DNA of 64,000 nt from contig CAZBFM010000001.1 of NCBI GenBank assembly GCA_964491455.1, positions 345,893 to 409,892 on the forward strand, in the 5' to 3' direction. Origin of the DNA: an uncultured Candidatus Saccharibacteria bacterium (GTDB lineage Bacteria > Patescibacteriota > Minisyncoccia > 2-02-FULL-40-12 > GWA2-44-9). Below are positions 1 through 64,000 of the stretch, one piece after another. A model generated the notes under the pieces. The model was not told where the DNA came from, ran no database searches, and was given only the letters and a program-made list of their open reading frames with translations. Numbering within the stretch: position 1 is the stretch's first letter; the number at the start of each line of letters is the position of its first letter. The position numbers were made by a program, and so were the translations under genes.

Positions 1-250
1 GACTCATCCTTGAGCACCTCTTTAAATGCGGAGATGTAGGCGGCACCCAGCCCCTCCTTCCCGGGCCGTGACAACAAGCGCACCGCTGGATACCGCTGCA
101 TACACTTCCGAACCTCGTCGGCAGTGCCATCAGGAGAATTGTCATCAACCACGAGCACGCCGACCTCGGGCACCCACCGAAAGATCTCCTCAATCAGCGA
201 TGAGATATTGCCGCGCTCGTTATATGTAGGCAAAATGACAACCGTTTTCA
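1..250 (-). CDS. Family-2 glycosyltransferase, Dpm1-like polyprenyl-phosphate sugar synthase; N-terminal 83 aa only, gene runs off the left edge
   Basis: Translating the minus strand from the ATG at 250-248 gives MKTVVILPTYNERGNISSLIEEIFRWVPEVGVLVVDDNSPDGTADEV..., the GT-A fold N-terminus with the DD(N)S motif. Confidence 0.6.
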
Positions 251-255
251 TGGTC

Positions 256-1386
256 TTATTTCATTAACATATCAAATGCCTGACACACGTCCTCTACACT
301 AATGCGCTCCACTTGACGTCGCGCTTCATCGTAATTGTATATGCGAGCATTCATGATATGCACGGCAGGTTTCGTGCGCTCTTTCCACTTCACCACCAGA
401 TGTCCTATGCCTTGCGGCGGTTGCTCGCGCTCATCAACCGGTCCAACGATATCAATCGTCTTCACGCCAAATGCTTCGGCAATATAGATAGGCCCAGTAT
501 CCACCGAAATAAATATATGCATCCGAGCGATGAGCGCCTTCAACGCATCAAGAGAAAGCGCATGGGATGCATCAATTATTGGAGTGTCTCCCGAGATCGC
601 TCCCTTGAATGCAATCACCTCCTCCGCATCGGCTGGCCCGCCAATAAGCATGATTCGCGCCTTATAGTGCGTGTAGATATAATCAGCAACCCGCGCAAAT
701 CGGTCAGCGCCCCAATTTTTAATTTTGTTTCCGCTCGACACTGAAATGCCGACAACGGTATCAGCCTCTTGAATGCCATGCACGTTGAACAATTGCTGAA
801 TCTCTCCCTTCGCTGCTAAAGAAAAACCGAGATGTTTTCGCGTGTCGTTTGTTGTAATTCCCAATGGCTCGAGGAGGCGCAAGTACTCGCCGGGCGCATA
901 TGATCCCATGCGATGCGGTCGCGTGATCGTTACGGCACGCAACAATCCATACATCCAAGTGCTGTTCGGACTAAAGCCGTTTTCGATACGCGGTGCAATA
1001 ATCGCCTTAGCACCGCCCAGAAAAGCAATCGCAAGCGCGGTAAAGCTCGGAGCAACGGAGATGGCAACATCTATGGACAGTGGCGCAACGCGCGCTAGCA
1101 CCTCCTCAAACTCAGTGAATGCAATATATTCGTCGACATCCTGATTATCATTCAGTAGCTCACGATATTGCGGTTGGCCGACCACACACAATCGCGACTC
1201 AGGATACGAGGACTTAATCGCTCGAAATACAGGAGTCGTGCACACCATATCGCCAAGCTGCGCCAGCTGAAATACAAGCACAACTCTTGGGGACTTCGGT
1301 GGCATCTTCGCGGTGCCGTGAATCATCGCGTAAGCAATGCTTCGAAGTAATATACCAAGATACGATATTTTCTTATGCATGATCAT
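256..1386 (-). CDS. Family-9 glycosyltransferase (heptosyltransferase-like)
   Basis: Family-9 signatures (IGISVSSGNKIKNWGADRFARVADYI ... GGPADAEEV). The ORF track starts at 1425, but the ATG at 1386 or 1380 just after the upstream TAA (1373-1375) is the likelier start. Confidence 0.65.
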   Translation of the reverse strand: MIMHKKISYLGILLRSIAYAMIHGTAKMPPKSPRVVLVFQLAQLGDMVCTTPVFRAIKSSYPESRLCVVGQPQYRELLNDNQDVDEYIAFTEFEEVLARVAPLSIDVAISVAPSFTALAIAFLGGAKAIIAPRIENGFSPNSTWMYGLLRAVTITRPHRMGSYAPGEYLRLLEPLGITTNDTRKHLGFSLAAKGEIQQLFNVHGIQEADTVVGISVSSGNKIKNWGADRFARVADYIYTHYKARIMLIGGPADAEEVIAFKGAISGDTPIIDASHALSLDALKALIARMHIFISVDTGPIYIAEAFGVKTIDIVGPVDEREQPPQGIGHLVVKWKERTKPAVHIMNARIYNYDEARRQVERISVEDVCQAFDMLMK

Positions 1387-2032
1387 GCTTACTTGCAACA
1401 AGGAAAAAGGCGCTTGCAAAGGCATCTTTTTCTATCGTTGACCTCTTAATATCTCCATAGATAACATGAAATATTCTGGGCGCCCTTTGTAATATTTTCG
1501 CAAATGAAAACAATAAAAATTTGCTGACGCTATTACTTCGCATGCGACTCTGGTATCCAGCTCTCTGCGCAAGAATTGCAAATGAAGTTTGCGCGTCTGC
1601 CTCTGCTTCTAATTTTTCTATCACCCATCCCCCGTGAAACAGCTCCTGAAGTCCGTACTTGGTAAATCTCCAAAAATCTCCTGGAGCATCGTGTATGGGG
1701 AACAAAAAAGGAACGGAAATAATAATACGACCACCCCGTTTCAAGCATCTCCGCATCTCAGAAATAGCTCGAACGGGTTCTTTCAGGTGCTCAAGTACGG
1801 ACATACAAAGCACAACATCAAATTCTTCATCTTGAAATGGAAGCTCGTACACGCTAGCCACAACATCCACTCCTGGGCCGGACTTGATATCGATTCCCGT
1901 TCGGTTTGGAAAATACGATCCATACCCCGGCCTTCCGTATGATCCGATCTCCAATACGCGCCCGTCCGAAGCATACGGAGCAACAAGTGCATCAAGCCTT
2001 TTTCTGCTTATTTTGTCGGTGAGAACGCTCAT
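1373..2032 (-). CDS. Class I SAM-dependent methyltransferase (type 11)
   Basis: VLEIGSYGRPG motif I and VVLCMSVLEHLKEP post-I motif. Confidence 0.7.
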   Translation of the reverse strand: MSVLTDKISRKRLDALVAPYASDGRVLEIGSYGRPGYGSYFPNRTGIDIKSGPGVDVVASVYELPFQDEEFDVVLCMSVLEHLKEPVRAISEMRRCLKRGGRIIISVPFLFPIHDAPGDFWRFTKYGLQELFHGGWVIEKLEAEADAQTSFAILAQRAGYQSRMRSNSVSKFLLFSFAKILQRAPRIFHVIYGDIKRSTIEKDAFASAFFLVASKHDHA

Positions 2033-2101
2033 TTTTTCTAGACTTTACGATACCATGCTCGTGGCAAAACAAAAAGAAGGCGCCCCTGATGGGGCGCCAC
2101 G

Positions 2102-3508
2102 CTAGTACGGAATACCAGCGTCGTGCACTTCTTGGCAAAAATCGAGCCAGAACGACTGGATCTGCTCTCGACTCAATGCCGATGTTGACGTAACCACGCT
2201 CAGCTTGTCACGAGAACCAGCGTAAAAGTAGTCACCATCAAGGAGAGCGGTGTCAATCTCCATCTTTATGTCGTAGTCGTGCACAGCATCTTGACCATAC
2301 TCAGCTGCACGCTGAGCGTCAGTGCCCTTTGAAATTGGCGTACCCGGAAATGGAATATACGTGCAAATATTCACGCGATCAGGCCTATTTTCAAGCACCC
2401 ATTTGCGCGTTGCAATCATGCTCGCCATATCCTCACCCGGCAGCCCAAGGATAACTGATGCCTTAAACCGAATACCAATCTCGCGACACCATTGACGCAC
2501 GAGTGTATTCTGCTCGACGCTCGTACCCTTATGAATGGTATCGAGGATGCGCTGATCTCCAGACTCAACACCTACCAGCACCTCGCGCAAGCCATGATCG
2601 TACATCATCTGCATAAACGACTTGCCGTACTTGGGATGCGTCATGATGTCGACGCGTATGAAGCACCTCCAGTAAAAACCGAAGGACTTGAGTTGCTTGC
2701 AGATTTCAATCATTCGCGGGCGAGCGAGCGGCAAGATGTCGTCGAAGAAATGAATTGCAGAGAATCCGAGATCTCGAATCTGCTGGAATTCCATCACAAC
2801 TCTTGGAATGGGGATGTAGCGGACAGCACGACCCCACAACGCCGGACTGTCGCAGAAGGCACAGCGCTCAGGACAGCCACGAGATGAAAACATCGTTGTG
2901 CCTGGATGCTTATTACCGCGCTCATCGTCGAGTACGTAATGATATTTGTGCGCTTCGGATCGATCGGGAATCGGAATCGCCCCTAAATCGGCAATGTTCG
3001 GTTCTTGTATGACCAATCCGCGCCCGTGGCGTGCCATGTAGTCATGCGCCTCATCAAGTCGAGCCAATGCCTGGAAGACGGCCTGCTCGCCCTCTCGCTT
3101 GACCGCGATGTGATAAGAGCTCAAGAGTTGCTGGTCTATTGGCTCTGTCTCACCAATAATCGGTATGCCAGGACCTGACGTAACCGGCCCAGCATAGTTC
3201 GTGACGTTTGGCCCACCTACGATGGTCGTGCATCCACGCTCTCGAAGATACGCTCCGAGTCGACGTATTTCACGCGCTTGAGGGGAGGTCCCAGAAACGA
3301 GATACGCGTCGTACCCACTCGAAGGTGGCACCTCACGCTTTGCTACACGGGCACCCGTGGCGTCAATCCGATACTCCGACATGTCCACGTAGTCAACTTC
3401 GTGACCCTGACCCTGTAAAGCTGCCTTTAGATAGAACAACCCCAGCGGAGGAAAGACCATGGGATCTTCGAAAATGGTCGTCTTAGGGAAAATGAGACAG
3501 ATCTTCAT
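2102..3508 (-). CDS. B12-binding domain radical SAM enzyme
   Basis: N-terminal B12-binding-like domain (MKICLIFPKT...) and a CPERCAFC (CxxxCxxC) radical SAM cluster motif. Confidence 0.75.
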   Translation of the reverse strand: MKICLIFPKTTIFEDPMVFPPLGLFYLKAALQGQGHEVDYVDMSEYRIDATGARVAKREVPPSSGYDAYLVSGTSPQAREIRRLGAYLRERGCTTIVGGPNVTNYAGPVTSGPGIPIIGETEPIDQQLLSSYHIAVKREGEQAVFQALARLDEAHDYMARHGRGLVIQEPNIADLGAIPIPDRSEAHKYHYVLDDERGNKHPGTTMFSSRGCPERCAFCDSPALWGRAVRYIPIPRVVMEFQQIRDLGFSAIHFFDDILPLARPRMIEICKQLKSFGFYWRCFIRVDIMTHPKYGKSFMQMMYDHGLREVLVGVESGDQRILDTIHKGTSVEQNTLVRQWCREIGIRFKASVILGLPGEDMASMIATRKWVLENRPDRVNICTYIPFPGTPISKGTDAQRAAEYGQDAVHDYDIKMEIDTALLDGDYFYAGSRDKLSVVTSTSALSREQIQSFWLDFCQEVHDAGIPY

Positions 3509-3588
3509 CTCAACCTACTTTCTTCAATAGTGATTGTGGTGTTGTAAAATAGCTGGCAATTTATACCACAAATAGAAGTTCGAGACAA

Positions 3589-4719
3589 TCAACACCTCGC
3601 TATAAAATCACAGATATGAAGCGCTCGATTTTTCCACGTATAACGCCTCACTGACTCTTTAGCTTTTGATGCGCGCAGATCATCCTCCGAAAGTGCGCGC
3701 CGAATGCCACCGGCCATCGAAAGCGCATCATCGGGAATCACAAACACAGCCGCGTCGTCGGGAAGAATTTCACGGATGGAAGGCAAATCGGATGCGACTA
3801 TGGGTGTACCCGAAGCCATGTATTCGAATAACTTCAGCGGAGATGTATAGCGACTTGAAATCTTTTCCTTCTGCGAATTTGGAAGCGCCACAACATCACC
3901 CGCTCGCAGGTATGTCGCAACATCGTGATGAGGTACAAATCCTCGAAACACAATATTTTTTTGCTCACTATAGTTCGCTTTGTATGCTTGTATGTCTTCA
4001 GGAGTCCCCCCGACGAGAACGAATAGCACATCCTCTAATCTCGCTGCAGCGCCCAGAAGCGTCTCGACACCTTTCCATCCATACAAATGCCCCGCGTATA
4101 CAACAATCTTACTATCCTGCGGCAAATCAAGCGCTGTTCGCGCAGTAGAGCGGCTTGGAACCCCCTGGAACATACCAAGATCAACCCCATCCGGGGCGAC
4201 GCCAATGCGTCCCGGATATACTTCCGCAACATCGTCACGCAAACCATTCGATATAGCGATAACCCCGCCAATAGCATGTAGCACCTTCCGATATAGGTAC
4301 GAATGAATGTTGCTCGGCATTGAATGCATCTCCCAATACATCGGCATTCCCAGCGACCGAAGCGCGAAAAGCGCGAAAGGATCGCGAGAGTATATGACAC
4401 CACCCTTCCCCGAAAGATACCTTCGCACAGCATAGCCAAAGAATAGCTGTTGCAGCCAAAAAAATATCTTTGCGAGAGGAGCATATCTGGTAACCGTAAT
4501 AAAATCCGCCGCAGGAAGTCGTGTTACTTTGAACGGATATTGGATTCCGTAATATTTCATTGGATCTCGTTCGGTGATTGACGGATAAGTTCGACGATCT
4601 GGAATAATCAACTCACACTCCACACCACAAGAAGCAAATGCTTCGCACATCTTCATAATTTGAAGTCCATGCGCCTTTGGAGTTGGCAACTGATTATTGG
4701 CAACGTAATAGAGTTTCAT
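3589..4719 (-). CDS. Family-4 glycosyltransferase
   Basis: C-terminal EX7E-type motif (LFEYMASGTPIVASD). Confidence 0.75.
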   Translation of the reverse strand: MKLYYVANNQLPTPKAHGLQIMKMCEAFASCGVECELIIPDRRTYPSITERDPMKYYGIQYPFKVTRLPAADFITVTRYAPLAKIFFWLQQLFFGYAVRRYLSGKGGVIYSRDPFALFALRSLGMPMYWEMHSMPSNIHSYLYRKVLHAIGGVIAISNGLRDDVAEVYPGRIGVAPDGVDLGMFQGVPSRSTARTALDLPQDSKIVVYAGHLYGWKGVETLLGAAARLEDVLFVLVGGTPEDIQAYKANYSEQKNIVFRGFVPHHDVATYLRAGDVVALPNSQKEKISSRYTSPLKLFEYMASGTPIVASDLPSIREILPDDAAVFVIPDDALSMAGGIRRALSEDDLRASKAKESVRRYTWKNRALHICDFIARC

Positions 4720-5729
4720 GCGTTCAGTCCTGTTATTCGGAGCACCTCAGACATTCTGTCGAGATACGTATGCGACGCTCGGGTGCGTTCAAACCCGGCA
4801 CGAGCGATCCGCATACGCTCCTCGTCATGAACCAGATAGTATGCGGCTTTTTCTCGTATATCGTGCTGATCATGAAATGGGACGAATTCCTCCCCCTCAC
4901 TGAAGAGCTTATAAATCTCCTTCTTATCATCTCGGTTTAGTAAGAATCCGCCCGCACCGGTGATTTCAAATGGGCGCACGTTTACGCCAGTACCAAGCAC
5001 ATCGGATACATGCATGCTAATGACCACCTTGCTGCGCGCGTAAATGCTCGCCATCTCCAGAGCAGAAGGGTACCCGTGATAGACATCCCGCAAACTCGTA
5101 TCTTTCCAGGCTTTATTTCCCCATATATGCAGCCCCAAGTCTTTTACCCGAGCTAGAATATGCTCGCGATCCGCATATCGAACGCGATCATACGAACCAA
5201 TAAATGAGATGGGGTACTCGAAGTCAGCGCTGGGAAATACTGCATCCTTCGAAATATCGGCGCAGAATGGAAGATAGTTGGCGCAACGATATCCAGCATC
5301 AGAGAGCGCAGAAACAACGAGAGGATCAAAGTTAAAAAAATGGGTGTAGTGCGGTGCAATGCGAAGTATCCGCTGAAGATGGTCCATCGTTTCTGGATAC
5401 CAATTCACAACAACCGAATTCCGACGAAGTTCGTCGAGCATATCGAGCCCCAGAGCCTTCCCTTTAGAGACGAATATGAGATCCGGTTGAAATCGACGAG
5501 CAACATTGAGAATGTGATGATCCACCTTCCGTAGCTCCCTCTGGCGAAGAGGTTCGCGGATAACGGCAGGAAGCTTATCGAATATGCGCTGCGGCATTGT
5601 ATTCGTCATCAGCAACGTTGTCCCCAAATAATCAGCGAACTGAACCTCCCACCCGAGCTGCTGGAATGCTCGCGTGATCGGTTCAGTAAAAATTGAATAT
5701 CGCTGGCTAATGAGAAGTACTTTTTTCAT
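4716..5729 (-). CDS. CgeB-like / DUF3880-type glycosyltransferase
   Basis: GT-B-like C-terminus (ITGAGGFLLNRDD ... FVPF), no classic family-4 motif. Overlaps neighbours by 4 nt. Confidence 0.45.
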   Translation of the reverse strand: MKKVLLISQRYSIFTEPITRAFQQLGWEVQFADYLGTTLLMTNTMPQRIFDKLPAVIREPLRQRELRKVDHHILNVARRFQPDLIFVSKGKALGLDMLDELRRNSVVVNWYPETMDHLQRILRIAPHYTHFFNFDPLVVSALSDAGYRCANYLPFCADISKDAVFPSADFEYPISFIGSYDRVRYADREHILARVKDLGLHIWGNKAWKDTSLRDVYHGYPSALEMASIYARSKVVISMHVSDVLGTGVNVRPFEITGAGGFLLNRDDKKEIYKLFSEGEEFVPFHDQHDIREKAAYYLVHDEERMRIARAGFERTRASHTYLDRMSEVLRITGLNA

Positions 5730-6579
5730 GTGATGGCTCCCCTAGTACTGCAATGCGAATTCTGAATTTTACCGCCCCATACAGAAGAAGCCACTTATAC
5801 TGAACACGTCGAAATTCGTATGCAGGTGGAAGCGACTCAGAGAAACCGTGACGGGCGTACATCCAGATGATGCGAACTATTGTCCAGACCAAACCACCAA
5901 CATTTCTATATACAATCCAGTACAAGAAGTCTTTGAGTGGAATTTTCACCGCTTCACGAATCTGAATTTGAATGTGTCCACGATTTAGATTTGGCTCATA
6001 CGGTGGAATACCCCCCTGTGGTTCAACAATCACAAACCAGGGATTCTTCATGGTTCCTACGGGAAACTTCTGGGTATCAAATGCGAGCCGCGAGTGAGGC
6101 GTCCGCTCGTGTCGAATCCCGGATGCTCGATTCATGAGACGCATCTGGTACCCAGGATACGCAGTCGAATACTTCATTTCACGTCCATTGAAATTGATAT
6201 GCCCAGGAAGCCGCCAAATATAATGCGTAATAGGATCCGTTGTGACGATTGTTCGAATCTCCTCAGCAGTACGCGAAGGAAGCTCTTCATCGGTATCAAG
6301 ATAAAAGTTCCAATCGTAGCGCCCCTCCTCAATAGCTTTATTTCTGAGAGCGGCGACATCTTTGAATCGATAATTCGGCTGATCGGTATCAGCCTGCTTA
6401 ACAATGTGACTCGTGTATTCACGAGCAATGGCGAGCGTGTCGTCGGTACTATTGCCATCGAGAATGAGGATATCGTCAAAGTCCTTCAAGCTCTCCAAGC
6501 ACCGACGCAGCACACGACCCGAATTCAACGTGAACACTTGCACCGTACATGGTATCTTTTTATTACCCTCGGAAGACAT
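5707..6579 (-). CDS. Family-2 glycosyltransferase
   Basis: VQVFTLNSGRVLRRCLESLKDFDDILILDGNSTDDT GT-A motifs. The internal ATG at 6579 (MSSEGNKK) is the likelier start because the ORF otherwise overlaps the upstream gene by 155 nt. Confidence 0.7.
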   Translation of the reverse strand: MSSEGNKKIPCTVQVFTLNSGRVLRRCLESLKDFDDILILDGNSTDDTLAIAREYTSHIVKQADTDQPNYRFKDVAALRNKAIEEGRYDWNFYLDTDEELPSRTAEEIRTIVTTDPITHYIWRLPGHINFNGREMKYSTAYPGYQMRLMNRASGIRHERTPHSRLAFDTQKFPVGTMKNPWFVIVEPQGGIPPYEPNLNRGHIQIQIREAVKIPLKDFLYWIVYRNVGGLVWTIVRIIWMYARHGFSESLPPAYEFRRVQYKWLLLYGAVKFRIRIAVLGEPSHEKSTSH

Positions 6580-7759
6580 CGTGAAATAATGAAAACATCT
6601 TCTTACCAATGACCTCGTTGCTAAAGTGGGATGCAATATACTCTCGACCATTCTTGCCGAGCTGCCGCGCCAGCTCAGGATTCCGCAACAATGCAGCCAT
6701 CGCTTCATAGAGAGCATCTTCGTCGTTCGGAGGCACCATGATTCCCGTTTTCTGATCGATCAACACCTCGTCGATTGATCCCGAGTGCGTTGAAATCACT
6801 GGGACTTCGCACAGAGATGCTTCTGCAATCGAATATCCGAACTGCTCCTCCCAGCCATCGAGCGGAATACTTGGATACAAAAACACATCAGCCGCATTAT
6901 ACAGCGCTGGGAGTTTATCATTTTCAGTAATCCAGGGCACAAATATAACCTCGGCTTGCAGCTGCAATTGCTGCACGAGTGCCCGCAACTCTGATTCATA
7001 CTCTCCACTTCCAACGATTAATAATTTTATAGCGAATAGTTGCTTTATTCGCGCCAGCGCACGCAATGCTATATGAATTCCTTTGCGCTTTCCGAGGGCG
7101 CCCACGAAAAGAAATACCTTGCTCCCCTCCAAATTGTATTGCCTGGAGATATCTGCGTGTGGTATATCAGGGCGGAAGCGGCGGGTATCAAATCCCGCGT
7201 GTAAAAATGCACCTGAAGTGATACTAGTTCCGAATGACTGGAGAATGCGCTCGGCCTTGTGCATACCACAAATGGCACCGTCCGAGAGAGCGAGTGTTGC
7301 TCGTATAATGAGTTGCTTCATTCGATGCTTCACGCCGCTGTCTTTTTCAGCATAGGGAATGTTCTCCCAATAGTGAAATACGTGCTTCATGCCGAACAAC
7401 TTTGCCCAACATGCGTTATAGAGTGTCGATAGCAGGTTTGGCTCTCCTGCGGTAAATAAAATATCCGCTCCCTTCGTGAATCGGATCCACGCGAGACGAA
7501 CAACAAAAAATGGCATCCATCCCTTTAAGAGCCCCCCTATAACTGGGTATTGGGAATGAGTAAAATATGCTGGCGAGTGATAGATTTGAAACCCCTTTCT
7601 CGTGAACGGCTTGAACACAACCCTTCCGTTTTTTGCCGTCCAGTTACTTGGCAAGATAAAGAACAGGCGCTCCCGCTCCGGATACGATTCGAAAACATCA
7701 AATAAATTCTGTCGGGTATAGGTATAACCTGTAACAACGATGTTCATATTCGTTCGCAC
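6563..7759 (-). CDS. Family-4 glycosyltransferase
   Basis: EEQFGYSIAEASLCEVPVISTHSGSIDEV. Confidence 0.75.
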   Translation of the reverse strand: MRTNMNIVVTGYTYTRQNLFDVFESYPERERLFFILPSNWTAKNGRVVFKPFTRKGFQIYHSPAYFTHSQYPVIGGLLKGWMPFFVVRLAWIRFTKGADILFTAGEPNLLSTLYNACWAKLFGMKHVFHYWENIPYAEKDSGVKHRMKQLIIRATLALSDGAICGMHKAERILQSFGTSITSGAFLHAGFDTRRFRPDIPHADISRQYNLEGSKVFLFVGALGKRKGIHIALRALARIKQLFAIKLLIVGSGEYESELRALVQQLQLQAEVIFVPWITENDKLPALYNAADVFLYPSIPLDGWEEQFGYSIAEASLCEVPVISTHSGSIDEVLIDQKTGIMVPPNDEDALYEAMAALLRNPELARQLGKNGREYIASHFSNEVIGKKMFSLFHDVFRG

Positions 7760-8589
7760 AGCACGTTGATCGATGAGAATTGAAGAATATCAGATTCTTT
7801 CAAAACCTCACACTTTCGATCGATGTTTTTTAGGGTATAGCCGATTCCTACGAGACGATGCATCAATGCCGCGCCAGAGGAACCAAACACTTGCTGCGCT
7901 TCATCATATATCTCGATGGTCATGCGTGGAGTACCCCGAAGTACACGTTCAGCGCCATCAATAAATAGACCTTCGGCGCCATCGATGTCACATTTAATGA
8001 AATCAACGGAAGTAATGTGATGCTTATCTACGAATTCATCGAGCAATATCATGGGCACAAGCTCTTTCGATGATGCTTGCACGAGTTCTGACGATAAATT
8101 GGCCGTACCGGCACCTGCGTCGTCGTAATACGGAACCTGCGCACGCACATTGCCCACTGCAGCTCGAGTGCACATCACATTCTCCAGCTTATTTAGGTGA
8201 AGACTCTTCTGCAGTACGCCAATAAGCTTGTCGTCCATGTCGAACGCATATACTCGTCCCCGAGGACCGACGAGATGAGCCATAAGGATCGTGTACCAAC
8301 CAAAATTTGAGCCAACATCCATGACGGTCATGCCAGGTTTTATCATCACGTGGAATAACGCGGTCATCTCCGGTTCGTAGACACCGCAGAAGAAGAGACT
8401 CCTATTGAGCGCATGAATAGTATCGATCCAAAAATAGAAACCCTGAACACGAATCGCTCCCTCGTAGCGATGTCCCAGTATCGCGAGACTGGCGTTGATG
8501 AGCATCGTCTTCCCACGAGGAACTGTACGGATTACAAATCGCATCAGGTCAAACGCGGCTCGACGCGTTGTCATCGCTAAATCATACAT
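7744..8589 (-). CDS. FkbM-family methyltransferase
   Basis: VMDVGSNFGWYTILMA motif. An ATG at 8589 lies 1 nt after the upstream stop. Confidence 0.65.
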   Translation of the reverse strand: MYDLAMTTRRAAFDLMRFVIRTVPRGKTMLINASLAILGHRYEGAIRVQGFYFWIDTIHALNRSLFFCGVYEPEMTALFHVMIKPGMTVMDVGSNFGWYTILMAHLVGPRGRVYAFDMDDKLIGVLQKSLHLNKLENVMCTRAAVGNVRAQVPYYDDAGAGTANLSSELVQASSKELVPMILLDEFVDKHHITSVDFIKCDIDGAEGLFIDGAERVLRGTPRMTIEIYDEAQQVFGSSGAALMHRLVGIGYTLKNIDRKCEVLKESDILQFSSINVLCERI

Positions 8590-8590
8590 A

Positions 8591-9238
8591 TCACATGGAC
8601 TTCTCTGCTTCGATAATGAAGTGCGTTGCAAACAAGCTTGGCCAGAATCTCAGTAAGGCTGTTAATGTACCAGGGAAGTAATAATGATTTTCACGCACAA
8701 CCGAGAACCCACTCTCGCGCAAAACCTCTCGCAGATAGCGATAATCAAACCAGCGGATATGCCCAAAATCAAAATCGCCTTGCTCTGTATATGCAAATCT
8801 TCCAAACAGGAATGTGAGTCGATTGCGCCACGAAAAGAAATTCGGCGTCGTCACAATCATGCGACCGCCCGGACGCAACGTGGTAGCAACACTCTTGAGG
8901 AACGCAACTGGATCAAACACATGCTCAATCACAGCGGCAACAATAGCAAGATCAAATGACTGACTCGCCAGATGTTCAGGCCACTCCGCTTGTATATCAA
9001 GTTCATATGCATCGTCGAGCACCTGCTTTGCATGCTCAACTGCAGCATGCGAAACATCGACACCCACAACATAATTGCCCCTCTCTCGTACGAGCTTCCC
9101 CAGATATCCTCGCGAACATGCGACATCAATCACCCGTAAATTCGGCCCGCCCACAAGCTTCATAATGTTACGACGGCGAGTAGTGCTGATGCCGTACGTG
9201 ACACTCTTTTCTTCATATGCACGTTGTGTCTGATTCAT
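8591..9238 (-). CDS. Class I SAM-dependent methyltransferase
   Basis: VIDVACSRGYLG motif I and LAIVAAVIEHV. Confidence 0.7.
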   Translation of the reverse strand: MNQTQRAYEEKSVTYGISTTRRRNIMKLVGGPNLRVIDVACSRGYLGKLVRERGNYVVGVDVSHAAVEHAKQVLDDAYELDIQAEWPEHLASQSFDLAIVAAVIEHVFDPVAFLKSVATTLRPGGRMIVTTPNFFSWRNRLTFLFGRFAYTEQGDFDFGHIRWFDYRYLREVLRESGFSVVRENHYYFPGTLTALLRFWPSLFATHFIIEAEKSM

Positions 9239-9246
9239 AAGGAGCG

Positions 9247-9732
9247 TTAGTTAAACGTTTTCATGAATGCACGAATCTTTTTCCAGGCAGCATCAGTTTC
9301 AATTTCATCCTCGTGAATATCCAGTTGTTCTGGCTTTTTCGGATTCCATGCAGGATAGCGATACACCAAGACATACGCGGGAGTTTTTCCCACATTTTCT
9401 ATAGCGTGTGGATATCCCCTCGGAAGAAAGACCGTTTTGAAGTCACCATCCCCCATGAGCACCTCTTCTTTTTCTGTTTTACTCCTATAAATAATCTCTT
9501 TCACAGAACCCTTGATACATGTGACGAAATAATCAGACTGCGCATGGAGATGATACCCCTTTACAACGCCGGGTTTCGCAACCGTGAGATACACCTGCCC
9601 TTTGATGTGCTTCGTGAACGCATCCTTGTCACTGAATAGCTCGAGGAGCCAGCCATTGGCCCTTCCCGAACGACCCTTGGTTTCAACGCGCTTACACGGT
9701 CGCGTCGTTACGATGTGGTTGACTTTTTTCAT
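9247..9732 (-). CDS. WxcM/FdtA-like cupin (dTDP-sugar 3,4-ketoisomerase-like)
   Basis: Small cupin with GWLLELF ... KGYHLHAQSDYFV ... RGYPHAIEN motifs. Confidence 0.5.
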   Translation of the reverse strand: MKKVNHIVTTRPCKRVETKGRSGRANGWLLELFSDKDAFTKHIKGQVYLTVAKPGVVKGYHLHAQSDYFVTCIKGSVKEIIYRSKTEKEEVLMGDGDFKTVFLPRGYPHAIENVGKTPAYVLVYRYPAWNPKKPEQLDIHEDEIETDAAWKKIRAFMKTFN

Positions 9733-10817
9733 AGCGATAGTAATTGTTTGTCGCGCAACTCCTGCAGGAGGTGGCCCATCAGCTGCTTAGGATTGTACAG
9801 CTCGAGGAATTCCTGACGTGCTTGCGCTCCGAGTCGAATACGAAGCGCTTCGTCTTTCTTCACAAGCATAATCTTGTCGGCTAAATCTCTTCCATCAGCT
9901 GCATTGCAGAGTACCATGTTTACACCATCATTCGAAATCCTCTCGAGCGCATCCGAGCGACCCGTAATGATTGCCTTACCACATGCCATGTATTCATAGA
10001 CTTTATTGGGCGCACATCGATGGAACTTTCCTGTGCCCCCAAATGTGCCAAGACACACATCCGCTGCATTGATGTACCGTGGTAAGTCCTCGTAGGATAT
10101 GCGATCAATCCAGGTAATATTCGTAAGTCCAAACTCTCGAGCAGAGGATCTACACGAATCATACAACTGACCCTTGCCAATAATTTGAAATCGAATCGCA
10201 GGATCATCCTTGAGCAAATTGGCGGCATCTATGATATAGGATGGCCCCTGAAGCGGAATAAAGTTTCCATGAAAATGAACCAGAAAACCCGTATGCCCAT
10301 CGGGCGGCAGCGGCCTCAAAACCGTACCATCGGTTCCGATAAATACCGCGATAACATTCTCAATCGGCATGTGCATTTCTGTTGCTAAGAATCTGCGAGC
10401 AGCATGACTATCGACGATAGAAGCATCGGCAAGTTTCATCGCCGTGCGATCAATCCACTTGTACCATACAGCGTGCAGGCTCTCTGGCGTATACTTTTGC
10501 CGATCGAGAATATATCCCTCGTAGTGTGATGTCAGCATATCAATCACAATCGGGGTGCGGTGCACGAGACGGTGATATGTCAGAAGTAGTCGCACCAGAA
10601 ACATCGACTCTTGTGCAGGAAATGCCACTATAACAAGATCAAATCGCTCGCCAGCGACCGACCAGTATCTCGCAATCAGTCGAATAAATTTCATGAGTCC
10701 GCCCGTGACCCCTCCGTTGCACTGCACCACTTCGGCTCCATTCTCAATGAGGCCCTTCACAATCACTCGATTGCGACCGTACCCGGGATCATAATTTCCA
10801 ATGTAGAGTACTCTCAT
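9729..10817 (-). CDS. Family-4 glycosyltransferase
   Basis: GT-B C-terminal motif (VYEYMACGKAIITGRSD). Confidence 0.7.
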   Translation of the reverse strand: MRVLYIGNYDPGYGRNRVIVKGLIENGAEVVQCNGGVTGGLMKFIRLIARYWSVAGERFDLVIVAFPAQESMFLVRLLLTYHRLVHRTPIVIDMLTSHYEGYILDRQKYTPESLHAVWYKWIDRTAMKLADASIVDSHAARRFLATEMHMPIENVIAVFIGTDGTVLRPLPPDGHTGFLVHFHGNFIPLQGPSYIIDAANLLKDDPAIRFQIIGKGQLYDSCRSSAREFGLTNITWIDRISYEDLPRYINAADVCLGTFGGTGKFHRCAPNKVYEYMACGKAIITGRSDALERISNDGVNMVLCNAADGRDLADKIMLVKKDEALRIRLGAQARQEFLELYNPKQLMGHLLQELRDKQLLSL

Positions 10818-11461
10818 TTTTTTGCTGTAAAAATATAACCAAGCGCATACGTGCCACTAAACACCGGCTTCACCTTGAGGAGAAGTACGTCGAGGGAAAA
10901 AACCATCAACGCTACGATCCATCGCAGCATCTTCGGGGCGATAAACTCAATCTGCGACCACGCGGCAGTAAGCGGACCGCGACCAATAAAATCAACCTTC
11001 ACCCCATGAAATCCCGTGTCTTCCAAGAGTCGCCGAAGGCCCTGCTGCGTATATCGAAAGTAATCATACGGATCTGCGTGATACTTCACCAAAAAGGGAA
11101 CGTATCCTAAGAATACTCCCCCCGGACGCACTATACGAAACGATTCTCGCAACAGTTGTTGGTGATGATAAATGTGCTCCAAGAGGTTAACGCACAAAAT
11201 GACATCGTAGCTTGAGGATTCGATTGGTAATTCGTGCTCGAGATTAGCAATAATATCCGGGCGTCGATCGTGCGAGATATCTACCGATGTAATGCGGCTG
11301 CCTGTGCCAACATGCAGGTAGCTCAAATACGACGATCGCACACTCCCTGACCCAAGATCAAGAATCTCCCCATCAATAGTGAAATCGGACAATCGCTGAT
11401 TCATCAATATGCGATTGATCGTTTTGCCGCGGAGTGATTGTCGAATTGTATCCAGTACCAT
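10814..11461 (-). CDS. Class I SAM-dependent methyltransferase (type 11)
   Basis: ILDLGSGS motif and VILCVNLLEHI. The ATG at 11461 avoids a 34-nt overlap with the deacetylase. Confidence 0.7.
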   Translation of the reverse strand: MVLDTIRQSLRGKTINRILMNQRLSDFTIDGEILDLGSGSVRSSYLSYLHVGTGSRITSVDISHDRRPDIIANLEHELPIESSSYDVILCVNLLEHIYHHQQLLRESFRIVRPGGVFLGYVPFLVKYHADPYDYFRYTQQGLRRLLEDTGFHGVKVDFIGRGPLTAAWSQIEFIAPKMLRWIVALMVFSLDVLLLKVKPVFSGTYALGYIFTAKK

Positions 11462-11469
11462 ATGAGCCT

Positions 11470-12297
11470 CTATGACGTGCCGTGCACAATACGAGCATAC
11501 CACTCGCCCACTCCAATTGCATGCGCGTACAACTCAACGTCACTTGTGTGCTTGGTGATGCCAATGCGGCGAAGTTGCAGTGCATCGTCGTGGGGGCGAA
11601 CAAGTCCATGTCGAATCGTGAATGCCATCGTATATCCAGCACGCCGTACAGCCTCAATCACGCGGTGATTATATTTACCCCCCGGATACGCAAAAGAGAT
11701 AGGACGAACACCAAGCTCACGCTCACAGATCAGCGTTGATTGCGCGATGTCTTCCGCGAGCTCATCCTCCTGGAGCGTGCGAAGCACTGGATGGGAGTGT
11801 GAATGGCTCCCAATATCGACAGCACGTTGGACACCTCGAACGTCCTCCCATGTCATCAATTCGAGATTTGTACCAAGCTCAGCTCCACTTCGAGTCGTGT
11901 GCAAGAATATCACCGGACGAATTCCTCGCTCCTGTAACACGGGGAAGGCGTGCGTGATGCAATTTCGGTAGCCATCATCAAACGTTAGAAGCACACTACG
12001 CGGAGGCAATGGTAGCGACCCCGTGTGCACGCGCGCAAACTCGTCCAAGCTCAGGAACTGAAAACCCCACTTACTCAGCAGCTCAATCTGACGGGCGAAC
12101 GTCTGTTGCGACACCGAGAACTCCCATGGCGTATCTCCCACCGCGTGGTACATAAGGACTGCCACACCTGGACGCGCAAGATCTAGTCCTCGGGCCAGCG
12201 CATGCACTGGCAATAGGAGGCTCATAACGAGACGCTTGATCGTGCGCTGGAAGCTACTCATCGATGTACGTAATATAGCATTTTCATGAGTTTTCAC
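11470..12297 (-). CDS. Polysaccharide deacetylase (NodB homology, CE4)
   Basis: LTFDDGYRNCITHAFPVLQERGIRPVIFL and the histidine-rich catalytic region. Confidence 0.7.
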   Translation of the reverse strand: MKTHENAILRTSMSSFQRTIKRLVMSLLLPVHALARGLDLARPGVAVLMYHAVGDTPWEFSVSQQTFARQIELLSKWGFQFLSLDEFARVHTGSLPLPPRSVLLTFDDGYRNCITHAFPVLQERGIRPVIFLHTTRSGAELGTNLELMTWEDVRGVQRAVDIGSHSHSHPVLRTLQEDELAEDIAQSTLICERELGVRPISFAYPGGKYNHRVIEAVRRAGYTMAFTIRHGLVRPHDDALQLRRIGITKHTSDVELYAHAIGVGEWYARIVHGTS

Positions 12298-12301
12298 GAT
12301 A

Positions 12302-12988
12302 TTGACTACTATCAGGCAATTTGTTATAATATTAGACGGGTCTCAATCACGAGGCTTCAGAGTCCAAGGAGGGCTCATGACCGAGATAGCACCTAAAAAA
12401 TCAATACGTAAACACCGAAACCGCAATGCGCACATCGATGGACTGATGCGGTTGGCGAATCAGGCAAAGAACCAATCCGAATACGGGATTGCAAGGCAAA
12501 TTTTTGCGTTCCTCGTATATCGTTATTTCCGTGTGTTTGCCAATCACGGACTAATTTTGCTGGAATCATCGCGACCGCAAGCGATGTACATTCCGAGCAA
12601 GCTCAAAGAGTGGGTGCGAAGTGCCTATCCCGAAAGCAGCTGTACGAGATCTCCATATCTCGACTTCACGGAATACTCATCATTTCCGAAAGAAGTAAAG
12701 GAAGTCTGGGGACTTGTGTGTCGCTCCGGGGGAGCAAACCTCGTGACACTCCTCTCTCCCTGTAGCGACGAACGATTGTGCATCCCGACGCCGCGCCTCA
12801 AAGGTAACGCACGAGGGATTCTCTACGTCGTAGCTCAACAGGTGCCACGTCACACGAGCACTCGCGTAACGACTCCCGCCACACCTGAAACACAAGCATT
12901 ATTCCGCGACGCACTGAGGCGACGCACTTCCGAAAAGGACATGGCACGGGCCGTACGCCACATCCTCAAGCCGAAAGAAAAGAAGTAA
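12302..12988 (+). CDS. Hypothetical protein; the only plus-strand ORF inside the island; coding status uncertain
   Basis: A 228-aa ORF with no recognisable motifs. It fills an 800-nt gap between two minus-strand genes. Confidence 0.25.
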   Translation: MTTIRQFVIILDGSQSRGFRVQGGLMTEIAPKKSIRKHRNRNAHIDGLMRLANQAKNQSEYGIARQIFAFLVYRYFRVFANHGLILLESSRPQAMYIPSKLKEWVRSAYPESSCTRSPYLDFTEYSSFPKEVKEVWGLVCRSGGANLVTLLSPCSDERLCIPTPRLKGNARGILYVVAQQVPRHTSTRVTTPATPETQALFRDALRRRTSEKDMARAVRHILKPKEKK

Positions 12989-13048
12989 AAAAGACGTTCG
13001 TTTGTAAGCGCACAAGATTACGCCGTGCAATGGTATAGCGCAATCTTA

Positions 13049-13108
13049 TAAATACGATCCCCGCATTGATATGCATTCACAATAATGATGAATACGTACG
13101 CGGGGATT
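13049..13108. terminator. Long-loop hairpin (ATCCCCGC ... GCGGGGAT) directly downstream of the family-4 glycosyltransferase stop at 13116
   Basis: 8-bp GC-rich arms followed by a T-rich stretch on either strand. Confidence 0.3.
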
Positions 13109-13115
13109 TATGTTT

Positions 13116-14138
13116 CTATCGTGTCATATTCCTCGCAAGCGTGGCGATAAGTGAGTCGAGATTGTGATGCGAGACTACGTACTCACGAAGTCCTGGAGAT
13201 GTAGCACTCGCACGAGCGCGCAGAAGCGCATCTTTCAGACTAGCTGCATTATCGGCGTCAAACAGAAGTTCAGGTGGGAGAAACGCCCTTGCTGCATCAT
13301 TACAGCTAACCACATTCATACCACATGCCATCGCTTCGAGAATTGTCTTATCGAGACTTCCCGTTTTGCTCAAATGAACAAAGACTGCGTGCGATTGATA
13401 CACGGAAATGAGGCTTGCATGAGCAAACGTCCCGAGGAAATGAAATTGCGCCTCGCAACCCAGCGATCGAATCCTCGCAAGCAAATCATTCTTATACGTC
13501 AAATCTCCCGGGAGTACGGCACCGCCGATCACATCGATCGAAATCGTAGTCCCAGCCTGCCGAAGGGCGCCGACAGCATCAACAAGCACTTCAAGATTTT
13601 TTACTGGCGCGATCCTCCCTACCACGAGGAATGAACTTTCTTCTCGCGGTTGGTTTTTTGGAAAAAACACATTGGTATCAATTCCATGCCCAGTAACGAG
13701 AACCTTTCGCGATGTGAGCCTGAAGCTCTCCCGAGATGCGGTAAAAATACCATGCACGAATAGTGCCGCTACTCGCAATCGCACGGTAACCGCCTTGTGG
13801 GTATACCATAGGAATACGCGCTTCTGTAATAACCGCAGCCATGGGGCACCCACCGCCGCCCAGATGGGATTCATATGCACAAAAACAACGTCATACTCAG
13901 CTCGATGCGTCCATAGCAGTCGATAGAAACGCAGCAACTGGACCGCCTTGCTCGCCCCGCGCTGCTTGCCAAGATCGAGAATCGTCACGTTCATCGGCAA
14001 CTCATACGCACCGACGCTTTGGCATATCACAGTCACGCGCTCAAATCGCTCTGAAAACCGCTTCATCCACGCCATAAAGAAACCCAATAATTGATCGTTG
14101 GCGTCAACTCGCTGAGTGATAATAAGAAGCCTCTTCAT
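13116..14138 (-). CDS. Family-4 glycosyltransferase
   Basis: TILEAMACGMNVVSCND. Confidence 0.7.
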   Translation of the reverse strand: MKRLLIITQRVDANDQLLGFFMAWMKRFSERFERVTVICQSVGAYELPMNVTILDLGKQRGASKAVQLLRFYRLLWTHRAEYDVVFVHMNPIWAAVGAPWLRLLQKRVFLWYTHKAVTVRLRVAALFVHGIFTASRESFRLTSRKVLVTGHGIDTNVFFPKNQPREESSFLVVGRIAPVKNLEVLVDAVGALRQAGTTISIDVIGGAVLPGDLTYKNDLLARIRSLGCEAQFHFLGTFAHASLISVYQSHAVFVHLSKTGSLDKTILEAMACGMNVVSCNDAARAFLPPELLFDADNAASLKDALLRARASATSPGLREYVVSHHNLDSLIATLARNMTR

Positions 14139-15220
14139 TGTGTAAAACTCTTCAGGCTCGCGACGAGATTAGTAATCACAGCGGAACGTTCAAAGGCTCG
14201 TGCGGTCGCGACACCTTGCTCGCTCAAACGTCGGTAGAGCGTCGCGTCGTCAAGGATATTGCGCACCTTGTCAGCCAAGTCGGAAGCATTCCATTCCTCA
14301 ATGCACTCCGGTGGTAGCACGTCTTCCACAATGCCAACTGGCGTAGCCACTACAGGCGTGCCGCAAGCTAACGACTCCACTACGATACGCGGGCCACCCT
14401 CATTGAATGAAGGCATAAGAAGCACTCGCGATTCATTGAGATACCGAGCCACCTCAGTGCTATCAACGGCAAATCCAGGGAAGTGAATCTTTAACCCACG
14501 TCGTTTTGCACGGCGACGCGCCCACGAAAGCAACGGCCCATCACCCACAGCGACGCCCACGCATCCTAATCTTTCAATCACTTCTAGATATAAATTGATT
14601 CCTTTATTGGATGCCATGCGCCCCACAAAAGCAACATCGTAAAGCTTGGATGTATCGCGAAGAGCAAATACGTTGGTGTCGATGTACACCGCAGGAATCG
14701 TACTAATTTTCTGCAGTGGAACTCCCGCATGCTGCAGAAACGCAGGAACTTGTCGTTGATTCATAACCCGCACAGCACGCGCAGACGATGCGTCCCAAGA
14801 CACAACAAGCTTCGTTAGCCATCGATACATACGTTCCTTGAGTCCCGATGCTCGTGGTACACCCGGTATATGGAAAAGCTCCAACACATACGGCACCCCT
14901 GTTGCAGCGTGAAGCAGCCGAGCCCCTATTCCATTATAGAAGGGTGGGTACTCATGCACCGTCATGAGCTCATGCGTGAATCTACGTATCAATGCTCGCC
15001 CCTTCCACCAAATCCAAAAGGGCTGACAAAGAAGCGGCAACGGCGATGGGTGGACGTGTACGTTGCCAAATACAACCATGTTGTAACGTTGCATCGATAC
15101 ACGCGGACAGATAATATCGATGCGCTCAAAATGCGAATGAAGCTCCTCCAGCGTATTATAGAATGCACCCTTTTTACCGAATGCGAGCGCACGGTCTCCG
15201 CTAATCATCAGTAGCTTCAT
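14135..15220 (-). CDS. Family-4 glycosyltransferase
   Basis: IVVESLACGTPVVATPVGIVED. Confidence 0.7.
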   Translation of the reverse strand: MKLLMISGDRALAFGKKGAFYNTLEELHSHFERIDIICPRVSMQRYNMVVFGNVHVHPSPLPLLCQPFWIWWKGRALIRRFTHELMTVHEYPPFYNGIGARLLHAATGVPYVLELFHIPGVPRASGLKERMYRWLTKLVVSWDASSARAVRVMNQRQVPAFLQHAGVPLQKISTIPAVYIDTNVFALRDTSKLYDVAFVGRMASNKGINLYLEVIERLGCVGVAVGDGPLLSWARRRAKRRGLKIHFPGFAVDSTEVARYLNESRVLLMPSFNEGGPRIVVESLACGTPVVATPVGIVEDVLPPECIEEWNASDLADKVRNILDDATLYRRLSEQGVATARAFERSAVITNLVASLKSFTQ

Positions 15221-16383
15221 AATGAAAGATCGTCGAGTAATTGCTTCGTTTGTTGGTACATCTTCTCTATATTGAAGGCTTCAACCGTTTGTCGTCCTTG
15301 TGCAATGAATTGCTCTCGAAGATCGCTTTGCTTTGAGAGCGCCTTAATAGCCTCCACAAGATTGAATTCATCATTGTATCGGACCATCAAGCCATTTTCC
15401 CCTTGCGTTATGACTTCCGGATTACCTCCAGATGTCGTTGTAATAACGGGGGCGCCAACTTGCATTGCCTCGAGCACCTGATGCGAAAATCCTTCGTATC
15501 CCGTGTTGAGAACAAACATATCCGCTGCAGCAAGATAGATTGCCAGTTCCCGCGATGATTTACGACCCGCAAGCGTCACCTTTCGCTCCAAGCCAAGGTT
15601 TCGAATAACAGACTGCAGCATATCAAAATCCGGCCCATCACCCACGATAATAAGCCGAAAGAATTGATTCACCTGCAGTAACTGCGGCATGATTTTTATG
15701 AGCATGCGAAACCCCTTCCACGGAACAAGGCGACCCGCTGAAATAATGATGGTACCCGATATACCAATGCTGCGTCGCGCATCTTCCTTGGTGCCTTCAA
15801 ATCGCGGCAGATCAACACCGTTATAGATCACGTGAATATGCTTTGCCGGAGCACCCCATGAACGCACGATACCCGCAAGATATTCAGAGGGAACGATAAC
15901 GGCATGGGCTCGACACACCATAGATTTTTGAGCCTCATGGAGTCGCCGAATCCTCCCCTGCTTCGGCGATTTTTGAAACTCATTAATCATGAGATATGTT
16001 GCTGCGGTCTGCACGGCAATCTCCCATGCATAGTCCCCGGCAATGCGAACAACGTATGGCTTCCCAAAGAGCTTCGCTGCACGAGCCGCAGGAACACCGG
16101 CGGACACGGCATTCAGGGCGAGAACTACATCACATCGTCGCACCACCATACTACAGCGCAGAAAATACATGAAATGTCGAAGTCCCCACGGCCACCCTGA
16201 CCAAATACGATGAACGCGATACTTCAAGTGCTCATCGCCCGTGAATCTCCTTACACTCGAATATGCAATCACCTCTACCTGAACACCCTCGTTTGATAAT
16301 CGCGACGCAAGTGACGCAGCGTACGAAGCGGGACCTCCGATATCAGGAGCGAATATTCCTGTTGCGATACAGAGTGATTTCAT
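15217..16383 (-). CDS. Family-4 glycosyltransferase
   Basis: VLEAMQVGAPVITTTSGGNPEVI. The ATG at 16383 forms an ATGA overlap with the upstream stop. Confidence 0.75.
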   Translation of the reverse strand: MKSLCIATGIFAPDIGGPASYAASLASRLSNEGVQVEVIAYSSVRRFTGDEHLKYRVHRIWSGWPWGLRHFMYFLRCSMVVRRCDVVLALNAVSAGVPAARAAKLFGKPYVVRIAGDYAWEIAVQTAATYLMINEFQKSPKQGRIRRLHEAQKSMVCRAHAVIVPSEYLAGIVRSWGAPAKHIHVIYNGVDLPRFEGTKEDARRSIGISGTIIISAGRLVPWKGFRMLIKIMPQLLQVNQFFRLIIVGDGPDFDMLQSVIRNLGLERKVTLAGRKSSRELAIYLAAADMFVLNTGYEGFSHQVLEAMQVGAPVITTTSGGNPEVITQGENGLMVRYNDEFNLVEAIKALSKQSDLREQFIAQGRQTVEAFNIEKMYQQTKQLLDDLSL

Positions 16384-17501
16384 ACCAATGAGGCGTAGAG
16401 CTTTGACATACGCCACGCTATAGATGACCAGTCATATTTTTTCACAAACACATCAGCGCGCGCAACAATTTCAGTGCGAAGCTGCTCACTCTCCAAGAAC
16501 CTCATGATCGCTCGCGCAATATCATGAGGATTACGCGGATCGCACAAAAGCCCCGTAACGCCTTCTTCGACAATATCGGGGATACCACCCACCGGAGAAG
16601 CAATAACGGGTGTGCGCGCCGCCATCGCCTCAAGAAATGCAGATCCTAATCCCTCACTCAACGATGGACGGACAAATATACCCGCAGAGCACAGCACTTC
16701 ACCCAGCTGCGAATGCGGGACAAATCCGCGGAATTCCACGATGCCGGCGATTCCAAGATCTGAAGCAAGCCCCACCAGAGTCACCATCATTGGTCCGTCA
16801 CCCGCCACGAGTAAGCGCGCCTCGGGAAATCGCTCCCGCACATACACCATAGCTCGCAAAATGCCTTCGACATTATTTTTCTCTACCAATCGAGAAACGG
16901 TAACAACACGATGCGTATCTCGCGCAATTTCAGGGTGGTGCATCGCGCCTACATCCACACCGTTTGGAATCACCACTACGGGTGCATGAGAAACGCTCCG
17001 AGCGTAGTCGGCAAGATAGTTACTAATCGCCGTGATCACACGAGCTCTCCGCAAGATAAGCGAGCGTATGACTTGCGTGAGCCACGGTTGTTGCTTCAGA
17101 ATCTTGCCCTCTTGTAGGGTAATAATAAGAGGGATGCCCGGGCACAATGCATTTACAATCACTGCCGCAACGGCAGCCTGCGACGCCTGGTACGCATGCA
17201 ATACGCTGTAGCGATATTTCCGCGTCAAACGATACGCAGTAATCGCCATCGCAAGAGGCATGAACAATTTGGGCACTAAGAGTGACAGCCGAGACCACCT
17301 CCCGCCGGCACGAAAGACACGCACCCTATTAATATACTCCATGGTTGCATCGGAGCTATCGAGCCTTCCAGTCACCAGATCAATATCGTAGTCAGGCAGA
17401 TATCGCGCGATATGATATAGCGCCAACTCACTCCCTCCAATGTGCGGAAGGTATGCTGTCGAAAATAAGAGAATACGAGGACGCATAGAGCTCTGTATCA
17501 A
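16380..17501 (-). CDS. Family-4 glycosyltransferase
   Basis: FLEAMAARTPVIASPVGGIPDIV. Confidence 0.75.
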   Translation of the reverse strand: MIQSSMRPRILLFSTAYLPHIGGSELALYHIARYLPDYDIDLVTGRLDSSDATMEYINRVRVFRAGGRWSRLSLLVPKLFMPLAMAITAYRLTRKYRYSVLHAYQASQAAVAAVIVNALCPGIPLIITLQEGKILKQQPWLTQVIRSLILRRARVITAISNYLADYARSVSHAPVVVIPNGVDVGAMHHPEIARDTHRVVTVSRLVEKNNVEGILRAMVYVRERFPEARLLVAGDGPMMVTLVGLASDLGIAGIVEFRGFVPHSQLGEVLCSAGIFVRPSLSEGLGSAFLEAMAARTPVIASPVGGIPDIVEEGVTGLLCDPRNPHDIARAIMRFLESEQLRTEIVARADVFVKKYDWSSIAWRMSKLYASLV

Positions 17502-17544
17502 TTGGAATGTTGTGGTATTCTAACATCACTGAGCGTACTCCGCT

Positions 17545-18717
17545 ATGTCTTCAGAAGCAACCGCAATCCATCCAAAACGTAGAATCTTCTGCGTCATCAC
17601 GCAAGGCGAAGAAGGCGGTGCCCAACGATTTCTAGCGCAACTGGCGCAACATCTTAATCCAGCAGCATACACCATGCATGTAGTCTGGGGTCGCAACACA
17701 GGAAACGACTTAGCTCGACTCCTTCCTTCATCGGTCACGCATGCAGTGGCTCGTCATCTTGTTCGCTCGATCTCCCCCCTCCACGACGCGCTCGCCGTGA
17801 GTGAACTGCGTACGATGATGCGCGCGTTTCAACCAGATGTTGTTCTCTGTTTATCAAGCAAAGCTGGCTTTGTTGGCTCTCGTGCGGCACATGGACTGCG
17901 CAAACAACACGCTCAACTCAAGGTTCTATACCGCATTGGCGGATGGTCATTTAATGACCCCGTCCCCGCATGGAAAAAGAAACTTTACATTGCCATGGAA
18001 AAACTCTCGGCATCTTGGAAGGATGTCATCATCGTCAACAACACCCACGATCTGGAACAGGCAATTCACCTTGGAATCAACCCAAGGGAACAACGTGTAT
18101 GCGTCTATAATGGCATCGATGCCGAATTGCCATTTCTCTCTCGGGATACAGCTCGGGCAGCTCTTCAAAAGCACACACCTCAAGACTTCCTATCTCTTTC
18201 CTCACATCTTATCGGCACCATTGCCAACTTATACGCGACAAAAGGCATTGCTACGCTCATCCAAGCAGCTGCATCGACTCCTGAAAACACACGATATGTT
18301 GTCATCGGCGATGGTCCCCTTCATCAAGAACTTCAGCATATGATCGCGACCCTCAACATACAGCATCGATTCCTTCTTCTCGGTCGCCTCCCAGACGCCT
18401 GGAAGTATCTTCGGGCCTTCGATCTATTCGTCCTACCATCTCTGAAAGAAGGCTTCCCCTGGGCCCTATTAGAGGCCATGGCGGCCAAAGTACCAGCGAT
18501 AGCAACTCGCGTCGGTGCTGTGCCTGAAATGATTGAGGACGGCGTCAGCGGCATCATCTGCGAGCCGGGAGACGAGCAACAGATCAGTAAGGCTATTGCT
18601 CGACTTACGCACGAGAGTGATTTAAGAACGAATATCGCTGTTGACGCGCATCAAACCGTTCTTAGTAAGTTCACCCTACGCGAGATGATCGCGCAGTACG
18701 AGAGAATCCTCGGATAA
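17545..18717 (+). CDS. Family-4 glycosyltransferase
   Basis: LLEAMAAKVPAIATRVGAVPEMI. Divergent from the minus-strand block. Confidence 0.75.
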   Translation: MSSEATAIHPKRRIFCVITQGEEGGAQRFLAQLAQHLNPAAYTMHVVWGRNTGNDLARLLPSSVTHAVARHLVRSISPLHDALAVSELRTMMRAFQPDVVLCLSSKAGFVGSRAAHGLRKQHAQLKVLYRIGGWSFNDPVPAWKKKLYIAMEKLSASWKDVIIVNNTHDLEQAIHLGINPREQRVCVYNGIDAELPFLSRDTARAALQKHTPQDFLSLSSHLIGTIANLYATKGIATLIQAAASTPENTRYVVIGDGPLHQELQHMIATLNIQHRFLLLGRLPDAWKYLRAFDLFVLPSLKEGFPWALLEAMAAKVPAIATRVGAVPEMIEDGVSGIICEPGDEQQISKAIARLTHESDLRTNIAVDAHQTVLSKFTLREMIAQYERILG

Positions 18718-18728
18718 AGACCAAAGAC

Positions 18729-18760
18729 GTAGCAAAAGAAGCGATGCCTAACCAGCATCG
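18729..18760 (+). terminator. Intrinsic terminator after the plus-strand family-4 glycosyltransferase
   Basis: GAAGCGATGC-ctaacca-GCATCGCTTC followed by TTTTC. Confidence 0.5.
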
Positions 18761-18814
18761 CTTCTTTTCACTTTAGAATGGGCGCCTCAAATTCGATTAC
18801 CCGAGAATCTAGCC

Positions 18815-18847
18815 AAACCAAAACCCCCCTTTCGGGGGGTTTGGTTT
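18815..18847 (-). terminator. Intrinsic terminator after the large surface protein gene
   Basis: AAACCAAACCCCCCGAAAGGGGGGTTTTGGTTT hairpin on the minus strand just past the stop at 18876. Confidence 0.5.
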
Positions 18848-18875
18848 ATCATCAACTCCTTCCGACACCTAACGG

Positions 18876-21800
18876 TTAGTTAGAAACCGTAGCAGTGTTG
18901 GTTGGGTAGGTGAAGATGTTCGTACCCGTCGAGAGCAAGCCTGGGTTGCCACCATTTACATCGTCAAATGTAAACGTTGCAGCAGATCCGAGCTTTGTTC
19001 CGAACGAGCTTGTACCAGCATTACCGAGCGATCCACCGATATTCGAGAAGTAAATATCGAATACCTTCGTTGTACCCGCGGTGACCGTATAGCCATTCGT
19101 GAAGGATACAGTCTCGCTACCAGTTGAACTAGTACTGACACTGAACACAGCAGGAGTCGTGGTTGTGATAGTCGTATTACCATCCTTGACCAAGATTGAT
19201 GTGCCAGCGGTTGTTCCACTCGATGAAGCAGTTGCTCCACCTGTCGTGAAGAACGTCAATGGAAGGTCATGCAACGTTATGTTTCCGCTCAATGGCGCTG
19301 AAACAGTGAATGTCGCAATCTTTACCTGACCATTAACCAACTTAGCATCTGCAGGTGCTGCGATCGCCAATGTTGGATAGCTTGCAATCAAGCGCATCGT
19401 TCGGGCAGCCTGCGAGACAGCTGGGCTCGTCTTTACAGTGTTACCAGACGTGTACTTAATCTCATCCAAGGTAAGGATAGATGTATCGTTTGCCTTCGCT
19501 ACTCCACCAAAACCAACGGTGTTGTAGGTGACCGTGACTGGTACATCAACTCCTGAGAATCCGGATGGGATTGCGATTGCCAAGCCAGAGACTGATGCTA
19601 CCCCTGAGATAACCGTGGCATCTTTGCCGGCTACAGTAATCTTCGAGATAGTACCTGCGCTCGAGCTACCGGTGACAGTAAAGTGCATGTCAGTAACCGT
19701 TGCTGTGCCAGCTCCGGCAGACATTGACATATGATACTTAGCAACTGTCACCGTAGAACCAGCAAGTACGTACTGACCAACCATCGAGTCGTTGGACAAC
19801 GTGGTTGTTGCCATCGTTGCGAGCGAGAAGGTGATCGTCTGTCCCGCAAAGCTCGAGAAGCCAAGACCGGAAGTACCGGTGTCGACACCTGAAGCTGTAA
19901 CGGTATACGTACCCTGAATCGTGGAGCTGTTAGATCCCGACGCTACATTGCCAGCATCGGCGTATACAGTGATCACGCGACTCTCATTCTTTGCAAGGGT
20001 GAAGTTCGTTGAGAAGTTGTTCGTTGCCTGAGGCAAAATCGGAGTCGTATTCTCCGAAATGTACAAGTTCGCGTACTTATTGATGTTCGCACCCGTTACC
20101 GCGAGAGCAACCTGAACGTTGCTAACACGGATCGGCTCAGCATTTCCTGCCTGGATAACGATGGCACCGATCTTAACTTTCGTCTGGTTTGGAGACTCAA
20201 CATGGGACGACACCGATGTGTCCAATGCCTTCGTCAACGCACCCGTAACGAGCGTCAAGGTTGGTCCAGTGATACCACTCGTTGATGGAACTGTTGAGAC
20301 TGCACCAGAGCTCACACCCTGTGCATTGTTCGAAACACCCATCAAGGTAGCTGCGACAGAAGTACCAACAGAGTTGACTCCACTGGTCTTCGAATCGAGG
20401 CGCACTTCGACTGTGGTTGAAGAGCCTGCAGCGACAACCAATGATGAACCGAGGTCAAACGTCAACTGAGCACCGACGAAATTCTTAGCGCTGGCAACTT
20501 GCGAGCCATTAACCCACAGAGACACGTTGTCCAAATTGATGTGTCCCGGAGAGGAAATACTTGCAACAAGCTGCGAGATCTTCATGTCTTCGCCATAACC
20601 GGTAAGGATATAGCGGGCGACAGGAATACTCGATGCACCAGTAACAAAGTTCGTGGTGTTGAACGTGGAGTCGGTCTGCACTGAAACTGAACCAGCTGGA
20701 ATCGTCAACGACGTTGCGGTCGTAGGAACTGTGCCACCAAGTGGCATGTTCGCTCCGTACTGCGAGTCGGTGATGATTACGTCAGCCTTGTTCTGAATGG
20801 CGAAACTGTAGGTTCGGTTGGAACCCTTCACGATATCACCACGAAGCTCAAGGGTGTGGTTGTTGCTCTTAACGAGATAACCAACGGATCCCATATCGAA
20901 GTCAACCATACTGCCATCAGCATTGATGGTACCCGCCGCGACGAGGACGGAGTCCAAGTAGAGGTTGTAGTTTCGGATAGCATCAACTGGCATAGAGCCA
21001 ACCTGCTTGAAAGCAACGTGCTTCAAGTATGCATCGCGAACAGTTGTGTTGAACGAAGCTGACCAAAGTGTGTAGCCAGGTGCGTTCGCACTCGACGGTG
21101 CACTGGTAGCTGTGTTGGATCCAACAGTCACTCCGGCCAACGACGCAGTAGCGATACTGTGTAGATTTCCGGAAACACTCATGACACTGTCATTGAGCTG
21201 TGTGAGCTGAACACCAACGGTCTCGCCGGAGCTTCCCGCCATATCAGCACGAACGCTGAAAGTAGCTGGAGCTGAGAAGAAACCTGCTGAGTTGGCGAAG
21301 GTGATCGTGCTGGTTGTAACCGTAGCAGAATCAGAGACTCTCTTGTTACCAACGAAGAGGTAGACATTCGCGAGAGAGGCATCCGCTGACAAGCCGACTC
21401 TCTTGAGGACTACTTTCGTTACCAATCCCGATCCGGACACTGCGAAGTGGGCCAGATCAACAGCTGCTGCTGTTGAAACGATAGCTCCACTTGCTGGGTT
21501 GTCGGATGCGAGAGAAGCGCTCAATGGACCGGTTGAGACTGTGGTGCCACGGCTGTAGTTAGGAACCTGGAGGACAGACGTGTAGTCTGCGCCCATTCCA
21601 TACAAAGCCTTTTCAGCAGCATTGATGGTGAAGACCTTCTTGAAGAAGTTCGCATCATCGGCAACTGCCTGTGCACCGGTCGTGTTGACCCAGCGAAGGT
21701 TTGCTACATCCTCGGACACGACGTCCAAGCCATAGACCTTTGCATCACCATCAACGCGGAAGAGACCAGAGGTCACGAACGCATCGCGGGTGGAAGGTGC

Positions 21801-22073
21801 AACTTCCTTCACCTTGCTCCAGCCGAGGTGGCCGTAGAGGTTGAAGATTGCTGGGTTTACAAACAAGCGCTTGTAGCCCATATCATTGACGATATACAAA
21901 TCGAGATCGCCAGTGGCGCGGATCACGTCTCCTTCGCGGAGTCCGAAATCTGCTGGAGCGACTGCGTATGCTGCAACTGGGAAGGCTGCGAAGCCTGCCA
22001 AGGAGAGCACCGTAGACGCCATCGTCAGGCTTGCCGCAACGGTGCGGACGTAGCCCTTGATAGAATTAGACAT
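18876..22073 (-). CDS. Large secreted Thr/Ser/Gly/Ala/Val-rich surface protein (S-layer or adhesin candidate)
   Basis: A 1065-aa protein with an N-terminal signal peptide (MSNSIKGYVRTVAASLTMASTVLSLAGFAAFPVAAYA), almost no charged residues and a beta-rich composition. It has its own terminator and a 630-nt upstream leader. Confidence 0.7.
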   Translation of the reverse strand: MSNSIKGYVRTVAASLTMASTVLSLAGFAAFPVAAYAVAPADFGLREGDVIRATGDLDLYIVNDMGYKRLFVNPAIFNLYGHLGWSKVKEVAPSTRDAFVTSGLFRVDGDAKVYGLDVVSEDVANLRWVNTTGAQAVADDANFFKKVFTINAAEKALYGMGADYTSVLQVPNYSRGTTVSTGPLSASLASDNPASGAIVSTAAAVDLAHFAVSGSGLVTKVVLKRVGLSADASLANVYLFVGNKRVSDSATVTTSTITFANSAGFFSAPATFSVRADMAGSSGETVGVQLTQLNDSVMSVSGNLHSIATASLAGVTVGSNTATSAPSSANAPGYTLWSASFNTTVRDAYLKHVAFKQVGSMPVDAIRNYNLYLDSVLVAAGTINADGSMVDFDMGSVGYLVKSNNHTLELRGDIVKGSNRTYSFAIQNKADVIITDSQYGANMPLGGTVPTTATSLTIPAGSVSVQTDSTFNTTNFVTGASSIPVARYILTGYGEDMKISQLVASISSPGHINLDNVSLWVNGSQVASAKNFVGAQLTFDLGSSLVVAAGSSTTVEVRLDSKTSGVNSVGTSVAATLMGVSNNAQGVSSGAVSTVPSTSGITGPTLTLVTGALTKALDTSVSSHVESPNQTKVKIGAIVIQAGNAEPIRVSNVQVALAVTGANINKYANLYISENTTPILPQATNNFSTNFTLAKNESRVITVYADAGNVASGSNSSTIQGTYTVTASGVDTGTSGLGFSSFAGQTITFSLATMATTTLSNDSMVGQYVLAGSTVTVAKYHMSMSAGAGTATVTDMHFTVTGSSSAGTISKITVAGKDATVISGVASVSGLAIAIPSGFSGVDVPVTVTYNTVGFGGVAKANDTSILTLDEIKYTSGNTVKTSPAVSQAARTMRLIASYPTLAIAAPADAKLVNGQVKIATFTVSAPLSGNITLHDLPLTFFTTGGATASSSGTTAGTSILVKDGNTTITTTTPAVFSVSTSSTGSETVSFTNGYTVTAGTTKVFDIYFSNIGGSLGNAGTSSFGTKLGSAATFTFDDVNGGNPGLLSTGTNIFTYPTNTATVSN

Positions 22074-22706
22074 TATCTAGGGTGAACCTCATCTCGCTCC
22101 ACCGTATCGCCTCCCTACTGGGGGACGAGCAATGAGAGGGGAAGAGGGTATTAAACTGCACTGCACTGCTTGCGTCACTCCGTCTTTCGACGAAGCAACT
22201 GGATCTTGTTCGAACACGCAGGCCGCACACATTGCTGTATACGGTTCCGAGTACTCCCACTTCGACCAAGGAGCATCGGACTCCTCGCTGAAATAACTAC
22301 CAAGACCCGTTCTGGTGACTACGGAAAGGGTTCTTTCGCTTCCATATTCGGTCATGCAACATTTGCAACAGTATGATCTTGCTTATCCTTTGTTTTCAAC
22401 GTTCTTTCCTGGGCTGTCCATCTTTGGGGCCACTAGCCACAAAGATCGAAAGCTCAAGCACCAAAATCAAGCCAAAATGGCTTTTTTGATGACCTGTCAA
22501 GGGTTTGAAGGGTACTTTTACCGCGGCTATACGCAGTGGGAGCGGTGACCTCTAGGATAGCAGATAGGCAAGAAAAGTCAATACTTTCCTCACCAACTGC
22601 GAACCACTGCCCGACTCAGAAACCGTGGTAACAAAATCATTATAGCGAAACTCCGAAAGCCAACAATAGCATTTTTGTGGATAAACCAAGTTAATTTCCA
22701 CTACTT

Positions 22707-23651
22707 TTAGAGCGAGAGGCTATTTTTGAACTTTGGAGTCCCCGCGATGGGAGTGAATTTGGCATCTAATCCTGTCGTGATCGTCCCCGAATTTGAGCCC
22801 CAATTGGTTGCCTCTGAGCCACTCGTTCGAGGATCTTTACGCTCCATGGTCTGTTTTTGAGTAACCAATCCAGCGTTGAACCATTCGGCAGCGCAATCAA
22901 CAATATCAACGGATACACCCATCGCTGTGCGCAACGAGAGCACCTCACCACTATTACTCAAGCCGGACCCAGTAAACGGCCCAACAACATCTGCGGCTAT
23001 ATCAGACACGGTTAAATCGTCGGTTCGCTCGATAAGCCAATACTCTCCGGCACCAATCACTCCTTTGAGCTCAATGATTTGCGTTGCGCCCTCAAACAGT
23101 CCCCACCCTGACAGGTCGATAGCGCTACTCCCGTAGTTGAAGAGCTCGATCCACTCGTCGGACGCATTAGCTGCGGTGCCAGCCCAAGCGACCTCATTGA
23201 TTACCACTGTGCTTATTGGCGCCGCAGGAGTCGGCGCTGGAGAAGGTGTAACAGTTGCACTTGGAACCGGTGTCGGCGTCTGCACCACCGGAGTGGGCGT
23301 TGCAGTCCTCGCAACAATAGGACTCGGCAAACTAGACATTGCAGGAGCGGGCGTTGCACTTGGTGCATTCGAAACTGCAACGCTTACGCGAGGAACGAGT
23401 GGTGACACGCTAGTGCCAGCAGGTGACAGCGATGGTGTCACCACGACGGTACGAGGTGTCACCGCTGTGGCACCTCGCTTGTCACCACGTGTCTCCGCTG
23501 TGGCACCAGGTGACACGGTAACTGTCACCATCTCGCCACTGATGGCACTAGTACTGTCACTCGTTTGCCTGGCACCGCCAAAGATAGTGGCGGCACCGTA
23601 CGCGACGCCTGCAATCACAACCGCTAGAATTACTGACTTTGCGGGAGACAT
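22707..23651 (-). CDS. Membrane-anchored lamin-tail-domain protein with a Pro/Thr-rich linker
   Basis: N-terminal TM helix, PT-rich linker (TPTPVVQTPTPVPSATVTPSPAPTPAAP), then VVINEVAWAGTAANASDEWIELFNYGSSAIDLSGWGL, the lamin-tail-domain signature. Confidence 0.55.
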   Translation of the reverse strand: MSPAKSVILAVVIAGVAYGAATIFGGARQTSDSTSAISGEMVTVTVSPGATAETRGDKRGATAVTPRTVVVTPSLSPAGTSVSPLVPRVSVAVSNAPSATPAPAMSSLPSPIVARTATPTPVVQTPTPVPSATVTPSPAPTPAAPISTVVINEVAWAGTAANASDEWIELFNYGSSAIDLSGWGLFEGATQIIELKGVIGAGEYWLIERTDDLTVSDIAADVVGPFTGSGLSNSGEVLSLRTAMGVSVDIVDCAAEWFNAGLVTQKQTMERKDPRTSGSEATNWGSNSGTITTGLDAKFTPIAGTPKFKNSLSL

Positions 23652-23818
23652 TATAGTGGGCAGCGAGGCGCAAATTCATATCCTGCCATGATACGAATGT
23701 CGATGTGAACCAAGGAGGGATAATGGTCCACGTCGGCGATCACGGCAGGGTATCAACTAACGACATCTGTGGGCGTTGTTATAGCAAAGCGATATGTAGT
23801 GTCAATATCGGAGGGAAA

Positions 23819-24391
23819 CTACACTCGCTCAACATAGGAAACACCACCATCAGGATGCACGCGTCGCTGGAGAATTTTTTGCGCGAGGAGCTCTGAAAGA
23901 TACCGCTTCGTACTTCGCGAGGAAAACTGCTTTGAGAAGTGGTCTATGAGTTCTTTTGTTCTGATATCTTTATTGGACTTGATATACTCCAATACTTTTT
24001 TTGTATTTTCCGTGAGTGTTATCTTCGGCGGTGGATCTTGCTGAGGCTGTTTTTTCATCGCAGTGTCACCGGCTTTTTTGACCAACATCTGTTGCTCTGC
24101 CGTCACAGAGCGCAACACCGAAAGGCGCAGCTTCAAAATCAACGCAAGCGTTCGCGCCCCCACGTCAGCAGAAATAGTACGTGCATCGAGAGCCTCCTCG
24201 AGAAGGTCGCCGGCATCGCGACACCACAACGCAAGATCTTCGAGACACCCCGCCTCTTTCAATCGTAGCGAGAGAGCATGGAATGCCCGATCGCGCATCT
24301 CAACAATAAGCTCTGTACTCGTTACGTGCACCGACGCAACCACAAGAGCAGATGCCGTTCGAACCACTTGTCGTTCGAGAGATTGCTCCAT
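23819..24391 (-). CDS. Hypothetical protein with a C-terminal winged-helix-like segment
   Basis: C-terminal KVLEYIKSNKDIRTKELIDHFSKQFSSRSTKRYLSELLAQKILQRRVHPDGGVSYVERV resembles a wHTH domain. Confidence 0.35.
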   Translation of the reverse strand: MEQSLERQVVRTASALVVASVHVTSTELIVEMRDRAFHALSLRLKEAGCLEDLALWCRDAGDLLEEALDARTISADVGARTLALILKLRLSVLRSVTAEQQMLVKKAGDTAMKKQPQQDPPPKITLTENTKKVLEYIKSNKDIRTKELIDHFSKQFSSRSTKRYLSELLAQKILQRRVHPDGGVSYVERV

Positions 24392-24399
24392 AGATGACG

Positions 24400-25179
24400 T
24401 TACTTAACTCCAGCAAGATACGACTCAATAAACGAATTCAGGCTTGTCGCAGATATGAGCACTGGTTGTGTACCATACCGGATGATCCCGACTGATCGCT
24501 CAGAAGCATCAATCAGTCGCGCGCCATGAAATAATGGACCATATGCACGATCAAGCGATAGCGTGATCTCATGATCACGCATAATTGATACGACCCACAC
24601 GGGGAGTCTCATAATCTCGAATTGCGAAACCGCTATACGAGATGATACTGCCTCAAGCCCCTGGCCTGAATTGAGCCCGCGAGCTCCGTCATCAAACAAT
24701 ACAGCATCAAGAACACCAATATCCGCCTTGAGGAGCACTAAGCCCGCCTGGCGATCGCTTGCTACGCGATATGCACGGGCGACCTGACCATGTGGCGTAG
24801 CAACCTGATAGACATACGAGCCGGAACCATAAGGCGCGATGCTTGCTAGCGTTAACACAAGTCCATCAACCGAAACAGCGGTTCCAGTTCCTTGGCGAAT
24901 CAACGTGGCGCCAGAATATGTCTGAACTGTAACGAGTCCAAGGATCGCAGATTCATTACCTTGTGCCGGAATAACTTGAGGAGACGGAATTGGCGTCTGG
25001 TTGATATCGCGCACCGTAACCGTAATACCTAAAAGTGCGGCCAATCGTTCCGACGGCAAACGATCTAGATAGCGAATAGAGAAGAGTGAAGCAGTCACTA
25101 CGAGCACAGAGGCTGCTATGGTCCACGCCGGTCTGAATTTCATGGCGCTTACGCTAGCAGATTTATATGAGCAATACAA
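24400..25179 (-). CDS. Secreted or membrane-anchored hypothetical protein (weak trypsin-like resemblance, catalytic His absent)
   Basis: N-terminal TM/signal. GTGTAVSVDGLVLT ... DRQAGLVLLKAD ... GLNSGQGL, but His is replaced and the spacing is wrong. Confidence 0.35.
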   Translation of the reverse strand: MYCSYKSASVSAMKFRPAWTIAASVLVVTASLFSIRYLDRLPSERLAALLGITVTVRDINQTPIPSPQVIPAQGNESAILGLVTVQTYSGATLIRQGTGTAVSVDGLVLTLASIAPYGSGSYVYQVATPHGQVARAYRVASDRQAGLVLLKADIGVLDAVLFDDGARGLNSGQGLEAVSSRIAVSQFEIMRLPVWVVSIMRDHEITLSLDRAYGPLFHGARLIDASERSVGIIRYGTQPVLISATSLNSFIESYLAGVK

Positions 25180-25244
25180 TCAATTGCACCTCTTCTTCGT
25201 TATGCGACATTCAACCACACACCCGAATAAGTGTCACGAATACT

Positions 25245-25270
25245 GCTGAAATACAAAAAACACCCCGCAA
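25245..25270 (-). terminator. Intrinsic terminator (CTCCCCTTGCGGGGTG + TTTTTT on the minus strand) 225 nt downstream of the FKBP stop
   Basis: GC stem with a T6 run. Confidence 0.4.
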
Positions 25271-25494
25271 GGGGAGAGTAGGGAGTTGGCAAATTCGTAC
25301 CAACCACTAGAACCTCCGCTAACATCGCATCTAGTACGAAGCGTAAACGTACAGCGCCAGGGCCCGCAACGAAACAATGCGCGGCACCTTCGCGAAACAA
25401 TCAGCTCATCCCCCTACCTCTCAAAAAGTTATCCACAGGTTATCAACGTTTACCTATGTACGCGAAACGTCGATATGTCGCAAAATCACGATGG

Positions 25495-26067
25495 TTATTT
25501 TGCAGCAGATTGCACCGCGAGAAGTTCGACGTCGAATTCTAAAGTGGCATTTGGTGGAATAACTCCCCCGGCCCCCTGTTCGCCATATGCAAGAGCCGAT
25601 GGAATGATGAGCTTGCGCTTCCCGCCAACCTTCATCCCGAGTACGCCCTCGTCCCATCCTTTTATAACCATACCCTTCCCAAGGATAAACTCGAATGGCT
25701 TCCCACGCTCGACAGAGCTATCAAACACTTTGCCATCTTGGAATCGTCCAGTGTAATGCACGGCGACTCCTCGACCGCCAACAGCCTCCTCGCCGTCTCC
25801 GATCTTCACCTCTTGGATCTGCAAACCGCTAGGCGTTGTGCGCATAGCATCAGATGATTCTTTTGTTTCGGGTATGTTCATAATTTTTTTATAATCCTGC
25901 ATCGCCAACGCTCCTGTCGTCGGTGTCGGCGTTTCTTGCACCGCAATATCTGGAATACCAATAGTAGCTCGCGATGCGTCATCAGGCTGTCTCATTCTTC
26001 CGGTCAGAAGCCAACCAGCTATGCCTATCAAGGTAGCGGAAATCACAATAAGAACGATACGCTTCAT
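25495..26067 (-). CDS. FKBP-type peptidyl-prolyl cis-trans isomerase, membrane-anchored or secreted
   Basis: [63 protein letters not shown] ... LEFDVELL, plus an N-terminal TM helix. Confidence 0.85.
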
Positions 26068-26075
26068 GGCGACTA

Positions 26076-27002
26076 TTACTTTGTCTTCGGTGGATACAGC
26101 TGAGTGTCGATGGAGCGCTCAAAGCATGTGCGACCGACGCCATGGAACCAATTGCCTTCGGCGGAATTAGCTCCGACAGGATATGAGATTCGATTCAAGC
26201 TCGTGTCGACGCGTAGCTCTGTCGCGAACACTGCACACAACTCAAACGAAGTGTCCCCTTTCTTGGCGTATTCATACGATACCTTTGACTGTGGATCAAC
26301 CGGCACAATATACCCGCTTATGGAATCGTTCAGGTCGCTCAACGTACTCGGCAGCGACTGCTTGGCGGACCAGTGCGAGTACACAATTTGATTTTGAATA
26401 TTTTGAAGATCCTGCACGCGTTGATTATCAAGACGCTCTAGTCTCGCCTGAAATGGCGAACCCGATGAGATAAATCCCACAACGAGCGCAACTGTAGCCA
26501 CACCGATGGCAACCCAGCCAACGATCTTTGAGCCAACGCCGCTGGTCGGATTGAGCACGCGAAGGAAGTAGAAGAAAATCGAACCTGCAACGTATGCGAT
26601 AATGAGCACCTTCAAGACAAACTGAGCGGTAAAATCACCCTGCAACCAACTATAGACGAGCGAGACTGAATCCCCGATGAGGGTGACGCCCGATACAAAC
26701 AGCGTGAAATAGAGTAACCAACGACGCACGCGAGACTGCGTCTTCTCGGGATGCGCAGCTGCATCGCGCTGGAGAAAGCGCCACACCCATACCATGAGCG
26801 GAAATACAATAATGAGCGAGGCAAGCGACCAGCGAATAGCATCCGCGCACGACGTGCCATAACACTGCTGAACCGTGATATCCGGAACATAGATGTTCAC
26901 ATATTGAAACAGCAACGTCCCCAGATTCACTGCGCTCATTGCAAGGACAATGATAAATAATACGTATAAGAAAACGTCGCGAGCCGTGTTGTTGTTATCC
27001 AT
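26076..27002 (-). CDS. Integral membrane protein, function unknown
   Basis: At least 5 predicted TM helices and no catalytic motifs. Confidence 0.45.
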
Positions 27003-27062
27003 GAGATCAGTAATAGCTCCTACAGAATGATTGTAGCGCTCTATGAAAAAACCCGCCAGGTG

Positions 27063-27443
27063 TTAGTGGCGGGTAAGGTGAGGCAATCCCTCGGGGCATT
27101 TCGATCGTAGTCGCTTGAGTGCACGCTCTACATAGCGCGCAGCGACCCTCTTTCTTCGGACACTCGTGACCCAACGAGGCAGTCGCCGAGCATTCAACAG
27201 ATCAATCGCACCCCACTGCACTCGATGCGACTCTGCATGCTGCAGCTCGTAAATACAGACAAAGCATACAACGTGCGGATTCAACCGCCCAAGCTCTTTG
27301 CCGCAGAGAGCACACGCATCGTGGTCGGGATACCGATATGCCATCTCAGCGTCAAACGACAATTCAACCCGTTTAAGATGATCAATCTGAGAAGTTGTCG
27401 GGATCCATTCTGGCTCCAGTAAACTTCTATTGATTCTTGTCAT
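27063..27443 (-). CDS. Small Cys-rich (zinc-ribbon-like) hypothetical protein
   Basis: CALCGKELG ... CFVCIYELQH. The ATG at 27443 follows the GGAGGTG Shine-Dalgarno. The ORF-track start at 27584 would overlap the peroxiredoxin gene by 70 nt. Confidence 0.45.
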   Translation of the reverse strand: MTRINRSLLEPEWIPTTSQIDHLKRVELSFDAEMAYRYPDHDACALCGKELGRLNPHVVCFVCIYELQHAESHRVQWGAIDLLNARRLPRWVTSVRRKRVAARYVERALKRLRSKCPEGLPHLTRH

Positions 27444-27449
27444 AACACT

Positions 27450-27480
27450 ATTCACCTCCTCGTTACACGAGGAGGTGAAT
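27450..27480 (-). promoter_or_regulatory. Perfect 12-bp inverted repeat (TTCACCTCCTCG/CGAGGAGGTGAA) whose 3' arm contains the Shine-Dalgarno of the downstream gene; may also terminate the peroxiredoxin transcript
   Basis: Read directly. GGAGGTG lies 9 nt upstream of the ATG at 27443 and is paired in the stem. Confidence 0.5.
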
Positions 27481-27514
27481 ATACCCCAAGTATTTACTAT
27501 TGTCCAGAGTCTCA

Positions 27515-28069
27515 CTATGACTTCTTGGTGGCGGGCTTTTTTGCTTGCTTCGTAGGCCCCACAAACGCAACTCCTGGTGTCCACTCAATCGGGCACAGAT
27601 TCCCCGTTTGTAATGCCTGCAGCGCACGCACGGTCTCAGTCACTGAGCGTCCCACCGAATTATCGGAGACAACCATCCAGCGAAGCACGCCCTCGGGGTC
27701 GATAATGAACGTCCCCCGCTGACTTGCACCATCTGCTCCCAGGACATTGTAGTCACGACTCACCTGCTGTGTGGTATCGGCAAGTATGGGATAGGTAACT
27801 TCGGGCAAATCACGCTCAAACCAAGCTTTGTGACTGTGCTCGCTATCGGTGCTCGCGCCTACAATCAAGCATCCGCACTTCTTAAATTCCGCCTCTAGTT
27901 TTGCAAACTCGCGGATCTCCGTGGGGCACACAAACGTAAAATCGCGCGGATAGAAAAAGAGAACCACCCATTTCTTTTTGTAGTCCGAAAGACTGACCTT
28001 CGTGAATGAACCTGCTTTATATGCGGTAATGCCAACAAACTCCGGTGCTTTTTCTCCTACTTTAATCAT
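27515..28069 (-). CDS. Typical 2-Cys peroxiredoxin (AhpC/TSA family)
   Basis: FTFVCPTEI peroxidatic-Cys motif and C-terminal NLCPIEWTPG resolving-Cys motif. Confidence 0.9.
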   Translation of the reverse strand: MIKVGEKAPEFVGITAYKAGSFTKVSLSDYKKKWVVLFFYPRDFTFVCPTEIREFAKLEAEFKKCGCLIVGASTDSEHSHKAWFERDLPEVTYPILADTTQQVSRDYNVLGADGASQRGTFIIDPEGVLRWMVVSDNSVGRSVTETVRALQALQTGNLCPIEWTPGVAFVGPTKQAKKPATKKS

Positions 28070-28110
28070 AGTGTTTCAGTTACCTCCTACCATGACAGTA
28101 TAGCGAGCCG

Positions 28111-28743
28111 ATGGAGTCTGACAAGGATGAAGTATTGACATCTTGCTTGATAGTGTGGTATTACGCATCGATTCGCGACTCCTTACCAATCGAGGATATA
28201 AGTATGGCACTACAACTCTCCATGTCGAAGCTGCTGGCAGATCTTGCATCTGACGGCGCGACGATCGGTTTCGACCTACCCGGCGGTCTCTACGACCGTC
28301 TCCATGCCTTCATCACCGAGCGAGGTGTGCTTCCACAATCACAACGAGGACGCCTCGGCATTGTTGCTGCGCTAGTCATAGCTTCCCGCGTTGTAGAGCA
28401 GCAGTTCGGAACGCTAAGCCCTCTATCGCGGTTTGCGCACAACGTATCCAGCGATGCCGTTCGGGAAGAAGCAAAGCGGATTCTCGAATCCAGCGATGAG
28501 GCCGTACGCACTACCTCATCCGATCAGCGCATAGGCCTGTGGAGCATCGATGAGGTAACCCGACGTAAGCTTGCGGCACATCTCGACTCTCTACCTTCTG
28601 AGCAACAAGACGTGATGCGACTCACCATGATTCGAGCAACTGCACAGGAGCTCGCAATCATGGCAAACATGAACAATGAAGACGTGGCAGTGTTGTTGCG
28701 CCTTCTCGGACCCGAACCACACCAAGAAACTGGAAAGGCGTAA
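28111..28743 (+). CDS. Hypothetical protein with a C-terminal sigma-70 region-4-like HTH
   Basis: LPSEQQDVMRLTMIRATAQELAIMANMNNEDVAVLLRL. The start may be the internal Met (MALQLS). Confidence 0.4.
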   Translation: MESDKDEVLTSCLIVWYYASIRDSLPIEDISMALQLSMSKLLADLASDGATIGFDLPGGLYDRLHAFITERGVLPQSQRGRLGIVAALVIASRVVEQQFGTLSPLSRFAHNVSSDAVREEAKRILESSDEAVRTTSSDQRIGLWSIDEVTRRKLAAHLDSLPSEQQDVMRLTMIRATAQELAIMANMNNEDVAVLLRLLGPEPHQETGKA

Positions 28744-28744
28744 C

Positions 28745-29410
28745 ATGAAAGCGTTTTTCGTCGGCGTGCTCATGCTCGGACTCGTTGCGGCTCTCGCAAT
28801 GCTCTTCATGGGCACTACGGTGGCACGATACAATCTCATCACGGTACAAGGACCATTCTGGTACTTTGCCGGTGGATTGATCTTTCTCATCGGCGGAGGA
28901 ATTCTCGTTGCAAACGACGTCTCTCCTGGCGCCTTTTTCGCTGGATTTGGGTCGCTCTTGCTGATCATTGGTGGCGCGAAAGCTACGTGGCCCAACACCT
29001 CGGCCGCGAGCGCACATGCGCAAGCCGCCGTCGACGCTGATGGCGCCACAACACTCAACACTGCGTTCGGCGCTCGGCAAATCCCCTGCGATCGCACCAC
29101 GCGACCACGCCCCGATTTCTTCGACCGCGTGACCGGCAAGCCGCTTATCTGGGTTGCGTGGGACAAAGACAGTAGTCGTTTCGAGTGCTTCAATCGCCCC
29201 GGGTTTCACCCACTCACGCGCGAAGCGCTCGTCGCCGTCGACGCAAAGCTCGCCCGCGAAATCATGGATCAAAGTCCGCCCGACTCCAAGCTACACGAAC
29301 TTGCTTCAGAGCCGATGACGAGCCCCACGCCACTCCCCGAACTGGGAACGGCGGACGTCACGGAAGAAGATATTCGCAGTCCAAACAAGAAGATCGTTCC
29401 GCAGCGCTAG
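28745..29410 (+). CDS. Membrane protein, function unknown
   Basis: Two N-terminal TM helices. The ATG at 28745 directly follows the upstream TAA. Overlapping minus-strand ORFs are treated as shadows. Confidence 0.45.
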   Translation: MKAFFVGVLMLGLVAALAMLFMGTTVARYNLITVQGPFWYFAGGLIFLIGGGILVANDVSPGAFFAGFGSLLLIIGGAKATWPNTSAASAHAQAAVDADGATTLNTAFGARQIPCDRTTRPRPDFFDRVTGKPLIWVAWDKDSSRFECFNRPGFHPLTREALVAVDAKLAREIMDQSPPDSKLHELASEPMTSPTPLPELGTADVTEEDIRSPNKKIVPQR

Positions 29411-29443
29411 CACCTCCCCTGCTGATCCCAGCAGGGGTTTTTA

Positions 29444-29986
29444 TTACGTATACGACAATTGATCCGCTAGATCAGGACGAGATGCGCGAAGACGGTCGAA
29501 ATCTGCTTGAGATAAATACTCCTTGCCAAACCAAATAGAATTAAATGGACCGATAAACTTAGGAAGTACTAGATCTTCAATAGAAGTGAGCCCATCAAGG
29601 TTGAGGGACCCGCCGATCGTCGTGGGTAGCGTGAGGTACTTGGCAGAGGTGAGACTTCGCAGATCAAGATCCCCGCCGATCGTAACAGGCAATGAAAGGT
29701 GCTCAGCGGATTCGAGACTATTAAGAAGTAAATCGCTACGAATTACATGGGGTAAGATGAGGTGTTTAGCGGAGGTGAGACTACTGAGATTCAAGGGTCC
29801 CTCTATAATCTCGGGTAAGACCAAATGCTCGGCTTTCGTAAGATTCGGTAAGTAGAATGCACCACTCAAAACCCGAATCTTTGTTGGAAATATCGGAGCA
29901 ACATCGTCCCATTCTTCGTCCCATGGTTCATGTAATAAATTAAGATCCCCCGTCAGCGACACCGAGCCATCGTCGTGTATCACCAT
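29444..29986 (-). CDS. Leucine-rich-repeat-like protein (about 23-aa TpLRR/BspA-type repeats), probably cytoplasmic
   Basis: Repeats of the form LxLSSLTSAKHLxLPxxIxGxL. The ATG at 29986 overlaps the upstream stop in an ATGGTGA arrangement. Confidence 0.5.
   Translation of the reverse strand: MVIHDDGSVSLTGDLNLLHEPWDEEWDDVAPIFPTKIRVLSGAFYLPNLTKAEHLVLPEIIEGPLNLSSLTSAKHLILPHVIRSDLLLNSLESAEHLSLPVTIGGDLDLRSLTSAKYLTLPTTIGGSLNLDGLTSIEDLVLPKFIGPFNSIWFGKEYLSQADFDRLRASRPDLADQLSYT
29560..29860. repeat. Imperfect tandem DNA repeats of about 69 bp encoding the LRR units
   Basis: Repeated gaggtgagact ... gatcaag ... cccgccgatcgt blocks are visible on both strands. Confidence 0.5.
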
Positions 29987-30282
29987 AGAGCCGAGAAGAT
30001 CGTCTGCGTTGTCGAGCTTGGCATCCGCAAAAACGTAGCCCATTGTGTCTTAATCTTCTCCTGTCGTGTCATCCCCGGCTTCTCATTCATCTGCGCTTGC
30101 TCGTCTGCAGTCAGACCAGAGGATACAGATGCAGAAGGATCAGAAAGATCATGGACATGACGCTTGCGATAGGCGGCTTCTGCTTTGGGACCAAGCAGGA
30201 GTCCGATAGCATGTGCTTCCTTCTCATGATCCACGACTGTGGGGATGGGAGGGCGGAAGGGATTCTCGAGGGGAGAGGGCAT
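29980..30282 (-). CDS. Hypothetical 100-aa protein translationally coupled to the LRR gene
   Basis: ORF with no known motifs. Its stop overlaps the downstream start. Confidence 0.35.
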   Translation of the reverse strand: MPSPLENPFRPPIPTVVDHEKEAHAIGLLLGPKAEAAYRKRHVHDLSDPSASVSSGLTADEQAQMNEKPGMTRQEKIKTQWATFLRMPSSTTQTIFSALW

Positions 30283-30291
30283 GGGATACGA

Positions 30292-31614
30292 TTAAGAAAC
30301 TTCGTGGAAAATTGAGGCTTTATCCTTGGGAACAAAGAATACGAATACATACCACGCAACGAAAATAAAGAAGGCGGCAAAAATCATCGGCATTGAAACA
30401 CTGATACCGACCGCCCAACCGGAAAGAATAGGTGGCAGCCCGAAGCTCAATGCCGACATGGCACGATCGATTCCCAGTGCCTCCCCTTGCGATTGCTGGT
30501 CGGCAAGATCAGAAATGATTGACGTAATGTTTGGTCCGTTGACCCCGTAGAACATCGCAACCAACGGCAAAAGAAGATACACCGTCTGCACTTGCGTGAC
30601 ACGCGCCAAAACTATCAACACAATCACCGCGCCCAACGGCGCAAATCGAACCACGGCACGTGGAGACGCAACTCGCGACACGTAGCGCGCAAGAATACCC
30701 TGCGTGAAGGCAGTCCAAATGCCAAAGTATGCAAATAATGCGCCAATCTGGGACGTACTAAATTCGAAACGAGCGACGAGGAACACCGAAAAGAACTGTA
30801 CGAAGAAGTTGTATCCAAATCCCATACAGAGACTCACCAGATAAATCGAACGCATACGCGGAACACTAAAGGCACGGCTAAGATTACGTAAACCTGTCCA
30901 TACCGTCATCTTCGAGCGAAGTGGCGTGCGGAGTGTCTCACTAAATAGCCACCAGATACCGAGTGCATTGATTACCGAAACCACCGCCGCGGCCCACAGT
31001 GGCGTGGCCAAATTGAACCACGAAACGCTTTCTGAATTTGATAGCAATCCTCCAAGATAAGGGCCGAAAATGAAACCCAAGCCAAGCCCCATGCCGACAA
31101 GACCAAAATTGCGAACCTTATCCGAACTATCAGAAATATCAGCTACAGCAGAATTTGCAGCGGAGATATTCGCCGACCCAACGCCTGCAAGCATGCGACT
31201 CACAAAGAGGAGCCACATTTGTTGCGTGAGAATACCGATTCCAAAGAGAGCGTGTCCAAACGCGTTTCCAAGTACCGAAAGAATCAGCACCGGCTTACGA
31301 CCTGCACGATCTGCATACGCACCCAATAGTGGCGCGAGGAAAAACTGCACCACGGGACCCGTCCCAAGGAGCAGACCAAGAATCAGCGTTCGATACTGCA
31401 GTGAAACTGACTCAGCAAATAACGCGGTGTTGGATCCCAAAAAGAGCGGCGCCGCGACGGGTATCACCAAGCTCAACCCAATCAAGTCGAGAAATACCGT
31501 CAGTACAATGATAGTGAGCTGGCGATTTTTGTTGTACTGCATATGATGTAATCCAGCATACCATAGTGAATTCTGAAACCCCATCGCAATTGTGGAATGA
31601 CAGAATGCACACAA
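30292..31614 (-). CDS. MFS transporter
   Basis: Twelve TM helices and the GAYADRAGRKPVLIL MFS signature loop. Confidence 0.8.
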   Translation of the reverse strand: MCAFCHSTIAMGFQNSLWYAGLHHMQYNKNRQLTIIVLTVFLDLIGLSLVIPVAAPLFLGSNTALFAESVSLQYRTLILGLLLGTGPVVQFFLAPLLGAYADRAGRKPVLILSVLGNAFGHALFGIGILTQQMWLLFVSRMLAGVGSANISAANSAVADISDSSDKVRNFGLVGMGLGLGFIFGPYLGGLLSNSESVSWFNLATPLWAAAVVSVINALGIWWLFSETLRTPLRSKMTVWTGLRNLSRAFSVPRMRSIYLVSLCMGFGYNFFVQFFSVFLVARFEFSTSQIGALFAYFGIWTAFTQGILARYVSRVASPRAVVRFAPLGAVIVLIVLARVTQVQTVYLLLPLVAMFYGVNGPNITSIISDLADQQSQGEALGIDRAMSALSFGLPPILSGWAVGISVSMPMIFAAFFIFVAWYVFVFFVPKDKASIFHEVS

Positions 31615-31634
31615 TGACGTAGACTACGAATACT

Positions 31635-32960
31635 ATGAGCGACCGCATCAACCCACAACCAGCATCTGGCTTTCGAGATTCACTCCCCGGTGACACTGCG
31701 ATGCGCCAAGGGATGATGGATACCATTGCCGCCGTTTTTCAGCGGGCAGGCTTCTCACCCATCGACACCCCAGCACTGGAACGCCCCGAAGTCCTCACCG
31801 GTGGCGACGAATCCTTCACCAAGAACATCTACCGCGCCCGCATCACTGACACCGACGAGCCACTCGCGCTCCGATTTGATCTCACCGTTCCCCTGGCACG
31901 CTACATCGCCGCGCACGCCGAAGACTTGCAGTTTCCGTTCATGCGCTACCACATTGGCAAAGTCTGGCGAGGAGAACATGCCCAAGCAGGACGCTATCGC
32001 GAGTTTGTTCAATGTGATGCTGACATTGTGGGCTCCACCACTATGGTCGCCGATGCACAGATCATCTCGATGGTCTATTCTGTGTTTTCCGAGCTCGGCC
32101 TTGCGTCACACGTTCGCATTCGAATCTCCAACCGCAAGATATTGAGTGGATTGGCAGAATTTCTTGAATTTGATACCGCTCGCACGCCCGATGTACTGCG
32201 CATCATCGACAAGCTCGATAAGCAGCCATGGGAGGCAATCGCAACTGAACTATCCGATAGCATCGGCCTTGATGAGCGTCAGATTGATGCCATTCAAGAA
32301 TTCGTTCAGCTTCAAGGAGCAACGCCAGAAGAACTCCTCAGCAATGCATCGGCACTTCTGAAGTTTGGGACACTTTCGGAACAAGGCATCGGAGAGCTTC
32401 GAGAGCTCATCGCCAACCTCGACGCACTCCATGTACCACGGAATGCATGGCACATTGATCTTTCAGTGGCACGCGGTCTTGGCTACTACACTGGCACCGT
32501 ATTTGAGACAACCCTCACCGGCATGCCTCAGTATGGCTCGGTGTGTTCCGGTGGTCGCTATGATGACCTCGTGTCACGATTTTCACCCCTGCAGCTTTCG
32601 GGTGTTGGCCTGTCGGTAGGTATCGATCGACTGATTGCTGCACTCGATGAGATGCAGCTCCTCAAGCGCAGCAACGCGCCCGCACGCGTAGCGGTACTCA
32701 ATTTCGATACTGCCTCACAAACGACGGTACTGGGCATCGTGGCGAGTCTCCGCACATCGGGCATCAGCACGTCGTTGTATCTCGGCCACGACGAAAGTCT
32801 CAAAGGTCAGCTCGCATGGGCTGTCAAAGGCGAATTCCCCTTCGTCATCCTCGTTGGGACCAATGAACAAGCCCGTGGTGTCGCACAACTCAAAGACATG
32901 CGCGCACGCACGCAAGAAGATGTGCTTCTTGCTGATCTGTCAGCTCGCTTGAACGGCTAA
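31635..32960 (+). CDS. hisS: Histidine--tRNA ligase
   Basis: Class II motifs: RYHIGKVWRGE, GGRYDDL, and the C-terminal anticodon-binding domain. Confidence 0.9.
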   Translation: MSDRINPQPASGFRDSLPGDTAMRQGMMDTIAAVFQRAGFSPIDTPALERPEVLTGGDESFTKNIYRARITDTDEPLALRFDLTVPLARYIAAHAEDLQFPFMRYHIGKVWRGEHAQAGRYREFVQCDADIVGSTTMVADAQIISMVYSVFSELGLASHVRIRISNRKILSGLAEFLEFDTARTPDVLRIIDKLDKQPWEAIATELSDSIGLDERQIDAIQEFVQLQGATPEELLSNASALLKFGTLSEQGIGELRELIANLDALHVPRNAWHIDLSVARGLGYYTGTVFETTLTGMPQYGSVCSGGRYDDLVSRFSPLQLSGVGLSVGIDRLIAALDEMQLLKRSNAPARVAVLNFDTASQTTVLGIVASLRTSGISTSLYLGHDESLKGQLAWAVKGEFPFVILVGTNEQARGVAQLKDMRARTQEDVLLADLSARLNG

Positions 32961-32976
32961 CGCGACGGCGTAGCCG

Positions 32977-33303
32977 TTAGTTGATCTTGCTGCCCGCAGG
33001 TACCGGACGTTGCGGTCGCAACAATACAGGAACATCTGACTCGTCACGAGACGCCAGCAGCATGCCATTGGACTCATGGCCCATGAGACTGCGGGGCTCG
33101 AGGTTTGCAACGATAATAATCTGTGTACCTACGAGTTCTTCGGGCGTATACGCCTTGCCGATGCCTCCAATAATCTGGCGTGGGCCAAGCTCACCAAGGT
33201 CGAGCTGAAGTTTTAGTAATTTTTCGCTTCCCTCTACGCGCTCGGCAGAGACAACCGTTGCAACACGCATTTCAACTGCTGAAAATTGATCGTAATTTAT
33301 CAT
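32977..33303 (-). CDS. CsaA/Trbp111-like tRNA-binding protein
   Basis: EMRVATVVSAERVEGSEKLLKLQLDLGELGPRQIIGGIGKAYTPEELVGTQIIIVANLEP. Start placed at MINYDQF (33303). Confidence 0.7.
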   Translation of the reverse strand: MINYDQFSAVEMRVATVVSAERVEGSEKLLKLQLDLGELGPRQIIGGIGKAYTPEELVGTQIIIVANLEPRSLMGHESNGMLLASRDESDVPVLLRPQRPVPAGSKIN

Positions 33304-33320
33304 GGGGCGCAGTGTAGCAC

Positions 33321-33782
33321 CTACTGCACGAGTCGAATAGGGAGTGCCTCGAGCAAATCGATAATCACTGTGGGCGTACACTGCCCATTAAAAAGCGTGT
33401 TCACGTAGGCACAGCTAATTTCGGTCATCTTCCCACGTACGTGAACAGGCCCCTCGGTAACGGAAACCCGGGAACCGTCCGCGGTGTATGCCTGAATATA
33501 TCCCTTCGCGCCGCTGAGCTCGATTGCGATCCCCTGTCCACCCGCAAGCGACGCCTTCACAATGCCCTCCTCGTCGAAATCTGTGGGCTCAGGAAATACC
33601 GTCTCGGTAGCGACAACCGGATTTGCACTACTAGACTGCACAGCTTGCAATTGAGACGCCGTAAGCGGAACGCGAATAACTCCACCAAAATATATGGTCC
33701 CCGAAACGAGCACCCCGAGAATCAAGAGTGCGCCAAATGCACTTCGATACGACGGTTGCGAATGAGAAGAAAACACACTCAT
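33321..33782 (-). CDS. Membrane-anchored hypothetical protein
   Basis: Single N-terminal TM helix, otherwise unrecognised. Confidence 0.4.
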   Translation of the reverse strand: MSVFSSHSQPSYRSAFGALLILGVLVSGTIYFGGVIRVPLTASQLQAVQSSSANPVVATETVFPEPTDFDEEGIVKASLAGGQGIAIELSGAKGYIQAYTADGSRVSVTEGPVHVRGKMTEISCAYVNTLFNGQCTPTVIIDLLEALPIRLVQ

Positions 33783-33826
33783 ACGCTCATCATATAGTGG
33801 ACTTCGAGTTTGTCGCTGTTGATAAA

Positions 33827-34447
33827 CTATTTTACGGGTTTTTCATGCGTCACCAGCTTCCCCGCAGCTATCTCAACGGGATCAGCTCGACGAAACAATC
33901 GTCGCACACTCAATGGCGTCACAGCGCGGTGCCTACTCTCATCGAGCCTCTCTGCAACGTACCAGACATCGTCTTCGCTCGTGAGCCAGCCAGCTCCACA
34001 TCGCTTCACCACGGGAAAGGGGTCTGAATAATCAATCATAGTTTTGCGCCCACTATCGAGGAAGTACTCATGGAAATACGACATAGCGAGCTCACGGATT
34101 GAGCGATACACAGGCTCGCGATATCGAAGCACCGCATGATTTGTTTTGGAGATCGCGCCCCATAGCGAACCGACACGAAACAGGGTCACAACGTGATCTA
34201 AATCATCTGGCGTGGAACGAAGATCCAAAAGATAGGGCGTCTTCCCCTGCACATGCAACGCCGCAGCTGCAACCAATGCTCCCTCAATGCAATGCGCAGT
34301 GCGCTCGCGGAGCACGCGACGTGGCGAACGCAACATATCGTTGCCATCATCAAAACTGTAGGGAATCTCTTCGAGAAAATCTTGAATCTTGCGAGGCGTC
34401 GAAAGCTTCTTGAGAACCCTTAGCTCGTCGCGCGTGAATGCATCCAT
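33827..34447 (-). CDS. Hypothetical protein with a possible papain/transglutaminase-like Cys-His arrangement
   Basis: TAHCIEGALVAAAAL ... DDLDHVVTLF. Very tentative. Confidence 0.3.
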   Translation of the reverse strand: MDAFTRDELRVLKKLSTPRKIQDFLEEIPYSFDDGNDMLRSPRRVLRERTAHCIEGALVAAAALHVQGKTPYLLDLRSTPDDLDHVVTLFRVGSLWGAISKTNHAVLRYREPVYRSIRELAMSYFHEYFLDSGRKTMIDYSDPFPVVKRCGAGWLTSEDDVWYVAERLDESRHRAVTPLSVRRLFRRADPVEIAAGKLVTHEKPVK

Positions 34448-34523
34448 ACCACATCATACCCACATGACAGAAAAAGAAAACGACCCCTCGTGTGGGGTCG
34501 CTGTCTTCGACGATGACTTCTCG

Positions 34524-35186
34524 TTATTGCGAAAGATCCTTCACGATCACCTTCTGCATTATCACAGGCTTGAGTGGGCGATCACTCCCATCACGTGGCG
34601 TTGTCGCAATCTTGTCGACAACGTCTTGCCCCGCAATCACATGGCCAAAAATAGTGTAGTTGTGTGGCAATGGATAATCCTTATGCATGATAAAGAACTG
34701 GCTCCCGTTCGTGTTTGGCCCCGCATTCGCCATTGCCACCGTTCCTCGCGTATAACCGCGCTTTGCTGACTCAGTCCCCGGAGCTAATTCATCTTCAAAT
34801 TTGTATCCAGGCCCGCCCATGCCGGTACCCGTCGGGTCTCCTCCCTGGATCATGAAGCCCTCAATAACACGATGGAAGACGACATTGGTATAAAATCCCT
34901 TGCTTGCTAAGGTGACAAAATTTGCAACTGCCTTTGGCGCGTCAGCGTCATAGGTCTGGAAGGTGATATCTCCGAAGTTGGTTGTGATAGTAATTTCGTG
35001 CATGTTGTTTTTGTAAGATTCTGACGCTGATGCAATGGGCTCCTGCGATGCTGCTGGACTTGAACTTTCGGTTGGTGTCGGGGTCGCCTGTGAGATCTCA
35101 GTGGGACGACTTCGCGACCACAGGGCACCTGCGATAATAACACTCACCAATACTACGCCAAGTACAATACTTTTTGTGATATTCAT
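34524..35186 (-). CDS. Cyclophilin-type peptidyl-prolyl cis-trans isomerase, membrane-anchored or secreted
   Basis: FHRVIEGFMIQGGDPTGTGMGGPGYKFEDE ... GTVAMANAGPNTNGSQFFI, plus an N-terminal TM helix. Confidence 0.9.
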   Translation of the reverse strand: MNITKSIVLGVVLVSVIIAGALWSRSRPTEISQATPTPTESSSPAASQEPIASASESYKNNMHEITITTNFGDITFQTYDADAPKAVANFVTLASKGFYTNVVFHRVIEGFMIQGGDPTGTGMGGPGYKFEDELAPGTESAKRGYTRGTVAMANAGPNTNGSQFFIMHKDYPLPHNYTIFGHVIAGQDVVDKIATTPRDGSDRPLKPVIMQKVIVKDLSQ

Positions 35187-35201
35187 CGTTACTATGAATT
35201 A

Positions 35202-36182
35202 TTATTTCGATTCAAAATGTGATGCGATGTAGGATTGCGCTTCTGACATCTTCAGCGATGTCGAGCCATTGCCAGTACGAATATAGAGCTCTTCACGCTC
35301 CTGCTCGCGCAGGTACACAGGTCGATCTGACGGCTGCACAGAGACGAGCATACACTCCTTCTCCTGATGGGTAAATGGTTGCATACGCACAAGACTCCGA
35401 TAGGATGGCCCCATCATCGATCCAACAAGATTTGAAAAGTGATTCTGGAATCCATCTGCATCGCGCCGAGGCAACGATGCGTAGTCGGCGTCGAGCCCAA
35501 TCGCCTCTCCCTGATCACCAATGCCGAGCATGAGATGTCCACCGGCTGTATTCATAAATGCTGCAACGGTTTTCAGTGCAGCCTTCTCGAGATTTTTATT
35601 GACGGATTGCGAATGCAAATCCCATCGTAGTGTACTTTTTCGCTCGAGCTGTTCGTGCTCTGGCAATGCTACGAGCGCATGCGGATCCACAGAAACGACA
35701 CCTCCTCCGTTTTTCTTTTTTTGCATGAGCTCCTCCACAAACTCTTGCGGCTCCGGCATGCTATCGAGCGACACCAGCACCTCTCCCTTGGCATTCATAA
35801 TATCAACTCTCCCGTAGTGCGTACGTCGACCCAAGAGACTCTGTCGAAATGTAATCGTAGCTATCTCATTGAGGGCCACCGCCGTGCGCGTATGCATAAT
35901 AATTCCTCGGTCATAGGTGAGCTGGTCCCGCGTGACTCGTATCACCTGTCGATGCCATGCAATAAACATGTACATGATCAAGCCAATCTCTCCAATAAAG
36001 AGAAAAACTGCCTGCGCGATGGAGAAATCGATATCGCGAATATACGGAATGGATCTCCAAATCTGCGCATAGTATGCCAGCGATGCTGCAAGCGCATACA
36101 GTGCCGCCGTAGCAAATTGCAACGCGATGAAATTACCGACAATGACGATGGGACTCTTACGATACTGAACAACATTCTTCAT
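35202..36182 (-). CDS. Membrane protein fusing a YdbS/YdbT-like bacterial PH domain with a C-terminal AlbA_2 (Schlafen-like) domain
   Basis: Two TM helices and a PH region, then TVAAFMNTAGGHLMLGIGDQGEAIGLD matching the AlbA_2 core. The ATG at 36182 is preferred because 36266 overlaps a promoter palindrome. Confidence 0.55.
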   Translation of the reverse strand: MKNVVQYRKSPIVIVGNFIALQFATAALYALAASLAYYAQIWRSIPYIRDIDFSIAQAVFLFIGEIGLIMYMFIAWHRQVIRVTRDQLTYDRGIIMHTRTAVALNEIATITFRQSLLGRRTHYGRVDIMNAKGEVLVSLDSMPEPQEFVEELMQKKKNGGGVVSVDPHALVALPEHEQLERKSTLRWDLHSQSVNKNLEKAALKTVAAFMNTAGGHLMLGIGDQGEAIGLDADYASLPRRDADGFQNHFSNLVGSMMGPSYRSLVRMQPFTHQEKECMLVSVQPSDRPVYLREQEREELYIRTGNGSTSLKMSEAQSYIASHFESK

Positions 36183-36249
36183 ACGGGTTGTATCGTAGCA
36201 TCCCCATATCGTGGAGCAATGAGGACGCTTTTTCTTATCCACAATTGAC

Positions 36250-36267
36250 GGTGTACAAACGTACACC
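36250..36267. promoter_or_regulatory. Perfect palindrome GGTGTAC-AAAC-GTACACC in the divergent promoter region; candidate LexA operator
   Basis: Read directly. It lies 13 nt upstream of the lexA ATG (36280) and about 85 nt upstream of the AlbA_2 gene start. Confidence 0.45.
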
Positions 36268-36279
36268 TACACTACGGGT

Positions 36280-36849
36280 ATGGATGAGACCTCTTCTACA
36301 AACCGCATAGCAGATTTCTTTCGTACGCATCATCGCATGCCGACATGGCGTGAGATGATGCGCATGTTCCGCTACCGCTCACCAAATGCCGTCACCAAGC
36401 TGGTCGATCGGCTCGTCGAGAGCGGTGCCCTCCAGCGCGACGCCACGGGTCGCATCTCACTCGTGAATCCATTCAACCACACGCGTGTGCTCGGCACCGT
36501 CGAAGCAGGATTTCCCTCCCCAGCAGAAGAAGAGCTCGCAGACACCATGAGCATCGATGAATGGCTCATCGGCAACAAAGAAGCCACCTTCATGCTCAAA
36601 GTGCGAGGTGAATCTATGAAGGACGCGGGTATTATGCCGGGCGACATGGTACTCGTGGAGCGCGGCCTCACTGCACGGGACGGAGACATCGTGATTGCCG
36701 AAGTAGACCACGCCTGGACAATGAAATACCTCCGTCACGTCCACGGTCGCGTCGTACTTGAGCCTGCCAACGAACGATTCAAGCCAATCTACCCCACCGA
36801 AGATTTGAGCATCGCCGCCGTTGTAAAAGCAGTCATTCGTAAATACTAA
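36280..36849 (+). CDS. lexA: LexA repressor (wHTH plus S24 peptidase)
   Basis: N-terminal wHTH, then VRGESMKDAGIMPGDMVLVER ... TMKYL, the Ser/Lys dyad region. Confidence 0.8.
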   Translation: MDETSSTNRIADFFRTHHRMPTWREMMRMFRYRSPNAVTKLVDRLVESGALQRDATGRISLVNPFNHTRVLGTVEAGFPSPAEEELADTMSIDEWLIGNKEATFMLKVRGESMKDAGIMPGDMVLVERGLTARDGDIVIAEVDHAWTMKYLRHVHGRVVLEPANERFKPIYPTEDLSIAAVVKAVIRKY

Positions 36850-36852
36850 TCC

Positions 36853-38184
36853 ATGCCACCAACACCACTCCTACGAGCGAGTTATCCTCGCGCAGTGCTT
36901 CATATTGACGGAGACGCCTTCTTTGCATCATGCGAACAGGCCCGCGATCCAGCGCTCAAAGGCAAGCCCGTCATCACCGGCCTCGAGCGTGGCATCGCAT
37001 CATCGATGAGCTACGAAGCCAAAGCACGAGGCGTTACGCGCGCGATGCCACTGCACGAAATCCGTCGTCTTATCCCTGATGCGATTATCCTCCCATCCGA
37101 CTACGAAACATATTCACTTCTTTCTCGTCGCTTGTATGAGATCGTGCGTCGTTGGACGCCTGATGTGGAAGAATACGGCATTGATGAATGTTTCGCCGAC
37201 ATCACCGGCTTACGTCGACTTCACCATGCAACATACCCGCAGATTGCCAGTCGCATTCAAGAGGCACTCCGCACTGAATTAGGGTTCACCTTTTCCGTTG
37301 GTCTCGCCCCCACCAAAGTGCTTGCAAAATTAGGATCAAAATGGAAAAAGCCCCATGGCTTCACCGCAATTGCGGGACATCAGATACACACTTACCTCGA
37401 AAAGCTTCCCGTGGCGTCCGTGTGGGGCATTGGAGCGCAAACCACGGCAATGCTTCAGCACTTCAACATCACCACCGCTCTTGAATATGCTCGCATGCCA
37501 CTCGAATGGGTATTCGCTCACACCCACAAGCCCCTCCAAGAAATCTGGCAGGAGCTCAATGGCGTGTCAGTCCTCGGTCTTACTACGGCCGCAAAAACAA
37601 CCCAAGCATCCATACAAAAATTCAAAACATTCACGCCACCATCTGTCGACAGATCGTTTATCATCGCGCAACTATCACGCAATATTGAAAATGCATGCAT
37701 CAAAGCGCGACGCTACAATCTTGTCACACGAGACCTTCTCTTCATTCTTCGCACGCAGCAATTCCAGCACTCAGCTGTTGAGGTGCGCCTCGCACAACCT
37801 ACATCTCTCCCTGGCCCCATGATCGCGGCAGCTCTCAAGGCACTCCCCCAGCTTCTGCATCCTGGAGTTCCCTATCGTGCCACGGGAGTTGTGCTTACAA
37901 ATATGACCAGTGAAGCCCAAGAACAACCCGACCTCTTCGGCGCAAGTATCGAGGTAGAGCGACTTCGACGCGTCTTTGAAAGTACGGATGCGCTAGATGA
38001 AAAATACGGCAAACACGCCGTCTATGTCGCCTCCAGCCACCTCGCAGCTACCCATGCACAACACGACGGTCAGCGCGGCCATGTACCTCAACGAAAAACG
38101 GATCTCCTACGTGGCGAGACAGCACGACAACGCTTGAGCATCCCCATGCTCATGGGGCGAGAGCTGAGCGATCAATCGATATAA
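36853..38184 (+). CDS. dinB: Y-family translesion DNA polymerase (DinB/UmuC-like)
   Basis: HIDGDAFFASCEQARDPALKGKPV with the catalytic D-x-D and E. Co-operonic with lexA. Confidence 0.8.
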   Translation: MPPTPLLRASYPRAVLHIDGDAFFASCEQARDPALKGKPVITGLERGIASSMSYEAKARGVTRAMPLHEIRRLIPDAIILPSDYETYSLLSRRLYEIVRRWTPDVEEYGIDECFADITGLRRLHHATYPQIASRIQEALRTELGFTFSVGLAPTKVLAKLGSKWKKPHGFTAIAGHQIHTYLEKLPVASVWGIGAQTTAMLQHFNITTALEYARMPLEWVFAHTHKPLQEIWQELNGVSVLGLTTAAKTTQASIQKFKTFTPPSVDRSFIIAQLSRNIENACIKARRYNLVTRDLLFILRTQQFQHSAVEVRLAQPTSLPGPMIAAALKALPQLLHPGVPYRATGVVLTNMTSEAQEQPDLFGASIEVERLRRVFESTDALDEKYGKHAVYVASSHLAATHAQHDGQRGHVPQRKTDLLRGETARQRLSIPMLMGRELSDQSI

Positions 38185-38189
38185 CACAA

Positions 38190-38212
38190 ATGCCCCGTGT
38201 GGGGCATTTGAT
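38190..38212. terminator. Bidirectional hairpin (AATGCCCCG-TGT-GGGGCATT) between the convergent dinB and rpsT genes
   Basis: Read directly. Confidence 0.5.
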
Positions 38213-38475
38213 TACTTGGCGGACTTTGCGAGAAGCTTTGCAGCTTTTGATTTCAAGCGAGACGCTTTGTTCTTCTTGATAACACCGGTCTTGGCGGCTT
38301 TATCGAGCTGCTGCTGCAGCTTGGCCATCATGGCAGTGGCAGTCTTTGGGTCGCTTGGAGCAGTTTTGCGGAACTCTTTGACGATATCCTTGTAGCCTGT
38401 CTTGCGAGACAAATTACGCGCTCTGCGCTTCTGGCTTTGACGATATGCTTTTTCGGCTGATTTAGTATTTGGCAT
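38212..38475 (-). CDS. rpsT: 30S ribosomal protein S20
   Basis: MPNTKSAEKAYRQSQKRRARNLSRKT ... Lys/Ala-rich. Start at the ATG at 38475. Confidence 0.8.
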   Translation of the reverse strand: MPNTKSAEKAYRQSQKRRARNLSRKTGYKDIVKEFRKTAPSDPKTATAMMAKLQQQLDKAAKTGVIKKNKASRLKSKAAKLLAKSAK

Positions 38476-38654
38476 TGAATATTGAGAAAAAGTGCACGGG
38501 TCTTCGACTTCATCCAAACTATGCCATTGGCATCTAACCGTTGGTATCCCCCAGGGGACACGTGGACCGTCTAAACCCGTGCCAAAGTATTGTACAGGAA
38601 CTTCCAAATTTAGCAAGTATGTGCTAGGATATGCCCGAAAAGGAGAAGCTGGCT

Positions 38655-38891
38655 ATGTCATTTTGTCCCGCCGGTTACACGTTTACAGGCAGCGAACCAC
38701 CGATCTCGACCCCTCGGGCAGCGGCAATCATCGGCCTCGTGAGAGAGCTCATTCACCCCGGAGTTTGTCATAATCCGAATTGTACGCAGTATCGATACAA
38801 ACGAAGCGTCGATCATGGTCAGCGCTGCGCAGGATTTGTCGGCACGAATCGATGCGAGACGTTCGTGCAGCAACCCACACAAAAGCGCTAA
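38655..38891 (+). CDS. Small Cys-containing hypothetical protein (78 aa)
   Basis: An AAGGAG RBS lies 8 nt upstream of the ATG at 38655, and a terminator follows the stop. Contains five Cys. Confidence 0.4.
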   Translation: MSFCPAGYTFTGSEPPISTPRAAAIIGLVRELIHPGVCHNPNCTQYRYKRSVDHGQRCAGFVGTNRCETFVQQPTQKR

Positions 38892-38904
38892 TGGCATCAC
38901 TAGA

Positions 38905-38930
38905 CCCCGCTCCGAGCGGGGTTTTTCTTG
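38905..38930 (+). terminator. Intrinsic terminator CCCCGCTC-CGA-GCGGGG + TTTTT
   Basis: Read directly. Confidence 0.55.
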
Positions 38931-38947
38931 AGCCAAATACTACCCCA

Positions 38948-40960
38948 TTACGACGCCTGATGTTTGAGCTTCTGGATCTGCTCACGGAGCAGGAGCGCCT
39001 GTTCATAGTCGAGCTTGCGGATGGCACGCTCCATGAGCTTGTTGAGCTGTGCCAGATGTTGCGCCTTGCGTCCAATACCCACAATCGCTCCCCCATCACG
39101 ATCAACCTCTTTTCGCGTTGATGTGCTCGACTGCGAGACCGGGAGGCTAAAACTATCGCCAATCGATTTGTTGATCGTTTTCGGAATAATACCGCGCTCG
39201 GCATTGTAGATGATCTGCTTCTCACGTCGACGCGTTGTCTCTTCGATGGCCGCTTTCATAGAGCGCGTCACCTTGTCGGCATAGAGGATGACGTGACCGT
39301 TCACATTGCGAGCCGCGCGACCCATCGTCTGAATCAGCGTAGTGGCATTACGCAGGAAGCCTTCTTTATCTGCGTCCATAATTGCAATCAATGAGACCTC
39401 CGGCATGTCGAGCCCTTCTCGCAGAAGATTCACGCCAACCAGCACATCGTAGAGTCCAAGACGAAAATCTTTCAAGATTTTTAATCGATCAAGCGTTTTG
39501 ATTTCGGAATGCAAATAGTTTGTCTTGATCTTATTGGCTGCAAGGTGCTCGGATAGGTCTTCCGCCATACGCTTGGTAAGCGTAGTAATGATGACACGCT
39601 CACCCGCCACGATACGGGGATGAATCTGCTCGAGCAAATGCTCGATCTGATTTTCAGTTGGTACGATCTCGATAGTAGGATCGAGGAGTCCCGTAGGTCG
39701 GACAACCTGCTCAATCACATTCTTCTTGCCCGCCAACTTCAACTCTGCCGCCCCAGGCGTAGCAGAAACGTACACAGCCTTTTGTATGAGCTTCTTGAAT
39801 TCGTCGTAGCGAAGCGGTCGATTATCGATCGCCGACGGTAGTCGCCAGCCGAATTTCACGAGGGTCGACTTGCGTGAATGGTCACCATTAAACATGCCTT
39901 GGATCTGCGACAGCGAAATGTGCGACTCATCAATGATGGTTAAAAATTCACCCTTACTCTTGAAGTAGTTCACCAATGAGTGCGGCGGTTGTCCCGGCTT
40001 GCGAAAATCGAGATGGGATGAATAGTTCTCAATACCAAAGCAGTATCCGGTTTGACGGAGCATCTCCAGGTCATAGAGCGTCCGCTCCTGCAATCGTGCC
40101 GCTTCCTCAAATTTCTTTTCCTTCTTGAGCACCTTGATGTGTTTTTCAAGTTCGGAGCGAATATTTTCGGATGCGAGGGCGATCTTGTTGTCGTTGGTCG
40201 TCCAAAATTTTGCTGGATAGATTACCGTCTCGATCACTTTCTCAAAGCGAGGGTTTCCAGTTTCGAGCTCCTCAGGATCATTAATCGTCGCAATCGACAT
40301 GCCAATAATACGATCCCCCTTAAATTTGATGCGTCGCACCTCCGTAGCCGATGAGCTCACTACCTCCACCTCATCATGTGCCTTTCGGAAACAGGCACGC
40401 TTGAGCTCAATGTCGTGTCCATACTGCAGGCGTGTCAAATGCCGCACCAGATCACTGGCAGTCAGCTTCTTGCCCTCGAACAGCTCAAGCCCCATCTGCT
40501 TATAGTCATCTGGGTTTCCTAGGTTGTAGATGCAAGAGACCGACGCTACGATAATACAATCATCACGACTCATGAGCGCCTGCGTTGCGGCGTGTCGAAG
40601 TCGATCGATTTCTTCGTTTACCTTCGAGTCTTTCTCGATGAATGTATCTGACGAAGGCAAGTATGCTTCTGGCTGATAGTAATCGAAATAGGAAACGAAA
40701 TAGTGCACCGCGTTATTGGGAAAGAAATCCTTAAACTCTCGATAGAGTTGAGCGGCGAGCGTCTTGTTATGCGAGATCACCAGGGTCGGCTTCCCATAAT
40801 TGGCGATAACATGTGCCATGGTATAGGTCTTTCCAGAACCGGTGACGCCCAAAAGCACCTGGTTTTTTTCACCACGCTTAAGGCCTGCGGTGAGGCTCGC
40901 GATGGCCTCAGGTTGATCTCCCGCTGGCTGGTACTTTGATTTTATCTTGAAATTAGCCAT
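38948..40960 (-). CDS. uvrB: Excinuclease ABC subunit B
   Basis: GVTGSGKT Walker A, helicase motifs, and the C-terminal UVR domain (ALLLREQIQKLK). Confidence 0.95.
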   Translation of the reverse strand: MANFKIKSKYQPAGDQPEAIASLTAGLKRGEKNQVLLGVTGSGKTYTMAHVIANYGKPTLVISHNKTLAAQLYREFKDFFPNNAVHYFVSYFDYYQPEAYLPSSDTFIEKDSKVNEEIDRLRHAATQALMSRDDCIIVASVSCIYNLGNPDDYKQMGLELFEGKKLTASDLVRHLTRLQYGHDIELKRACFRKAHDEVEVVSSSATEVRRIKFKGDRIIGMSIATINDPEELETGNPRFEKVIETVIYPAKFWTTNDNKIALASENIRSELEKHIKVLKKEKKFEEAARLQERTLYDLEMLRQTGYCFGIENYSSHLDFRKPGQPPHSLVNYFKSKGEFLTIIDESHISLSQIQGMFNGDHSRKSTLVKFGWRLPSAIDNRPLRYDEFKKLIQKAVYVSATPGAAELKLAGKKNVIEQVVRPTGLLDPTIEIVPTENQIEHLLEQIHPRIVAGERVIITTLTKRMAEDLSEHLAANKIKTNYLHSEIKTLDRLKILKDFRLGLYDVLVGVNLLREGLDMPEVSLIAIMDADKEGFLRNATTLIQTMGRAARNVNGHVILYADKVTRSMKAAIEETTRRREKQIIYNAERGIIPKTINKSIGDSFSLPVSQSSTSTRKEVDRDGGAIVGIGRKAQHLAQLNKLMERAIRKLDYEQALLLREQIQKLKHQAS

Positions 40961-40979
40961 ACTGAGTGCAACGACTACT

Positions 40980-41564
40980 ATGATTAGCTACATCGAAGGA
41001 ACAGTTGAATATATCGGCGATAAACAGGCAATTATCTCGGCAGGAGGCATTGGGTACACCATTACACTAGCGCCTAAAATACTAGCCACTTTATCAGAAA
41101 ATCAAGAAAAAGTCAAGGTTTTCGTGTTCTCAAAGCTCAACATGCGCGAGGGTACATTTGATATGTACGGATTCACCAAAACGGACGATATGGCTCTCTT
41201 TCGCATCCTCACATCGGTATCCGGATTAGGACCTAAGACAGCCATGCAGATACTCAGCACAGTAGAGCCTCGCCACCTCAAAGAGGCAGTACTCTCTGAA
41301 AATCCCGAAGCGCTTCGAACCATTTCGGGATTGGGAACGAAAACCGCACAACGACTTGTCGTGGAACTCCAAGGGAAACTCGACTACATCGATTCCACTG
41401 GCTCAGACTTGGGTGCACTCGACGGAGAGTCCCAAGCATATGAGGCGCTTGTATCTCTTGGCTACACGCAACATCAAGCAAAAGAAGCCCTCAAGGCAGT
41501 CAAAGATGCAGCAAGCATTTCCGATCGTGTTCGCAAGGCGTTGCAGTATCTTGCAAAGAAATGA
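40980..41564 (+). CDS. ruvA: Holliday junction branch-migration protein RuvA
   Basis: MISYIEGTVEYIGDKQAIISAGGIGYTITLAP ... HhH motifs (GLGPKTA, GLGTKTA). Start at the ATG at 40980, downstream of the TTG shown in the track. Confidence 0.85.
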   Translation: MISYIEGTVEYIGDKQAIISAGGIGYTITLAPKILATLSENQEKVKVFVFSKLNMREGTFDMYGFTKTDDMALFRILTSVSGLGPKTAMQILSTVEPRHLKEAVLSENPEALRTISGLGTKTAQRLVVELQGKLDYIDSTGSDLGALDGESQAYEALVSLGYTQHQAKEALKAVKDAASISDRVRKALQYLAKK

Positions 41565-42313
41565 GCGACGACTCCTACAACGCACATGCATCAGCATGGG
41601 CTCAACGTCGTCGTGCAAAGGAAAATATCTCGCATGAGTACCTCGAAAAGCCGGCCATGCTCTCCGCTCTGCCAGACCTTTCGGGAAAGCGAGTGCTCTG
41701 TATCGGATGCGGCAGTGGAGAAGAATGCGCCGAGTTGCTCGCGCGAGGAGCGAAAGAAGTAGTGGGGATCGACTCTGCCGTGGGCTTAATCGATCTTGCG
41801 CGTGCGTCATTTCCAACTATCGAATTTCGCGTATTGCCGATGGAGCAACTTAATTTTCCACCGCATCGTTTCGATTTTATTTACTCGAGCCTTACGTTGC
41901 ATTATGCAGAATCATGGATTGCTATCCTCCGTCAGATTCGCGCATGCCTGACACCAGGGTCAGAATTCCTATTTTCAACCCATCATCCAATGAAATGGGG
42001 AATGGAAAAGACTCGCAACGGAGACACAATTCGCTATGAACTCTCCTACGAACTCACTGGTAAAGATCATGCCAGCATTCACGGCGACTATCTTTCACCG
42101 CGTCTACTCAGCGAAACATTCTTCAATGAGATACCCGTTACGTTCTGGCACCGACCATTGAGCGCCTTACTTGCTGACGTACGCGAATCAGGATTCGTAC
42201 TCCTTGATTTCATTGAGCCACTGCCGACCGATGAGGCGAAGGCAAAAAAGAAAAACTTCTGGCTCGTTCACCAGAAGATTCCAAAATTCTGCATCTTTCG
42301 ATTACGCGCCTAG
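41561..42313 (+). CDS. Class I SAM-dependent methyltransferase
   Basis: VLCIGCGSGEECAELLARGAKEVVGIDSA. Confidence 0.7.
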   Translation: MSDDSYNAHASAWAQRRRAKENISHEYLEKPAMLSALPDLSGKRVLCIGCGSGEECAELLARGAKEVVGIDSAVGLIDLARASFPTIEFRVLPMEQLNFPPHRFDFIYSSLTLHYAESWIAILRQIRACLTPGSEFLFSTHHPMKWGMEKTRNGDTIRYELSYELTGKDHASIHGDYLSPRLLSETFFNEIPVTFWHRPLSALLADVRESGFVLLDFIEPLPTDEAKAKKKNFWLVHQKIPKFCIFRLRA

Positions 42314-43095
42314 GGACAATCGATGCGAAGCGCATCGGGATCAATACGCTCCAAATAGACCGCCGCCAAGTCTTGTCCGCCTATGAGATCCATCGCTCGT
42401 CGACTCATGTCAATGATGCGCCCTCCCACGTAGGGACCTCGATCATTAATGCGAACAACAAGACTCTTTCCGGTCCGTTGGCTGACTACCCTCACTAGGG
42501 ATTGTAGCGGCAACGTACGATGTGCGGCGGTTCGATCGTACATATTATAGATTTCACCTGACGCGGCTAATCTGCCGTGGAATCCAGGTCCATACCAAGA
42601 AGCCACTCCTTGTTGAAACGGATCAGCCTGGAGAACAATCGCCTCACCCTCACGCAACGTATCGAGCGGCTTGCACAATCCAATGCTCTGGGCCTGTCGC
42701 TGTGTCAGCGACACCTCGAACCAACGGAGCGCATCGGCTATTGTGTGGATTCCGCCGCGTGTAGCAAATTGCATAACGCCTATCATGCGCGAAGAATATT
42801 GTTGTCCATGGTCCACGATGAGAATCGACTTATCGAGATCACGAACGAGTGAAAATATGTTTTGACGAGGCACGGTGACATCAACGCCGAAGAGTTGATT
42901 ACCAAATCGATTGACACTGCGCGAACCAACATCCAAGAGTGCATGCGCCCGCTCGTCGTATGTTAGTGGGCCGACTAGAGCGACTGCTATAGTGACCAGA
43001 GCAGCCACTATCAACGCATGCGCAAGAATCGCCCGAGCACGTCGCTGTCGAGACTGAATCCACGCTAGACTCGTGCGCATGCGAAAAGAGCTCAT
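42310..43095 (-). CDS. RlpA-like double-psi beta-barrel protein, membrane-anchored
   Basis: GVASWYGPGFHGRLAASGEIYNMYDRTAAHRTLPLQSLVRVVSQRTGKSLVVRINDRGPYVGGRIIDMS, plus an N-terminal TM helix. Confidence 0.65.
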   Translation of the reverse strand: MSSFRMRTSLAWIQSRQRRARAILAHALIVAALVTIAVALVGPLTYDERAHALLDVGSRSVNRFGNQLFGVDVTVPRQNIFSLVRDLDKSILIVDHGQQYSSRMIGVMQFATRGGIHTIADALRWFEVSLTQRQAQSIGLCKPLDTLREGEAIVLQADPFQQGVASWYGPGFHGRLAASGEIYNMYDRTAAHRTLPLQSLVRVVSQRTGKSLVVRINDRGPYVGGRIIDMSRRAMDLIGGQDLAAVYLERIDPDALRIDCP

Positions 43096-43101
43096 AGGAT
43101 G

Positions 43102-43836
43102 CTACTCTTCATATCGCTTGCTCATACGATGTATCCAAAGTCCATACACCAGACTCACGGCCATCGCTGCAAGCGCACCACGAATGCCTATCGCATCAAA
43201 TGAAGCCCATAAGAAATATACATAGGCCAGACCCAGGGAAATCGTTAGAAGAGAAAGTGCGCGCGATAGATATCCACTGCCGCGTCGCGCCACAAAAATA
43301 GCTGCAATTCCGGAAAAGAGAATACATGCGCCTAGCATTATTGAAAAGTCAGAGCGATAAACCACCTCTCGCTGTATCAGCTGTATGCCATATGCCACCG
43401 AACCGATCCCCAGACACAGAACAAGCAATGATGCGAACGCCCGGCGAATACTCCCGACGCGAGGAGGGGCACCTAATTCGCGCTCAGGACCAATCCACGA
43501 CGATGAAAGTGACGACTGCATACCAAGCGCGTTGTGACTCGTTGCTGCGGTGAGTCGCGCGACGTTATCTTCCGCCGACTTGAGACGCGCTGAGAGATAC
43601 GCAACCACACCTCTCACTTGCGCTAAATCTTCATGAATCGATGCCCCAGGCGTTAACGGATGCAAATCGGATGCCACAGCATGAACGCCATCATCCACAT
43701 CGACTAATTGCCATCCCGCAGCAACAAGGTCAGCGCGAATGGTTGCGAGCGACGCCCCTTCTTGCGTCTGCGAGCGAATATAATCTATAAGCTCTGATGA
43801 AGGCATAGGTACTCCTAGTATACCACTCTCAAGCAT
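43102..43836 (-). CDS. Membrane protein, function unknown
   Basis: C-terminal TM helices. Confidence 0.4.
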   Translation of the reverse strand: MLESGILGVPMPSSELIDYIRSQTQEGASLATIRADLVAAGWQLVDVDDGVHAVASDLHPLTPGASIHEDLAQVRGVVAYLSARLKSAEDNVARLTAATSHNALGMQSSLSSSWIGPERELGAPPRVGSIRRAFASLLVLCLGIGSVAYGIQLIQREVVYRSDFSIMLGACILFSGIAAIFVARRGSGYLSRALSLLTISLGLAYVYFLWASFDAIGIRGALAAMAVSLVYGLWIHRMSKRYEE

Positions 43837-43859
43837 CCAGCTCTACGAATATGTGAATA

Positions 43860-44666
43860 TCACGACGCAAGCATTGCCATCTTTTTGGTGAGCGTCAGAA
43901 TACCTTCTTGGTGAAGCCTTTGGAGCACTTCTTGCGTACGATCATCGGCCATCTCAATCAGTAGCGTCTCAAGCTTTACCTTCTTGTGATCCGCCAACAT
44001 CTTAACAATACGCCCGCGCAGTTGGCGAAATGACCCCTCAAATACAGCCTGCCGCACATAGTGCTTGCTCCGTCGATTCGCATTGGGCATCGCTTGTGCA
44101 AGGTAGGTGCCATAGTCCATGAGTGCTCCATACCACTGACGCGCTGATGTCACATGCTCAAGATGCTTTGTTACGAGCGGCATCAACTCGTTGTCAGGAA
44201 CACAAGCGGAGCCAGGAAAATAATGATGGAGATACACGCGGCGAATATTCGTTTCGATAAGTGGCACCTTGTCATCGAATGCGAATGCCATGATCGCGCC
44301 CGCCGTATACGGTCCTATACCAGGAAGGCGTAGTAAGGATTCGTAGTCTCGAGGTAATCTTCCGTGATAGTTCTGTGTAACGAACTGCGCGCAGCGATGG
44401 AGCGCGAGAGCACGACGATTATAACCCAGCCCCTGCCATGCACGTAGAACGTCGGCCTGCGAAGCGATCGCGAGCGCACGAAACGATGGGAACAATCGAA
44501 GAAACAATCGAAACTTCTCGCGAACACGCGGAACTTGAGTTTGCTGTAGCATGATTTCGCTTACCAAAATCCGATAAGGGCTGATATGGGCGCGCCACTC
44601 TAAATCATGGCGACCGTGTTGCTCAAAGTACCACAAAATCGTCTCGATAAATTTCACATCTTTCAC
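43860..44666 (-). CDS. MutY-like HhH-GPD adenine glycosylase lacking the Fe-S cysteine motif
   Basis: LWYFEQHGRHDLEWR ... PYRILVSEIMLQQTQVPRV ... LPGIGPYTAGAIMAFAF with no C-x6-C-x2-C-x5-C. The start is probably the GTG near 44666/44657, because the ATG at 44711 lies inside a terminator hairpin. Confidence 0.7.
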   Translation of the reverse strand: MKDVKFIETILWYFEQHGRHDLEWRAHISPYRILVSEIMLQQTQVPRVREKFRLFLRLFPSFRALAIASQADVLRAWQGLGYNRRALALHRCAQFVTQNYHGRLPRDYESLLRLPGIGPYTAGAIMAFAFDDKVPLIETNIRRVYLHHYFPGSACVPDNELMPLVTKHLEHVTSARQWYGALMDYGTYLAQAMPNANRRSKHYVRQAVFEGSFRQLRGRIVKMLADHKKVKLETLLIEMADDRTQEVLQRLHQEGILTLTKKMAMLAS

Positions 44667-44685
44667 AATCGCTAGTGTATAAAAA

Positions 44686-44709
44686 AAGCGAGACCCTTGC
44701 GAGTCTCGC
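44686..44709 (-). terminator. Intrinsic terminator (GCGAGACTCGCAAGGGTCTCGC + T7 on the minus strand) after the MBL-fold gene
   Basis: Read directly. Confidence 0.45.
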
Positions 44710-44715
44710 ATGCTG

Positions 44716-45717
44716 CTACAGCTCCACCACCAGCCCCTCGTATGCCGCCTGAGTCGTAAAGCTCGGCTTCTCAGGCGTTGACGACATCACCTGGAAAGCA
44801 ATATGTTCGACTTCCCTTGTATCGTTACTCGGGTCATGATGAAAGGTCACCACTCGCTTGACCTGCGCAAGACGTGCAGTAAGGCCGATGGCTTCCGGAT
44901 ATGCGTGGCCCCACCCGAACCGTTGGGGGCCATCAAGTCCTCGATACTGATGTCCCGAGTACTGGCAATCAGTAATCCAAACATCGGCATCTTGAACGAG
45001 ACGGAGCAGGTTCTTGTAGGGCGTCCCAGGAAGTCGCGGCTCATGATCCGTCGTATAAGCGATGACTTTGCCGTTGCATTCGAGCCGAAACCCGTAGACC
45101 TCTTGGGGGTGATCAAGCTTTCGACACGTCACTACAACGACAGGTCCGTGATCCTTGTTGCCGACTTCAAACGTATAGCCGTCGTGAAGATTGTTGATGG
45201 TCAGATGCTCCGTCTGAAGTTCGATCTCTCTGAAGCTGATGGGGAAATTGGGTGCGTCCATCTGTCCCCGCAAGCAATCATCCAACCGCGTGCGGTATTC
45301 AGTGCCACCGTAGAAATCGAAATGATTCGTGAACCCATCATGACGATTCATGTATAGCGGCGCAAAGAACGGCAGTCCCTGAATGTGGTCCCAGTGCACG
45401 TGCGAGATTAAGAACGTGGCTCGCAATCCCTTCTTGGCAAACAATTCCTTCATGAGCGAATTGCCAAGCGGGCGGATTCCAGTTCCCATGTCGAGAATGA
45501 TGCGCTCATCGCCCACCTCGACCATCACACACGATGTGTTGCCGCCGTGTGTCCACAGCAGGTTTGGCACGCCCCGAAGAATATCTTGCCTGGTATTCCA
45601 ACCAGGACGCGCTATCAACTCCTCGACCACGCGCTTGGCGATGTCGTCGGACGTCAACGGCGCCGCAATGCTTCCGCGCACACCCCAAAATGAGATGCGT
45701 ATCTTGTCAGTACTCAT
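44716..45717 (-). CDS. MBL-fold metallo-hydrolase
   Basis: ISHVHWDHIQGLPF (HxHxDH). Start at the ATG at 45717. Confidence 0.75.
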   Translation of the reverse strand: MSTDKIRISFWGVRGSIAAPLTSDDIAKRVVEELIARPGWNTRQDILRGVPNLLWTHGGNTSCVMVEVGDERIILDMGTGIRPLGNSLMKELFAKKGLRATFLISHVHWDHIQGLPFFAPLYMNRHDGFTNHFDFYGGTEYRTRLDDCLRGQMDAPNFPISFREIELQTEHLTINNLHDGYTFEVGNKDHGPVVVVTCRKLDHPQEVYGFRLECNGKVIAYTTDHEPRLPGTPYKNLLRLVQDADVWITDCQYSGHQYRGLDGPQRFGWGHAYPEAIGLTARLAQVKRVVTFHHDPSNDTREVEHIAFQVMSSTPEKPSFTTQAAYEGLVVEL

Positions 45718-45785
45718 GGTAACCTCAATTGTGAAAGTTAACGAAAAAGCTATATTACCACACAACTCATTTTTGACAAGCAAAA

Positions 45786-45810
45786 CGCGAGACCCCCACG
45801 GGTCTCGCTA
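45786..45810 (-). terminator. Hairpin GCGAGACCC-GTGG-GGGTCTCGC + GTTTTG after the Cys-rich small gene
   Basis: Read directly. Confidence 0.45.
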
Positions 45811-45822
45811 AACTGCGCACTA

Positions 45823-46152
45823 CTAGAGCTTCGCTACTTCGCGAAAGGTAACCCTCCCGCCAAATTCATTGGTGCACGCGGGGCACCCTTGAAATTGTAC
45901 TGTCAGGATGCGAGGATCGACCGGGAATCCCTCCACCTTTAAGCTCGCGAGGCTATCCGGGTGGATCGATCCTAGTGCATTGCACAGCATGCAGTACATA
46001 GGGCAAGAACCCGGTGGTTGACCTTGGAGAAATCGTGCGATTCTCTCCTTATCCGGAAGACCGGATATTTCCGTTGTCCCTAGCATTTCTCGCTTAAACG
46101 CGAGATCATCTTCTTCCTGTTGCGTTGCGGTCATGTTGTCTCCTGGTTGCAT
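45823..46152 (-). CDS. Small Cys-rich hypothetical protein (CPMYCMLC ... CPAC)
   Basis: CxxxCxxC plus CxxC in 109 aa. Confidence 0.4.
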   Translation of the reverse strand: MQPGDNMTATQQEEDDLAFKREMLGTTEISGLPDKERIARFLQGQPPGSCPMYCMLCNALGSIHPDSLASLKVEGFPVDPRILTVQFQGCPACTNEFGGRVTFREVAKL

Positions 46153-46174
46153 GTGCTGTGATTATAATAACACA

Positions 46175-46843
46175 CTAAAATGTCATTGTAAAGGCTCGCT
46201 CCCGGGGGCTACTATTCGTCCATCGCTCCTCGATATACGCTGCCAGACCAGATGCAACTTCGTCAGAAAATTGCTTCCACAACGCAGAGTCAGCAGAATG
46301 AGGAGACGTCGGCTTTAATCGACGCCGCGTATCCGGTAATACCTTGATAAGGACATCCGATTTTGTATCAAATTTACTCGGATTTGCTGTTAGATCGATT
46401 TTGACCATCATAATCCTCGGCTTCCCCGTCGCAGGATTCGTTGGCCCATACACTACAAGGAGTCCATCGACACCCTCCTTTGCATCAATCGGCAATCGAA
46501 GATCGGACCTTGGAGAAACAGCGGTAAAGAAATGGACTTTCGACGGAATGTTTTCCTGAGCCTTCCAGAGACGACCCTTCTTTAATTGATCCACTATTTC
46601 AGAGGACAAATAGCCTGTTGGATACTCGTGCGACGCTTCACTTTCTTGGACAGTCTTTAGCTGATCAACCATCTTTTCAAATGCGCGCACATCATACCGT
46701 AATGGTCCACGTTTAACGTCAAAGTGAAGGCCTGCTTCGCTGACGGCAATCATTTCCTCCTTATGCTCGAGCATCTTGCGCTCGTCAATAGTATCGAAAT
46801 ACTCCCGCTCAAGTGTCTCTCCAATTTTTTCGGTTAACGACAT
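46175..46843 (-). CDS. Hypothetical protein (222 aa from the ATG at 46843)
   Basis: No recognised motifs. The ORF-track start at 47002 would overlap the ABC gene by 80 nt. Confidence 0.4.
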   Translation of the reverse strand: MSLTEKIGETLEREYFDTIDERKMLEHKEEMIAVSEAGLHFDVKRGPLRYDVRAFEKMVDQLKTVQESEASHEYPTGYLSSEIVDQLKKGRLWKAQENIPSKVHFFTAVSPRSDLRLPIDAKEGVDGLLVVYGPTNPATGKPRIMMVKIDLTANPSKFDTKSDVLIKVLPDTRRRLKPTSPHSADSALWKQFSDEVASGLAAYIEERWTNSSPRERAFTMTF

Positions 46844-46922
46844 ATACGTATTACATATTTTTGCTAAGCAATCATATCGCTTACTGCAATACCACACAAG
46901 AATCTCTGAGAAAAGAAGTATA

Positions 46923-48737
46923 TCAGGTGTAGCCCTTTGCTTGGAGACGAAAGAGCTTGGCATAGCCCGAATCATTTGCCATGAGCTCATCGTGCCTGCC
47001 AAGTTCTGAAATTTTTCCGTTCTTCAATACACAGATCATATCTGCCGATCGCACCGTGGAAAAGCGATGCGATATCAAAATAACGGTACGCTCATGGCGA
47101 ATTGATTCTATCTGCTTGAATATCTTTGCTTCTGCCTCGGCATCTATGGAAGCAGTGGGCTCATCAAGGATAAGCACCCGAGGATCTCGATAGAACGTTC
47201 GGGCGAGTCCCAGCTTCTGCCATTGCCCAACCGATGGCTCCACTCCATTCGTATACCCCTTACCCAACATTTGTTTATACGACTTCTCCCAACCTTGTAT
47301 GAAGGCGTCTGCTTCCGCTGCCTTTGCGGCATCCATTACTTTTTCAAGTGACGACGCCGAGCCGGTTCTCCCGATCGCAATCGCCTCCTTCACAGGGAGA
47401 TGATAGTTACTGTAATCCTGGAAAAGCGCTCCTACTATGGCGTACCAGCTCTCAAGATCAATGGTGCGCAAATCATGTCCATTGATAAGAATTCTTCCTT
47501 CGGTTGGATCATAAAAGCGACAGAGAAGCTTTACGATCGTCGTCTTCCCTGCGCCATTAATTCCAACAAGAGCCAATCGTTGTCCGGCAGGTATATGGAG
47601 GGTAATATTCTTCAATATTGCCGTAGTACTTCCAGGATAGGAAAATGAAACATTTTCAAATCGTATATCAGGTGTTCCAGATGAAACGACATGAGCATTT
47701 TGCGGAGCTAGAATCTTGGGCTTCAATTCAAGATATTTAAATATGTCCGTGATAAATAAACTGTCGCTATATTGCTGGCCCACCCTACTGAAAAGACTGG
47801 AAAGAGAAGATCGGAATTGACGGATTGCCGACAGATAGAACAAAAGGGTACCAAGAAGAATCTCACCGGTAATGACCTGCCGAATGAACAGTACAATAAC
47901 AAACGCGATAGCAGTCTGAGAAAATAGCTGCGTAAATAGTTGCTGATATATACGGAATCGCTGTGCATCCTTTTGTTGTATGAAGAAACCGCGATATAAA
48001 TCGCCAATCGCCTTATAGAAATATTCGATATTTTGAAACAGCTTCAGCTCCACCAGTGACGATGTAATAGTAAAGAGATACCTGTAGTCCCAGTACCTGC
48101 GGCGCGTCTCACCTTCTGCCTGATGAATTCCAAAAACACGATTGCCAAACTTTGTTTCAACGATAAGCTCTGGAATCGTGGCAAATAGAAGGACCAAAAA
48201 AATCTTCCATTGCGCAAAAATCAAAACGCCAATCGAAAGCGCTATCGAGACTATATCGCCCATCACATCGAACATCCTATCGGCGAAATTTGTTAATCGC
48301 CCAGAATTTTCGGAGACGCGATTCTGGAGATCCTGGATCTCCTTGTCTTCATGCGCAGCGATATCGAGTTCAGCGTGCTTCTTTATGACTACTAACTGAC
48401 TCCACTCCTCCACGCCAAACCATACAATCCAAAAGAAGTAGTTTTCAACCAATCGTAGCAGCTGCGGCAATGCTGTGGCACCGATATACGCAGCAAAAAT
48501 CAACCAATCTTTTTGACTGACCGCCTGCAGGCCGTGACCAGCGACGCCCTGCAATATATTCACCATGAGCCCTGATAGCCAATATGCCAGAGTCGGAAAT
48601 GCCGAGTTGATGATGACGGTCAAGATGTAACCGCCCGCAGACCACCGCATCAGCGTGAACAGAATACCGAACACGCGAGTATAATTTCTAAACAACTCGA
48701 TAATTCGATTCGGAGAGTCCTCTTTCTTGGTGGCCAT
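46923..48737 (-). CDS. ABC exporter, fused permease and ATPase (MsbA-like)
   Basis: Six TM helices, then LVGINGAGKTT Walker A, an LSGGQ-like signature and LILDEPTASID Walker B. Confidence 0.85.
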   Translation of the reverse strand: MATKKEDSPNRIIELFRNYTRVFGILFTLMRWSAGGYILTVIINSAFPTLAYWLSGLMVNILQGVAGHGLQAVSQKDWLIFAAYIGATALPQLLRLVENYFFWIVWFGVEEWSQLVVIKKHAELDIAAHEDKEIQDLQNRVSENSGRLTNFADRMFDVMGDIVSIALSIGVLIFAQWKIFLVLLFATIPELIVETKFGNRVFGIHQAEGETRRRYWDYRYLFTITSSLVELKLFQNIEYFYKAIGDLYRGFFIQQKDAQRFRIYQQLFTQLFSQTAIAFVIVLFIRQVITGEILLGTLLFYLSAIRQFRSSLSSLFSRVGQQYSDSLFITDIFKYLELKPKILAPQNAHVVSSGTPDIRFENVSFSYPGSTTAILKNITLHIPAGQRLALVGINGAGKTTIVKLLCRFYDPTEGRILINGHDLRTIDLESWYAIVGALFQDYSNYHLPVKEAIAIGRTGSASSLEKVMDAAKAAEADAFIQGWEKSYKQMLGKGYTNGVEPSVGQWQKLGLARTFYRDPRVLILDEPTASIDAEAEAKIFKQIESIRHERTVILISHRFSTVRSADMICVLKNGKISELGRHDELMANDSGYAKLFRLQAKGYT

Positions 48738-48764
48738 TATAGCTCAGTATACCACCGCACAACC

Positions 48765-49802
48765 TTATCGTATCAACATACCATCGCCGAAGGAGAAGAA
48801 TCGCATCTTATTATCAATTGCGAATCGATACAGATTCAAGAGTCGCAATCGCCCAACGAGTGTAGACACCAACATCATCAGAGAGCTCTTGGGTACGTGA
48901 AAGTTCGTGACGAGATGATTTACAAACTTCCATGTGTAGGAATCTCGAATAAAGATATCCGTCATCCCTCGTACTCTTCGGAGCACGCCGTGCTTATCTG
49001 CAGCGCTCTCGAGTGTTCGCGCGACTGTTGTCCCAACAGCCACGATCGGTCTTCCTTGTTTCTTTGCATTCATCAGTGCTCGCGCATTCTTGCTATCTAT
49101 TTCAAAATATTCCTCATGGAGTGTGCCCGCGACTAGATGCTCATCGGTTACCGATGCAAACGTACCCAATCCTACATGCAGTGTCACAAACAGCACCGAA
49201 TGACCCGCCCTCTTCAGGCTTGCCAATAATCGAGGTGTAAAGTGAAGAGATGCCGTAGGAGCAGCAACGGATCCTTTGTTTTTCGCAAAGATTGTTTGAT
49301 ATTGGGATCGTAATGAGCGCTCGGAAAGTGGAGAATTCTTTATATAGGGAGGGATCGGTGTTCGTCCGTAGCGCTCAAATAGTCTCATCATCTGTCGCAG
49401 CGGGAACGACGGCACAAGACTGTACTTGCCACTCGCATAGCCCACTACGGTAAATGTGTGCCGAGCATCAAATAGCACGCGAGAACCTACTAATAGCTTA
49501 CGATCGCACAGCGCATACAACACACGCTTGTTGTGTCCGACATAAAACACTTGCACCTTCCCACCTGTTTCTTTTACGCACAAAAGCCGCGCAGGAATAA
49601 CTTTGGTTTGATTCAATACCAAAACGCTCTGTGGCGGTAGGTAGCGCTGAAGGTTGCGAAACGTATCCAGAACTGTAGTCTGCTCTGCTCGGTCGTATAC
49701 GAGGAGTCGTGCAGCGTCTCGAGGAACCGCGGGAGACTGCGCGATGAGATCATCGGGTAACTGATAATCATACTGATTCAATATGGTAGTGCTCTTTTTC
49801 AT
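48765..49802 (-). CDS. queA: S-adenosylmethionine:tRNA ribosyltransferase-isomerase
   Basis: YDYQLPDDLIAQSPAVPRDAARLLVYDR N-terminus and overall length. Confidence 0.85.
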   Translation of the reverse strand: MKKSTTILNQYDYQLPDDLIAQSPAVPRDAARLLVYDRAEQTTVLDTFRNLQRYLPPQSVLVLNQTKVIPARLLCVKETGGKVQVFYVGHNKRVLYALCDRKLLVGSRVLFDARHTFTVVGYASGKYSLVPSFPLRQMMRLFERYGRTPIPPYIKNSPLSERSLRSQYQTIFAKNKGSVAAPTASLHFTPRLLASLKRAGHSVLFVTLHVGLGTFASVTDEHLVAGTLHEEYFEIDSKNARALMNAKKQGRPIVAVGTTVARTLESAADKHGVLRRVRGMTDIFIRDSYTWKFVNHLVTNFHVPKSSLMMLVSTLVGRLRLLNLYRFAIDNKMRFFSFGDGMLIR

Positions 49803-50431
49803 AGATAATAGCTGCGCAACGGCTCATCATCGTGATTCTTCTTTCGTGCTGGAGAATACATTCGACCATATTCAATCATGCGATAGGTAAGCGAATGCCA
49901 TGATCGCTTCGGGAAAAGCGCCATTAAATCCCGCTCCACTCCCACTGGAGTCGTCGCCTTCGAGAGCCCCCATCGTCGCGCAAGTCGATACACATGAGTA
50001 TCGACGGCGATACCATCAACCACTCCATACACCGCACCAAGTACTACGTTTGCCGTCTTTCTCGCTACGCCCGGGATGAGGAGCATTTCCTGCATCGTGC
50101 GAGGCACAACGCCTCCATGAACGCTCTGAATATATACTGCAGCAGCGAGAATATTCTTTGTTTTGTTGCGATAAAAACCCGATTGAAATATTAGACGCTC
50201 AAACTCTTTGCGGTCCGCCGAAAGATAGTCCTCAAAGCGTGGATATTTCCGGAAGAGCGCTGGCGTTATTTCATTTACTTTCTTATCAGTACATTGCGCA
50301 GAGAGCTGAACTGCGACGAGACACTCCCACGGAGTATCATAGGTCAACATAATCTTCGCACGCGGAATAACACGTACAAGATCGCGAAGAAGTGCAGAGG
50401 CTCTTTTGACTTTGTCTGCTTGAACATCCAT
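49799..50431 (-). CDS. nth: Endonuclease III-like HhH-GPD glycosylase lacking Fe-S cysteines
   Basis: LLIPGVARKTANVVLGAVYG ... catalytic Lys/Asp region. No Cys in the C-terminus. Confidence 0.75.
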   Translation of the reverse strand: MDVQADKVKRASALLRDLVRVIPRAKIMLTYDTPWECLVAVQLSAQCTDKKVNEITPALFRKYPRFEDYLSADRKEFERLIFQSGFYRNKTKNILAAAVYIQSVHGGVVPRTMQEMLLIPGVARKTANVVLGAVYGVVDGIAVDTHVYRLARRWGLSKATTPVGVERDLMALFPKRSWHSLTYRMIEYGRMYSPARKKNHDDEPLRSYYL

Positions 50432-50458
50432 AGTTGATATGCGAAGGAGAAGCTCTTT

Positions 50459-50701
50459 ATGGCTCGCCCACGAATTCCGGACCCGCTTGATGCTGCATCA
50501 CTTCTTGAGCATATACTCGCGAGAGCGCGACATATACATGCTGTCGTTGTAAAAACGAATCCCGAGCATCATATCGATGATACGATGCTTATCTGCACGT
50601 TTATGGAAGAAATCCAGCCTGCCATCGCTGCGTATCGCAGAATCCTTCGAGAAAAGCAGCCCGAGAAACGACACATCCCCTCATCTCAGACGGAGCCTTG
50701 A
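50459..50701 (+). CDS. Small hypothetical ORF in a 300-nt gap; coding status uncertain
   Basis: The only ORF in the gap. A hairpin (AATCCCCGC-TCAC-GCGGGGATT) follows at 50709-50730. Confidence 0.2.
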   Translation: MARPRIPDPLDAASLLEHILARARHIHAVVVKTNPEHHIDDTMLICTFMEEIQPAIAAYRRILREKQPEKRHIPSSQTEP

Positions 50702-50732
50702 TTCCCAAATCCCCGCTCACGCGGGGATTCTC

Positions 50733-51026
50733 TTACATGTTCTGAGAATGATCCATACGCTCGGCGGGACCTTTGGGAGTTACATCCTTTGGCTCCTGCA
50801 CTGCATCGACAGTATCTTGCGAAGGATCGATCGGCATCATAATAAGCGCGATAAGATACAGGATAAACATCGGCGACCAACCAATGATAATGGCTAATGC
50901 AACTAACGCGAGTCGCACGAATACTGAGTCAACTTGTAGGAAGTGCGCCAATCCAGCGGCAACGCCAAAAATCAAAGCGTCCTTGGGATTTCGATAGAGT
51001 TTCTTGCCCTTGATGTGATTGAACAT
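50733..51026 (-). CDS. PspC-domain membrane protein
   Basis: KLYRNPKDALIFGVAAGLAHFLQVDSVFVRLALV, then a TM helix. Confidence 0.7.
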   Translation of the reverse strand: MFNHIKGKKLYRNPKDALIFGVAAGLAHFLQVDSVFVRLALVALAIIIGWSPMFILYLIALIMMPIDPSQDTVDAVQEPKDVTPKGPAERMDHSQNM

Positions 51027-51040
51027 AGGGAAATACTATA

Positions 51041-51748
51041 TCACGATTTCATAGAATGCGCAACGAGATAGGTCGCCACGATCACAGCCGTTTCGGCGCG
51101 AAGGACGAGAGGTCCCAACGAGGACACCTTCATGCCTAATTGCGCGGCCATTTCTAATTCTTTATCATTCCAGCCACCCTCGGGTCCAACCCACACACCC
51201 GCACGAGCGACGCTCTTGGGAACTCCTGAGAACACATCCCCCGACGGATCAAAGAACAAATTAACGTCGTTGTGACTTGCCTCGGTAAGCACACTCTCCA
51301 TCGCAACGACATCACGAACCACCGGCACGAGACCGCGTCCAGCGACCTCCGCCGCCTCCCGAACAATCTTTTGCACACGTTCGATTCGTAAACCACCCTT
51401 CACGGTGCGCTCAGAGATAATGGGGACTATTTCAGAAACGCCGACTTCTGTGGCTTTCTGTGCTGCCAATTCAAAGTTGTCGGATTTTAGCACCGAGCAA
51501 TACAAGATAGTCCATCCTGGCAGCTCATTTGCATTATGCCCCAGTGAAATACCCTCGAGCATAACCGCTGCGCGATCATATTTCAGGATTCGACAGGTCG
51601 CCTCGCTCCCATCGCCATTGCCCACAATAACCACTTCCCCGGGTGCCAACTTCAGGACGATTTTCATTTGTCGGACTAACTCATCATCATCGATGCGAAT
51701 AGTTCCGAGGGCAAGTTGATATTTTCCTATGAAGCGGTGGATTTTCAT
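51041..51748 (-). CDS. rsmE: 16S rRNA (uracil1498-N3)-methyltransferase RsmE (SPOUT)
   Basis: MKIHRFIGKY ... VIVGNGDGSE ... C-terminal LGPLVLRAETA. Confidence 0.7.
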   Translation of the reverse strand: MKIHRFIGKYQLALGTIRIDDDELVRQMKIVLKLAPGEVVIVGNGDGSEATCRILKYDRAAVMLEGISLGHNANELPGWTILYCSVLKSDNFELAAQKATEVGVSEIVPIISERTVKGGLRIERVQKIVREAAEVAGRGLVPVVRDVVAMESVLTEASHNDVNLFFDPSGDVFSGVPKSVARAGVWVGPEGGWNDKELEMAAQLGMKVSSLGPLVLRAETAVIVATYLVAHSMKS

Positions 51749-51750
51749 GG

Positions 51751-53457
51751 CTAGCGAATAACTCCTCCCCACTCAACAACCGTAAACCCTGAACGCACTG
51801 GCGTTCGAATCACTGGCGACTGAACGTGTACTGGCTGCATCAGCGGTGTAAAGTCCATCAACACACGAATAATGGTATCCGGCTGAGGGTATACGGTGAG
51901 GGGCGCAAGTGAATCCATCGCGCGATTACCAACAAAGGATATGAAGTAATATGGTGCATCCTGCATGCGTGGCAACCAGAATTCTTTAAAATCACTGATC
52001 TCGCGACCCTGCAGTCCAAGCTTCGCAAGCGTCTCCTCTAGAAAATGGGACACGTCGTCCTTTGCGATGGACCACCCCGCTTGCGACTGCTGGTACATAT
52101 CGCCATTTCCCTCCCAGAATAGATATGGCCAATGAGTACCATCACTATTGGTGAGCTGCCCATTTGGCTGTGCGAGGACATGCCAACCAGTGCCATACGC
52201 TGGCTCGCTCCTGGACATTCCTCCTCGTGGCGATACTTGTACGTCGACATTAGTAGCCTTTGGTGGATACAAGTAAATAACCGGTTTTCCGCATTCTCCT
52301 GGTGGAATAAATTCTTTGCTCTGGAACTTAATCACGCGGTCAAGCTGATCAATCCAGAAAAACACCGGACGTCTCTTCAGAAAATCGTCATAGCTCATCT
52401 TTTCCACGGGTGTACCGTCATACGAATACGCGTAATACTCGGTATCGTAAATCTTTTTCAATATACTATGTCGGGGGTCTTTCAACCCGTAAATACCATC
52501 TCCCCGTTGCGTAGTACCAACGCGCACTAAGTCAACGCTCGGATTAACAACATACTGAGGCACAATAGATTGAATAGTATAGAAGCCACAGCCTCCGTGA
52601 TCCTGCCATGTATATTCGCCTCCCGAAGAAATACCGTCGCTCCATGTTATCACGGGAAATGATTCATCCATAAACTCAAATACAGGTCCGTAGGTAACCA
52701 TGGTCTCATCAGCAAGCTTCAGGTGAAATCCATTATCAACGGGAGGAGCATATGTATCTGCTTGCGGAGTTGGTGTTGGCTGCAACAGCGCGTCAGAAAT
52801 ATATACAACTCCATATACGGAGTCCTTAAATAGTTCGTGGATTTTTTGCTTCTGATACTCACTCCACATGGGCACCTGCATCATGAATCCCACGCTCGTT
52901 TTGGTGATAGTGAAAACTCCATCCGGACTCCGCAGGATTTTCGGTGGAACTAATTCATCAACAACGTACGAATCATTTACTGCGAAAGATGGCTTCGGAG
53001 ATTGTGGGTCACTCCAAAACGCATCGGAATTCAATTGCAAAAGAGTCAACGCATTCGATGTCTTTGCAAATCGATATATATTCTCTCCACCCATTCCATC
53101 TCCGGTTCGAATAACGAGTATGAAGTCCGCCCCTGAAAAAGGCCCACGCGTAAACGTGCCCACTTTGTAGTGCTGCTCAGCAAGCGGAATATCGCTCGGA
53201 TTTTCGCTCATCTTTGGAAAGTAATTTTCCTCTTTCAAAAGCTCAGGCGACTGCCACTTCACATCAGAAGAAGACCGCACGTCTCCGCCGGGTATCTCTC
53301 GCTTGAGCGGGTCGTACATCTGCAACCACACAGCACCCGCGACAATCAAAGCAATAAGGGTTCCGGTAAGAAAACGGCGATGATTCGTAAGTAAATTCCG
53401 TATGAATAGCACCTTGTCCGACTTCGCTACTTCAGTAGGTTGAGGATTCATTTCCAT
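51751..53457 (-). CDS. Large membrane-anchored or secreted hypothetical protein
   Basis: A 568-aa protein with an N-terminal TM helix and no recognised domains. Confidence 0.4.
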   Translation of the reverse strand: MEMNPQPTEVAKSDKVLFIRNLLTNHRRFLTGTLIALIVAGAVWLQMYDPLKREIPGGDVRSSSDVKWQSPELLKEENYFPKMSENPSDIPLAEQHYKVGTFTRGPFSGADFILVIRTGDGMGGENIYRFAKTSNALTLLQLNSDAFWSDPQSPKPSFAVNDSYVVDELVPPKILRSPDGVFTITKTSVGFMMQVPMWSEYQKQKIHELFKDSVYGVVYISDALLQPTPTPQADTYAPPVDNGFHLKLADETMVTYGPVFEFMDESFPVITWSDGISSGGEYTWQDHGGCGFYTIQSIVPQYVVNPSVDLVRVGTTQRGDGIYGLKDPRHSILKKIYDTEYYAYSYDGTPVEKMSYDDFLKRRPVFFWIDQLDRVIKFQSKEFIPPGECGKPVIYLYPPKATNVDVQVSPRGGMSRSEPAYGTGWHVLAQPNGQLTNSDGTHWPYLFWEGNGDMYQQSQAGWSIAKDDVSHFLEETLAKLGLQGREISDFKEFWLPRMQDAPYYFISFVGNRAMDSLAPLTVYPQPDTIIRVLMDFTPLMQPVHVQSPVIRTPVRSGFTVVEWGGVIR

Positions 53458-53480
53458 ACACCAAGTCTACACCAGCGCAT

Positions 53481-54335
53481 CTACTTCGACCATACACCCG
53501 TAATATAACTCGTAACATCGGTGCGCATCGTATCGCGCAACACCACTGCCGAACTGGAACGCTCAAGTAATCGAAATGAGAGATTCTGTAATCGCGCCAC
53601 GCTCATCATGAGACGGATACCAGCATTGCTATCGACCGTAATGTAGCGTGAGCGCTCAAGATCACCGCGGGACAGTATCTGGAGTGAAAGAGCGTCATTG
53701 CGAAGCGCCTGCTCTTCGGTTGCGTCATGCGTAAAATCAAATGAACCAACAATCAACACGCTTCTAGTAAGCGTCGTAAGCTGCTCCGCTAACGCTTCGA
53801 TTGATCGATCACTTGCAGTCGATTTGACGATAATAGGCATAAGACGCGCGTCGGGAAATGCACGAGCGATAAACATCGTGATATTGGTAATGCCATGCTC
53901 ATTATAAAAAGGCCACTCTTCTAGATGTATAACCCGCTCACTTACCAATCGTTCAATCTCAGAACGTGCAGGTCGAATGTCACCAAACGGCGTTGGCCAA
54001 ACAGCAATCACTGAAGATATCGGCGCAGCACCACGGGAGAAATGATCAGGAGAAATAAGTATGACTACTGAAGGGCGACTAGCGATGCCGGAAAGAAGCG
54101 CCTGTGCAATGAGTTGTGGCGCCAAAAGATGATGGTTCACGAGGACCATTCGAACACCCGCGCCTCCATCGCCAACACCCGCCGCCGTGTATGCACCCTC
54201 CACAAAGCCAGGTGTCATAAAAAACGAAGGAAAACGAGGCAGCGAGTCCTCCCGATTCATACTCGTGACGACCGCAACTCCACCGCACACAGCTACGATG
54301 CAGCATCCAAGCAATATGCGATAGAATCTCTGCAT
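53481..54335 (-). CDS. MEMO1 / AmmeMemoRadiSam-B-like (class III extradiol dioxygenase fold) protein, membrane-anchored
   Basis: VVILISPDHFSRG and GSFDFTHD resemble conserved Memo motifs. N-terminal TM helix. Confidence 0.4.
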   Translation of the reverse strand: MQRFYRILLGCCIVAVCGGVAVVTSMNREDSLPRFPSFFMTPGFVEGAYTAAGVGDGGAGVRMVLVNHHLLAPQLIAQALLSGIASRPSVVILISPDHFSRGAAPISSVIAVWPTPFGDIRPARSEIERLVSERVIHLEEWPFYNEHGITNITMFIARAFPDARLMPIIVKSTASDRSIEALAEQLTTLTRSVLIVGSFDFTHDATEEQALRNDALSLQILSRGDLERSRYITVDSNAGIRLMMSVARLQNLSFRLLERSSSAVVLRDTMRTDVTSYITGVWSK

Positions 54336-54337
54336 TG

Positions 54338-54553
54338 CTAGCTCGCGTCCTCTGCGGCAAGTGCTTTCTTGAGCTCCACGAACTCATTTTCAGCCTCTTT
54401 CAGTCGACCCCTCAAATCGCCAATAAGCGCAGCTCCTTCCCGTACTTTTTTCAGTCCCTCCTCCACATCAACCTCGGTTTGACCATCAAACCACGAGAGC
54501 AATTCTTCGAGAGCCTTCAGTGAAGCGCTGATTGATTCTTTTTTTGTTGGCAT
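54338..54553 (-). CDS. xseB: Exodeoxyribonuclease VII small subunit
   Basis: About 70-aa helical protein (SLKALEELLSWFDGQTEVDVEEGLKKVREGAALIGDLRGRL) directly downstream of xseA. Confidence 0.7.
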   Translation of the reverse strand: MPTKKESISASLKALEELLSWFDGQTEVDVEEGLKKVREGAALIGDLRGRLKEAENEFVELKKALAAEDAS

Positions 54554-54603
54554 TGTACTAGTGTATAGAATTGATACGCATAAATCGAGACCTCATACCG
54601 CCG

Positions 54604-55818
54604 TCATTCTCCGGAAACAACCTCCTGTACGCTCGCCCGCACCACGCCATCGGAAATACGAATGGCAAGATCATCACCAGATGCAACGGTAGAGATACTT
54701 CGCAGCACATTTCCATGGGGCCCTGTAACAATGCTGTACCCGAGGCGAAGTTGGCGCTCGGGATTCACCGCTGTCAGCGTTCGCTCGGCACTGGTCACCA
54801 GTTGCGCAATCCGATCAATCGATTGACGAACCTTGACCATCGCCGCACGCATTCGATCATGCAAGCGCACGCCTGCAGTCATGACGCGCTGGAGATAGCC
54901 ATCCAGACGATGCCATGCGGAATCAACGAGAGCTCGTTGTGATCGAAGAATGCGGTCCATACGATACACGAGCTCATCTGCATTTCCAGACAACGACTGT
55001 AACCGATCCCAGGTAGCATTCATCAACACTGCGGTTGCAGTTGGCGTACTCGCCGAAGCATCAGCCGCCATTTGCGCCAACGGCACATCTCGATCGTGTC
55101 CGATGGAGACCACCGTGGGGATATGAGACGCAAACACCGCTCGCACCACTCCTTCATTATTGAACGCTTGAAGATCCTCCATCGATCCGCCGCCCCGGAT
55201 AAGCACAATCACATCGAGCGACTTCGCCCCACTATTCATCTCTTCGATTGCAGCGGTAACTTGCGCGACTGCAGCAGCGCCTTCAACACGAACATCGCGA
55301 TGATACACCGTGAACCCAATGCGAGCCAGATTTTTACGAAAATCATCGATCACCGCTCCTGTCTTGCTTGTGATCAATCCAATGCTGGAAATAAATTCGG
55401 GAAGCGGACGCTTTCGTGTAAAGAGCCCCTCATTTGCAAGCTTCACCTTCAACGCCTCATACGCCTTCTTGAGCGTCCCTTCACCTACAAATTCTAGTGA
55501 TTCAACTCGGAACGAAAATCTTCCCTTGGCTTTATAGATTGACGGCACTCCGCCCACCTTCACATGCATCCCATCTTCGATAGCAACACCAAGTCCGCGA
55601 TATGCAAATGGACTCATGTAGCAGTCCATCACACCGCCACCTTCTGCGTCCTTGAGTGAGAAGTACATTCCCGTGGGGTGCGGTCGCGCACTCACGACTT
55701 CACCCTGTACACTAAAACTCTGCTGCCCCACTAATTCGTTGATAAAATCAAGAAATTCGCCAACCGAAAAGACGGGATGCACGTCCGGCGTTTGGTCAAA
55801 AAGTGATTTCTGGCTCAT
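54604..55818 (-). CDS. xseA: Exodeoxyribonuclease VII large subunit
   Basis: N-terminal OB fold (FSVGEFLDFINELV ... VQGEVVS ... MYFSLKD) followed by the catalytic domain. Confidence 0.85.
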   Translation of the reverse strand: MSQKSLFDQTPDVHPVFSVGEFLDFINELVGQQSFSVQGEVVSARPHPTGMYFSLKDAEGGGVMDCYMSPFAYRGLGVAIEDGMHVKVGGVPSIYKAKGRFSFRVESLEFVGEGTLKKAYEALKVKLANEGLFTRKRPLPEFISSIGLITSKTGAVIDDFRKNLARIGFTVYHRDVRVEGAAAVAQVTAAIEEMNSGAKSLDVIVLIRGGGSMEDLQAFNNEGVVRAVFASHIPTVVSIGHDRDVPLAQMAADASASTPTATAVLMNATWDRLQSLSGNADELVYRMDRILRSQRALVDSAWHRLDGYLQRVMTAGVRLHDRMRAAMVKVRQSIDRIAQLVTSAERTLTAVNPERQLRLGYSIVTGPHGNVLRSISTVASGDDLAIRISDGVVRASVQEVVSGE

Positions 55819-55877
55819 GAGTATCTAGTGTAACAAATAGTACAAAAAAACGCCCCTCCTTATTGGAGGGGCGCACA

Positions 55878-56888
55878 CTACACAAACTCAGCGTCCGGCC
55901 AGGCCTGCGTCGCAATGCACTCACGAATGTCTTTGTCTGCTCTGAACCGCATGAACGCCGGCTCACGCAACTTCCCAGTCTTGGAGTAGCGGCGGACAAA
56001 GCGGACTTGAATCACCTTGTGAGTCCAGTCGTTCTTCGACAGTTCAGCACGCGTTTCAGAGTCGAACGAGCCCAGTCGCCCACAGGACATCAGCCGTCGA
56101 CCGGTCCGACGATCCGACGACGGATCTTCCTGAAGCAGCATGACGTCTTTGAGTGAGCCGTCTTCATTGAACCGTCTGCCATCGCTGTAGACAATGAAGT
56201 CATCTTCCAGAATTGGCTTGAGCTTGTAACAGCCCGCAGGTCGCGGAACTCCTCCTCCGATGCGCCAAGTCATCTGATAGTCGGCCTCATAGAGCACCAG
56301 CCCCTCCCAGTCGCCCTTACTGACAAGGGCGCGCATGTGCGAAAGCGGACCGGGCACCTCTTCGACGGCAGTGACATACTGCCCACCCCAGAACGTAGTG
56401 CGGAGCCACCGCAGAGTTCGATGATACGGCCACGAACTCAAGACGTATATCGGCGGGTGCATATGAAGCGCATTGAAGACGATCAGCCGTGGCACAATAC
56501 CGGTCGACAACATATCTCGTGCGCGATCCATTGAGGATCCGAGAAATGATGCAACGTACGACATGGCATCGTGACAATTTTCTGGTGCCTCAGAGTTTGC
56601 GATCTCCACCACTAGCTCGCCAATGAGCACGGTGCCAATGGGAAGTCGAAGCAAACGGATCTCGCCCCGAATGTAATCCAGGCGATGATCCATCTCTCGC
56701 ATGCCTGAACTGTACATGCGAATCGCATCGTCCTCACCAACGTGCACGAGCACCTTATGCCCATCACGCTTGCGGGTGCCAATGAGCGATCCGCGTGACT
56801 GCATCGCCTGAAGCATGTCGTACCGGTACTCGCCTTGCCCAATGGGCTTGGCAACAACGAAGTCGGCGCTCAATGGTCCATGAGACAT
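55878..56888 (-). CDS. Minimal ATP-dependent DNA ligase
   Basis: Motif I KRDGHK, motif IV EGLVLYE, motif V CYKLK, motif VI KLREPAFMRFRADKD. Confidence 0.7.
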   Translation of the reverse strand: MSHGPLSADFVVAKPIGQGEYRYDMLQAMQSRGSLIGTRKRDGHKVLVHVGEDDAIRMYSSGMREMDHRLDYIRGEIRLLRLPIGTVLIGELVVEIANSEAPENCHDAMSYVASFLGSSMDRARDMLSTGIVPRLIVFNALHMHPPIYVLSSWPYHRTLRWLRTTFWGGQYVTAVEEVPGPLSHMRALVSKGDWEGLVLYEADYQMTWRIGGGVPRPAGCYKLKPILEDDFIVYSDGRRFNEDGSLKDVMLLQEDPSSDRRTGRRLMSCGRLGSFDSETRAELSKNDWTHKVIQVRFVRRYSKTGKLREPAFMRFRADKDIRECIATQAWPDAEFV

Positions 56889-56928
56889 GGAACCTCCTTT
56901 GGAAAAGAATAGACTTTACTATACGCTT

Positions 56929-57882
56929 CTATTTGACTTCTGTCAATTCTCTCACCATCGGCTGATACAGCGTCGAAATATCAATCGAGTGTGTCGCAAT
57001 TGAGGAGATAGTACCATCGCGTAGGTGAACATCAACCATCATCCCACGTCGCGTTTCCTCCGACCAATTTTGATCAAACACAAAATTCCCCAATGAATAG
57101 ATGATCCACTTTCCGCGATACTGCTCGACATCCTGCACGACATGCGGATGATGTCCGATAATAACATCTGCCCCAGCATCGATGAGCTCGTGATAGATAC
57201 GCTCCTGGTGTGCGCTATGATGAAGCTCGTATTCTGTTCCAGTGTGGAATGACACCACGACGATATCCGCCACCGCGCGCGATCGTGCAATATCCTCTGA
57301 AGCGGATGCCGCTCGATACACCATAGCCCCAGCGCGCACATCAGTGGCCTGTGCCGATGCGGGTAAAATATCAGTATATGCAAGAAATGCTATGCGCGAG
57401 CCGTTCACGACGAGAACATGTGGCTTTCTGGCATCTTCCAGTGTCACTCCCCCACCAACAGCCATCATGTCCGATTCAGAAATATAGCGAAGCGTGTCTT
57501 CAAATGCCGGAAGTCCAAAATCCCAAACGTGGTTATTGGCGACAGATAGCACGTCGAATCCGGCTGCTCGCAAGCCCTCCATACCTCGCGGATCGGCACG
57601 GAAACAAAAGCCGCAACCATTCGCAAATCCCCGCGAGGATACGGTCGTCTCGAGGTTCCCAAACGTAAGATCCGCCGCACTTGTGATCGAAGCAATGCGT
57701 GCGAAAGGCCACACCCAATCATTGCGAGACCGCATCGCATCTCCAACGGAACGAGACAACATAATATCGCCAACAAAACGAAGAACGGTTTCGCTTGGCG
57801 ATGCACTAACCCCTGTCGGCAGCGGTGTTCGGTTCGATTCTATCTCCACCGTGTAATATCCGGAAGGGTGCCGCACAATCAT
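56929..57882 (-). CDS. CapA/PGA_cap-family metallophosphatase-like protein
   Basis: FVGDIMLSR ... DLTFGNLETT ... LSVANNHVWDFG ... VIIGHHPHVVQ. The start is uncertain: the ATG at 57882, or further upstream to include a TM helix. Confidence 0.65.
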   Translation of the reverse strand: MIVRHPSGYYTVEIESNRTPLPTGVSASPSETVLRFVGDIMLSRSVGDAMRSRNDWVWPFARIASITSAADLTFGNLETTVSSRGFANGCGFCFRADPRGMEGLRAAGFDVLSVANNHVWDFGLPAFEDTLRYISESDMMAVGGGVTLEDARKPHVLVVNGSRIAFLAYTDILPASAQATDVRAGAMVYRAASASEDIARSRAVADIVVVSFHTGTEYELHHSAHQERIYHELIDAGADVIIGHHPHVVQDVEQYRGKWIIYSLGNFVFDQNWSEETRRGMMVDVHLRDGTISSIATHSIDISTLYQPMVRELTEVK

Positions 57883-57935
57883 CCATCCACACAGCAAAAC
57901 CGTCACAGCGAGCACGATGAGTTGCCTATAGGTCA

Positions 57936-58247
57936 CTAGTAGAATGCGCCGGTAAGCGCGAGATATATACCTGCACCAACGAGCACGGCAATCGAAAATA
58001 GGACGACAGCATGAACATCGTAGTGTCGAGGCAGTAAACGCTCCGACATAGTGGGAGCTGGTGGCGCATCCTGTGGGGCGTATGAGCTGAGAACCGTATT
58101 TGCAGTAAGACGTCGATAGAGCTCGATGGCATCTTGCACATCGATGGTATACCAACCCGCTCGCGTCAGACGACGTGAGATCTCATCGTCGCTCGTCCCA
58201 TAATCTTTCGCTGTGCGTATATACTCGAGCAGTGCATGATATGGCAT
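57936..58247 (-). CDS. Small membrane hypothetical protein
   Basis: C-terminal TM helix. Confidence 0.35.
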   Translation of the reverse strand: MPYHALLEYIRTAKDYGTSDDEISRRLTRAGWYTIDVQDAIELYRRLTANTVLSSYAPQDAPPAPTMSERLLPRHYDVHAVVLFSIAVLVGAGIYLALTGAFY

Positions 58248-58267
58248 GGCTTTAGTATACCACGACC

Positions 58268-59584
58268 TTAATACGCAAATCGCTCGGAGTGGATTTGTTG
58301 CGATGGCACTCCAATACTTCGAAGCGACGCTATAATAGCATCCATCATAGGACCAGGACCGCACACGTACACGTCACGCTCTTTCACGTCACCTACGCAC
58401 TCCAGAATTGACTGGGCAGTGATCTGGCCCTGATGGAGATACGTACTCGACGGCACCGTTTCATCCGACAAAAAAACATGGGTACGCGGAACACGTGTAG
58501 CAATCTCAGAAAGCAACGCCGTATGAGCCTGCGAACGAGCGCCATACATCACCACCACGTCCCGCTCTTGCTTACCCAAGTCACCTGCCATTGCGCGCAC
58601 CGGAGTCACCCCGATACCGCCCCCGATCAACAAGAATTTATTCGTCCTCGCGACGCGCGGTGTAAACCTACCAAGCGGCCCATCAATAATCACACTCACG
58701 CCCGGCTTGAGATCGGCAATAAGCTTCGTGTCGTCTCCAAGAGATTTGATAGTAAATCGAAGCGTAACGCCATCATACTCCTGCGAAAAGGAGAATGGAT
58801 GCCCCGGCCAAAGACTTTTGGCTAAAAGATGAATATTAGCAAATTGACCTGACTCAAATCGAAATAACGCCATGTCGCGACCTGTTATATACACCGACCA
58901 CGCGTCTGGAGACTCCCGAACCACACGACTCACCACAAACCGGTGACGATACCACAGCGCAAATGGCCGAATGAATCGATACATCAGAAATACGCCCACC
59001 CCTACTGCATTCACGACATACCAATATGCGACGAACATCGACTGCGCAAAATCCCCTCCACTCTCGAGCTGATGTCCAAATGATAAGGCCATCGCAGCAT
59101 AGGTGAGTAAATGAATAAGATGCCACGACTCATATCGCAGTTTGCGGCGAACCCACGGGATGGATAATGCAATCACACCGTAGAGAAGAAGTGTCGCTCC
59201 GACAGCGGATAGTACATCTTCAAAACTGGTGACAAGGCTCACAAATGATGTCGGCGCAGCGACGCCAGATCGAGCTCCATATCCTACAGTCAACAACATA
59301 GGATGCGCAACAAGCAGCGCAACCAAAGAATATCCTAGCCAGCGATGGAATTGATTGAGTCGATCGTAGCCAAATGCCCGCTCGATGAACGTAATCCTGC
59401 CGATGAGTAACAATTGCAATACGAGCGCCCCCTGCAAAAGGAGCCCCGCGAGTCTGCCCAGGGCAATCGCAGGATTGCCACCTGTCCACGGAGAGCCCAT
59501 AAGAGGACCCGAATGTGCCCACCAAAAGAACGCCACAACTCCTATGTTGACCAGTACGCCAATCGTCAATAGGAATTTTTTCAT
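58268..59584 (-). CDS. Ferric reductase / NOX-like flavocytochrome (6-TM b-type heme domain plus FAD/NAD-binding domain)
   Basis: Paired His in the TM helices (HRWLGYSLVALLVAH; HLIHLLTYAAMALSFGH), HPFSFS FAD motif and LIGGGIGVTP NAD(P) motif. Confidence 0.7.
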   Translation of the reverse strand: MKKFLLTIGVLVNIGVVAFFWWAHSGPLMGSPWTGGNPAIALGRLAGLLLQGALVLQLLLIGRITFIERAFGYDRLNQFHRWLGYSLVALLVAHPMLLTVGYGARSGVAAPTSFVSLVTSFEDVLSAVGATLLLYGVIALSIPWVRRKLRYESWHLIHLLTYAAMALSFGHQLESGGDFAQSMFVAYWYVVNAVGVGVFLMYRFIRPFALWYRHRFVVSRVVRESPDAWSVYITGRDMALFRFESGQFANIHLLAKSLWPGHPFSFSQEYDGVTLRFTIKSLGDDTKLIADLKPGVSVIIDGPLGRFTPRVARTNKFLLIGGGIGVTPVRAMAGDLGKQERDVVVMYGARSQAHTALLSEIATRVPRTHVFLSDETVPSSTYLHQGQITAQSILECVGDVKERDVYVCGPGPMMDAIIASLRSIGVPSQQIHSERFAY

Positions 59585-59593
59585 ACGCGCAGC

Positions 59594-60049
59594 CTACTTC
59601 ACGACGACTCCAATCTTGAATGTCGCCAGGAGTTCCATTTGCTTCTGCTGCCCGCCGTGTTGATTCTGGAATGCTGACGTACCGTCGATGCCACAAATCT
59701 TGAAAATCGCGCGGTCACCGCCTGGATGCTTCGTGACAAATGCCGTGAGATCATAGACTGCGCCGCTAATTGCCGTATAGCAGTCGGCTTCGGTTTTATG
59801 CTGCGCGACCTGCGCCATCGTAAAGGTGGCGGCCTTCGGAGTGGCAGCTACTGAGACTGCTGGCGTCGGTGTTGGCGTTGCCTGAGGAGTCTCCGTCATC
59901 TGCGAGACAGGCGTAGGCGTCGCAACAACATCATCAACATCAGGTTTCGAAATAACAAAATATCCACCTATCGCTGCCAATAACACTACAAAAATAAGTA
60001 ATTTTTTCATACCGATACGATACCACGAAATAAAAAAGGAGGCGATCAC
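59594..60049 (-). CDS. Membrane-anchored cytochrome b5-like heme-binding domain protein
   Basis: N-terminal TM helix, PT-rich linker, then VTKHPGGDRAIFKICGIDGT (the HPGG motif). Confidence 0.6.
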   Translation of the reverse strand: MIASFFISWYRIGMKKLLIFVVLLAAIGGYFVISKPDVDDVVATPTPVSQMTETPQATPTPTPAVSVAATPKAATFTMAQVAQHKTEADCYTAISGAVYDLTAFVTKHPGGDRAIFKICGIDGTSAFQNQHGGQQKQMELLATFKIGVVVK

Positions 60050-60074
60050 GATACTCTGTGATCACCTCCTGGAC

Positions 60075-60329
60075 CTACGCCTCCGCGAAGAACTCCGAGG
60101 AGGGATGGTCGGACACCTCCTTGCGCTCGGGAATCGGCCACTCGTACGCCTTGCCCGCCGCGTCGTAGAGGCCACCGCGGGGATGCCGCTTCGTCACCTT
60201 GAGGGTGACGCGCACCTTGAAGCCGCCAGACCAGACCTCACCAGTCCCATCAGGACCGATGGTACCAAAGCAAGGAAGCAACTTCCCTGCGAGACGATTC
60301 CGACGTCGAGCCATAGACTCTCCCTTCAT
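60075..60329 (-). CDS. Small basic hypothetical protein
   Basis: ORF only. May start at MARRRNRL. Confidence 0.3.
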   Translation of the reverse strand: MKGESMARRRNRLAGKLLPCFGTIGPDGTGEVWSGGFKVRVTLKVTKRHPRGGLYDAAGKAYEWPIPERKEVSDHPSSEFFAEA

Positions 60330-60338
60330 GCTTCACCG

Positions 60339-60382
60339 AAATAGCAAAGCGTATATAAATAATAGCACCTTATTTGCTATTT
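60339..60382. promoter_or_regulatory. Operator-like repeats: AAATAGCAAA ... AATAGCA ... TTTGCTATTT (an inverted pair plus a third direct half-site)
   Basis: Read directly. AT-rich and located between the kinase-like gene stop and the small gene start. Confidence 0.35.
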
Positions 60383-60409
60383 GTCAATATCCCAACAACC
60401 CCGTGTAAT

Positions 60410-61732
60410 CTAGACATGTATCGGCCACTCTTCAATTTCATGATGAAGTAACGGGGCCAAGTTCTCGCCCTGCACGACCACGGAAGATAAAATCTTTCTC
60501 ATCCAGAGAGCTGCGGAAGTGCTATTCGTTTGCTGCTCCTGGAGCTTCGCGTGGTCTAGCTCACGTTCGAAACCATCCAGAAACGCGGTGGCGCATTCAT
60601 GGCGCGACCCAATATTCAATCCGGCCTGCCGTGCAGCTTTCAACAACATGCGAAGGCCATAGCAGGCATCGCGCATATCTTTTATATGACTTCGACGCAC
60701 ACCAGAGTAAAGCCGAATATTACCCGGCGTCTTCTCGTCGCGCCAATGAGAAATAGTGCCGACATCGGCTATCTCCGCAGCGAGCGTCACGTTAGCGGAA
60801 TGAAGATAGCCATGATCAAGACCAAGATTCAGAAGAATGGCAATATTCTTACCCATGCGCAAAAAAAATTCTTGAAAAAACATCTGCTCCTCCTCTCGAT
60901 TTCCTATTCGAAGTACAGGAAATGGAAGCTCTTTATCCTGTGACTCTTTGTTGAAAATTTCAAAAGCCCGTTCAAATAGCTGACGTCGACGCTCATCTGA
61001 TTGACTTGCTTCCGCGATGCGATTACTTACCTTAAACAATCGAACTACCTCGTACGGTACATAGTCAGCACGCGGAGAAATTACGCTCCTCCTTCGCAAC
61101 TCTTCGACTGGCATCATAGCGCCGTGGAACGGAAGACTACGCAACTCCACCATCCCCCAATACAGTTCAGTGCGTAATCCAGCAGCAATAAGTTCTTCTG
61201 ATTTTTCTATGAGCCTGCCGCCAGTCGCTTCTTCTCGGGAAATTAATCCAAGCACCTTATATCCCTGATCATTCACTCCCTCGTTATCAGGAATCGCCCA
61301 TGATGAATAGTGATCAAAATCAAGCCCCTTAGCAGACGGCTTTAAATAGCCAACCCCCTTCGTACTCACACCATAAAAGAATTCACGTCCAGTAGATGCA
61401 GACGTTCGATCCAACGCGACACTACTTTTCACATTATGATCATTCACTGCCCTCCAATGAGGGGCTTCGATCGTAAGTGATTTCGAGCCGGCATGAGGAT
61501 TAATAAATACTATAAAATCACTCAAGGATCGCTCGCAAGTGACATGTTCATTGCGCGCAATTACCTGAAAATCGGATCCTTCCGCGAGCGAAGAAAATCG
61601 TTCAATAGTATCGCGAATGCCCTCAATTTCGCGACCAGAAACTCCATCGAGCTCTTCGAGTGTTGGCTGCTGCGGACGCTCGTGAATCGCACCCTCGTTC
61701 ATGATTGTGATGTTGGCCAGGTACCGTGCCAC
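60410..61732 (-). CDS. Protein-kinase-like fold phosphotransferase (hypothetical)
   Basis: LDHGYLHSANVTL resembles the catalytic loop (HGDLHxxN) and IADVG resembles DFG. Confidence 0.4.
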   Translation of the reverse strand: MARYLANITIMNEGAIHERPQQPTLEELDGVSGREIEGIRDTIERFSSLAEGSDFQVIARNEHVTCERSLSDFIVFINPHAGSKSLTIEAPHWRAVNDHNVKSSVALDRTSASTGREFFYGVSTKGVGYLKPSAKGLDFDHYSSWAIPDNEGVNDQGYKVLGLISREEATGGRLIEKSEELIAAGLRTELYWGMVELRSLPFHGAMMPVEELRRRSVISPRADYVPYEVVRLFKVSNRIAEASQSDERRRQLFERAFEIFNKESQDKELPFPVLRIGNREEEQMFFQEFFLRMGKNIAILLNLGLDHGYLHSANVTLAAEIADVGTISHWRDEKTPGNIRLYSGVRRSHIKDMRDACYGLRMLLKAARQAGLNIGSRHECATAFLDGFERELDHAKLQEQQTNSTSAALWMRKILSSVVVQGENLAPLLHHEIEEWPIHV

Positions 61733-63993
61733 TGCTCCCTACCATCTTCATCTATCTCCCAAATTTTAACACATGGGACGCGTCCAAAGTGATCCCAAAT
61801 AGGATACGTATTAAAATTTGTTTCTGGTGTCGATTGTAGTCCAATTCGTGGACAATCAACAAAACGACGACGATACACATCAGATACGCTTTGACGATTC
61901 GTAGATGCCATACCTCGTTGATCCATAGGAATTGCTACGCACTGTCGCTGTTGCGCGAGGGGAAGACTCACTCCTGACGCTCGCCGCTCGTGCCACATTC
62001 GCCGTGCAGTCTCCACTGCCTCACGAAGCGTCGCAAGTACAAATTGATCTGCGTCAACTGATTGAATTAAATTTTCCACTGGATTATTCGCCCGCACTAC
62101 CAGCACTTCGGTTTGTCGGGCTGGCTGCTCTTCTGGTCGCGTATGCGCTTGAATTGCTAACACTGATCCCCGGCAACGCTCACGAGACGTTTGACGTCCG
62201 GTAACAAATATCCATGAGCGCAATGATTTATGCTGGCCATCGGCAAGCTCAAAATGGCGTTCCGTATGGCATGAGTCCCCGAGATCCCCCGAGTAAATAT
62301 TCAGAAGCCCGGAAACAGGAATCATGGCAACGGGTATGGTTTTAGTAGTGGGCTCACTGCTGATACCAAGAACACGGTCCATCTTTTTGACTAGTTTCGT
62401 AATCGGTAGATGCCCAGTTTGCACATCGAGTGTTTGCTGCCATGCCAAGGTTAATGCATCAAGCAGACGGTCAGAGAATGGTTTGTGCTCAGTATGATCT
62501 TCGTGTTGCACATAATGGAGATAATGCTCTTCCACATACTGCTTGGAGAGCTTGTGGAGATCTCGAACTGCATTCTCATCCAGCGACGAGCTCATACCCG
62601 TGACGACACTCCGCATCTCATCGGGCATAATGTCTAACATGTGCAACGCTGACAGCTCACGTAACTCTCGTGCCATCGGAAATCGCGAATGTAATTCTGC
62701 TAGTCGCTCAAGCGTCATCGGATATGCGCTATACGGCGCTATATGCACAAAATCCTTGCGAATCTGATCGATCGTCTCCCAGGCATCTCGCAAGGCAAGA
62801 CGCTTTTTCTCATACCCTTGTCGTCCACGAGGAGTCCGTAGAGCCTTCGCCGCGCTCCGGAGTTTCGTTCTCTGAGCATCAGTAAGTGCGTACTGCGCTG
62901 CGCGCTCGAGATCATCCGGAGTGCGATCCAGCAGTGAGGACAATTCCTTCGCCTCCAATTTCAAACTGTCTAATCGAGTATCAAACCAGTCACGAGCATA
63001 ATTCTTGCCCGCCACATTCCATGCCGACAAGAGCGGCTGGCAAACGTCCGCCACTTCCTGACTTGAAAAAAATGCCTGCAGGTCACGCTCCCCTTGATTC
63101 GTCAGCGGAGGTCGTTCACTTTGTTGAATCGGCACGCGAAGTTCCGACTCTCGAAATCCGATTGGCAAACGTCCGATTTCCGGATGCTTCGCAAGCGTTG
63201 CCTGCCACCGATGCACAACCTCGGCAAGACTATGATTTCGTCCAAATTGCGTCTCTCCTTTAATGCGATCGAACGACTCGGAGCCTAACTTGGACAACAG
63301 CTGATTTGGCACCTCATCGTGCAGTAATTGCGCCTGCATGAGGCCAAGACTTTTTGCAATTTCATTAAAAATTTCGAGTGACGCCTGAAATCGTAGCGAA
63401 CCGTCGTTGCGATACAGTCGTATCCCAAAATCTTCGCACAATCCTCGAATCCATTCGGGTAGCATAGCTGGATTTTCATTACGACGTATTTGTATGTACA
63501 GCGCAAAGAGGTTTTGCAGATTGTACATCCCAACCGCTTCGATGAAAGAAACCAAAAACTCCGCATCACGTGGATCGTCAAGTGTAATGATGCGCCGCTC
63601 AAAAGCCGATTCGAGTAATGGTTGCAGTTCTTGATCCCAGGGATTGTTGTCTACATTGGCAGAGATGGCCTGTACCTTCTCAAGGCGAACGATTGCCCGC
63701 ATCCAAGGATCTGAAAACGTTTTTTCCAATTGCACCTTTACCTCACCTGAAATTGCTCCCATCGCGGATCGCATCAAGGTGAGCCGACGAAAAACACCTT
63801 CAGGATGGTGCGTGAGTCTGCCGCGCAACTTATGCAACACGAAATCGCCATCCACTGCAATCTGCTTTTGTTCAATACGAGATATGACTTTTCGCAAGGT
63901 ATCGCTATGTTCATAATCAACCGCAGTTGCTAGCGCTGACGACAGCAGCTTACTCCAAAGATCTGGCGACTGAAACGCAGTTAAGCGCGCCAT
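61699..63993 (-). CDS. Large hypothetical protein (764 aa), co-operonic with the kinase-like gene
   Basis: Complete ORF with a 34-nt overlap with the downstream gene and no recognised motifs. Confidence 0.4.
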   Translation of the reverse strand: MARLTAFQSPDLWSKLLSSALATAVDYEHSDTLRKVISRIEQKQIAVDGDFVLHKLRGRLTHHPEGVFRRLTLMRSAMGAISGEVKVQLEKTFSDPWMRAIVRLEKVQAISANVDNNPWDQELQPLLESAFERRIITLDDPRDAEFLVSFIEAVGMYNLQNLFALYIQIRRNENPAMLPEWIRGLCEDFGIRLYRNDGSLRFQASLEIFNEIAKSLGLMQAQLLHDEVPNQLLSKLGSESFDRIKGETQFGRNHSLAEVVHRWQATLAKHPEIGRLPIGFRESELRVPIQQSERPPLTNQGERDLQAFFSSQEVADVCQPLLSAWNVAGKNYARDWFDTRLDSLKLEAKELSSLLDRTPDDLERAAQYALTDAQRTKLRSAAKALRTPRGRQGYEKKRLALRDAWETIDQIRKDFVHIAPYSAYPMTLERLAELHSRFPMARELRELSALHMLDIMPDEMRSVVTGMSSSLDENAVRDLHKLSKQYVEEHYLHYVQHEDHTEHKPFSDRLLDALTLAWQQTLDVQTGHLPITKLVKKMDRVLGISSEPTTKTIPVAMIPVSGLLNIYSGDLGDSCHTERHFELADGQHKSLRSWIFVTGRQTSRERCRGSVLAIQAHTRPEEQPARQTEVLVVRANNPVENLIQSVDADQFVLATLREAVETARRMWHERRASGVSLPLAQQRQCVAIPMDQRGMASTNRQSVSDVYRRRFVDCPRIGLQSTPETNFNTYPIWDHFGRVPCVKIWEIDEDGREQWHGTWPTSQS

Positions 63994-64000
63994 AGCCTCT

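Follow-up and report, generated by a model that had tools for sequence, protein, structure and literature searches.

A radical SAM gene in a glycan island

What would a radical SAM enzyme with a B12-binding-type domain do in the midst of glycosyltransferase genes? The question is raised by one gene in a stretch of 64,000 nucleotides (the window), part of which Pfam scans identify as a glycan island of ~18 kb. The original prediction placed the gene among glycosyltransferases and methyltransferases, and the scans bear this out: the island holds 11 glycosyltransferases (GT9, GT2, Glyco_trans_1_2 and eight GT4), four methyltransferases, a polysaccharide deacetylase and a WxcM/FdtA-like cupin, and it may continue beyond the left edge of the window. 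The same scans found no SDR partner gene in the island. The island belongs to a Patescibacteria (CPR) chromosome. Its features are as follows.

256..18717, no strand assigned: glycan island (Pfam scans)
256-1425: GT9 (Pfam)
1373..2032, minus strand: Methyltransf_11, a class I methyltransferase adjoining the radical SAM gene (Pfam)
2102..3508, minus strand: B12-type radical SAM enzyme gene, 468 aa (ORF list, Pfam, homologues, AlphaFold model)
3589-4719: GT4 (Pfam)
4716-5729: Glyco_trans_1_2 (Pfam)
5707-6717: GT2 (Pfam)
6563-7759: GT4 (Pfam)
Up to 18717: FkbM methyltransferase, other methyltransferases, cupin, deacetylase and five more GT4 (Pfam)

An intact member of the radical SAM superfamily

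The open reading frame runs exactly from 2102 to 3508 on the minus strand, starts with ATG and encodes 468 aa (ORF list). A total of 402 homologues were found, the best of them 99% identical. Since the homologues match it in length (466-469 aa) and share its N-terminal MKICLIFP, the gene is intact. The parts of the gene and protein are listed here, with the hairpin that follows the gene.

2069..2098, minus strand: terminator-like hairpin, GGCGCCCC-ATCA-GGGGCGCC, with 8 G-C pairs and a T-run (sequence scan)
2102-2104, minus strand: stop codon (ORF list)
2105..2326, minus strand: C-terminal region, aa 395-468, a low-confidence segment and then a terminal helix (pLDDT, conservation)
2327..2911, minus strand: radical SAM partial TIM-barrel core, aa 200-394 (PF04055; best match AprD4, 6FD2)
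2852..2875, minus strand: CPERCAFC, the canonical CX3CX2C [4Fe-4S]/SAM cluster motif with C212, C216 and C219 (translation verified)
2993..3508, minus strand: Rossmann-like B12-binding-type domain, aa 1-172 (PF02310, both models, profile alignments)
3086..3217, minus strand: GGP (aa 98-100) to EGE (aa 139-141), class B hallmark motifs (alignment; translation verified)
3278..3292, minus strand: GTSPQ loop after strand 3, aa 73-77 (alignment; translation verified)
3437..3463, minus strand: PMVFPPLGL loop after strand 1, aa 16-24, at the DxHxxG position and lacking the His (alignment; translation verified)

The protein is a radical SAM superfamily member by motif, profile and fold. The predicted CxxxCxxC motif is present as CPERCAFC (aa 212-219), and its three cysteines are invariant across the 43 sequences of the family alignment. 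Pfam matches Radical_SAM (PF04055) over aa 208-370 with 53.6 bits against a cut-off of 29.5, and the fold of the AlphaFold model (pLDDT 88.4, pTM 0.88) agrees with radical SAM structures. The same alignment reveals family-specific invariants in the core, namely W340-C341, K349 and S351. Further invariant residues (D413, G431, T442) lie in the C-terminal region, a putative substrate lid, and pLDDT over aa 390-430 is 44-68 despite the invariant residues there. The terminator-like hairpin begins 4 nt past the stop codon; in the two closest genomes (loci L011 and L012) its stem is kept and its loop differs, and an analogous hairpin is present at L001.

The N-terminal domain and cobalamin

Evidence for a B12-binding-type domain came from several comparisons. 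Pfam matches PF02310 over aa 18-108 with an E-value of 2.2e-7, but the 31.2 bits fall just short of the gathering score of 32.1, which makes the match strictly a sub-threshold one. A precomputed PF02310 match is present in 109 of the 120 homologues listed, and the NCBIfam models PhpK, BchE and TIGR04295 align with the protein from aa 18-22 on. Two predicted models display the beta-alpha pattern of the domain. By profile, the domain aligns with cobalamin-bound QCMT, CysS and TokK and with 4Q37, sharing GGP and GEGE, while the N-domain of AprD4 did not align in any test, the AprD4 match starting only at aa ~169. When the N-domain profile alone was compared with PDB sequences, 4Q37 was the sole significant match, with none to TsrM, TokK or AprD4. 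Foldseek comparison of the N-domain model with the PDB returned generic flavodoxin/Rossmann matches only; TokK came 18th, and AprD4 was not among the first 50.

Three invariant loops of the domain sit at the classical DxHxxG, SxL and GG positions. In the PMVFPPLGL loop, L22, G23 and L24 are invariant and P16, M17, V18, P20 and P21 are at least 90% conserved; in the GTSPQ loop, T74 and Q77 are invariant and S75 and P76 at least 90% conserved; G98, G99 and E139 are invariant as well (n=43 throughout). A variable insert of low pLDDT (aa ~105-125) separates GGP from EGE. Alignment was to have decided whether B12-binding residues are present, and the DxHxxG histidine is indeed absent; this cannot tell the possibilities apart, as the enzymes of class B hold cobalamin in the base-off form and have no such histidine themselves (PMC12931638).

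The GTSPQ loop may lie beneath the lower face of the corrin. In profile alignments, P76 matches CysS W75 directly and, when the alignment is extended without gaps, also W76 of TokK, the lower-axial residue of that enzyme (PMC12931638). A hydrophobic residue beneath the corrin is found in C-methyltransferases (TokK W76, Mmp10 L322). The protein has Pro-Gln where TokK and CysS carry this bulky residue, and QCMT, a radical methylase, is also polar in its lower-face loop (SLQST). Judged from its sequence, the protein appears to be of class B type in architecture, with a B12-binding-type domain joined to a radical SAM core. The term cobalamin-binding would here assign a type of domain only, since AprD4 has a PF02310-like domain and no bound cobalamin (PMC12931638).

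The 64-kb window shows no gene for cobalamin uptake or synthesis. A search for cobalamin riboswitches in the window and at eight bacterial loci likewise found nothing, an absence that is weak evidence. CPR bacteria and phages are generally not expected to produce B12. The gene had been called unusual for a genome that looks reduced. The lack of a cobalamin gene or riboswitch in the window fits that description, as do the two HhH-GPD glycosylases, both of which lack Fe-S cysteines as predicted, but other members of the family are found in several lineages of CPR bacteria and the gene is therefore no oddity of its source genome.

A family linked to glycosyltransferases

The family is sharply set apart, with members scoring at least 460 bits and the next protein 249. 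It occurs in CPR lineages, in Binatia, in one gammaproteobacterial MAG and in ~18 phage contigs, and it is known without any cultured host. No curated model covers it. The HpnJ, PhpK, AprD4 and BchE models all remain 5-6-fold below their own cut-offs, and the possible assignment to a named radical SAM family thus found no support. HpnJ (TIGR03471) reaches 113.4 bits (E 1e-32) against 577.6, over aa 200-394 only; AprD4 (NF033070) reaches 99.2 against 500, over aa 169-423 only; BchE (TIGR02026) reaches 69.2 against 481, and tetrapyrrole genes are lacking from the context. For PhpK (TIGR04479) the figure is 107.1 bits against 600, though aa 22-398 align, and phosphonate genes are lacking from the context. 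The automatic names BchE and YgiQ were rejected on score and context, the JGI "BchE" labels being generic COG-level names. A search of the literature on radical SAM enzymes with glycosyltransferases, polysaccharide, Patescibacteria and phage capsid glycosylation returned no paper on the family. Isolated phages and plasmids yielded no true member (all matches at most 27% identical), the only matches among the viral structures of BFVD were distant (13-14% identity), class-B-like radical SAM proteins of phages, and PHROGs gave only a weak match, to a family of no assigned function. Long relatives were considered as glycosyltransferase fusions and proved to be intein-containing or tandem-duplicated versions.

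The link to glycans is much firmer than was first claimed, with glycosyltransferase or nucleotide-sugar clusters around the gene at 27 of 30 non-redundant loci. Within four genes of it, at least one glycosyltransferase or methyltransferase is encoded at 27/30 loci; at this distance there are GT4 genes at 20, GT2 genes at 18, SDR-type genes at eight and relatives of the adjoining Methyltransf_11 at nine, five of these viral (iterative HMM search). GT2 and class I methyltransferases had merged in the first blastp clustering and were split by seeded HMM searches. Nucleotide-sugar genes flank the family gene at L001, L003 and L010, the window island and L003 both have a polysaccharide deacetylase, and an SDR-type epimerase, dehydratase or reductase lies directly downstream (+1) at four bacterial loci (L001, L010, L014, L016). 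Phage modules have the order GT-GT4-GT4-(MT)-rSAM. The glycosyltransferase linkage is difficult to put down to chance because it is kept across CPR bacteria, Binatia, the gammaproteobacterial MAG and phages, among which gene order otherwise differs.

Probable tailoring of a glycan sugar

Together, these data are best explained if the protein is a radical SAM enzyme that tailors a glycan sugar, a general role to which we assign a probability of about 0.75. The enzyme would act on a sugar residue while a surface glycan is being built; in phages, this would be a glycan of the host surface or of the virion. The first step follows from the fold and from the invariance of the canonical motif: a [4Fe-4S] cluster on C212, C216 and C219 would bind SAM and cleave it reductively to give a 5'-deoxyadenosyl radical. 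This radical would then take a hydrogen from an unactivated sugar carbon, either of a nucleotide sugar or of a residue already placed by the neighbouring glycosyltransferases; the conserved gene neighbourhood points to such a substrate. The third step is the least certain. The N-terminal Rossmann domain may hold cobalamin base-off, with the invariant GTSPQ loop beneath the corrin, and the methyl group of methylcobalamin would pass to the substrate radical to give a C-methyl-branched sugar, after which a second SAM would re-methylate cob(I)alamin.

Cobalamin-dependent C-methylation is the single likeliest reaction, and we propose it tentatively, at rather less than even odds. Characterised cobalamin-binding class B enzymes are mostly C-methyltransferases, with GenK and GenD1 as examples that C-methylate carbohydrates (PMC12931638). 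Several observations speak against it. The radical SAM core is closest to the non-methylases AprD4 and HpnJ, the island already has four conventional methyltransferases, and the PF02310 match is below the gathering score. Cobalamin genes and riboswitches were not seen in the window, and the hosts are CPR bacteria and phages. Pro-Gln takes the lower-axial position of TokK and CysS; however, the QCMT loop is polar too. The original prediction is thus supported for the class B architecture, while C-methylation or epimerisation is one possibility only; the nearest solved relative, AprD4, is a cobalamin-independent sugar 1,2-diol dehydratase.

Alternative readings

The likeliest alternative, although we regard it as unlikely, is a cobalamin-independent chemistry like that of AprD4. 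The N-terminal domain would then be a structural scaffold only, and dehydration of a sugar 1,2-diol, started by the 5'-deoxyadenosyl radical, would leave a ketone on which an NAD(P)H-dependent reductase acts to give a deoxysugar; other cofactor-less radical rearrangements are also covered. Among all solved structures, AprD4 is the top match both by sequence (E 1.4e-22; profile 7e-28) and by fold (TM 0.68-0.70), and its substrate is an aminosugar. It does not bind cobalamin, though it lies inside the class B similarity network (PMC12931638). The four downstream SDR genes, and the SDR genes within four genes at eight of 30 loci, resemble the AprD4/AprD3 pair, and chemistry of this kind requires no B12 in CPR bacteria or phages, which suits the lack of B12 genes and riboswitches found. 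However, the likeness ends at the radical SAM core; the N-domain instead aligns with those of true cobalamin enzymes. The cluster motif of AprD4 is CX3CX3C, as opposed to CX3CX2C in the family, and the AprD4 model gives 99 bits against its 500-bit cut-off. Invariant loops at three classical corrin-contact positions are hard to explain by a mere scaffold, the window island lacks an SDR partner, and SDR genes are frequent in any glycan cluster.

It is slightly less likely again that the enzyme depends on cobalamin without using it as a methyl donor and rearranges a sugar in the manner of OxsB or HpnJ, by ring contraction, carbocycle formation or epimerisation. HpnJ, whose proposed role is in sugar ring contraction of hopanoid cyclitol ethers, is the top NCBIfam match (113 bits), and the deacetylase of the window island and of L003 recalls the trio of HpnI glycosyltransferase, HpnK deacetylase and HpnJ, a parallel that is only a lead. 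The HpnJ match is nevertheless 5-fold under its cut-off and restricted to the core, with no hopanoid context. OxsB, which contracts the ring of a nucleoside sugar in a cobalamin-dependent reaction, is among both the structural and the profile matches. The lower-face loop holds a polar, invariant Gln, and polar lower faces have been linked to non-methylating enzymes (TsrM R69, OxsB N186; PMC12931638), but the polarity argument is weak because the radical methylase QCMT is polar in this loop too. Moreover, of the cobalamin radical SAM enzymes that have been characterised, only a small minority do not methylate (PMC12931638).

A non-glycan substrate (protein, peptide, lipid or tetrapyrrole) with incidental glycosyltransferase neighbours is very improbable. 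In its favour, several sources label homologues BchE or YgiQ (for JGI, automatically, "anaerobic Mg-protoporphyrin IX monomethyl ester cyclase"), peptides or proteins are the substrates of many class B enzymes (QCMT, Mmp10, PoyC; PMC12931638) and the phage neighbours include several proteins of no assigned function. Yet the BchE model gives 69 bits against 481, genes for tetrapyrroles, lipids or RiPP precursors were absent from every locus examined, and the glycosyltransferase linkage persists across all four groups of hosts.

Significance

Class B radical SAM enzymes carry out difficult chemistry on unactivated carbons, and only a minority of their very numerous sequences have a known function. 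The tie to glycosyltransferases in very different genomes gives this family a functional handle of unusual clarity, and the compact phage modules, in which the radical SAM gene accompanies three glycosyltransferases and a methyltransferase, lend themselves to expression as a unit. The annotation itself is sound and will not surprise specialists. Knowledge of the reaction would enrich the bacterial and phage glycan repertoire by a new sugar modification, and would inform on the little-known envelopes of CPR/Patescibacteria and on whether these reduced organisms rely on scavenged vitamin B12. A more speculative idea, with the odds clearly against it, is that CPR bacteria and those phages that have a short form of the gene share a dedicated radical enzyme that installs a non-canonical sugar (C-methyl-branched, deoxygenated or carbocyclic) in surface or virion glycans. 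If true, this would be an undescribed kind of radical glycan editing, used in the interplay of phage and host surface. An enzyme that truly depends on cobalamin would further show that genome-reduced CPR bacteria and phage-infected cells must scavenge B12 for the envelope.

Comparison with known systems

The best solved relative is AprD4 (101 bits; PDB 6FD2), the 1,2-diol dehydratase of apramycin biosynthesis. Both proteins join a Rossmann-like N-domain to the radical SAM core and end in a further C-terminal region, all within ~450-470 aa, and their cores have the motifs GR.(V/I)R, R.D, G(V)ESG and GLP.E in common. However, identity is only 21%, the N-domains cannot be aligned, and AprD4 acts on a free aminoglycoside in an antibiotic cluster rather than in a glycosyltransferase island.

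The class B methyltransferases QCMT/MgmA (9CCB), CysS (9N1B), TokK (7KDX) and TsrM (6WTE) resemble the protein in their N-terminal Rossmann domain and CX3CX2C core. By profile, the N-domains have the S-x-x loop, GGP and GEGE in common and lack the DxHxxG histidine. The differences are substantial: the solved class B enzymes are 14-19% identical to the protein, with TM 0.5-0.62, and the lower-axial position of the protein is Pro-Gln instead of Trp or Leu. TokK, TsrM and CysS (575-681 aa) have long C-terminal domains that the protein lacks, and the solved enzymes act on peptides, proteins or small molecules.

HpnJ, the hopanoid-associated B12-type radical SAM enzyme, presumably acts on a deacetylated hexosamine installed by a glycosyltransferase, and the window island likewise has glycosyltransferases and a deacetylase; hopanoid genes were found neither in the window nor at the other loci. 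OxsB (PDB 5UL2-4) gives a profile match over the radical SAM core only (E 1.4e-8) and a fold match. At 744 aa, with extra N-terminal and helix-bundle domains and a small-molecule antibiotic context, it differs in build and setting, but it acts on a sugar, namely ribose within a nucleotide.

A radical SAM gene in a glycosyltransferase island

The gene is an ATG-initiated open reading frame (ORF) of 468 aa, and homologues of 466-469 aa share its N-terminus, MKICLIFP, indicating that it is intact. As in the original prediction, it lies among glycosyltransferases and methyltransferases: the same-strand island around it (~256 to 18717) has 11 of the former (GT9, GT2, Glyco_trans_1_2 and eight GT4) and four of the latter, together with a polysaccharide deacetylase and a WxcM/FdtA-like cupin. 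The main features are:

3508 to 2102, minus: radical SAM ORF
2852-2875, minus: radical SAM motif, C212-PER-C216-AF-C219
2098-2069, minus: hairpin of 8 G-C pairs, then a T-run, starting 4 nt past the stop codon

The claim of a cobalamin-binding domain plus a CxxxCxxC motif held for the motif, supported by a Pfam Radical_SAM score of 53.6 bits (cut-off 29.5), while the B12-binding match (31.2 bits, E 2.2e-7, aa 18-108) falls slightly below the gathering score of 32.1. A canonical SAM-cleaving [4Fe-4S] site is evident in both sequence and predicted fold. AlphaFold predicts the structure with confidence (pLDDT 88.4, pTM 0.88): the N-domain (aa 1-172) is Rossmann-like with a beta-alpha pattern, the radical SAM barrel spans aa ~200-394, and the C-terminal region carries invariant D413, G431 and T442; the first part of this region is poorly predicted (pLDDT 44-68) and may be a substrate lid.

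The terminator-like hairpin keeps its stem, with a varying loop, in the two closest genomes, and a family member's locus in another genome (L001) shows a similar one. Transcription that starts in the upstream glycosyltransferase genes therefore probably ends with this gene; the downstream methyltransferase and GT9 genes would then form a separate unit.

A sharply delimited family in CPR bacteria and phages

No curated family claims the protein. The best NCBIfam matches all score five- to six-fold under their cut-offs (HpnJ, 113 bits against 577.6; PhpK, 107 against 600; AprD4, 99 against 500), and BchE reaches 69 bits against 481; membership of these four families was rejected because the cut-offs were not reached. 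It corresponds to no described PHROGs family, and the literature searched contains no paper on the family. A word-indexed search returned 402 homologues, and an exhaustive search 228 cluster representatives at E <= 1e-30, against a background of 12,487 at E <= 1e-10. When a profile built from 43 members was run on all ORFs of the fetched loci, members scored >= 460 bits and all other ORFs <= 249 bits, so the family is sharply delimited.

Orthologues 91% and 88% identical come from the nearest reference genomes, which are metagenome-assembled genomes (MAGs) of Patescibacteria (CPR). CPR hosts comprise Patescibacteria, Yanofskybacteria, Parcubacteria, Paceibacterota and Saccharibacteria; the others are Binatia/'Deltaproteobacteria' MAGs and one gammaproteobacterial MAG. 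About 18 IMG/VR contigs carry viral members, while isolated phages and sequenced plasmids yielded no true member (all matches <= 27% identical). Phage contigs share a short form (~420 aa) with two CPR MAG contigs (L021 and L022; Saccharibacteria and Paceibacterota), and phage members group with these two in a neighbour-joining tree, suggesting phage-CPR gene exchange, a prophage or phage contigs mis-binned into MAGs.

Several close relatives from the exhaustive search (P0124, P0125, P0204 and P0167; 36-46% identity, C-terminal half) carry an intein, with Hint/Intein_splicing and LAGLIDADG or HNH/NUMOD3 homing endonuclease domains, that separates the B12-type N-domain from the radical SAM core and is inserted in the cluster-binding loop or close to it. 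In one phage locus, a free-standing LAGLIDADG-like gene (L027 7567-8004) lies just upstream of the radical SAM gene.

Conserved linkage to glycosyltransferases

Genomic context was surveyed in 30 non-redundant loci (15 bacterial, 15 viral), with four neighbours per side clustered after gene calling.

Gene types found within four genes of the family member
GT4-type glycosyltransferase: 20/30 loci, 12 viral
GT2 glycosyltransferase: 18/30 loci, 13 bacterial and 5 viral
SDR epimerase/dehydratase/reductase: 8/30 loci, immediately downstream in four bacterial loci
Any glycosyltransferase or methyltransferase: 27/30 loci

Relatives of the class I methyltransferase encoded beside the window's gene (1373-2032) occur at the same range in nine loci, five of them viral. 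Bacterial loci also include nucleotide-sugar genes (NTP-transferase, NeuB, DegT aminotransferases, CMP-transferases and a Wzx-type flippase). The phage form is a compact module of a putative glycosyltransferase, two GT4 genes, a small methyltransferase-like gene and the radical SAM gene (L007/L008 2437-9263; L026 4191-9275; L024, L031, L035, L036). At L007/L008 it adjoins an SU10-type major capsid gene and a gene for a protein of > 3800 aa, which suggests modification of virion or host-surface glycans. The chief reason to propose a sugar or glycoconjugate as substrate is that the glycosyltransferase linkage survives total reshuffling of other neighbours and cell-phage transfer. This consistent tie, across CPR bacteria and phages, is what is new here; it should be of use to specialists and is not startling.

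One glycan cluster (L003, metagenome assembly GCA_900218045.1) has a second, larger B12-binding/radical SAM protein (12817-14781, minus in locus; 654 aa) two genes from the family member.

The rest of the window

The remaining genes are bacterial housekeeping genes (HisRS, UvrB, RuvA, QueA, DinB, LexA-like protease, peroxiredoxin, PPIases, exonuclease VII). GC skew is negative across 1-64000, and almost every gene is on the minus strand. Across the 64 kb no Rfam family, whether tRNA, riboswitch or other RNA, attained its gathering score. Further features are:

43860-44711 and 49799-50431, minus: HhH-GPD base-excision glycosylases, two cysteines apiece
48765-49802, minus: QueA (queuosine synthesis)
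58268-60049, minus: NOX-like protein of 438 aa (ferric-reductase-like transmembrane/FAD/NAD type), with a cytochrome b5-domain protein of 151 aa before it
18876-22073, 60410-63993 and 51751-53457, minus: large ORFs with no Pfam match (1065, 440+764 and 568 aa)
22707-23651: Lamin-tail-domain protein

In both glycosylases the four-Cys Fe-S cluster loop that EndoIII/MutY typically carry is missing, which bears out their description as Fe-S-less. The ferric-reductase-like and cytochrome b5 pair is unexpected in a CPR genome. The 1065-aa ORF directly adjoins the glycan island, with the Lamin-tail-domain gene next; the large Pfam-less ORFs may encode surface proteins or glycan acceptors. The step after QueA is catalysed by cobalamin-dependent QueG or B12-independent QueH. 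Neither is encoded in the window; the presence of one or the other in the genome would be relevant to B12 use.

Does the N-domain bind cobalamin?

AprD4 (6FD2) is the top PDB match of the model in Foldseek (E 4e-24, TM 0.68-0.70), above QCMT/MgmA, TsrM, CysS, MiaB, TokK and OxsB. This radical SAM sugar 1,2-diol dehydratase does not bind cobalamin, yet has a Rossmann-related N-domain and is placed in the class B similarity network (PMC12931638). A PF02310-like match or the fold is therefore no proof of B12 binding.

As to which N-domains this one resembles, all alignment tests agreed. The NCBIfam AprD4 model aligns to the protein from aa 169 only, and the PhpK, BchE and TIGR04295 models from aa 18-22. 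The full family profile matches AprD4 only at profile positions 143-368, while its alignments to QCMT, CysS, TokK and TsrM start at 58, 51, 74 and 18. Truncated to aa 1-262, the profile aligns QCMT (E 7e-11), CysS, TokK and 4Q37 from N-domain strand 3 to strand 5, with GGP(H) and GEGE motifs common to these and the family; on AprD4 it aligns the cluster loop alone (169-226). The cluster motif also differs, being CX3CX3C in AprD4 and canonical CX3CX2C in the family. By these sequence comparisons, the N-domain appears to be a class-B-type cobalamin domain and is clearly unlike that of AprD4.

Three N-domain loops contain invariant residues: PMVFPP-LGL (after strand 1), G-TSPQ (strand 3) and GG-P (strand 4). 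We take these to be where the classical cobalamin motifs DxHxxG, SxL and GG lie; E139 of EGE is likewise invariant. The DxHxxG histidine is absent from the family. The original prediction treated missing B12-binding residues as a contrary sign, yet class B enzymes hold base-off cobalamin with no protein ligand, and a missing histidine is the rule (PMC12931638). Family P76 aligns directly with CysS W75 and, by ungapped extrapolation, with TokK W76, a lower-axial residue (PMC12931638), which points to the invariant GTSPQ loop as the likely lower-face loop. The loop is polar (Gln77), and polar lower faces go with non-methylating enzymes (PMC12931638); QCMT, a radical methylase, nevertheless has SLQST at the matching loop, so polarity does not discriminate between the two.

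Counting against binding, the 64-kb window has no cobalamin-related gene, in keeping with the earlier remark that no cobalamin synthesis is visible, and a search of the window and eight bacterial loci gave no cobalamin riboswitch. Hosts of the family are also unlikely B12 producers, which counts against binding too. Judged from sequence, actual cobalamin binding is somewhat favoured.

Proposed function

We put the probability that the protein is a glycan-sugar-tailoring radical SAM enzyme at about 75%. Genomic context suggests that a 5'-deoxyadenosyl radical would take hydrogen from a sugar carbon, in a nucleotide sugar or nascent glycan. Methylcobalamin might then supply a methyl group to give a C-methyl-branched sugar, as the class-B-type N-domain and the class majority suggest: most characterised cobalamin-binding class B members are C-methyltransferases, including the carbohydrate-acting GenK and GenD1 (PMC12931638). 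Cobalamin-dependent C-methylation is the likeliest single reaction, as a tentative assignment. AprD4-like dehydration or deoxygenation without cobalamin, favoured by core similarity to AprD4 and adjacent SDR genes, is less likely; the N-domain and cluster motif differ from those of AprD4. Slightly less probable is a cobalamin-dependent, non-methylating rearrangement (HpnJ/OxsB-like) or epimerisation. A substrate other than a glycan is improbable given the glycosyltransferase linkage.

On the preferred reading, the protein would act in the manner of class B radical SAM enzymes that tailor sugars; the family is an uncharacterised subfamily with standard superfamily architecture.

Follow-up and report, generated by a model that had tools for sequence, protein, structure and literature searches.

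Recent work has shown that prokaryotic Schlafens are tRNases activated by phage, the trigger being set by the domains fused to the nuclease, and for one such architecture, the DUF262-Slfn fusion, a role in phage defence has been demonstrated experimentally; 30% of prokaryotic Schlafen genes have no association with defence. The catalytic centre is the Ex4ExK motif in SLFN11, which takes the form Ex4(E/D)xK in the prokaryotic proteins (pSlfn) and has its counterpart in residues E17/D22/K24 of the tRNase CbCash. Here, we describe a protein encoded divergently from lexA in a 64 kb stretch of DNA (the window, to which all coordinates refer) that shares the AlbA_2 domain and the Ex4(E/D)xK motif with the described prokaryotic Schlafens, namely pSlfn1-55, examples being RorSlfn5 and EcoSlfn7/DUF262-Slfn, and the CRISPR-associated Cash proteins. 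Like these, it joins a single-lobe domain to a non-catalytic, possibly regulatory module; unlike those described, it carries AlbA_2 at the C-terminal end, with a hairpin of two transmembrane (TM) helices and a bacterial PH domain as the membrane tether, its gene sits in housekeeping synteny, and the protein has no match in PADLOC.

The resemblance extends to the mammalian proteins SLFN11, SLFN13 and SLFN14, with which the window protein has the fold and the active-site motif in common, the family profile matching their catalytic C-lobe and, less strongly, their N-lobe. Unlike the mammalian Schlafens, it has one lobe rather than two, is without a helicase domain and is membrane-anchored, and identity is about 15-18%. 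Its first 150 residues have the layout of a different group, the YdbS/YdbT-type bPH_2 membrane proteins, in which two TM helices are followed by a cytoplasmic bPH_2 domain; in contrast to these, which to our knowledge carry no nuclease-type domain, the window protein possesses one, and some of its orthologues do without the PH domain. No paper found in a literature search mentioned bPH_2 together with AlbA_2, and the main text of the two recent prokaryotic Schlafen papers makes no mention of membrane or PH fusions.

The combination of two TM helices, a bPH_2 domain and an AlbA_2 domain in one polypeptide, as proposed in an earlier sequence-only reading of this locus, was borne out by Pfam, hydropathy, an AF2 model and Foldseek, with PF04326 and PF03703 both above their curated cut-offs (Table 1). 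The 2TM-bPH_2-AlbA_2 fusion is real, and it is an uncharacterised one, for which NCBIfam holds no family model. On the minus strand the reading frame stays open as far as a GTG at 36266 (35202-36266), a candidate start that was rejected because the N-termini of 30 homologues align at the ATG at 36182; a start at the GTG would also place the operator discussed below inside the gene. The stretch and the divergent layout given in the sequence-only reading thus stand, but the end of the gene had to be moved, the coding sequence being 35202-36182 and the intergenic region 97 nt (36183-36279) rather than 98. Longer ORFs have been called in some relatives (407 aa in L003, 549 aa in P0020), and these run antisense through lexA.

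Table 1. Features of the PH-AlbA_2 locus and the divergent lexA-dinB operon, in window coordinates.
Feature	Position	Strand	Basis or remark
Cyclophilin-type PPIase with N-terminal TM/signal segment	34524..35186	-	15 nt past the PH-AlbA_2 stop; same order in L081-L087
PH-AlbA_2 coding sequence (326 aa, stop codon included)	35202..36182	-	Start at ATG 36182, where the N-termini of 30 homologues align
SLFN_AlbA_2 domain, PF04326, residues 175-309	35256..35660	-	Pfam 57.8 bits (cut-off 25.3); PDB profile matches; Foldseek
Ex4ExK motif (E175, E180, K182)	35637..35660	-	Invariant alignment columns; matches the Schlafen RNase catalytic motif
bPH_2 domain, PF03703, residues 77-151	35730..35954	-	Pfam 35.2 bits (cut-off 22); PH-fold matches
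TM helix 2, about residues 53-76	35955..36026	-	Hydropathy; AF2 model
TM helix 1, about residues 12-34	36081..36149	-	Hydropathy; helix 12-34 in the AF2 model
Putative -10 element TACGAT, 9 nt ahead of the ATG (near-leaderless)	36192..36197	-	TAnnnT hexamer in clade relatives
Putative -35 element TTGCTC, 16-nt spacer	36214..36219	-	Inferred; 3/6 consensus matches
DnaA-box-like element TTATCCACA, abutting the lexA -35	36235..36243	+	Perfect matches in the window: 3 (0.37 expected)
lexA promoter, TTGACG (-35), 17-nt spacer, TACACT (-10)	36245..36273	+	Consensus scan; 6-nt gap to the ATG identical in six relatives
LexA operator, perfect palindrome GGTGTACAAACGTACACC (GGTGTAC-N4-GTACACC)	36250..36267		Conserved in the lexA promoters of relatives
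lexA	36280..36849	+	TIGR00498 equivalog 121.7 bits (cut-off 110.95); Peptidase_S24 86.8 bits
dinB (Y-family polymerase), 3 nt past lexA	36853..38184	+	IMS/IMS_C

The N-terminal half of the protein is that of a bPH_2 membrane protein, with a match to the domain above threshold and two TM helices before it. The Kyte-Doolittle 19-residue maxima reach 1.83 and 2.06 at the two TM segments and nothing exceeds 1.0 after residue 90; as the lysine and arginine flanks lie on what would be the cytoplasmic sides, an N-in/C-in topology is predicted from the sequence, with both the bPH_2 and the AlbA_2 domain in the cytoplasm. The C-terminal half belongs to the AlbA_2/Schlafen domain by sequence, by fold and by its Ex4(E/D)xK motif alike. 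An AF2 model built from the family alignment has a mean pLDDT of 83, exceeding 90 through most of AlbA_2, and Foldseek matched this model to AlbA_2/Schlafen structures (3LMM, SLFN13 5YD0, SLFN14 9NYY, SLFN11 7ZEL and SLFN5), the probability being about 1.0 for 3LMM, 5YD0, 9NYY, 7ZEL and 7CUX, as well as to PH domains, the bacterial 3DCX and 3HSA among them. A search of the PDB with the family profile gave alignments to the nuclease lobes of SLFN14, SLFN13, SLFN5, SLFN11 and SLFN12.

Within the AlbA_2 domain, the residues E175-HEQL-E180-R-K182 and D223 are invariant across the 30 homologues, which suggests that catalysis has been retained. AlbA_2 domains with the same motif have also been annotated as merely DNA-binding. 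By analogy with the characterised Schlafens, we infer that the domain is a metal-dependent endoribonuclease, probably directed at tRNA.

The nearest genome record is a metagenome-assembled genome of Candidatus Paceibacterota, whose protein is 98% identical and whose DNA is about 90% identical to that of the window, and the source databases label homologues as Yanofskybacteria or 'YdbS-like', or, in the case of JGI, as 'membrane protein YdbS with pleckstrin-like domain'. The bPH_2 plus AlbA_2 architecture occurs in more than 100 clusters at 90% identity. Grouped at 50% identity, the full-length members recovered by an exhaustive search fall into about 60 clusters, and thousands of further proteins have only this AlbA_2 subtype in common with the family; within the genome collection, full-length proteins come from Patescibacteria and, in a few cases, from Chloroflexota. 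Some orthologues have no PH domain, their two TM helices being joined straight to AlbA_2, and two of these (P0085 and P0105) occupy exactly the chromosomal position of the gene; in other phyla, many relatives of 240-280 aa are likewise 2TM-AlbA_2 proteins. Because of these PH-less orthologues and relatives, the conserved core of the family, as judged from its sequences, is the membrane hairpin plus the Schlafen domain. The closest AlbA_2 domains elsewhere, at 35-47% identity, are again C-terminal and are fused to TIR, HsdR, STAND NTPase, GmrSD_N/DUF262 or TPR domains.

The sequence-only reading had pointed to anti-phage systems as a setting in which such domains recur, and neither the neighbour censuses nor PADLOC revealed an association of the homologues with defence islands. 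A Pfam and PADLOC census of the neighbours up to two positions away on either side at 38 loci (133 genes) found no defence system, the PADLOC matches being scattered and generic, and these neighbours are chiefly ddl, uvrC, pgi, lepA, thioredoxins and transporters. The same census between 18.9 and 50.4 kb of the window also found no defence system, this region containing queA, ruvA, uvrB, HhH-GPD glycosylases, AhpC, FKBP, an ABC transporter and similar genes. A set of 2.9 million viral contigs yielded one relative, distant and sharing AlbA_2 only, on the strength of which a phage origin was rejected; the lack of a defence island and this near-absence from viral contigs mean that the defence role of other prokaryotic Schlafens may not apply here. 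An operon partner conserved throughout the family was considered and likewise rejected, contexts being kept only inside sub-clades.

The other half of the divergent arrangement is as the sequence-only reading described it. Domain and equivalog matches confirm lexA and dinB as the genes transcribed away from the PH-AlbA_2 gene, and the palindrome seen between the two transcription units is indeed perfect (GGTGTAC-N4-GTACACC) and is conserved in the orthologous lexA promoters. It takes up the 17-nt spacer between the lexA -35 and -10 elements, the latter of which ends 6 nt ahead of the lexA ATG, so that the transcript would be leaderless. The element is kept in at least eight relatives, as GGTG[A/T]AC-N4-GT[A/T]CAC with the A/T swap symmetric in both half-sites: L003, L022 and L091 have GAAC...GTTC, and the window, L001, L005, L083, L087 and L092 have GTAC...GTAC. 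The two half-sites have varied in step, which is what one expects where a repressor binds as a dimer, and the distance from the element to lexA is constant among relatives. From this comparison of promoter sequences we conclude that the palindrome is the LexA operator of an apparently autoregulated, leaderless lexA-dinB operon, which LexA would repress by binding there. The DnaA-box-like element is also kept beside lexA, in L001, L003, L005, L022, L083 and L087.

For the PH-AlbA_2 gene itself, the sequence suggests a separate near-leaderless promoter of the sigma-70 type, TTGCTC-16-TACGAT-9-ATG. This is weak by consensus, with 7/12 matches, and lies below the threshold of the promoter scan. 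In clade relatives, those with lexA and those without it alike, a TAnnnT hexamer stands 6-9 nt ahead of the start codon, and TACGAT is identical in the window and L001 although the intergenic DNA of the two has diverged by 11%; none of the 11 substitutions between them falls in either promoter, in the operator half-sites or in the DnaA-like box. The downstream PPIase gene is probably co-transcribed with the PH-AlbA_2 gene.

These two promoters bear on the proposal, made in the sequence-only reading, that the gene is SOS-regulated through the shared palindrome. One LexA operator would then control both divergent promoters and the membrane Schlafen-like protein would be an SOS gene, serving for instance in a damage-induced shutdown of translation like that of SLFN11, which ties tRNA cleavage to DNA damage and would be a possible analogy if the link to lexA were real. 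In keeping with this, lexA lies directly next to the gene, in divergent orientation, at about 7 of the 16 syntenic orthologous loci of the clade (window/L001, L003, L005, L083, L087, L091 and L092), but about 9 of the 16 have no lexA-dinB (L081/L088, L082, L085, L086, L002, L084, L089, L090 and L093), and in these the gene order runs from uvrB-rpsT directly to the gene and then the PPIase. The lexA-dinB pair is a 1.9-kb unit that some relatives have between rpsT and the gene and others lack, and since its presence varies in this way the divergent layout appears to be mainly an accident of synteny. The nine loci without lexA keep the gene and its -10 element and are without the box: searches for GWAC-N4-GTWC found none upstream of the gene in L081, L082, L085, L086, L089, L090 and L093, nor in the 200 nt ahead of the gene at about 30 other full-length loci. 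The operator is therefore not conserved irrespective of the neighbour, with the qualification that distant Patescibacteria may use another, direct-repeat LexA motif that lies outside this pattern. Position argues in the same direction. In the window the operator spans about -65 to -82 relative to the putative transcription start (about 36185), 31 nt beyond the putative -35 element, so that with the start placed there it falls outside the core promoter rather than overlapping it, as it would in a gene of the SOS regulon. Its distance from the gene start ranges over 48 nt (L003), 57 nt (L087), 82 nt (window and L001), 90 nt (L005) and 142-143 nt (L083 and L092), whereas its spacing to lexA is fixed, and control from this site would place the PPIase and other housekeeping genes of the apparent operon under the SOS response as well. 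Direct LexA control of the gene in this window is thus unlikely, and we hold the SOS reading as a whole to be unlikely too.

A looser link to DNA damage at the level of the family is possible. In a distant lineage (L016), lexA, a PD-(D/E)XK nuclease gene and the PH-AlbA_2 gene form an independent, co-directional cluster with gaps of 12 and 59 nt, so that lexA stands in the same apparent operon although the nearest relatives of L016 have no lexA nearby. DNA-repair genes also recur as neighbours in other lineages, namely uvrA-uvrC-ddl (nine loci), uvrB, dinB and tag, a suggestive enrichment that by a rough estimate falls short of significance when shared synteny is taken into account. In L003 and L087, with 48-57 nt between operator and start codon, the operator ends about 8-15 nt from the -35 region of the gene, and the two promoters are nearly back to back, so that bound LexA could interfere with the gene. 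A membrane-tethered Schlafen-type RNase may in some Patescibacteria thus be wired into the DNA-damage response, through LexA at compact promoters such as those of L003 and L087 or within one cluster as in L016, and would then represent a non-defence, vertically inherited class of pSlfn; we regard this as quite improbable, but if true, it would provide a bacterial counterpart to the damage-triggered tRNA cleavage of SLFN11.

In the reading we favour, to which we give a probability of about one half, the product is a prokaryotic Schlafen anchored in the membrane, predicted to be a tRNA-type endonuclease that its TM/PH module gates, and the gene is read from its own promoter, the adjacent operator being that of lexA. 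Briefly, the two-helix hairpin and the YdbS-type PH domain would keep the AlbA_2/Schlafen domain at the cytoplasmic surface of the membrane. A single-lobe Schlafen domain would presumably have to pair or oligomerise to become active, and the TM/PH module may either supply this assembly or gate it on a membrane- or envelope-associated cue. A different division of labour would make AlbA_2 a sensor of nucleic acid and the 2TM(-PH) hairpin the effector, the protein oligomerising on foreign nucleic acid and permeabilising the membrane as a single-protein system of abortive infection, in the manner of the TM effectors of CBASS, Pycsar and type III CRISPR. The minimal conserved unit is indeed 2TM plus AlbA_2, and the closest AlbA_2 relatives are always C-terminal and joined to partners that are effectors or enzymes themselves (TIR, HsdR, GmrSD_N); this role reversal is nevertheless very doubtful, given that the invariant Ex4ExK and D223 suggest retained catalysis, that published work treats prokaryotic Schlafen domains as effectors, and that the locus is vertically stable and syntenic and has no defence-island context. 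The same stability would suit a non-immune housekeeping or stress role, in which a membrane-tethered protein binds or processes nucleic acid, for example imported DNA or RNA for nucleotide salvage in bacteria as reduced as these, or acts as an RNase linked to membrane or metal stress. Synteny with housekeeping genes is stable over relatives of 45-98% identity, defence genes are absent nearby, the viral contigs hold the one distant relative, and heavy-metal and ion transport genes recur as neighbours both in Patescibacteria (L009, L037, L008, L013 and L017) and in Bacteroidota islands; the share of prokaryotic Schlafen genes outside defence contexts fits as well. Yet the family is far from universal, its nearest AlbA_2 domains occur in fusions typical of conflict systems, and no specific pathway partner is conserved family-wide, and we consider such a role distinctly unlikely.

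If the favoured reading of a membrane-anchored, gated endonuclease holds, it would extend the present picture of Schlafens to a form that has a PH domain, keeps a stable housekeeping synteny among the ultra-small Patescibacteria and has 2TM-only relatives in other phyla; a trigger associated with the membrane, or a role outside immunity, would join those known for the prokaryotic proteins. At 326 aa, the protein would also be a compact test case for how a single-lobe Schlafen is activated.

The lexA promoter is of interest in its own right: it gives, for a lineage not yet cultured, a clean case of an SOS operon that is autoregulated and seemingly leaderless and whose operator half-sites have changed together. 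It resembles the autoregulated lexA-dinB operons with a GAAC-N4-GTTC-type (Gram-positive-like) box in having a dyad with a 4-nt spacer, in the overlap of the box with the lexA promoter and in the Y-family polymerase gene that follows lexA, and some of its relatives carry GAAC-N4-GTTC itself. Unlike such operons, that of the window has GTAC half-sites, a predicted leaderless transcript and a DnaA-box-like element abutting the -35. A regulon extending across the window was ruled out at the strict pattern, no second LexA box being found there, including upstream of uvrB; the perfect TGTAC-N4-GTACA occurs as one copy in the whole 64 kb, that at 36250-36267.

Both lexA and the divergently transcribed PH-AlbA_2 gene look leaderless, judging from the sequence around their starts. 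Exactly 6 nt separate the end of the lexA -10 hexamer from the ATG in every relative, while the PH-AlbA_2 orthologues of the syntenic clade (those in the order rpsT, PH-AlbA_2 gene, PPIase, with or without lexA-dinB after rpsT) carry a -10-like hexamer 6-9 nt ahead of the start and no Shine-Dalgarno sequence before it; the relatives named for this comparison are L003, L005, L022, L083, L086 and L087, all being loci in other genomes with homologues of the gene. The LexA operators compared (see table) reveal a symmetric switch of half-sites among related species, between GAAC...GTTC and GTAC...GTAC, a paired change in which both arms of the dyad are altered together. At L082, where lexA-dinB is missing from the site, the interval from uvrB to rpsT contains TGTAC-AATA-GTTCG, a sequence resembling a LexA box; it may be a remnant, or the match may be due to chance. 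A 16-nt inverted repeat, 88% complementary with a 5-nt loop, also occurs within the 5' portion of the window's lexA coding region.

Abutting the lexA -35 is a perfect match to the DnaA-box consensus, of which the window holds three copies against 0.37 expected. The DnaA-box-like element adjoining lexA is kept with 0-1 mismatch in L001, L003, L005, L022, L083 and L087, and one is found upstream of lexA in L016, from a distant Patescibacteria lineage, as well. DnaA might act on lexA through this element, or the element could form an upstream part of the promoter.

L016 is a second, independent case of the PH-AlbA_2 gene adjoining lexA. Here, a lexA-like (S24) gene, a PD-(D/E)XK/Cas4-like nuclease gene and the PH-AlbA_2 gene share one strand, with intergenic gaps of 12 and 59 nt, and an ATACCA direct repeat lies immediately upstream of lexA.

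Coordinates of the features discussed
Locus	Position	Strand	Feature
Window	36250-36267		LexA operator
L003	5929-5948		LexA operator
L022	about 4616-4633		LexA operator
L091, L092			LexA operator
L082	3479-3492		LexA-box-like sequence
Window	36326-36362		Inverted repeat
Window	36268-36282		lexA -10 hexamer to ATG
Window	36180-36197		PH-AlbA_2 gene, -10-like hexamer to ATG
Window	36235-36243	+	DnaA box TTATCCACA, abuts lexA -35
Window	22676-22684	-	DnaA box
Window	25429-25437	+	DnaA box
L016	309-2795		lexA-like/nuclease/PH-AlbA_2 cluster
L085	4001-4798		PH-less orthologue
L086	4001-4702		PH-less orthologue
Window	33827-34447	-	206-aa protein
Window	18876-22073	-	1065-aa ORF
L051-L080	about 5700-6460 in each		2TM-AlbA_2 gene
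L009	3668-5917		HMA-type neighbour
L037	4389-5975		HMA-type neighbour
L008, L013, L017			HMA-type neighbour

At the same rpsT/PPIase position, the orthologues of L085 and L086 have lost the PH domain and kept the TM hairpin, their AlbA_2 domains being 61-68% identical to that of the window; a single assembly, GCA_040961665.1, contains both contigs and is possibly a mixed bin. Downstream in the window, a 206-aa protein with conserved synteny and 61-93% identity in relatives has no match in Pfam, NCBIfam or PADLOC, and a Pfam search with the 1065-aa ORF likewise gave no match.

Shorter 2TM-AlbA_2 proteins (253-267 aa) are encoded in L051-L080, from Bacteroidota and others, within ion/metal-homeostasis clusters that comprise P-II-like, Fur family, STAS, 2TM-AlbA_2, bestrophin, MgtC, P-type ATPase, CzcD and HlyD genes. 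These proteins are near-identical between different genera, and the whole picture suggests a mobile island. The PH-AlbA_2 gene of several Patescibacteria loci has, immediately upstream or close by, a gene for a heavy-metal (HMA) P-type ATPase or for an HMA-DsbD-cupredoxin protein, an arrangement resembling the metal-island setting of the Bacteroidota 2TM-AlbA_2 genes.

Follow-up and report, generated by a model that had tools for sequence, protein, structure and literature searches.

What is the role of a perfect inverted repeat that lies directly in front of a lexA gene, and can it be assigned to the repressor that this gene encodes? The question is raised by a 64,000-nucleotide stretch of DNA from an uncultured bacterium, which will be called the window throughout. 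Positions 36250-36267 hold exactly the letters GGTGTACAAACGTACACC, a candidate LexA operator (SOS box) of the form GGTGTAC-AAAC-GTACACC that is not assigned to either strand; it is a perfect 7-4-7 dyad whose 7-bp arms are fully complementary and whose spacer is 4 nt long, and the sequence around it reads TTATCCACAATTGACGGTGTACAAACGTACACCTACACTACGGGTATG. The earlier note on this DNA had described GGTGTAC-N4-GTACACC as an 18-bp palindrome with perfect 7-bp arms, had placed it about 13 nt before the lexA start, and had called it the sole copy in the window. These points hold as they were made. There are 12 nt between the end of the palindrome and the lexA ATG at 36280, the A of which is the 13th base after the palindrome, and no further copy is encountered in the 64-kb window even when up to three mismatches are allowed over the 14 arm bases.

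The same note held that the dyad overlaps the lexA promoter, and this too is borne out. A consensus scan finds a sigma-70-like promoter on the plus strand, with the -35 hexamer TTGACG at 36245-36250 and the -10 hexamer TACACT at 36268-36273, separated by a 17-nt spacer. The first base of the candidate operator is the last base of the -35 hexamer and the -10 hexamer begins directly after the operator, such that the dyad occupies the whole 17-18-bp gap between the two elements. In the promoter matrix of the family, TTGACA lies at positions -6 to -1 relative to the box and TAtAnT at box positions 19-24. A dyad of about 14-20 bp that overlaps the promoter of lexA itself is one of the features by which a LexA operator can be recognized, and it is present here.

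The spacing also has a consequence for how the mRNA might begin. Only about 6-7 nt lie between the -10 element and the lexA ATG, and because the hexamer ends 6 nt before this codon, transcription is predicted to start at or next to its A, which probably yields a leaderless lexA-polymerase mRNA in the window. No Shine-Dalgarno sequence fits between the -10 element and the lexA start codon in the window. Among 136 non-redundant loci, the box ends no more than 16 nt before the start codon in 65, with a mode of 12-13 nt, and this suggests that leaderless lexA mRNAs are common in the group, at about half of the related loci.

Certain properties of the palindrome do not carry the case for an operator. 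The window holds 14 perfect 7-4-7 palindromes compared to 4.4 +/- 2.5 in dinucleotide shuffles, and many or most of them are GC-rich, terminator-like hairpins. Matches to a relaxed core, TGTAC-N4-GTACA with up to two mismatches, occur at chance level (16 in the window versus 16.2 expected). Similarly, the stem folds as single-stranded DNA with an ordinary energy of -6.1 kcal/mol (z = -1.5). With 14 such palindromes in the window and an ordinary fold, the proposal that the palindrome is significant in itself was rejected. Because the 7-4-7 palindromes, the relaxed core and the fold are all unremarkable, any significance must come from the position of the element and from its conservation across species.

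The gene behind the promoter, lexA (36280-36849, plus strand), encodes a protein of 189 aa with a winged helix-turn-helix (HTH) at its N terminus and a self-cleaving S24 domain. Its product matches Pfam Peptidase_S24 (1e-24), falls just short of the threshold for LexA_DNA_bind (22.3 against a cut-off of 23.7), and passes the NCBIfam lexA equivalog TIGR00498 with 121.7 bits (cut-off 110.95). When the protein is aligned by HMMER to the E. coli LexA structures 7b5g, 3jso and 1jhh, its residues A76-G77, S112 and K149 fall on the E. coli cleavage site A84-G85, S119 and K156, and all of these residues are invariant in 26 homologues. The recognition helix reads R33-S-P-N-A-V-T-K40. Thus, the locus encodes a cognate repressor that has both the LexA-type winged HTH and the S24 apparatus with its Ala-Gly, Ser and Lys residues. 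The closest homologues are found in MAGs labelled Candidatus Paceibacterota or Patescibacteria, and the exact protein is also present in Logan assemblies.

The second gene of the operon, at 36853-38184 on the plus strand, begins 3 nt after the lexA stop codon and encodes a Y-family (DinB-like) translesion polymerase of 443 aa with Pfam IMS and IMS_C domains; its best NCBIfam matches are DNA polymerase IV (DinB-type) models, all under their cut-offs. In 146 of 155 assessable loci, lexA is followed downstream by a homologue of this polymerase, usually right next to it or overlapping it. The S24 C-terminal domain of the window protein scores 65.1 bits against UmuD' (1umu) and 61.7 bits against the LexA C-terminal domain (1jhe), and the protein also passes the NCBIfam UmuD model PRK10276 (113.4 bits, cut-off 110). 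In combination with the almost obligatory coupling to a Y-family polymerase, the UmuD' scores prompt the idea that the cleaved C-terminal fragment of LexA could serve as a UmuD'-like partner.

The conservation of the box was assessed using 80 lexA loci fetched from genome assemblies and 80 from metagenomes, along with nine clade loci recovered by exact-protein look-up, mostly from Patescibacteria. A scan of metagenomes with the single protein gave few close members of the window clade (L081 and L082 only), and the clade promoters were obtained via the exact-protein look-ups. In 157 of the 170 fetched loci, the -35/-10 spacer of the lexA promoter is taken up by a dyad of the same geometry, flanked in the family by TTGAC(A) and TAnAnT. 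When 136 non-redundant promoters are aligned, the resulting matrix reads TTGACA / GGTGAAC nnnn GTTCACy / TAtAnT. Several arm bases in this matrix are near-invariant (G4 in 130 of 136 sites, A6 in 133, C7 in 135, G12 in all 136 and T13 in 134), and the spacer positions 8-11 are free. The family operator would on this basis be a Cheo-box-like GAAC-N4-GTTC with GGT/ACC flanks, set into the -35/-10 spacer.

Within this family, the window belongs to a clade whose LexA proteins are 76-97% identical and carry the helix RS[P/L]NAVTK (window, L001, L002, L081, L161, L162, L164, L167). GGTGTAC-N4-GTACACC is found in all eight non-redundant loci of the clade (LexA at least 75% identical), where it encloses six different spacers (AAAC, AGAT, AGGT, ACCT, GCAT and ATTT) and is surrounded by divergent flanks. 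Half-sites are thus conserved around a free spacer at orthologous lexA promoters, which is another recognized mark of a LexA operator. The sister clade (L003, L004, L168, L169), with LexA proteins 64-70% identical and the helix RSTNAVAK, has GGTGAAC or AGTGAAC-N4-GTTCACC instead. Since the whole window clade has GTAC whereas the sister clade and the family have GAAC, the window box is a derived variant of the family operator, in which the third core base of both half-sites has changed symmetrically from A to T.

Two further observations came from the collection of loci. Near-identical lexA-polymerase cassettes, including the promoter and operator, recur in L006, L010, L018, L022, L024, L028, L040, L048, L049, L079 and others, and records carrying this L006-type cassette are labelled Riflebacteria, Thermodesulfobacteriota, Gammaproteobacteria, Nitrospirae, Armatimonadetes, Actinomycetes and even Bathyarchaeia; these oddly labelled cassettes reflect either mislabelled or misbinned Patescibacteria contigs, or horizontal transfer. 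Also, some loci have 200-300 nt between the box and the lexA gene downstream of it, and this gap holds a conserved ORF of about 65-75 aa, which occurs at L155 (1498-1704) as well as in L016, L021, L039, L042, L043, L051, L055, L070 and L135 and is absent from the window. It follows the pattern MSKxQ..RAI..EI..LN..ID.KII.G..Y..EA.RHK.L..QL... and mostly ends in a hydrophobic C-terminal tail. This ORF is the predicted extra first gene of a LexA-controlled operon, and one guess for its product is a division inhibitor or another small membrane protein induced in the SOS response.

If the encoded LexA reads the dyad, changes in the operator can be expected to go along with changes in the recognition helix. 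The window residues S34-P-N-A-V-T39-K40 align by HMMER with S39-P-N-A-A-E44-E45 of E. coli LexA, in which S39, N41, A42, E44 and E45 of helix III contact DNA (PMC3091678). Across the family, proteins with Lys or Arg as residue 40 are paired with [G/A]GT-GAAC arms. When residue 40 is Tyr or Trp, the arms are TTA/ATA/ATT-G[A/T]AC instead of GGT-GAAC, as seen in all 12 helix types of this kind, and when residue 39 is Thr or Val, at least one arm is GTAC in 10 of 11 helix types. Additional pairs of helix and arm are SKG[S/T]T[H/Y]K with GGCGTAC, SRTAARK with GGTGTCC, SQNAADK with GGTGGAC, and SKDSAYK with AACGAAC. The change to GTAC in the window clade coincides with a change of helix from RSTNAVAK to RSPNAVTK, although the GTAC state as such arises in few independent lineages (the window clade, L053/L156, and the distinct GGCGTAC and ATTGTAC types).

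A metagenome contig of 8.6 kb (L155) provides a particularly instructive case, as it carries two lexA paralogues, at 1297-2446 and 7837-8436, with the helices FKSKNAVYKLV and YKTKSAVHYAM. The K40-type lexA lies behind TTGCAA-GGTGAACACCCGTTCACC-TATAAT, with a box of the type GGTGAAC-N4-GTTCACC, and the Y40-type lexA lies behind TTGACA-TTAGAACGACCGTTCTAA-TATACT, with a box of the type TTAGAAC-N4-GTTCTAA. Each box is thus of the type that is paired with the helix of its own paralogue across the family, and the two look like orthogonal pairs of LexA and operator within a single genome. Both the family-wide covariation and the two L155 pairs are expected if the encoded LexA reads the dyad and are hard to explain otherwise. 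There are exceptions: in L160 a T39 protein is still paired with GAAC, and in L029, L102 and L135 an ordinary helix goes with a hybrid GTAC/GAAC site. These exceptions, along with the W in the cyanobacterial consensus, suggest that the third core base may be only weakly read by LexA. The series of operators GGTGAAC, GGTGTAC, TTAGAAC, GGCGTAC, GGTGTCC and GGTGGAC, each matched with its helix, might yield a recognition code for LexA residues 39 and 40.

The location of the box in the lexA promoter, the conservation of its arms, the covariation of these arms with the recognition helix, the operon structure and the intact catalytic residues are all shown by the sequences. Because arm changes follow the helix, and because a polymerase gene that is separated from lexA in one relative (L052) carries a box of its own, the palindrome is very probably the autoregulatory operator of the lexA gene that it precedes. 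The reading of the palindrome as an SOS box by the earlier note is thereby strengthened, with a footprint in 157 of 170 loci, identical arms throughout the clade and covariation with the helix all pointing to LexA. For the mode of action, we infer binding, repression by occlusion, dependence on RecA and a leaderless start. A LexA dimer would place one winged-HTH recognition helix on each GGTGTAC half-site, and its presence on the -35/-10 spacer would exclude RNA polymerase from a probably leaderless, bicistronic transcript that encodes LexA and the Y-family polymerase. Upon DNA damage, RecA would stimulate self-cleavage at Ala76-Gly77 by the Ser112/Lys149 dyad, which would free the operator, so that the polymerase and fresh repressor are both induced.

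Some other explanations for the palindrome must be weighed against this one. The gene divergent from lexA (35202-36182, minus strand) encodes a 326-aa protein with bPH_2 and Schlafen/AlbA_2 domains, and the dyad might be the operator of another factor, for example this product, that overlaps the lexA promoter by accident. The divergent intergenic region is 97 nt long, the box lies 68 nt from the ATG of the bPH_2/AlbA_2 gene (36182), and this neighbor keeps its place beside lexA (synteny) in both the window clade and its sister clade; yet the genes upstream are unrelated in most of the 157 loci with a box, and among loci with a DnaA-like box (34 of them, drawn from the 136 non-redundant loci) an AlbA_2 gene is present within 600 nt in only 9. 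Furthermore, the arms follow the LexA helix and both L155 paralogues have a matching box, which makes assignment to another factor very unlikely. It is a separate matter that the LexA box could possibly co-regulate the bPH_2/AlbA_2 gene from its position 68 nt away; the promoter scan found no minus-strand promoter for this gene.

Even less probable is a role for the inverted repeat as a nucleic-acid structure, be it a DNA cruciform or, at the RNA level, a hairpin, attenuator or terminator. The arms pair perfectly into a stem of 7 bp closed by a 4-nt loop, which would suit such a role, and most of the excess 7-4-7 palindromes in the window are hairpin-like, but the dyad lies upstream of the predicted -10 element and is probably untranscribed, no run of T residues follows it, no gene ends there, its fold is ordinary, and no Rfam family matches anywhere in the window. 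Also, many relatives have arm departures that are uncompensated, such as GGTGAAC...GTTTACT, or GGTGAAC/AGTAAAC in more than 20 loci, which argues for degenerate half-sites that are read by a protein rather than for a hairpin. Finally, the palindrome could be a chance occurrence without function, given that perfect 7-4-7 palindromes are common in the window and relaxed matches occur at chance frequency. This last explanation is effectively refuted by arms that stay invariant in eight diverged clade promoters with differing spacers and flanks, and by the conservation of position throughout the family.

With the palindrome read as a LexA operator, the next question is how many genes it serves. 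The earlier note had expected this operator to define the regulon of the lineage, and had considered that absence of the motif from the promoters of other DNA-damage genes would count against it. The translesion polymerase would be covered by the lexA box as the second gene of the operon. In L052, where the polymerase gene is remote from lexA, a separate box precedes it by 42 nt and matches the arms of that locus without mismatch; uvrB of this locus runs divergently from lexA, and the two share the box region. No box is found at uvrB, ruvA or xseA/xseB in the window or the window clade, and the only recA in the fetched DNA, that of L041, likewise has none; the recA gene of the window organism lies outside the window. 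When the 1.6 Mb of DNA flanking the 136 non-redundant loci are searched with locus-specific arms, allowing up to two mismatches, 8 extra sites emerge versus 6 for a control with permuted arms. Thus, the expectation stands for the shared promoter of lexA and the polymerase, whereas neither the window nor the roughly 1.6 Mb of flanks from related loci gave a second box, and the absence from other DNA-damage promoters is indeed what is seen at the few such genes that are visible. These data so far point to a minimal SOS module that consists of the repressor and one error-prone polymerase.

Two sites in the window were rejected as additional boxes. The best relaxed match, TGTACTAGTGTATA at 54554-54567 by a small xseB-like ORF, has 5 mismatches over the 14 arm positions and is attributed to chance. 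This ORF (54341-54553, minus strand) encodes 70 aa, matches TIGR01280 below its cut-off and follows xseA (54604-55818); TATACACTAGTACA stands directly before its ATG and forms a weak GTAC-N4-GTAT dyad. The other site, GGTACACCATTACA at 41053, owes its conservation to its location within the coding sequence of ruvA.

So narrow a set of boxes leads to a refinement of the operator reading, in which the protein is a dedicated autoregulator of a cassette made of an S24 peptidase and a Y-family polymerase, with the palindrome as the one site that it targets genome-wide. A precedent is UmuDAb of Acinetobacter, a UmuD homologue in a genus without LexA, which is a self-cleaving S24 protein extended at its N terminus by a DNA-binding part and which acts via a palindrome to repress genes for error-prone polymerases. 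The conserved pairing of lexA and polymerase, the near-complete confinement of boxes to the lexA promoter in the 1.6 Mb of flanks, the unboxed uvrB, ruvA, xseAB and recA genes, and a C-terminal domain that scores as well for UmuD are all consistent with such a dedicated role. On the other side, the regulon search covers about 7-10% of a genome, and true regulon sites are usually degenerate and scattered; in addition, uvrB shares the lexA box in L052, the window protein, which in this differs from UmuDAb, scores above the cut-off of the LexA equivalog and aligns through its N-terminal domain with the E. coli LexA winged HTH, and sources name the protein LexA. A 2017 study of LexA in Patescibacteria, by Sanchez-Osuna, Barbe and Erill, reportedly describes a multi-operon regulon, which also counts against a single target. 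On balance, a dedicated role of this kind is conceivable but somewhat doubtful.

Whichever its reach, the LexA operator of the window can be compared with those of better-known systems, and the likeness drawn in the earlier note to the GAAC-N4-GTTC boxes of Firmicutes and to cyanobacterial GTAC half-sites is apt (PMC3091678). LexA/DinR of Gram-positive bacteria (Firmicutes and Actinobacteria) recognizes the Cheo box, CGAACN4GTTCG or GAAC-N4-GTTC, as in the B. subtilis consensus (PMC3091678). Both systems have 4-bp cores placed 4 nt apart, a palindromic site for a dimer and overlap with the lexA promoter, but the window has GTAC rather than GAAC, with T as the third core base in both half-sites, and its conserved outer GGT...ACC extends each half-site to 7 bp. 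The family consensus GGTGAAC-N4-GTTCACC fits the Cheo box, and some Patescibacteria lineages have AACGAAC-N4-GTTCGTT or TTAGAAC-N4-GTTCTAA. Judged strictly, the sister clade and most of the family have a Cheo box, whereas the window site has the right spacing and a core that is off by one base per half-site, which would make it a Cheo-box derivative and not a strict member.

The cyanobacterial LexA box is given as RGTACNNNDGTWCB or AGTACWNWTGTACT (Mazon 2004; Li 2010, PMC3091678). Its GTAC-N4-GTAC core and spacing are identical to those of the window, and its W allows either A or T as the third base of the core. The window sequence TGTACAAACGTACA fits RGTACNNNDGTWCB at 12 of 14 positions, with misfits at position 1 (T, not R) and position 14 (A, not B), such that the outer flanks are opposite, T...A in the window versus A/G...T/B in cyanobacteria. 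The two LexA proteins also belong to different lineages, and the window organism is a Paceibacterota bacterium and not a cyanobacterium. Since the sister clade has GAAC, the GTAC state of the window is a parallel change inside a GAAC-type Patescibacteria family, and does not reflect shared ancestry with cyanobacteria. Overall, the window box is an ordinary, lineage-specific version of a known operator class.

An association of lexA with a polymerase has also been encountered elsewhere. In Geobacter sulfurreducens, the lexA-dinB operons that Jara et al. described in 2003 are said to include an autoregulated LexA that is co-transcribed with a DinB-type polymerase, with recA outside LexA control. 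The pairing of lexA with a DinB-type polymerase is as in the window, whereas the phylum differs. The operator of G. sulfurreducens, GGTT-N10-AACC, is also different from that of the window (PMC8565304). The same source mentions UmuDAb, and treats plasticity of the LexA motif and divergence after duplication as established themes (PMC8565304). The comparative study of LexA motifs in Patescibacteria (Sanchez-Osuna, Barbe & Erill 2017, Environ Microbiol 19:3465), which both PMC8565304 and PMC7739468 refer to, concerns the same superphylum and repressor family; as far as its listing by a citing paper indicates, it is among the cases of evolution of a direct-repeat LexA motif, and no such motif is seen in the window. 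A literature search for GTAC-N4-GTAC with LexA and for CPR with LexA, the reach of which did not extend to the 2017 study, returned nothing relevant.

The lexA promoter of the window has one more element that might bear on its control. DnaA boxes are 9-mers of the form TTATNCACA that are recognized by domain IV of DnaA and recur at functionally related sites, and an exact match to this consensus, TTATCCACA, is located at 36235-36243 on the plus strand, 1 nt upstream of the -35 hexamer. There are three exact copies in the window versus about 0.5 expected, the others being at 22676-22684 (minus strand) and 25429-25437 (plus strand). A further, near-consensus box, TTATCCACAGGTTATCAACG, comes after the copy at 25429, and the two are found in synteny in L002. 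The copy on the minus strand opens a gene-free stretch of 630 nt (22074-22706, minus strand) that lies upstream of a 1065-aa ORF without a Pfam match; a good TATAAT occurs about 30 nt downstream of the copy, and the stretch has no Rfam match.

Among the 136 non-redundant loci, 17 have an exact TTATCCACA within 60 nt upstream of the LexA box, compared to 0.19% of background windows (an enrichment of about 65-fold), and 39 have a DnaA-like box with at most one mismatch in that same stretch, compared to 1.8% of the background. From the opposite perspective, the 1.6 Mb hold 48 exact copies, and 20 of these are no more than 80 nt away from a lexA box. The loci with TTATCCACA include L001-L004, L015, L016, L038, L042, L043, L051, L055, L065, L135 and L161-L169. 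Positions cluster at -14/-15 and -23/-24, which are 9 bp or one helical turn apart, and the elements mostly have the same orientation; TTATCCACA is 0-2 nt upstream of the -35 hexamer in the window clade and the sister clade, and about 9 bp further upstream in distant Patescibacteria. The element is independent of the AlbA_2 neighbor, as 25 of 34 loci that carry it lack that gene. It is therefore possible that TTATCCACA provides a second regulatory input at the lexA promoter. The broader proposal, that many Patescibacteria promoters for lexA and the polymerase integrate LexA at the spacer dyad with DnaA at TTATCCACA to exert joint control over a leaderless, self-contained SOS module, is speculative and we regard it as rather unlikely. 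If this dual-input proposal were true, the status of replication and the signals from RecA and single-stranded DNA would jointly control a minimal SOS module, and a functional DnaA-like element would tie the control of replication to translesion synthesis.

The change in LexA specificity is a long-discussed feature of the evolution of the SOS response, and the covariation of the operator with two helix residues, together with a contig that carries two pairs of repressor and box, amounts to a natural data set on how such a change takes place. Moreover, with the operator fixed for one Paceibacterota lineage, the SOS regulon of these uncultured, small-genome bacteria would become predictable from sequence.

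Follow-up and report, generated by a model that had tools for sequence, protein, structure and literature searches.

Gene content of the locus

Towards its end, the window (the whole stretch of DNA analysed, 64,000 nucleotides long) carries three neighbouring genes on the reverse strand, encoding a giant protein, a SelO/YdiU-like protein with a kinase fold and a small basic protein (Table 1). An earlier note had described ORFs of 764, 440 and 84 aa here, and while these are present at 61699-63993, 60410-61732 and 60075-60329, respectively, their extents had to be revised. The 440-aa version is the longest ORF, starting at a GTG at 61732; since homologue N-termini and the public gene call agree on the ATG at 61702, we favour this start and a protein of 430 aa. 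The 34-nt overlap reported with the giant gene depends on that GTG. With the ATG it shrinks to 4 nt, shared by the stop codon of the giant gene and the start codon of the SelO-like gene, an arrangement that suggests translational coupling of the two.

The 764-aa ORF does not represent a complete protein, since the window edge cuts it. Its ATG has no stop codon upstream, and the public protein P0046 (944 aa), which is 100% identical to the ORF, runs past the end of the window. The 944-aa ORF in turn makes up only the back of a gene of ~1,510 aa, whose front is a 566-aa ORF upstream; together the two correspond to single proteins of ~1,500 aa in relatives, and the frameshift that interrupts the gene lies beside an A6T5 run ~640 nt past the window. 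The giant gene being frameshifted here, the module that it forms with the SelO-like gene may be decaying in this genome. Two proteins encoded beside kinase-like genes elsewhere, of 1,474 and 1,971 aa, share 36% and 35% identity, respectively, with the giant protein. Neither a Pfam domain nor a transmembrane segment was found in it, and the intact product would be a soluble, mostly alpha-helical protein of about 1,500 aa with a variable body.

Table 1. Features of the locus, in window coordinates
Feature	Position	Strand	Basis
Intrinsic terminator past the small gene, 13-bp stem then T-run	60037..60070	-	Conserved in L086
Small basic orphan protein, 79 aa from conserved ATG at 60314	60075..60314	-	Conservation in related contig
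Spacer with small-gene promoter and repeats	60330..60409	-	Sequence; conservation in L086
SelO/YdiU-like kinase-fold protein, 430 aa from ATG at 61702	60410..61702	-	ORF list, homologue N-termini, AF2, Foldseek
Catalytic loop and DFG equivalent, LDHGYLHSANVTLAAEIADVG	60758..60817	-	Gapless hhalign to E. coli SelO
R231...R238 pair, 7 residues apart, proposed SelO Arg176/Arg183 equivalent	61019..61042	-	Inferred from motif spacing
T-K125-G-V-G-Y-L-K131, proposed equivalent of SelO beta3 lysine motif (E. coli WHLK-GAG)	61340..61360	-	Motif comparison only
ATGA overlap of giant-gene TGA stop and SelO-like ATG start	61699..61702	-	Sequence read
Giant partner gene, in-window part (C-terminal 764 codons and stop)	61699..64000	-	ORF list, public protein match
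Conserved C-terminal domain of giant protein, last ~270 aa	61702..62511	-	Probable GNAT-like fold

The small gene as a separate unit

The small ORF, whose product has a net charge of about +5, most likely starts at its second ATG, since only that ATG and an AAGGAG ribosome-binding site are conserved in the related contig. A ~90% identical homologue (P0073) is encoded on this contig, which comes from another sample; most differences between the two genes are synonymous, and the contig retains the ribosome-binding site, the start codon and the terminator. The GC content of the gene is 63%, against about 49% in its flanks. Searches with the protein against Pfam, NCBIfam, PADLOC, the PDB and phage and plasmid collections gave no match, its sole PHROGs match being at chance level (E of 0.072), and Rfam returned nothing at the gene.

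The 80-nt spacer upstream holds a promoter that matches 11 of 12 sigma-70 positions, with a -35 TTGACA at 60387-60382 and an extended -10 TGcTATTAT ending at 60359. As the earlier note had described, it also contains a 10-nt inverted repeat (60339-60348 and 60373-60382) and a third AATAGCA at 60361-60367. An inverted repeat of this length occurred in 0.18% of composition-matched shuffles of the spacer and in 5 of 1,598 80-nt windows of the whole sequence. The AATAGCA 7-mer alone shows no enrichment across the window, with 12 copies against 8.7 expected. The related locus L086 conserves the promoter hexamers and not the outer 10-nt repeat; there, a G:C to A:T double change preserves the inner 6-7-nt repeat. 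The repeat had been taken for the operator of the whole cluster. It overlaps the small-gene promoter, however, and is thus to be assigned to that gene rather than to the enzyme pair.

The small gene is real and forms a separate transcription unit with a conserved promoter, ribosome-binding site and terminator. The proposed three-gene operon does not hold, since homologues of the small gene are absent from all other kinase-like loci and the gene has its own promoter and terminator; in the related contig the gene upstream of it is a different one, of the DUF3977 family.

A SelO-like fold with conserved, putatively nucleotide-binding residues

The AF2 model of the SelO-like protein has a pLDDT of 90.8 and a pTM of 0.89. 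In Foldseek its top nine PDB matches were all YdiU/SelO (E of 2e-8 to 2e-6), at TM-scores to SelO of only about 0.4, and canonical kinases appeared in the same list from rank 10 (E of at least 4e-5). The model and these matches bear out the protein-kinase-like fold that had been proposed from the sequence. The window protein has no Pfam match of its own and a PDB profile search found nothing; within its family Pfam SelO is the only recurrent weak match, in 3 of 36 members and below threshold (best E of 0.003). As had been supposed, both it and the giant protein fall outside described families by sequence, with none assigned by Pfam, NCBIfam, PADLOC or PHROGs. Within the protein-kinase-like superfamily, we place the 430-aa protein on the SelO/YdiU/MchC branch, as a very distant member.

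The motifs DHGYLHSANV and IADVG, already singled out in the earlier note, lie at residues 306-325 of the 440-aa ORF and are the catalytic-loop and DFG equivalents. Aligned by hhalign, the family profile matches E. coli SelO gaplessly from the catalytic loop through the GRYS motif (pairwise E of 1.5e-3 for a 36-sequence profile and 4.7e-4 for one of 56), which pairs N314 with N247 and D323 with D256 and makes both candidate metal ligands. A313 occupies the place of D246 of E. coli SelO, and 51 of the 55 members have Ala or Ser there; Gly/Tyr stands at the kinase HRD-aspartate position, as in the HGV of SelO. Residues K125, G126, G128, R187, R231, R238, N296, N314, E320 and D323 are invariant in all 55 non-identical relatives. 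For the roles of the SelO residues we relied on published work (PMC8097203, PMC3281104, PMC12599244). K125 would correspond to the SelO beta3 lysine motif (PMC12599244), and R231/R238 to the pair that in SelO holds the gamma-phosphate of flipped ATP (PMC8097203), with the same arginine spacing as in the RVAPSHLR of E. coli SelO; these N-lobe equivalences rest on motif spacing, without automated alignment. E179, which motif-aligns with the SelO alphaC glutamate, is not conserved.

These residues bear on the chemistry. That the protein is a kinase in function, as the earlier note had it, is probably wrong, because Ala or Ser stands where the HRD aspartate was looked for and the best folds are the SelO/YdiU NMP transferases. 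We consider it quite unlikely that it is a true phosphotransferase, a Ser/Thr/Tyr or small-molecule kinase signalling to or phosphorylating the giant protein. The GxGxxG loop is absent along with the catalytic Asp, the Asn-to-Asp spacing is 9 as in SelO and not 13 as in PKA, all nine best structural matches are NMP transferases, and the only recurrent Pfam match is to SelO rather than to Pkinase, APH or ChoK. This outweighs the kinase-like fold with its lower-ranked canonical kinases, the invariance of the Lys, Asn and DxG Asp that bind ATP/Mg, and the precedent that some kinases work without the HRD Asp (PMC3281104). A catalytically dead scaffold, a true pseudokinase whose sole role is to bind the giant protein, appears highly improbable. 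It would fit the missing HRD Asp and the unconserved alphaC Glu, but every SelO-type nucleotide- and metal-binding residue is invariant in 55/55 members at identities down to about 34%, and such strict conservation at catalytic positions is unexpected in a dead protein. NMP transfer or adenylate formation, not phosphorylation, is what we expect instead, because the lysine of Lys-Gly-x-Gly, the Arg pair, the Asn and the DxG Asp are all kept while the catalytic Asp is absent.

Linkage to a giant partner protein

The association of the large and kinase-like proteins proposed from this one locus holds in many genomes. About 20 distinct loci carry the kinase-like gene, and in 17 of them or more it adjoins a gene for a giant protein with the conserved C-terminal domain. 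In most, the giant gene precedes it in the same orientation, either at most 60 nt away or with overlapping ORFs; in a minority it lies downstream (two loci) or is convergent (two loci). Across these loci the kinase-like proteins are only 34-60% identical, the other neighbours change completely and no gene family besides the giant partner recurs comparably. Seen from the other side, the kinase-like gene accompanies only 6-7 of 55 loci with the C-terminal domain. The linkage is thus asymmetric, in that the enzyme is hardly ever found apart from a giant partner and the majority of giant proteins have no such enzyme beside them. Among 216 proteins, none combined the two domains in one chain. We regard this two-gene module, specific to Patescibacteria and present in this and about 20 other genomes, as the core finding, the adjacency itself being evidence of co-inheritance and not of a physical or enzymatic relation.

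An active SelO-like enzyme could instead modify other cell proteins, as YdiU/SelO does in stressed E. coli, with the giant protein a mere conserved or co-regulated neighbour. SelO/YdiU enzymes are known to have a wide range of cellular targets without a dedicated partner (PMC8097203), most giant-family proteins lack the enzyme, and some loci have intervening genes or a convergent pair. Nevertheless, we find this unlikely given adjacency that persists at such low identity among wholly different neighbours, a stop/start overlap that suggests stoichiometric co-expression, and the lack of any comparably recurring family. From the asymmetry of the linkage we infer that the C-terminal domain of the giant protein is either the target or the working partner of the SelO-like enzyme.

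This domain is the only region conserved across all giant partner proteins. Its family comprises 909 clusters at 50% identity without a Pfam match, acetyltransferase families included, and it almost always sits at the C terminus of proteins of 600-1,700 aa. In the AF2 model (overall pLDDT of 65.7, rising to about 80 in the core) its elements run beta-alpha-beta3-alpha-beta-alpha-beta, and its top 13 PDB matches in Foldseek are the GNAT toxins KacT, AtaT and TacT, weakly and below significance (best E of 4.6e-3). On this medium-confidence model the domain probably has a GNAT-like acyltransferase fold. Its motifs are SGDLGDSC, VVRANNPVEN, AIPMD...STNR and ETNFNTY, with an invariant Cys in S-G-x-x-x-D-x-C and an R-x-x-N-P-x-x-N loop where GNATs bind the cofactor pyrophosphate; the canonical GNAT motif Q/R-x-x-G-x-G/A is absent.

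The toxin matches recall the earlier suggestion of a defence-type system. In such an anti-phage or toxin-antitoxin-like arrangement a GNAT toxin domain would be controlled by the kinase-like protein, and the small protein, basic and with a repeat in its promoter that is unlikely by chance, would be the regulator or antitoxin; an SLFN-like helicase and MazG do lie near one related locus. We hold this to be very unlikely, and no sign of a defence or RiPP setting was seen. PADLOC matched none of the three proteins, no viral contig encodes a relative, the variable neighbours are often housekeeping genes (ribosomal proteins, tRNA synthetases, pilus genes), and no other locus of the kinase-like gene has the small gene, which in the related contig sits behind an unrelated neighbour. 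Moreover, a family of 909 clusters, with two tandem paralogues in one genome, has the look of a core function of the lineage more than of a mobile defence island.

Proposed mechanism and comparison with known systems

Taken as a whole, our explanation, which we hold to be somewhat better than even, is that a SelO-like enzyme and a giant acyltransferase-like partner make up a two-gene module of Patescibacteria to which the 79-aa gene is unrelated. The SelO-like protein would bind ATP (or UTP) in the flipped orientation, with the phosphates buried as in SelO, and would then transfer a nucleotide monophosphate or form an adenylate. It may nucleotidylate and so regulate the C-terminal domain of the giant protein, or it may be the ATP-activating subunit of a two-part ligase, as MceJ/MchC is for MceI/MchD, acyltransferases of the HlyC type, a group with a GNAT-type fold. 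What the data show directly is the fold, the conserved residues, the linkage and the overlap of the two genes; flipped nucleotide binding, NMP transfer, a physical partnership and the nature of the substrate are predictions from these.

SelO/YdiU (Pfam PF02696; PDB 6eac, 6k20 and 6iii), AMPylating/UMPylating pseudokinases, are the best structural match, nearly over the full length. Like the window protein, they have a lysine in a K-G-x-G motif, lack the kinase catalytic Asp, and carry a metal-binding Asn with D-x-G 9 residues on and an Arg pair 7 apart before the hinge. The window protein differs from them in having no significant sequence match to them (TM-score about 0.4), H-S-A/S-N in place of N-T-D-N in the catalytic loop, an unconserved alphaC Glu and no C-terminal Cys/Sec motif; its family is confined to Patescibacteria and has a dedicated giant partner, which SelO/YdiU lack. 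The coronavirus NiRAN domain (nsp12) is reported as another SelO-like kinase fold that places an NMP onto a co-encoded partner protein (PMC8017715). It is viral and polymerase-fused.

For the C-terminal domain, the tRNA-acetylating toxins KacT, AtaT and TacT agree in the order of secondary structure and in a conserved loop at the beta4-alpha3 junction, as in GNATs, and the domain has an invariant Tyr near its C-terminal end, where the catalytic Tyr of the toxins sits (judged from the mutant names Y145F and Y144F). It departs from them in the R-x-x-N-P-x-x-N loop that replaces Q/R-x-x-G-x-G/A, in its invariant Cys and in having no antitoxin-like partner.

The closest analogue would be MchC/MceJ, distant SelO-family proteins that act in siderophore-microcin maturation in complex with the adjacent HlyC acyltransferases MchD/MceI and attach a moiety to a protein C terminus (PMC3281104, PMC7472721). 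Similarity of the module proteins to MchC or MchD is not detectable in sequence, and the window module differs in host phylum, in the lack of a nearby microcin precursor, ABC exporter, glycosyltransferase or esterase, and in its acyltransferase-like part, which forms the C-terminal end of a ~1,500-aa protein instead of a 150-aa protein of its own. MchC likewise escapes Pfam SelO, and on inspection shares with the window protein the VKGIG and S-N...D-F motifs and the Asn-to-Asp spacing of 9. Its complex is the only one described in which a distant SelO-family protein works with an adjacent acyltransferase.

Extent of the genes and a split giant ORF

The feature at the end of the window is a conserved module of Patescibacteria made of a giant protein and a SelO-like enzyme. 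An earlier note had described three open reading frames (ORFs) here, and all three are found where it placed them, on the minus strand; the catalytic-loop and DFG-like motifs that it quoted (DHGYLHSANV and IADVG) and the AATAGCA repeats are also present as claimed. The overlap that it noticed between the first two genes is real, but its length of 34 nt came from extending the kinase-like ORF to an upstream GTG. Both the N termini of homologues and the public gene call place the start at a downstream ATG, which overlaps the TGA of the giant gene as ATGA.

The large ORF likewise exists, but the length of 764 aa given to it reflects a frame that runs off the window, with no stop codon upstream of its ATG. 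Its single database match was a 944-aa protein, 100% identical, from a 652-kb Patescibacteria contig. A word-indexed homologue search with this ORF returned itself alone, and relatives were reached through neighbouring genes and domain alignment. On L001, a public 12-kb contig that matches the window exactly, a 566-aa ORF lies 26 nt upstream of the 944-aa ORF and matches the N-terminal ~540 residues of single proteins of 1,507 to 1,552 aa in relatives. In tblastn comparisons, homology to the intact ~1,500-aa orthologues crosses the frame change, which lies next to an A6T5 run (GAAAAAATTTTTC) about 620 to 660 nt past the window's end at 64000. Because homology to single-ORF relatives continues across this point, the large gene is a giant gene of ~1,510 aa, split here into 566-aa and 944-aa ORFs by a frameshift or mis-assembly. 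The frame change itself may be genuine, as a true frameshift or a pseudogene, or it may reflect an assembly error or mark a site of slippage.

Coordinates of features in the window and on other contigs (L numbers)
Feature	Sequence	Position	Strand	Size
336-aa ORF	window	55878-56888	-	336 aa
Ferric-reductase-like membrane flavoprotein and cytochrome b5-domain protein	window	58268-60049	-	
Small ORF as first described	window	60075-60329	-	
Small gene from its second ATG (60314)	window	60075-60314	-	79 aa
Local GC peak in small gene	window	60100-60300		
Spacer with promoter and inverted repeat	window	60330-60409		
Kinase-like ORF extended to GTG	window	60410-61732	-	
Kinase-like (SelO-like) gene from ATG at 61702	window	60410-61702	-	430 aa
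Large ORF as first described	window	61699-63993	-	764 aa
Giant gene, part in window	window	61699-64000	-	last 764 codons
Conserved C-terminal domain of giant protein	window	61702-62511	-	~270 aa
Frame change in giant gene	L001	7100-7170		
Peptidase S51	L001	4546-5307		
Peptidase S51	L002	374-1141		
Peptidase S51	L011	9183-10001		
Peptidase S51	L020	11259-12149		
Peptidase S51, first copy	L024	2513-3304		
Peptidase S51, second copy	L024	8231-9058		
Peptidase S51	L030	3268-4128		
Tandem giant paralogue, first	L002	1282-5481		1,399 aa
Tandem giant paralogue, second	L002	5567-9991		1,474 aa
Pair inside type IV pilus cluster	L006	8185-19483		

The kinase-like protein has a SelO-like fold

None of the three proteins has a significant match in Pfam, NCBIfam, PADLOC or PHROGs, and neither single-sequence nor profile searches returned a PDB match for the kinase-like protein. 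Its homologues form 45 clusters, and all those named in their source are hypothetical proteins of Patescibacteria. An AlphaFold2 model built on the homologue alignment (pLDDT 90.8, pTM 0.89) presents a bilobal kinase-like fold that best matches SelO/YdiU structures: YdiU/SelO entries take the first nine places among the Foldseek matches in the PDB (E values of 2e-8 to 2e-6, probability 1.00, TM about 0.4), with canonical protein kinases ranking below them from an E value of 4e-5. The SelO assignment is further supported by two independent sequence signals that agree. SelO is the most recurrent weak Pfam match of the family (3 of 36 members, best E value 0.003), and the family profile could be aligned to E. 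coli SelO by hhalign in local mode, global mode giving no alignment. This local alignment is gap-free through DHGYLHSANV and IADVG and continues to the GRYS motif, with pairwise E values of 1.5e-3 for 36 sequences and 4.7e-4 for 56. The protein does not reach the gathering threshold of PF02696, with no match at an E value of ≤1, and is too divergent to count as a Pfam SelO member; MchC, an accepted distant SelO relative used as a control, likewise has no Pfam match.

Residues Lys125, Gly126, Gly128, Arg187, Arg231, Arg238, Asn296, Asn314, Glu320 and Asp323 are invariant in all 55 non-identical relatives, a set that includes divergent members recovered from metagenomes. In the gap-free hhalign alignment Asn314 corresponds to the metal-binding Asn247 of E. 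coli SelO and Asp323 to Asp256 of its DYG motif, which here reads D-[VI]-G, and the 9-residue spacing between the two is specific to SelO. In SelO, HGV replaces the HRD motif of kinases and the catalytic Asp is absent (PMC3281104). Since His307 and Gly308 align with His240 and Gly241 of that HGV, the kinase catalytic Asp is absent here as well, and the metal-binding Asn and the Asp of DxG are both conserved. Position 313, aligned with Asp246 of SelO, is Ala or Ser. A Hanks-type protein kinase is unlikely, given the missing HRD Asp, the missing GxGxxG loop and the lower rank of canonical kinases in the structural search.

The N-lobe lies outside the hhalign alignment, and the invariant T-K125-G-V-G was likened by motif only to the β3 lysine motif of SelO, WHLK-GAG in E. 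coli (PMC12599244). By the same kind of comparison Arg231 and Arg238, 7 residues apart, have the spacing of the two SelO arginines that hold the γ-phosphate of the flipped ATP, Arg176 and Arg183 in P. syringae (PMC8097203); in E. coli SelO the pair sits in RVAPSHLR. From these motifs we infer that Lys125 and Arg231/Arg238 are the equivalents of the β3 Lys and the γ-phosphate arginines. The αC Glu aligned by motif (Glu179) is variable, and Glu189 in G-L-R-T-E, kept in 54 of 55 relatives, might stand in for it. We conclude that the kinase-like protein is, as predicted from its model and its conserved residues, an active SelO-superfamily enzyme, whose chemistry would very probably be nucleotide-monophosphate or adenylate transfer and not phosphotransfer.

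The enzyme gene is linked to a family of giant proteins

In every related locus first inspected, the kinase-like gene lies beside a very large ORF without a Pfam domain (1,474, 1,971, 1,844 and 884 aa). The closest relatives of the giant protein share about 700 to 1,000 residues, and pairwise comparison shows that only the last ~200 to 270 residues are common to all. A scan of GTDB species representatives added 20 loci with the kinase-like gene. In an HMM survey, at least 17 of about 20 distinct loci had an ORF with the C-terminal domain adjoining this gene. This ORF lies mostly upstream in the same orientation, no more than 60 nt away, but also downstream (two cases) or convergent (two cases). 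Seen from the giant proteins, the association is much looser. A profile run against 1.84 billion cluster representatives recovered 909 proteins with the domain (clusters at 50% identity), nearly always at the C terminus of proteins of 600 to 1,700 aa, and the kinase-like gene is present at only 6 to 7 of 55 metagenomic loci that carry it. This asymmetry argues that the enzyme is an accessory that goes specifically with some members of a large family of giant proteins. No fusion of the kinase-like protein and the C-terminal domain occurs among 216 proteins. The giant proteins have no transmembrane segments, no known domains were found in the 34 family members scanned, and extra domains in atypical members were sigma-70/LuxR read-through only.

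Three proteins of 5,800 to 7,200 aa (P0187, P0206 and P0211) have the domain in an internal position, which may reflect fusion or read-through in the gene models or an architecture that is truly larger. On contig L002 two tandem giant paralogues, both with the conserved domain, lie upstream of a single SelO-like gene. On contig L006 the pair is found in reversed gene order inside a type IV pilus cluster that encodes a PilB-like ATPase, a PilC-like platform protein, a prepilin peptidase and several pilins.

No other neighbour recurs comparably. A peptidase S51 gene is the only one that recurs at all, in six loci of the closest clade, this genome included. This peptidase (dipeptidase E/cyanophycinase family) is encoded beside or between the giant and SelO-like genes and may be a third functional partner.

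The conserved tail of the giant protein is probably GNAT-like

The C-terminal domain has four motifs of invariant residues, S-G-x-x-x-D-x-C, R-x-x-N-P-x-x-N, (T/S)-N-R and F-N-x-Y. PDB sequence and profile searches with the tail gave only apolipoprotein-type coiled-coil noise. The AlphaFold model of the domain, of medium quality (pLDDT 65.7 overall, about 80 in the core), has the element order β-α-β-β-β-α-β-α-β, which is that of GNAT acyltransferases. The GNAT toxins KacT, AtaT and TacT fill the top 13 positions in the Foldseek search of the PDB, with a best E value of only 4.6e-3, and the next matches, AAC(6'), Eis, malonyl-CoA decarboxylase and tubulin acetyltransferase, also have the GNAT fold. 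A viral structure library gave GNAT-flavoured matches without significance. GNATs bind the pyrophosphate of their cofactor at the β4-α3 junction; in the model this junction holds the R-x-x-N-P-x-x-N loop, invariant in the family, in place of GNAT motif A (Q/R-x-x-G-x-G/A), which is absent. On the strength of this model, the domain is probably GNAT-like.

The small gene is a separate transcription unit

The earlier note joined the small gene to the other two as a three-gene operon with its own operator, but these are two transcription units that have no relation to each other. No conserved linkage ties the small gene to the pair, as it has no homologue in any other kinase-like locus, and the inverted repeat taken for the operator of the operon overlaps the small gene's own promoter. 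The 80-nt spacer contains, on the coding strand, a near-consensus sigma-70 promoter (TTGACA, 17 nt, TATTAT, with an upstream TG; 11 of 12 matches), and a terminator with a 13-bp stem lies 3' of the gene. Given this promoter and terminator and the absence of linkage elsewhere, the small gene is a unit of its own. One arm of the 10-nt inverted repeat abuts the -35 hexamer and its counterpart is found shortly 3' of the -10 hexamer (chance P of about 0.002), and the gene is possibly controlled by a repressor. The repeat was also considered as the terminator of the kinase-like gene and rejected, because its stem is AU-rich, its loop is 24 nt long, a T-run is missing and the terminator scan did not flag it.

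The most likely start is the second ATG. The resulting protein has no match in Pfam, NCBIfam, PADLOC, the PDB or phage and plasmid collections, and its sole PHROGs match (E value 0.072), to a family without assigned function, is no better than chance. Its only relative, about 90% identical, is found on L086, a contig from another sample, where it follows a DUF3977 gene and has the same downstream cytochrome b5 gene as here. L086 retains the promoter hexamers, the AAGGAG ribosome-binding site, the second ATG and the terminator, and the coding differences are mostly synonymous; the small gene is therefore real and self-contained, with no relation to the enzyme pair. Of the inverted repeat, L086 has lost the outer part but keeps an inner 6- to 7-nt repeat through a compensatory G:C to A:T change. 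A structured RNA was considered for the small gene, whose fold z-score is -3.0, partly due to the terminator; there is no Rfam match, and the synonymous bias of the substitutions favours a protein. The gene coincides with a local GC peak of 63.5% against about 49% around it. Given this peak and the portable promoter and terminator, the gene may be a cassette that was acquired or relocated.

Genomic context does not point to defence

A resemblance to uncharacterised defence or signalling systems had been noted for the three genes; the searches lend a defence role no support and make it unlikely. None of the three proteins has a PADLOC match at an E value of ≤1, no relatives were found on viral contigs, and the homologue loci have no recurrent defence neighbours. 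Neighbours change from one locus to another, among them genes for ribosomal proteins, tRNA synthetases and type IV pili, a distribution that looks like lineage-specific core biology.

Elsewhere in the window, the gene for a ferric-reductase-like membrane flavoprotein (Ferric_reduct, FAD_binding_8 and NAD_binding_1) precedes that for a cytochrome b5-domain protein, which is secreted or anchored; such a redox pair is unusual in a genome of Patescibacteria. A 336-aa ORF next to xseA, without a Pfam match, has a K-R-D-G stretch resembling the KxDG adenylation motif of ligases and may encode a divergent ATP-dependent ligase.

Implications and comparison with MchCD/MceIJ

SelO-type pseudokinases have widened the chemistry of the kinase fold to AMPylation, UMPylation, RNAylation in NiRAN and, lately, NAD hydrolysis. 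The kinase-like protein would be a third deep bacterial SelO branch after YdiU and MchC, invisible to Pfam, and its dedicated, genetically coupled partner, which classical SelO lacks, is an obvious candidate for its substrate or co-enzyme. The function of giant proteins in the reduced genomes of Patescibacteria has long been a puzzle, and an enzyme tied to their conserved tail gives a concrete entry into a family of 909 clusters without an annotated domain. No description of the module was found in the literature searched.

We propose that the tail of the giant protein is the substrate or the partner of the SelO-like enzyme, which may nucleotidylate it or may supply the ATP-dependent activation in a transferase made of two parts. 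Fold, invariant residues, linkage and gene overlap are observed, and the chemistry and the partnership are inferred. There is one precedent in the literature for such a pairing. MchC/MceJ, a distant SelO subfamily, works in complex with the adjacent HlyC-type acyltransferase MchD/MceI, and together they attach glycosylated enterobactin to the C terminus of microcins H47 and E492 (PMC3281104; PMC7472721). Here, a SelO-superfamily gene adjoins a partner gene whose product ends in a putative GNAT-like domain. However, MchC and MchD of E. coli CFT073 have no detectable similarity to the Patescibacteria pair (hhalign E value >0.2 for both), and PF02794, the HlyC family to which MchD belongs, matches no member of the C-terminal-domain family. 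The microcin precursor, exporter and siderophore-tailoring genes of the MchCD/MceIJ clusters are also absent, the neighbours here being cytochrome b5, ferric reductase, CapA and XseA genes, with peptidase S51 and CofD genes upstream. The two systems therefore resemble each other in architecture and fold without belonging to the same families. In a more novel but rather unlikely reading, the pair would be a new kind of ATP-dependent machine for protein modification, with two components, and would correspond in Patescibacteria to MceIJ, but on a giant helical scaffold. A carboxylate or hydroxyl group would then be adenylated by the SelO-like subunit, and the GNAT-like domain would transfer the activated group or take it on its invariant Cys. 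If true, this parallel with MceIJ would offer a first biochemical handle on about 900 giant-protein clusters.
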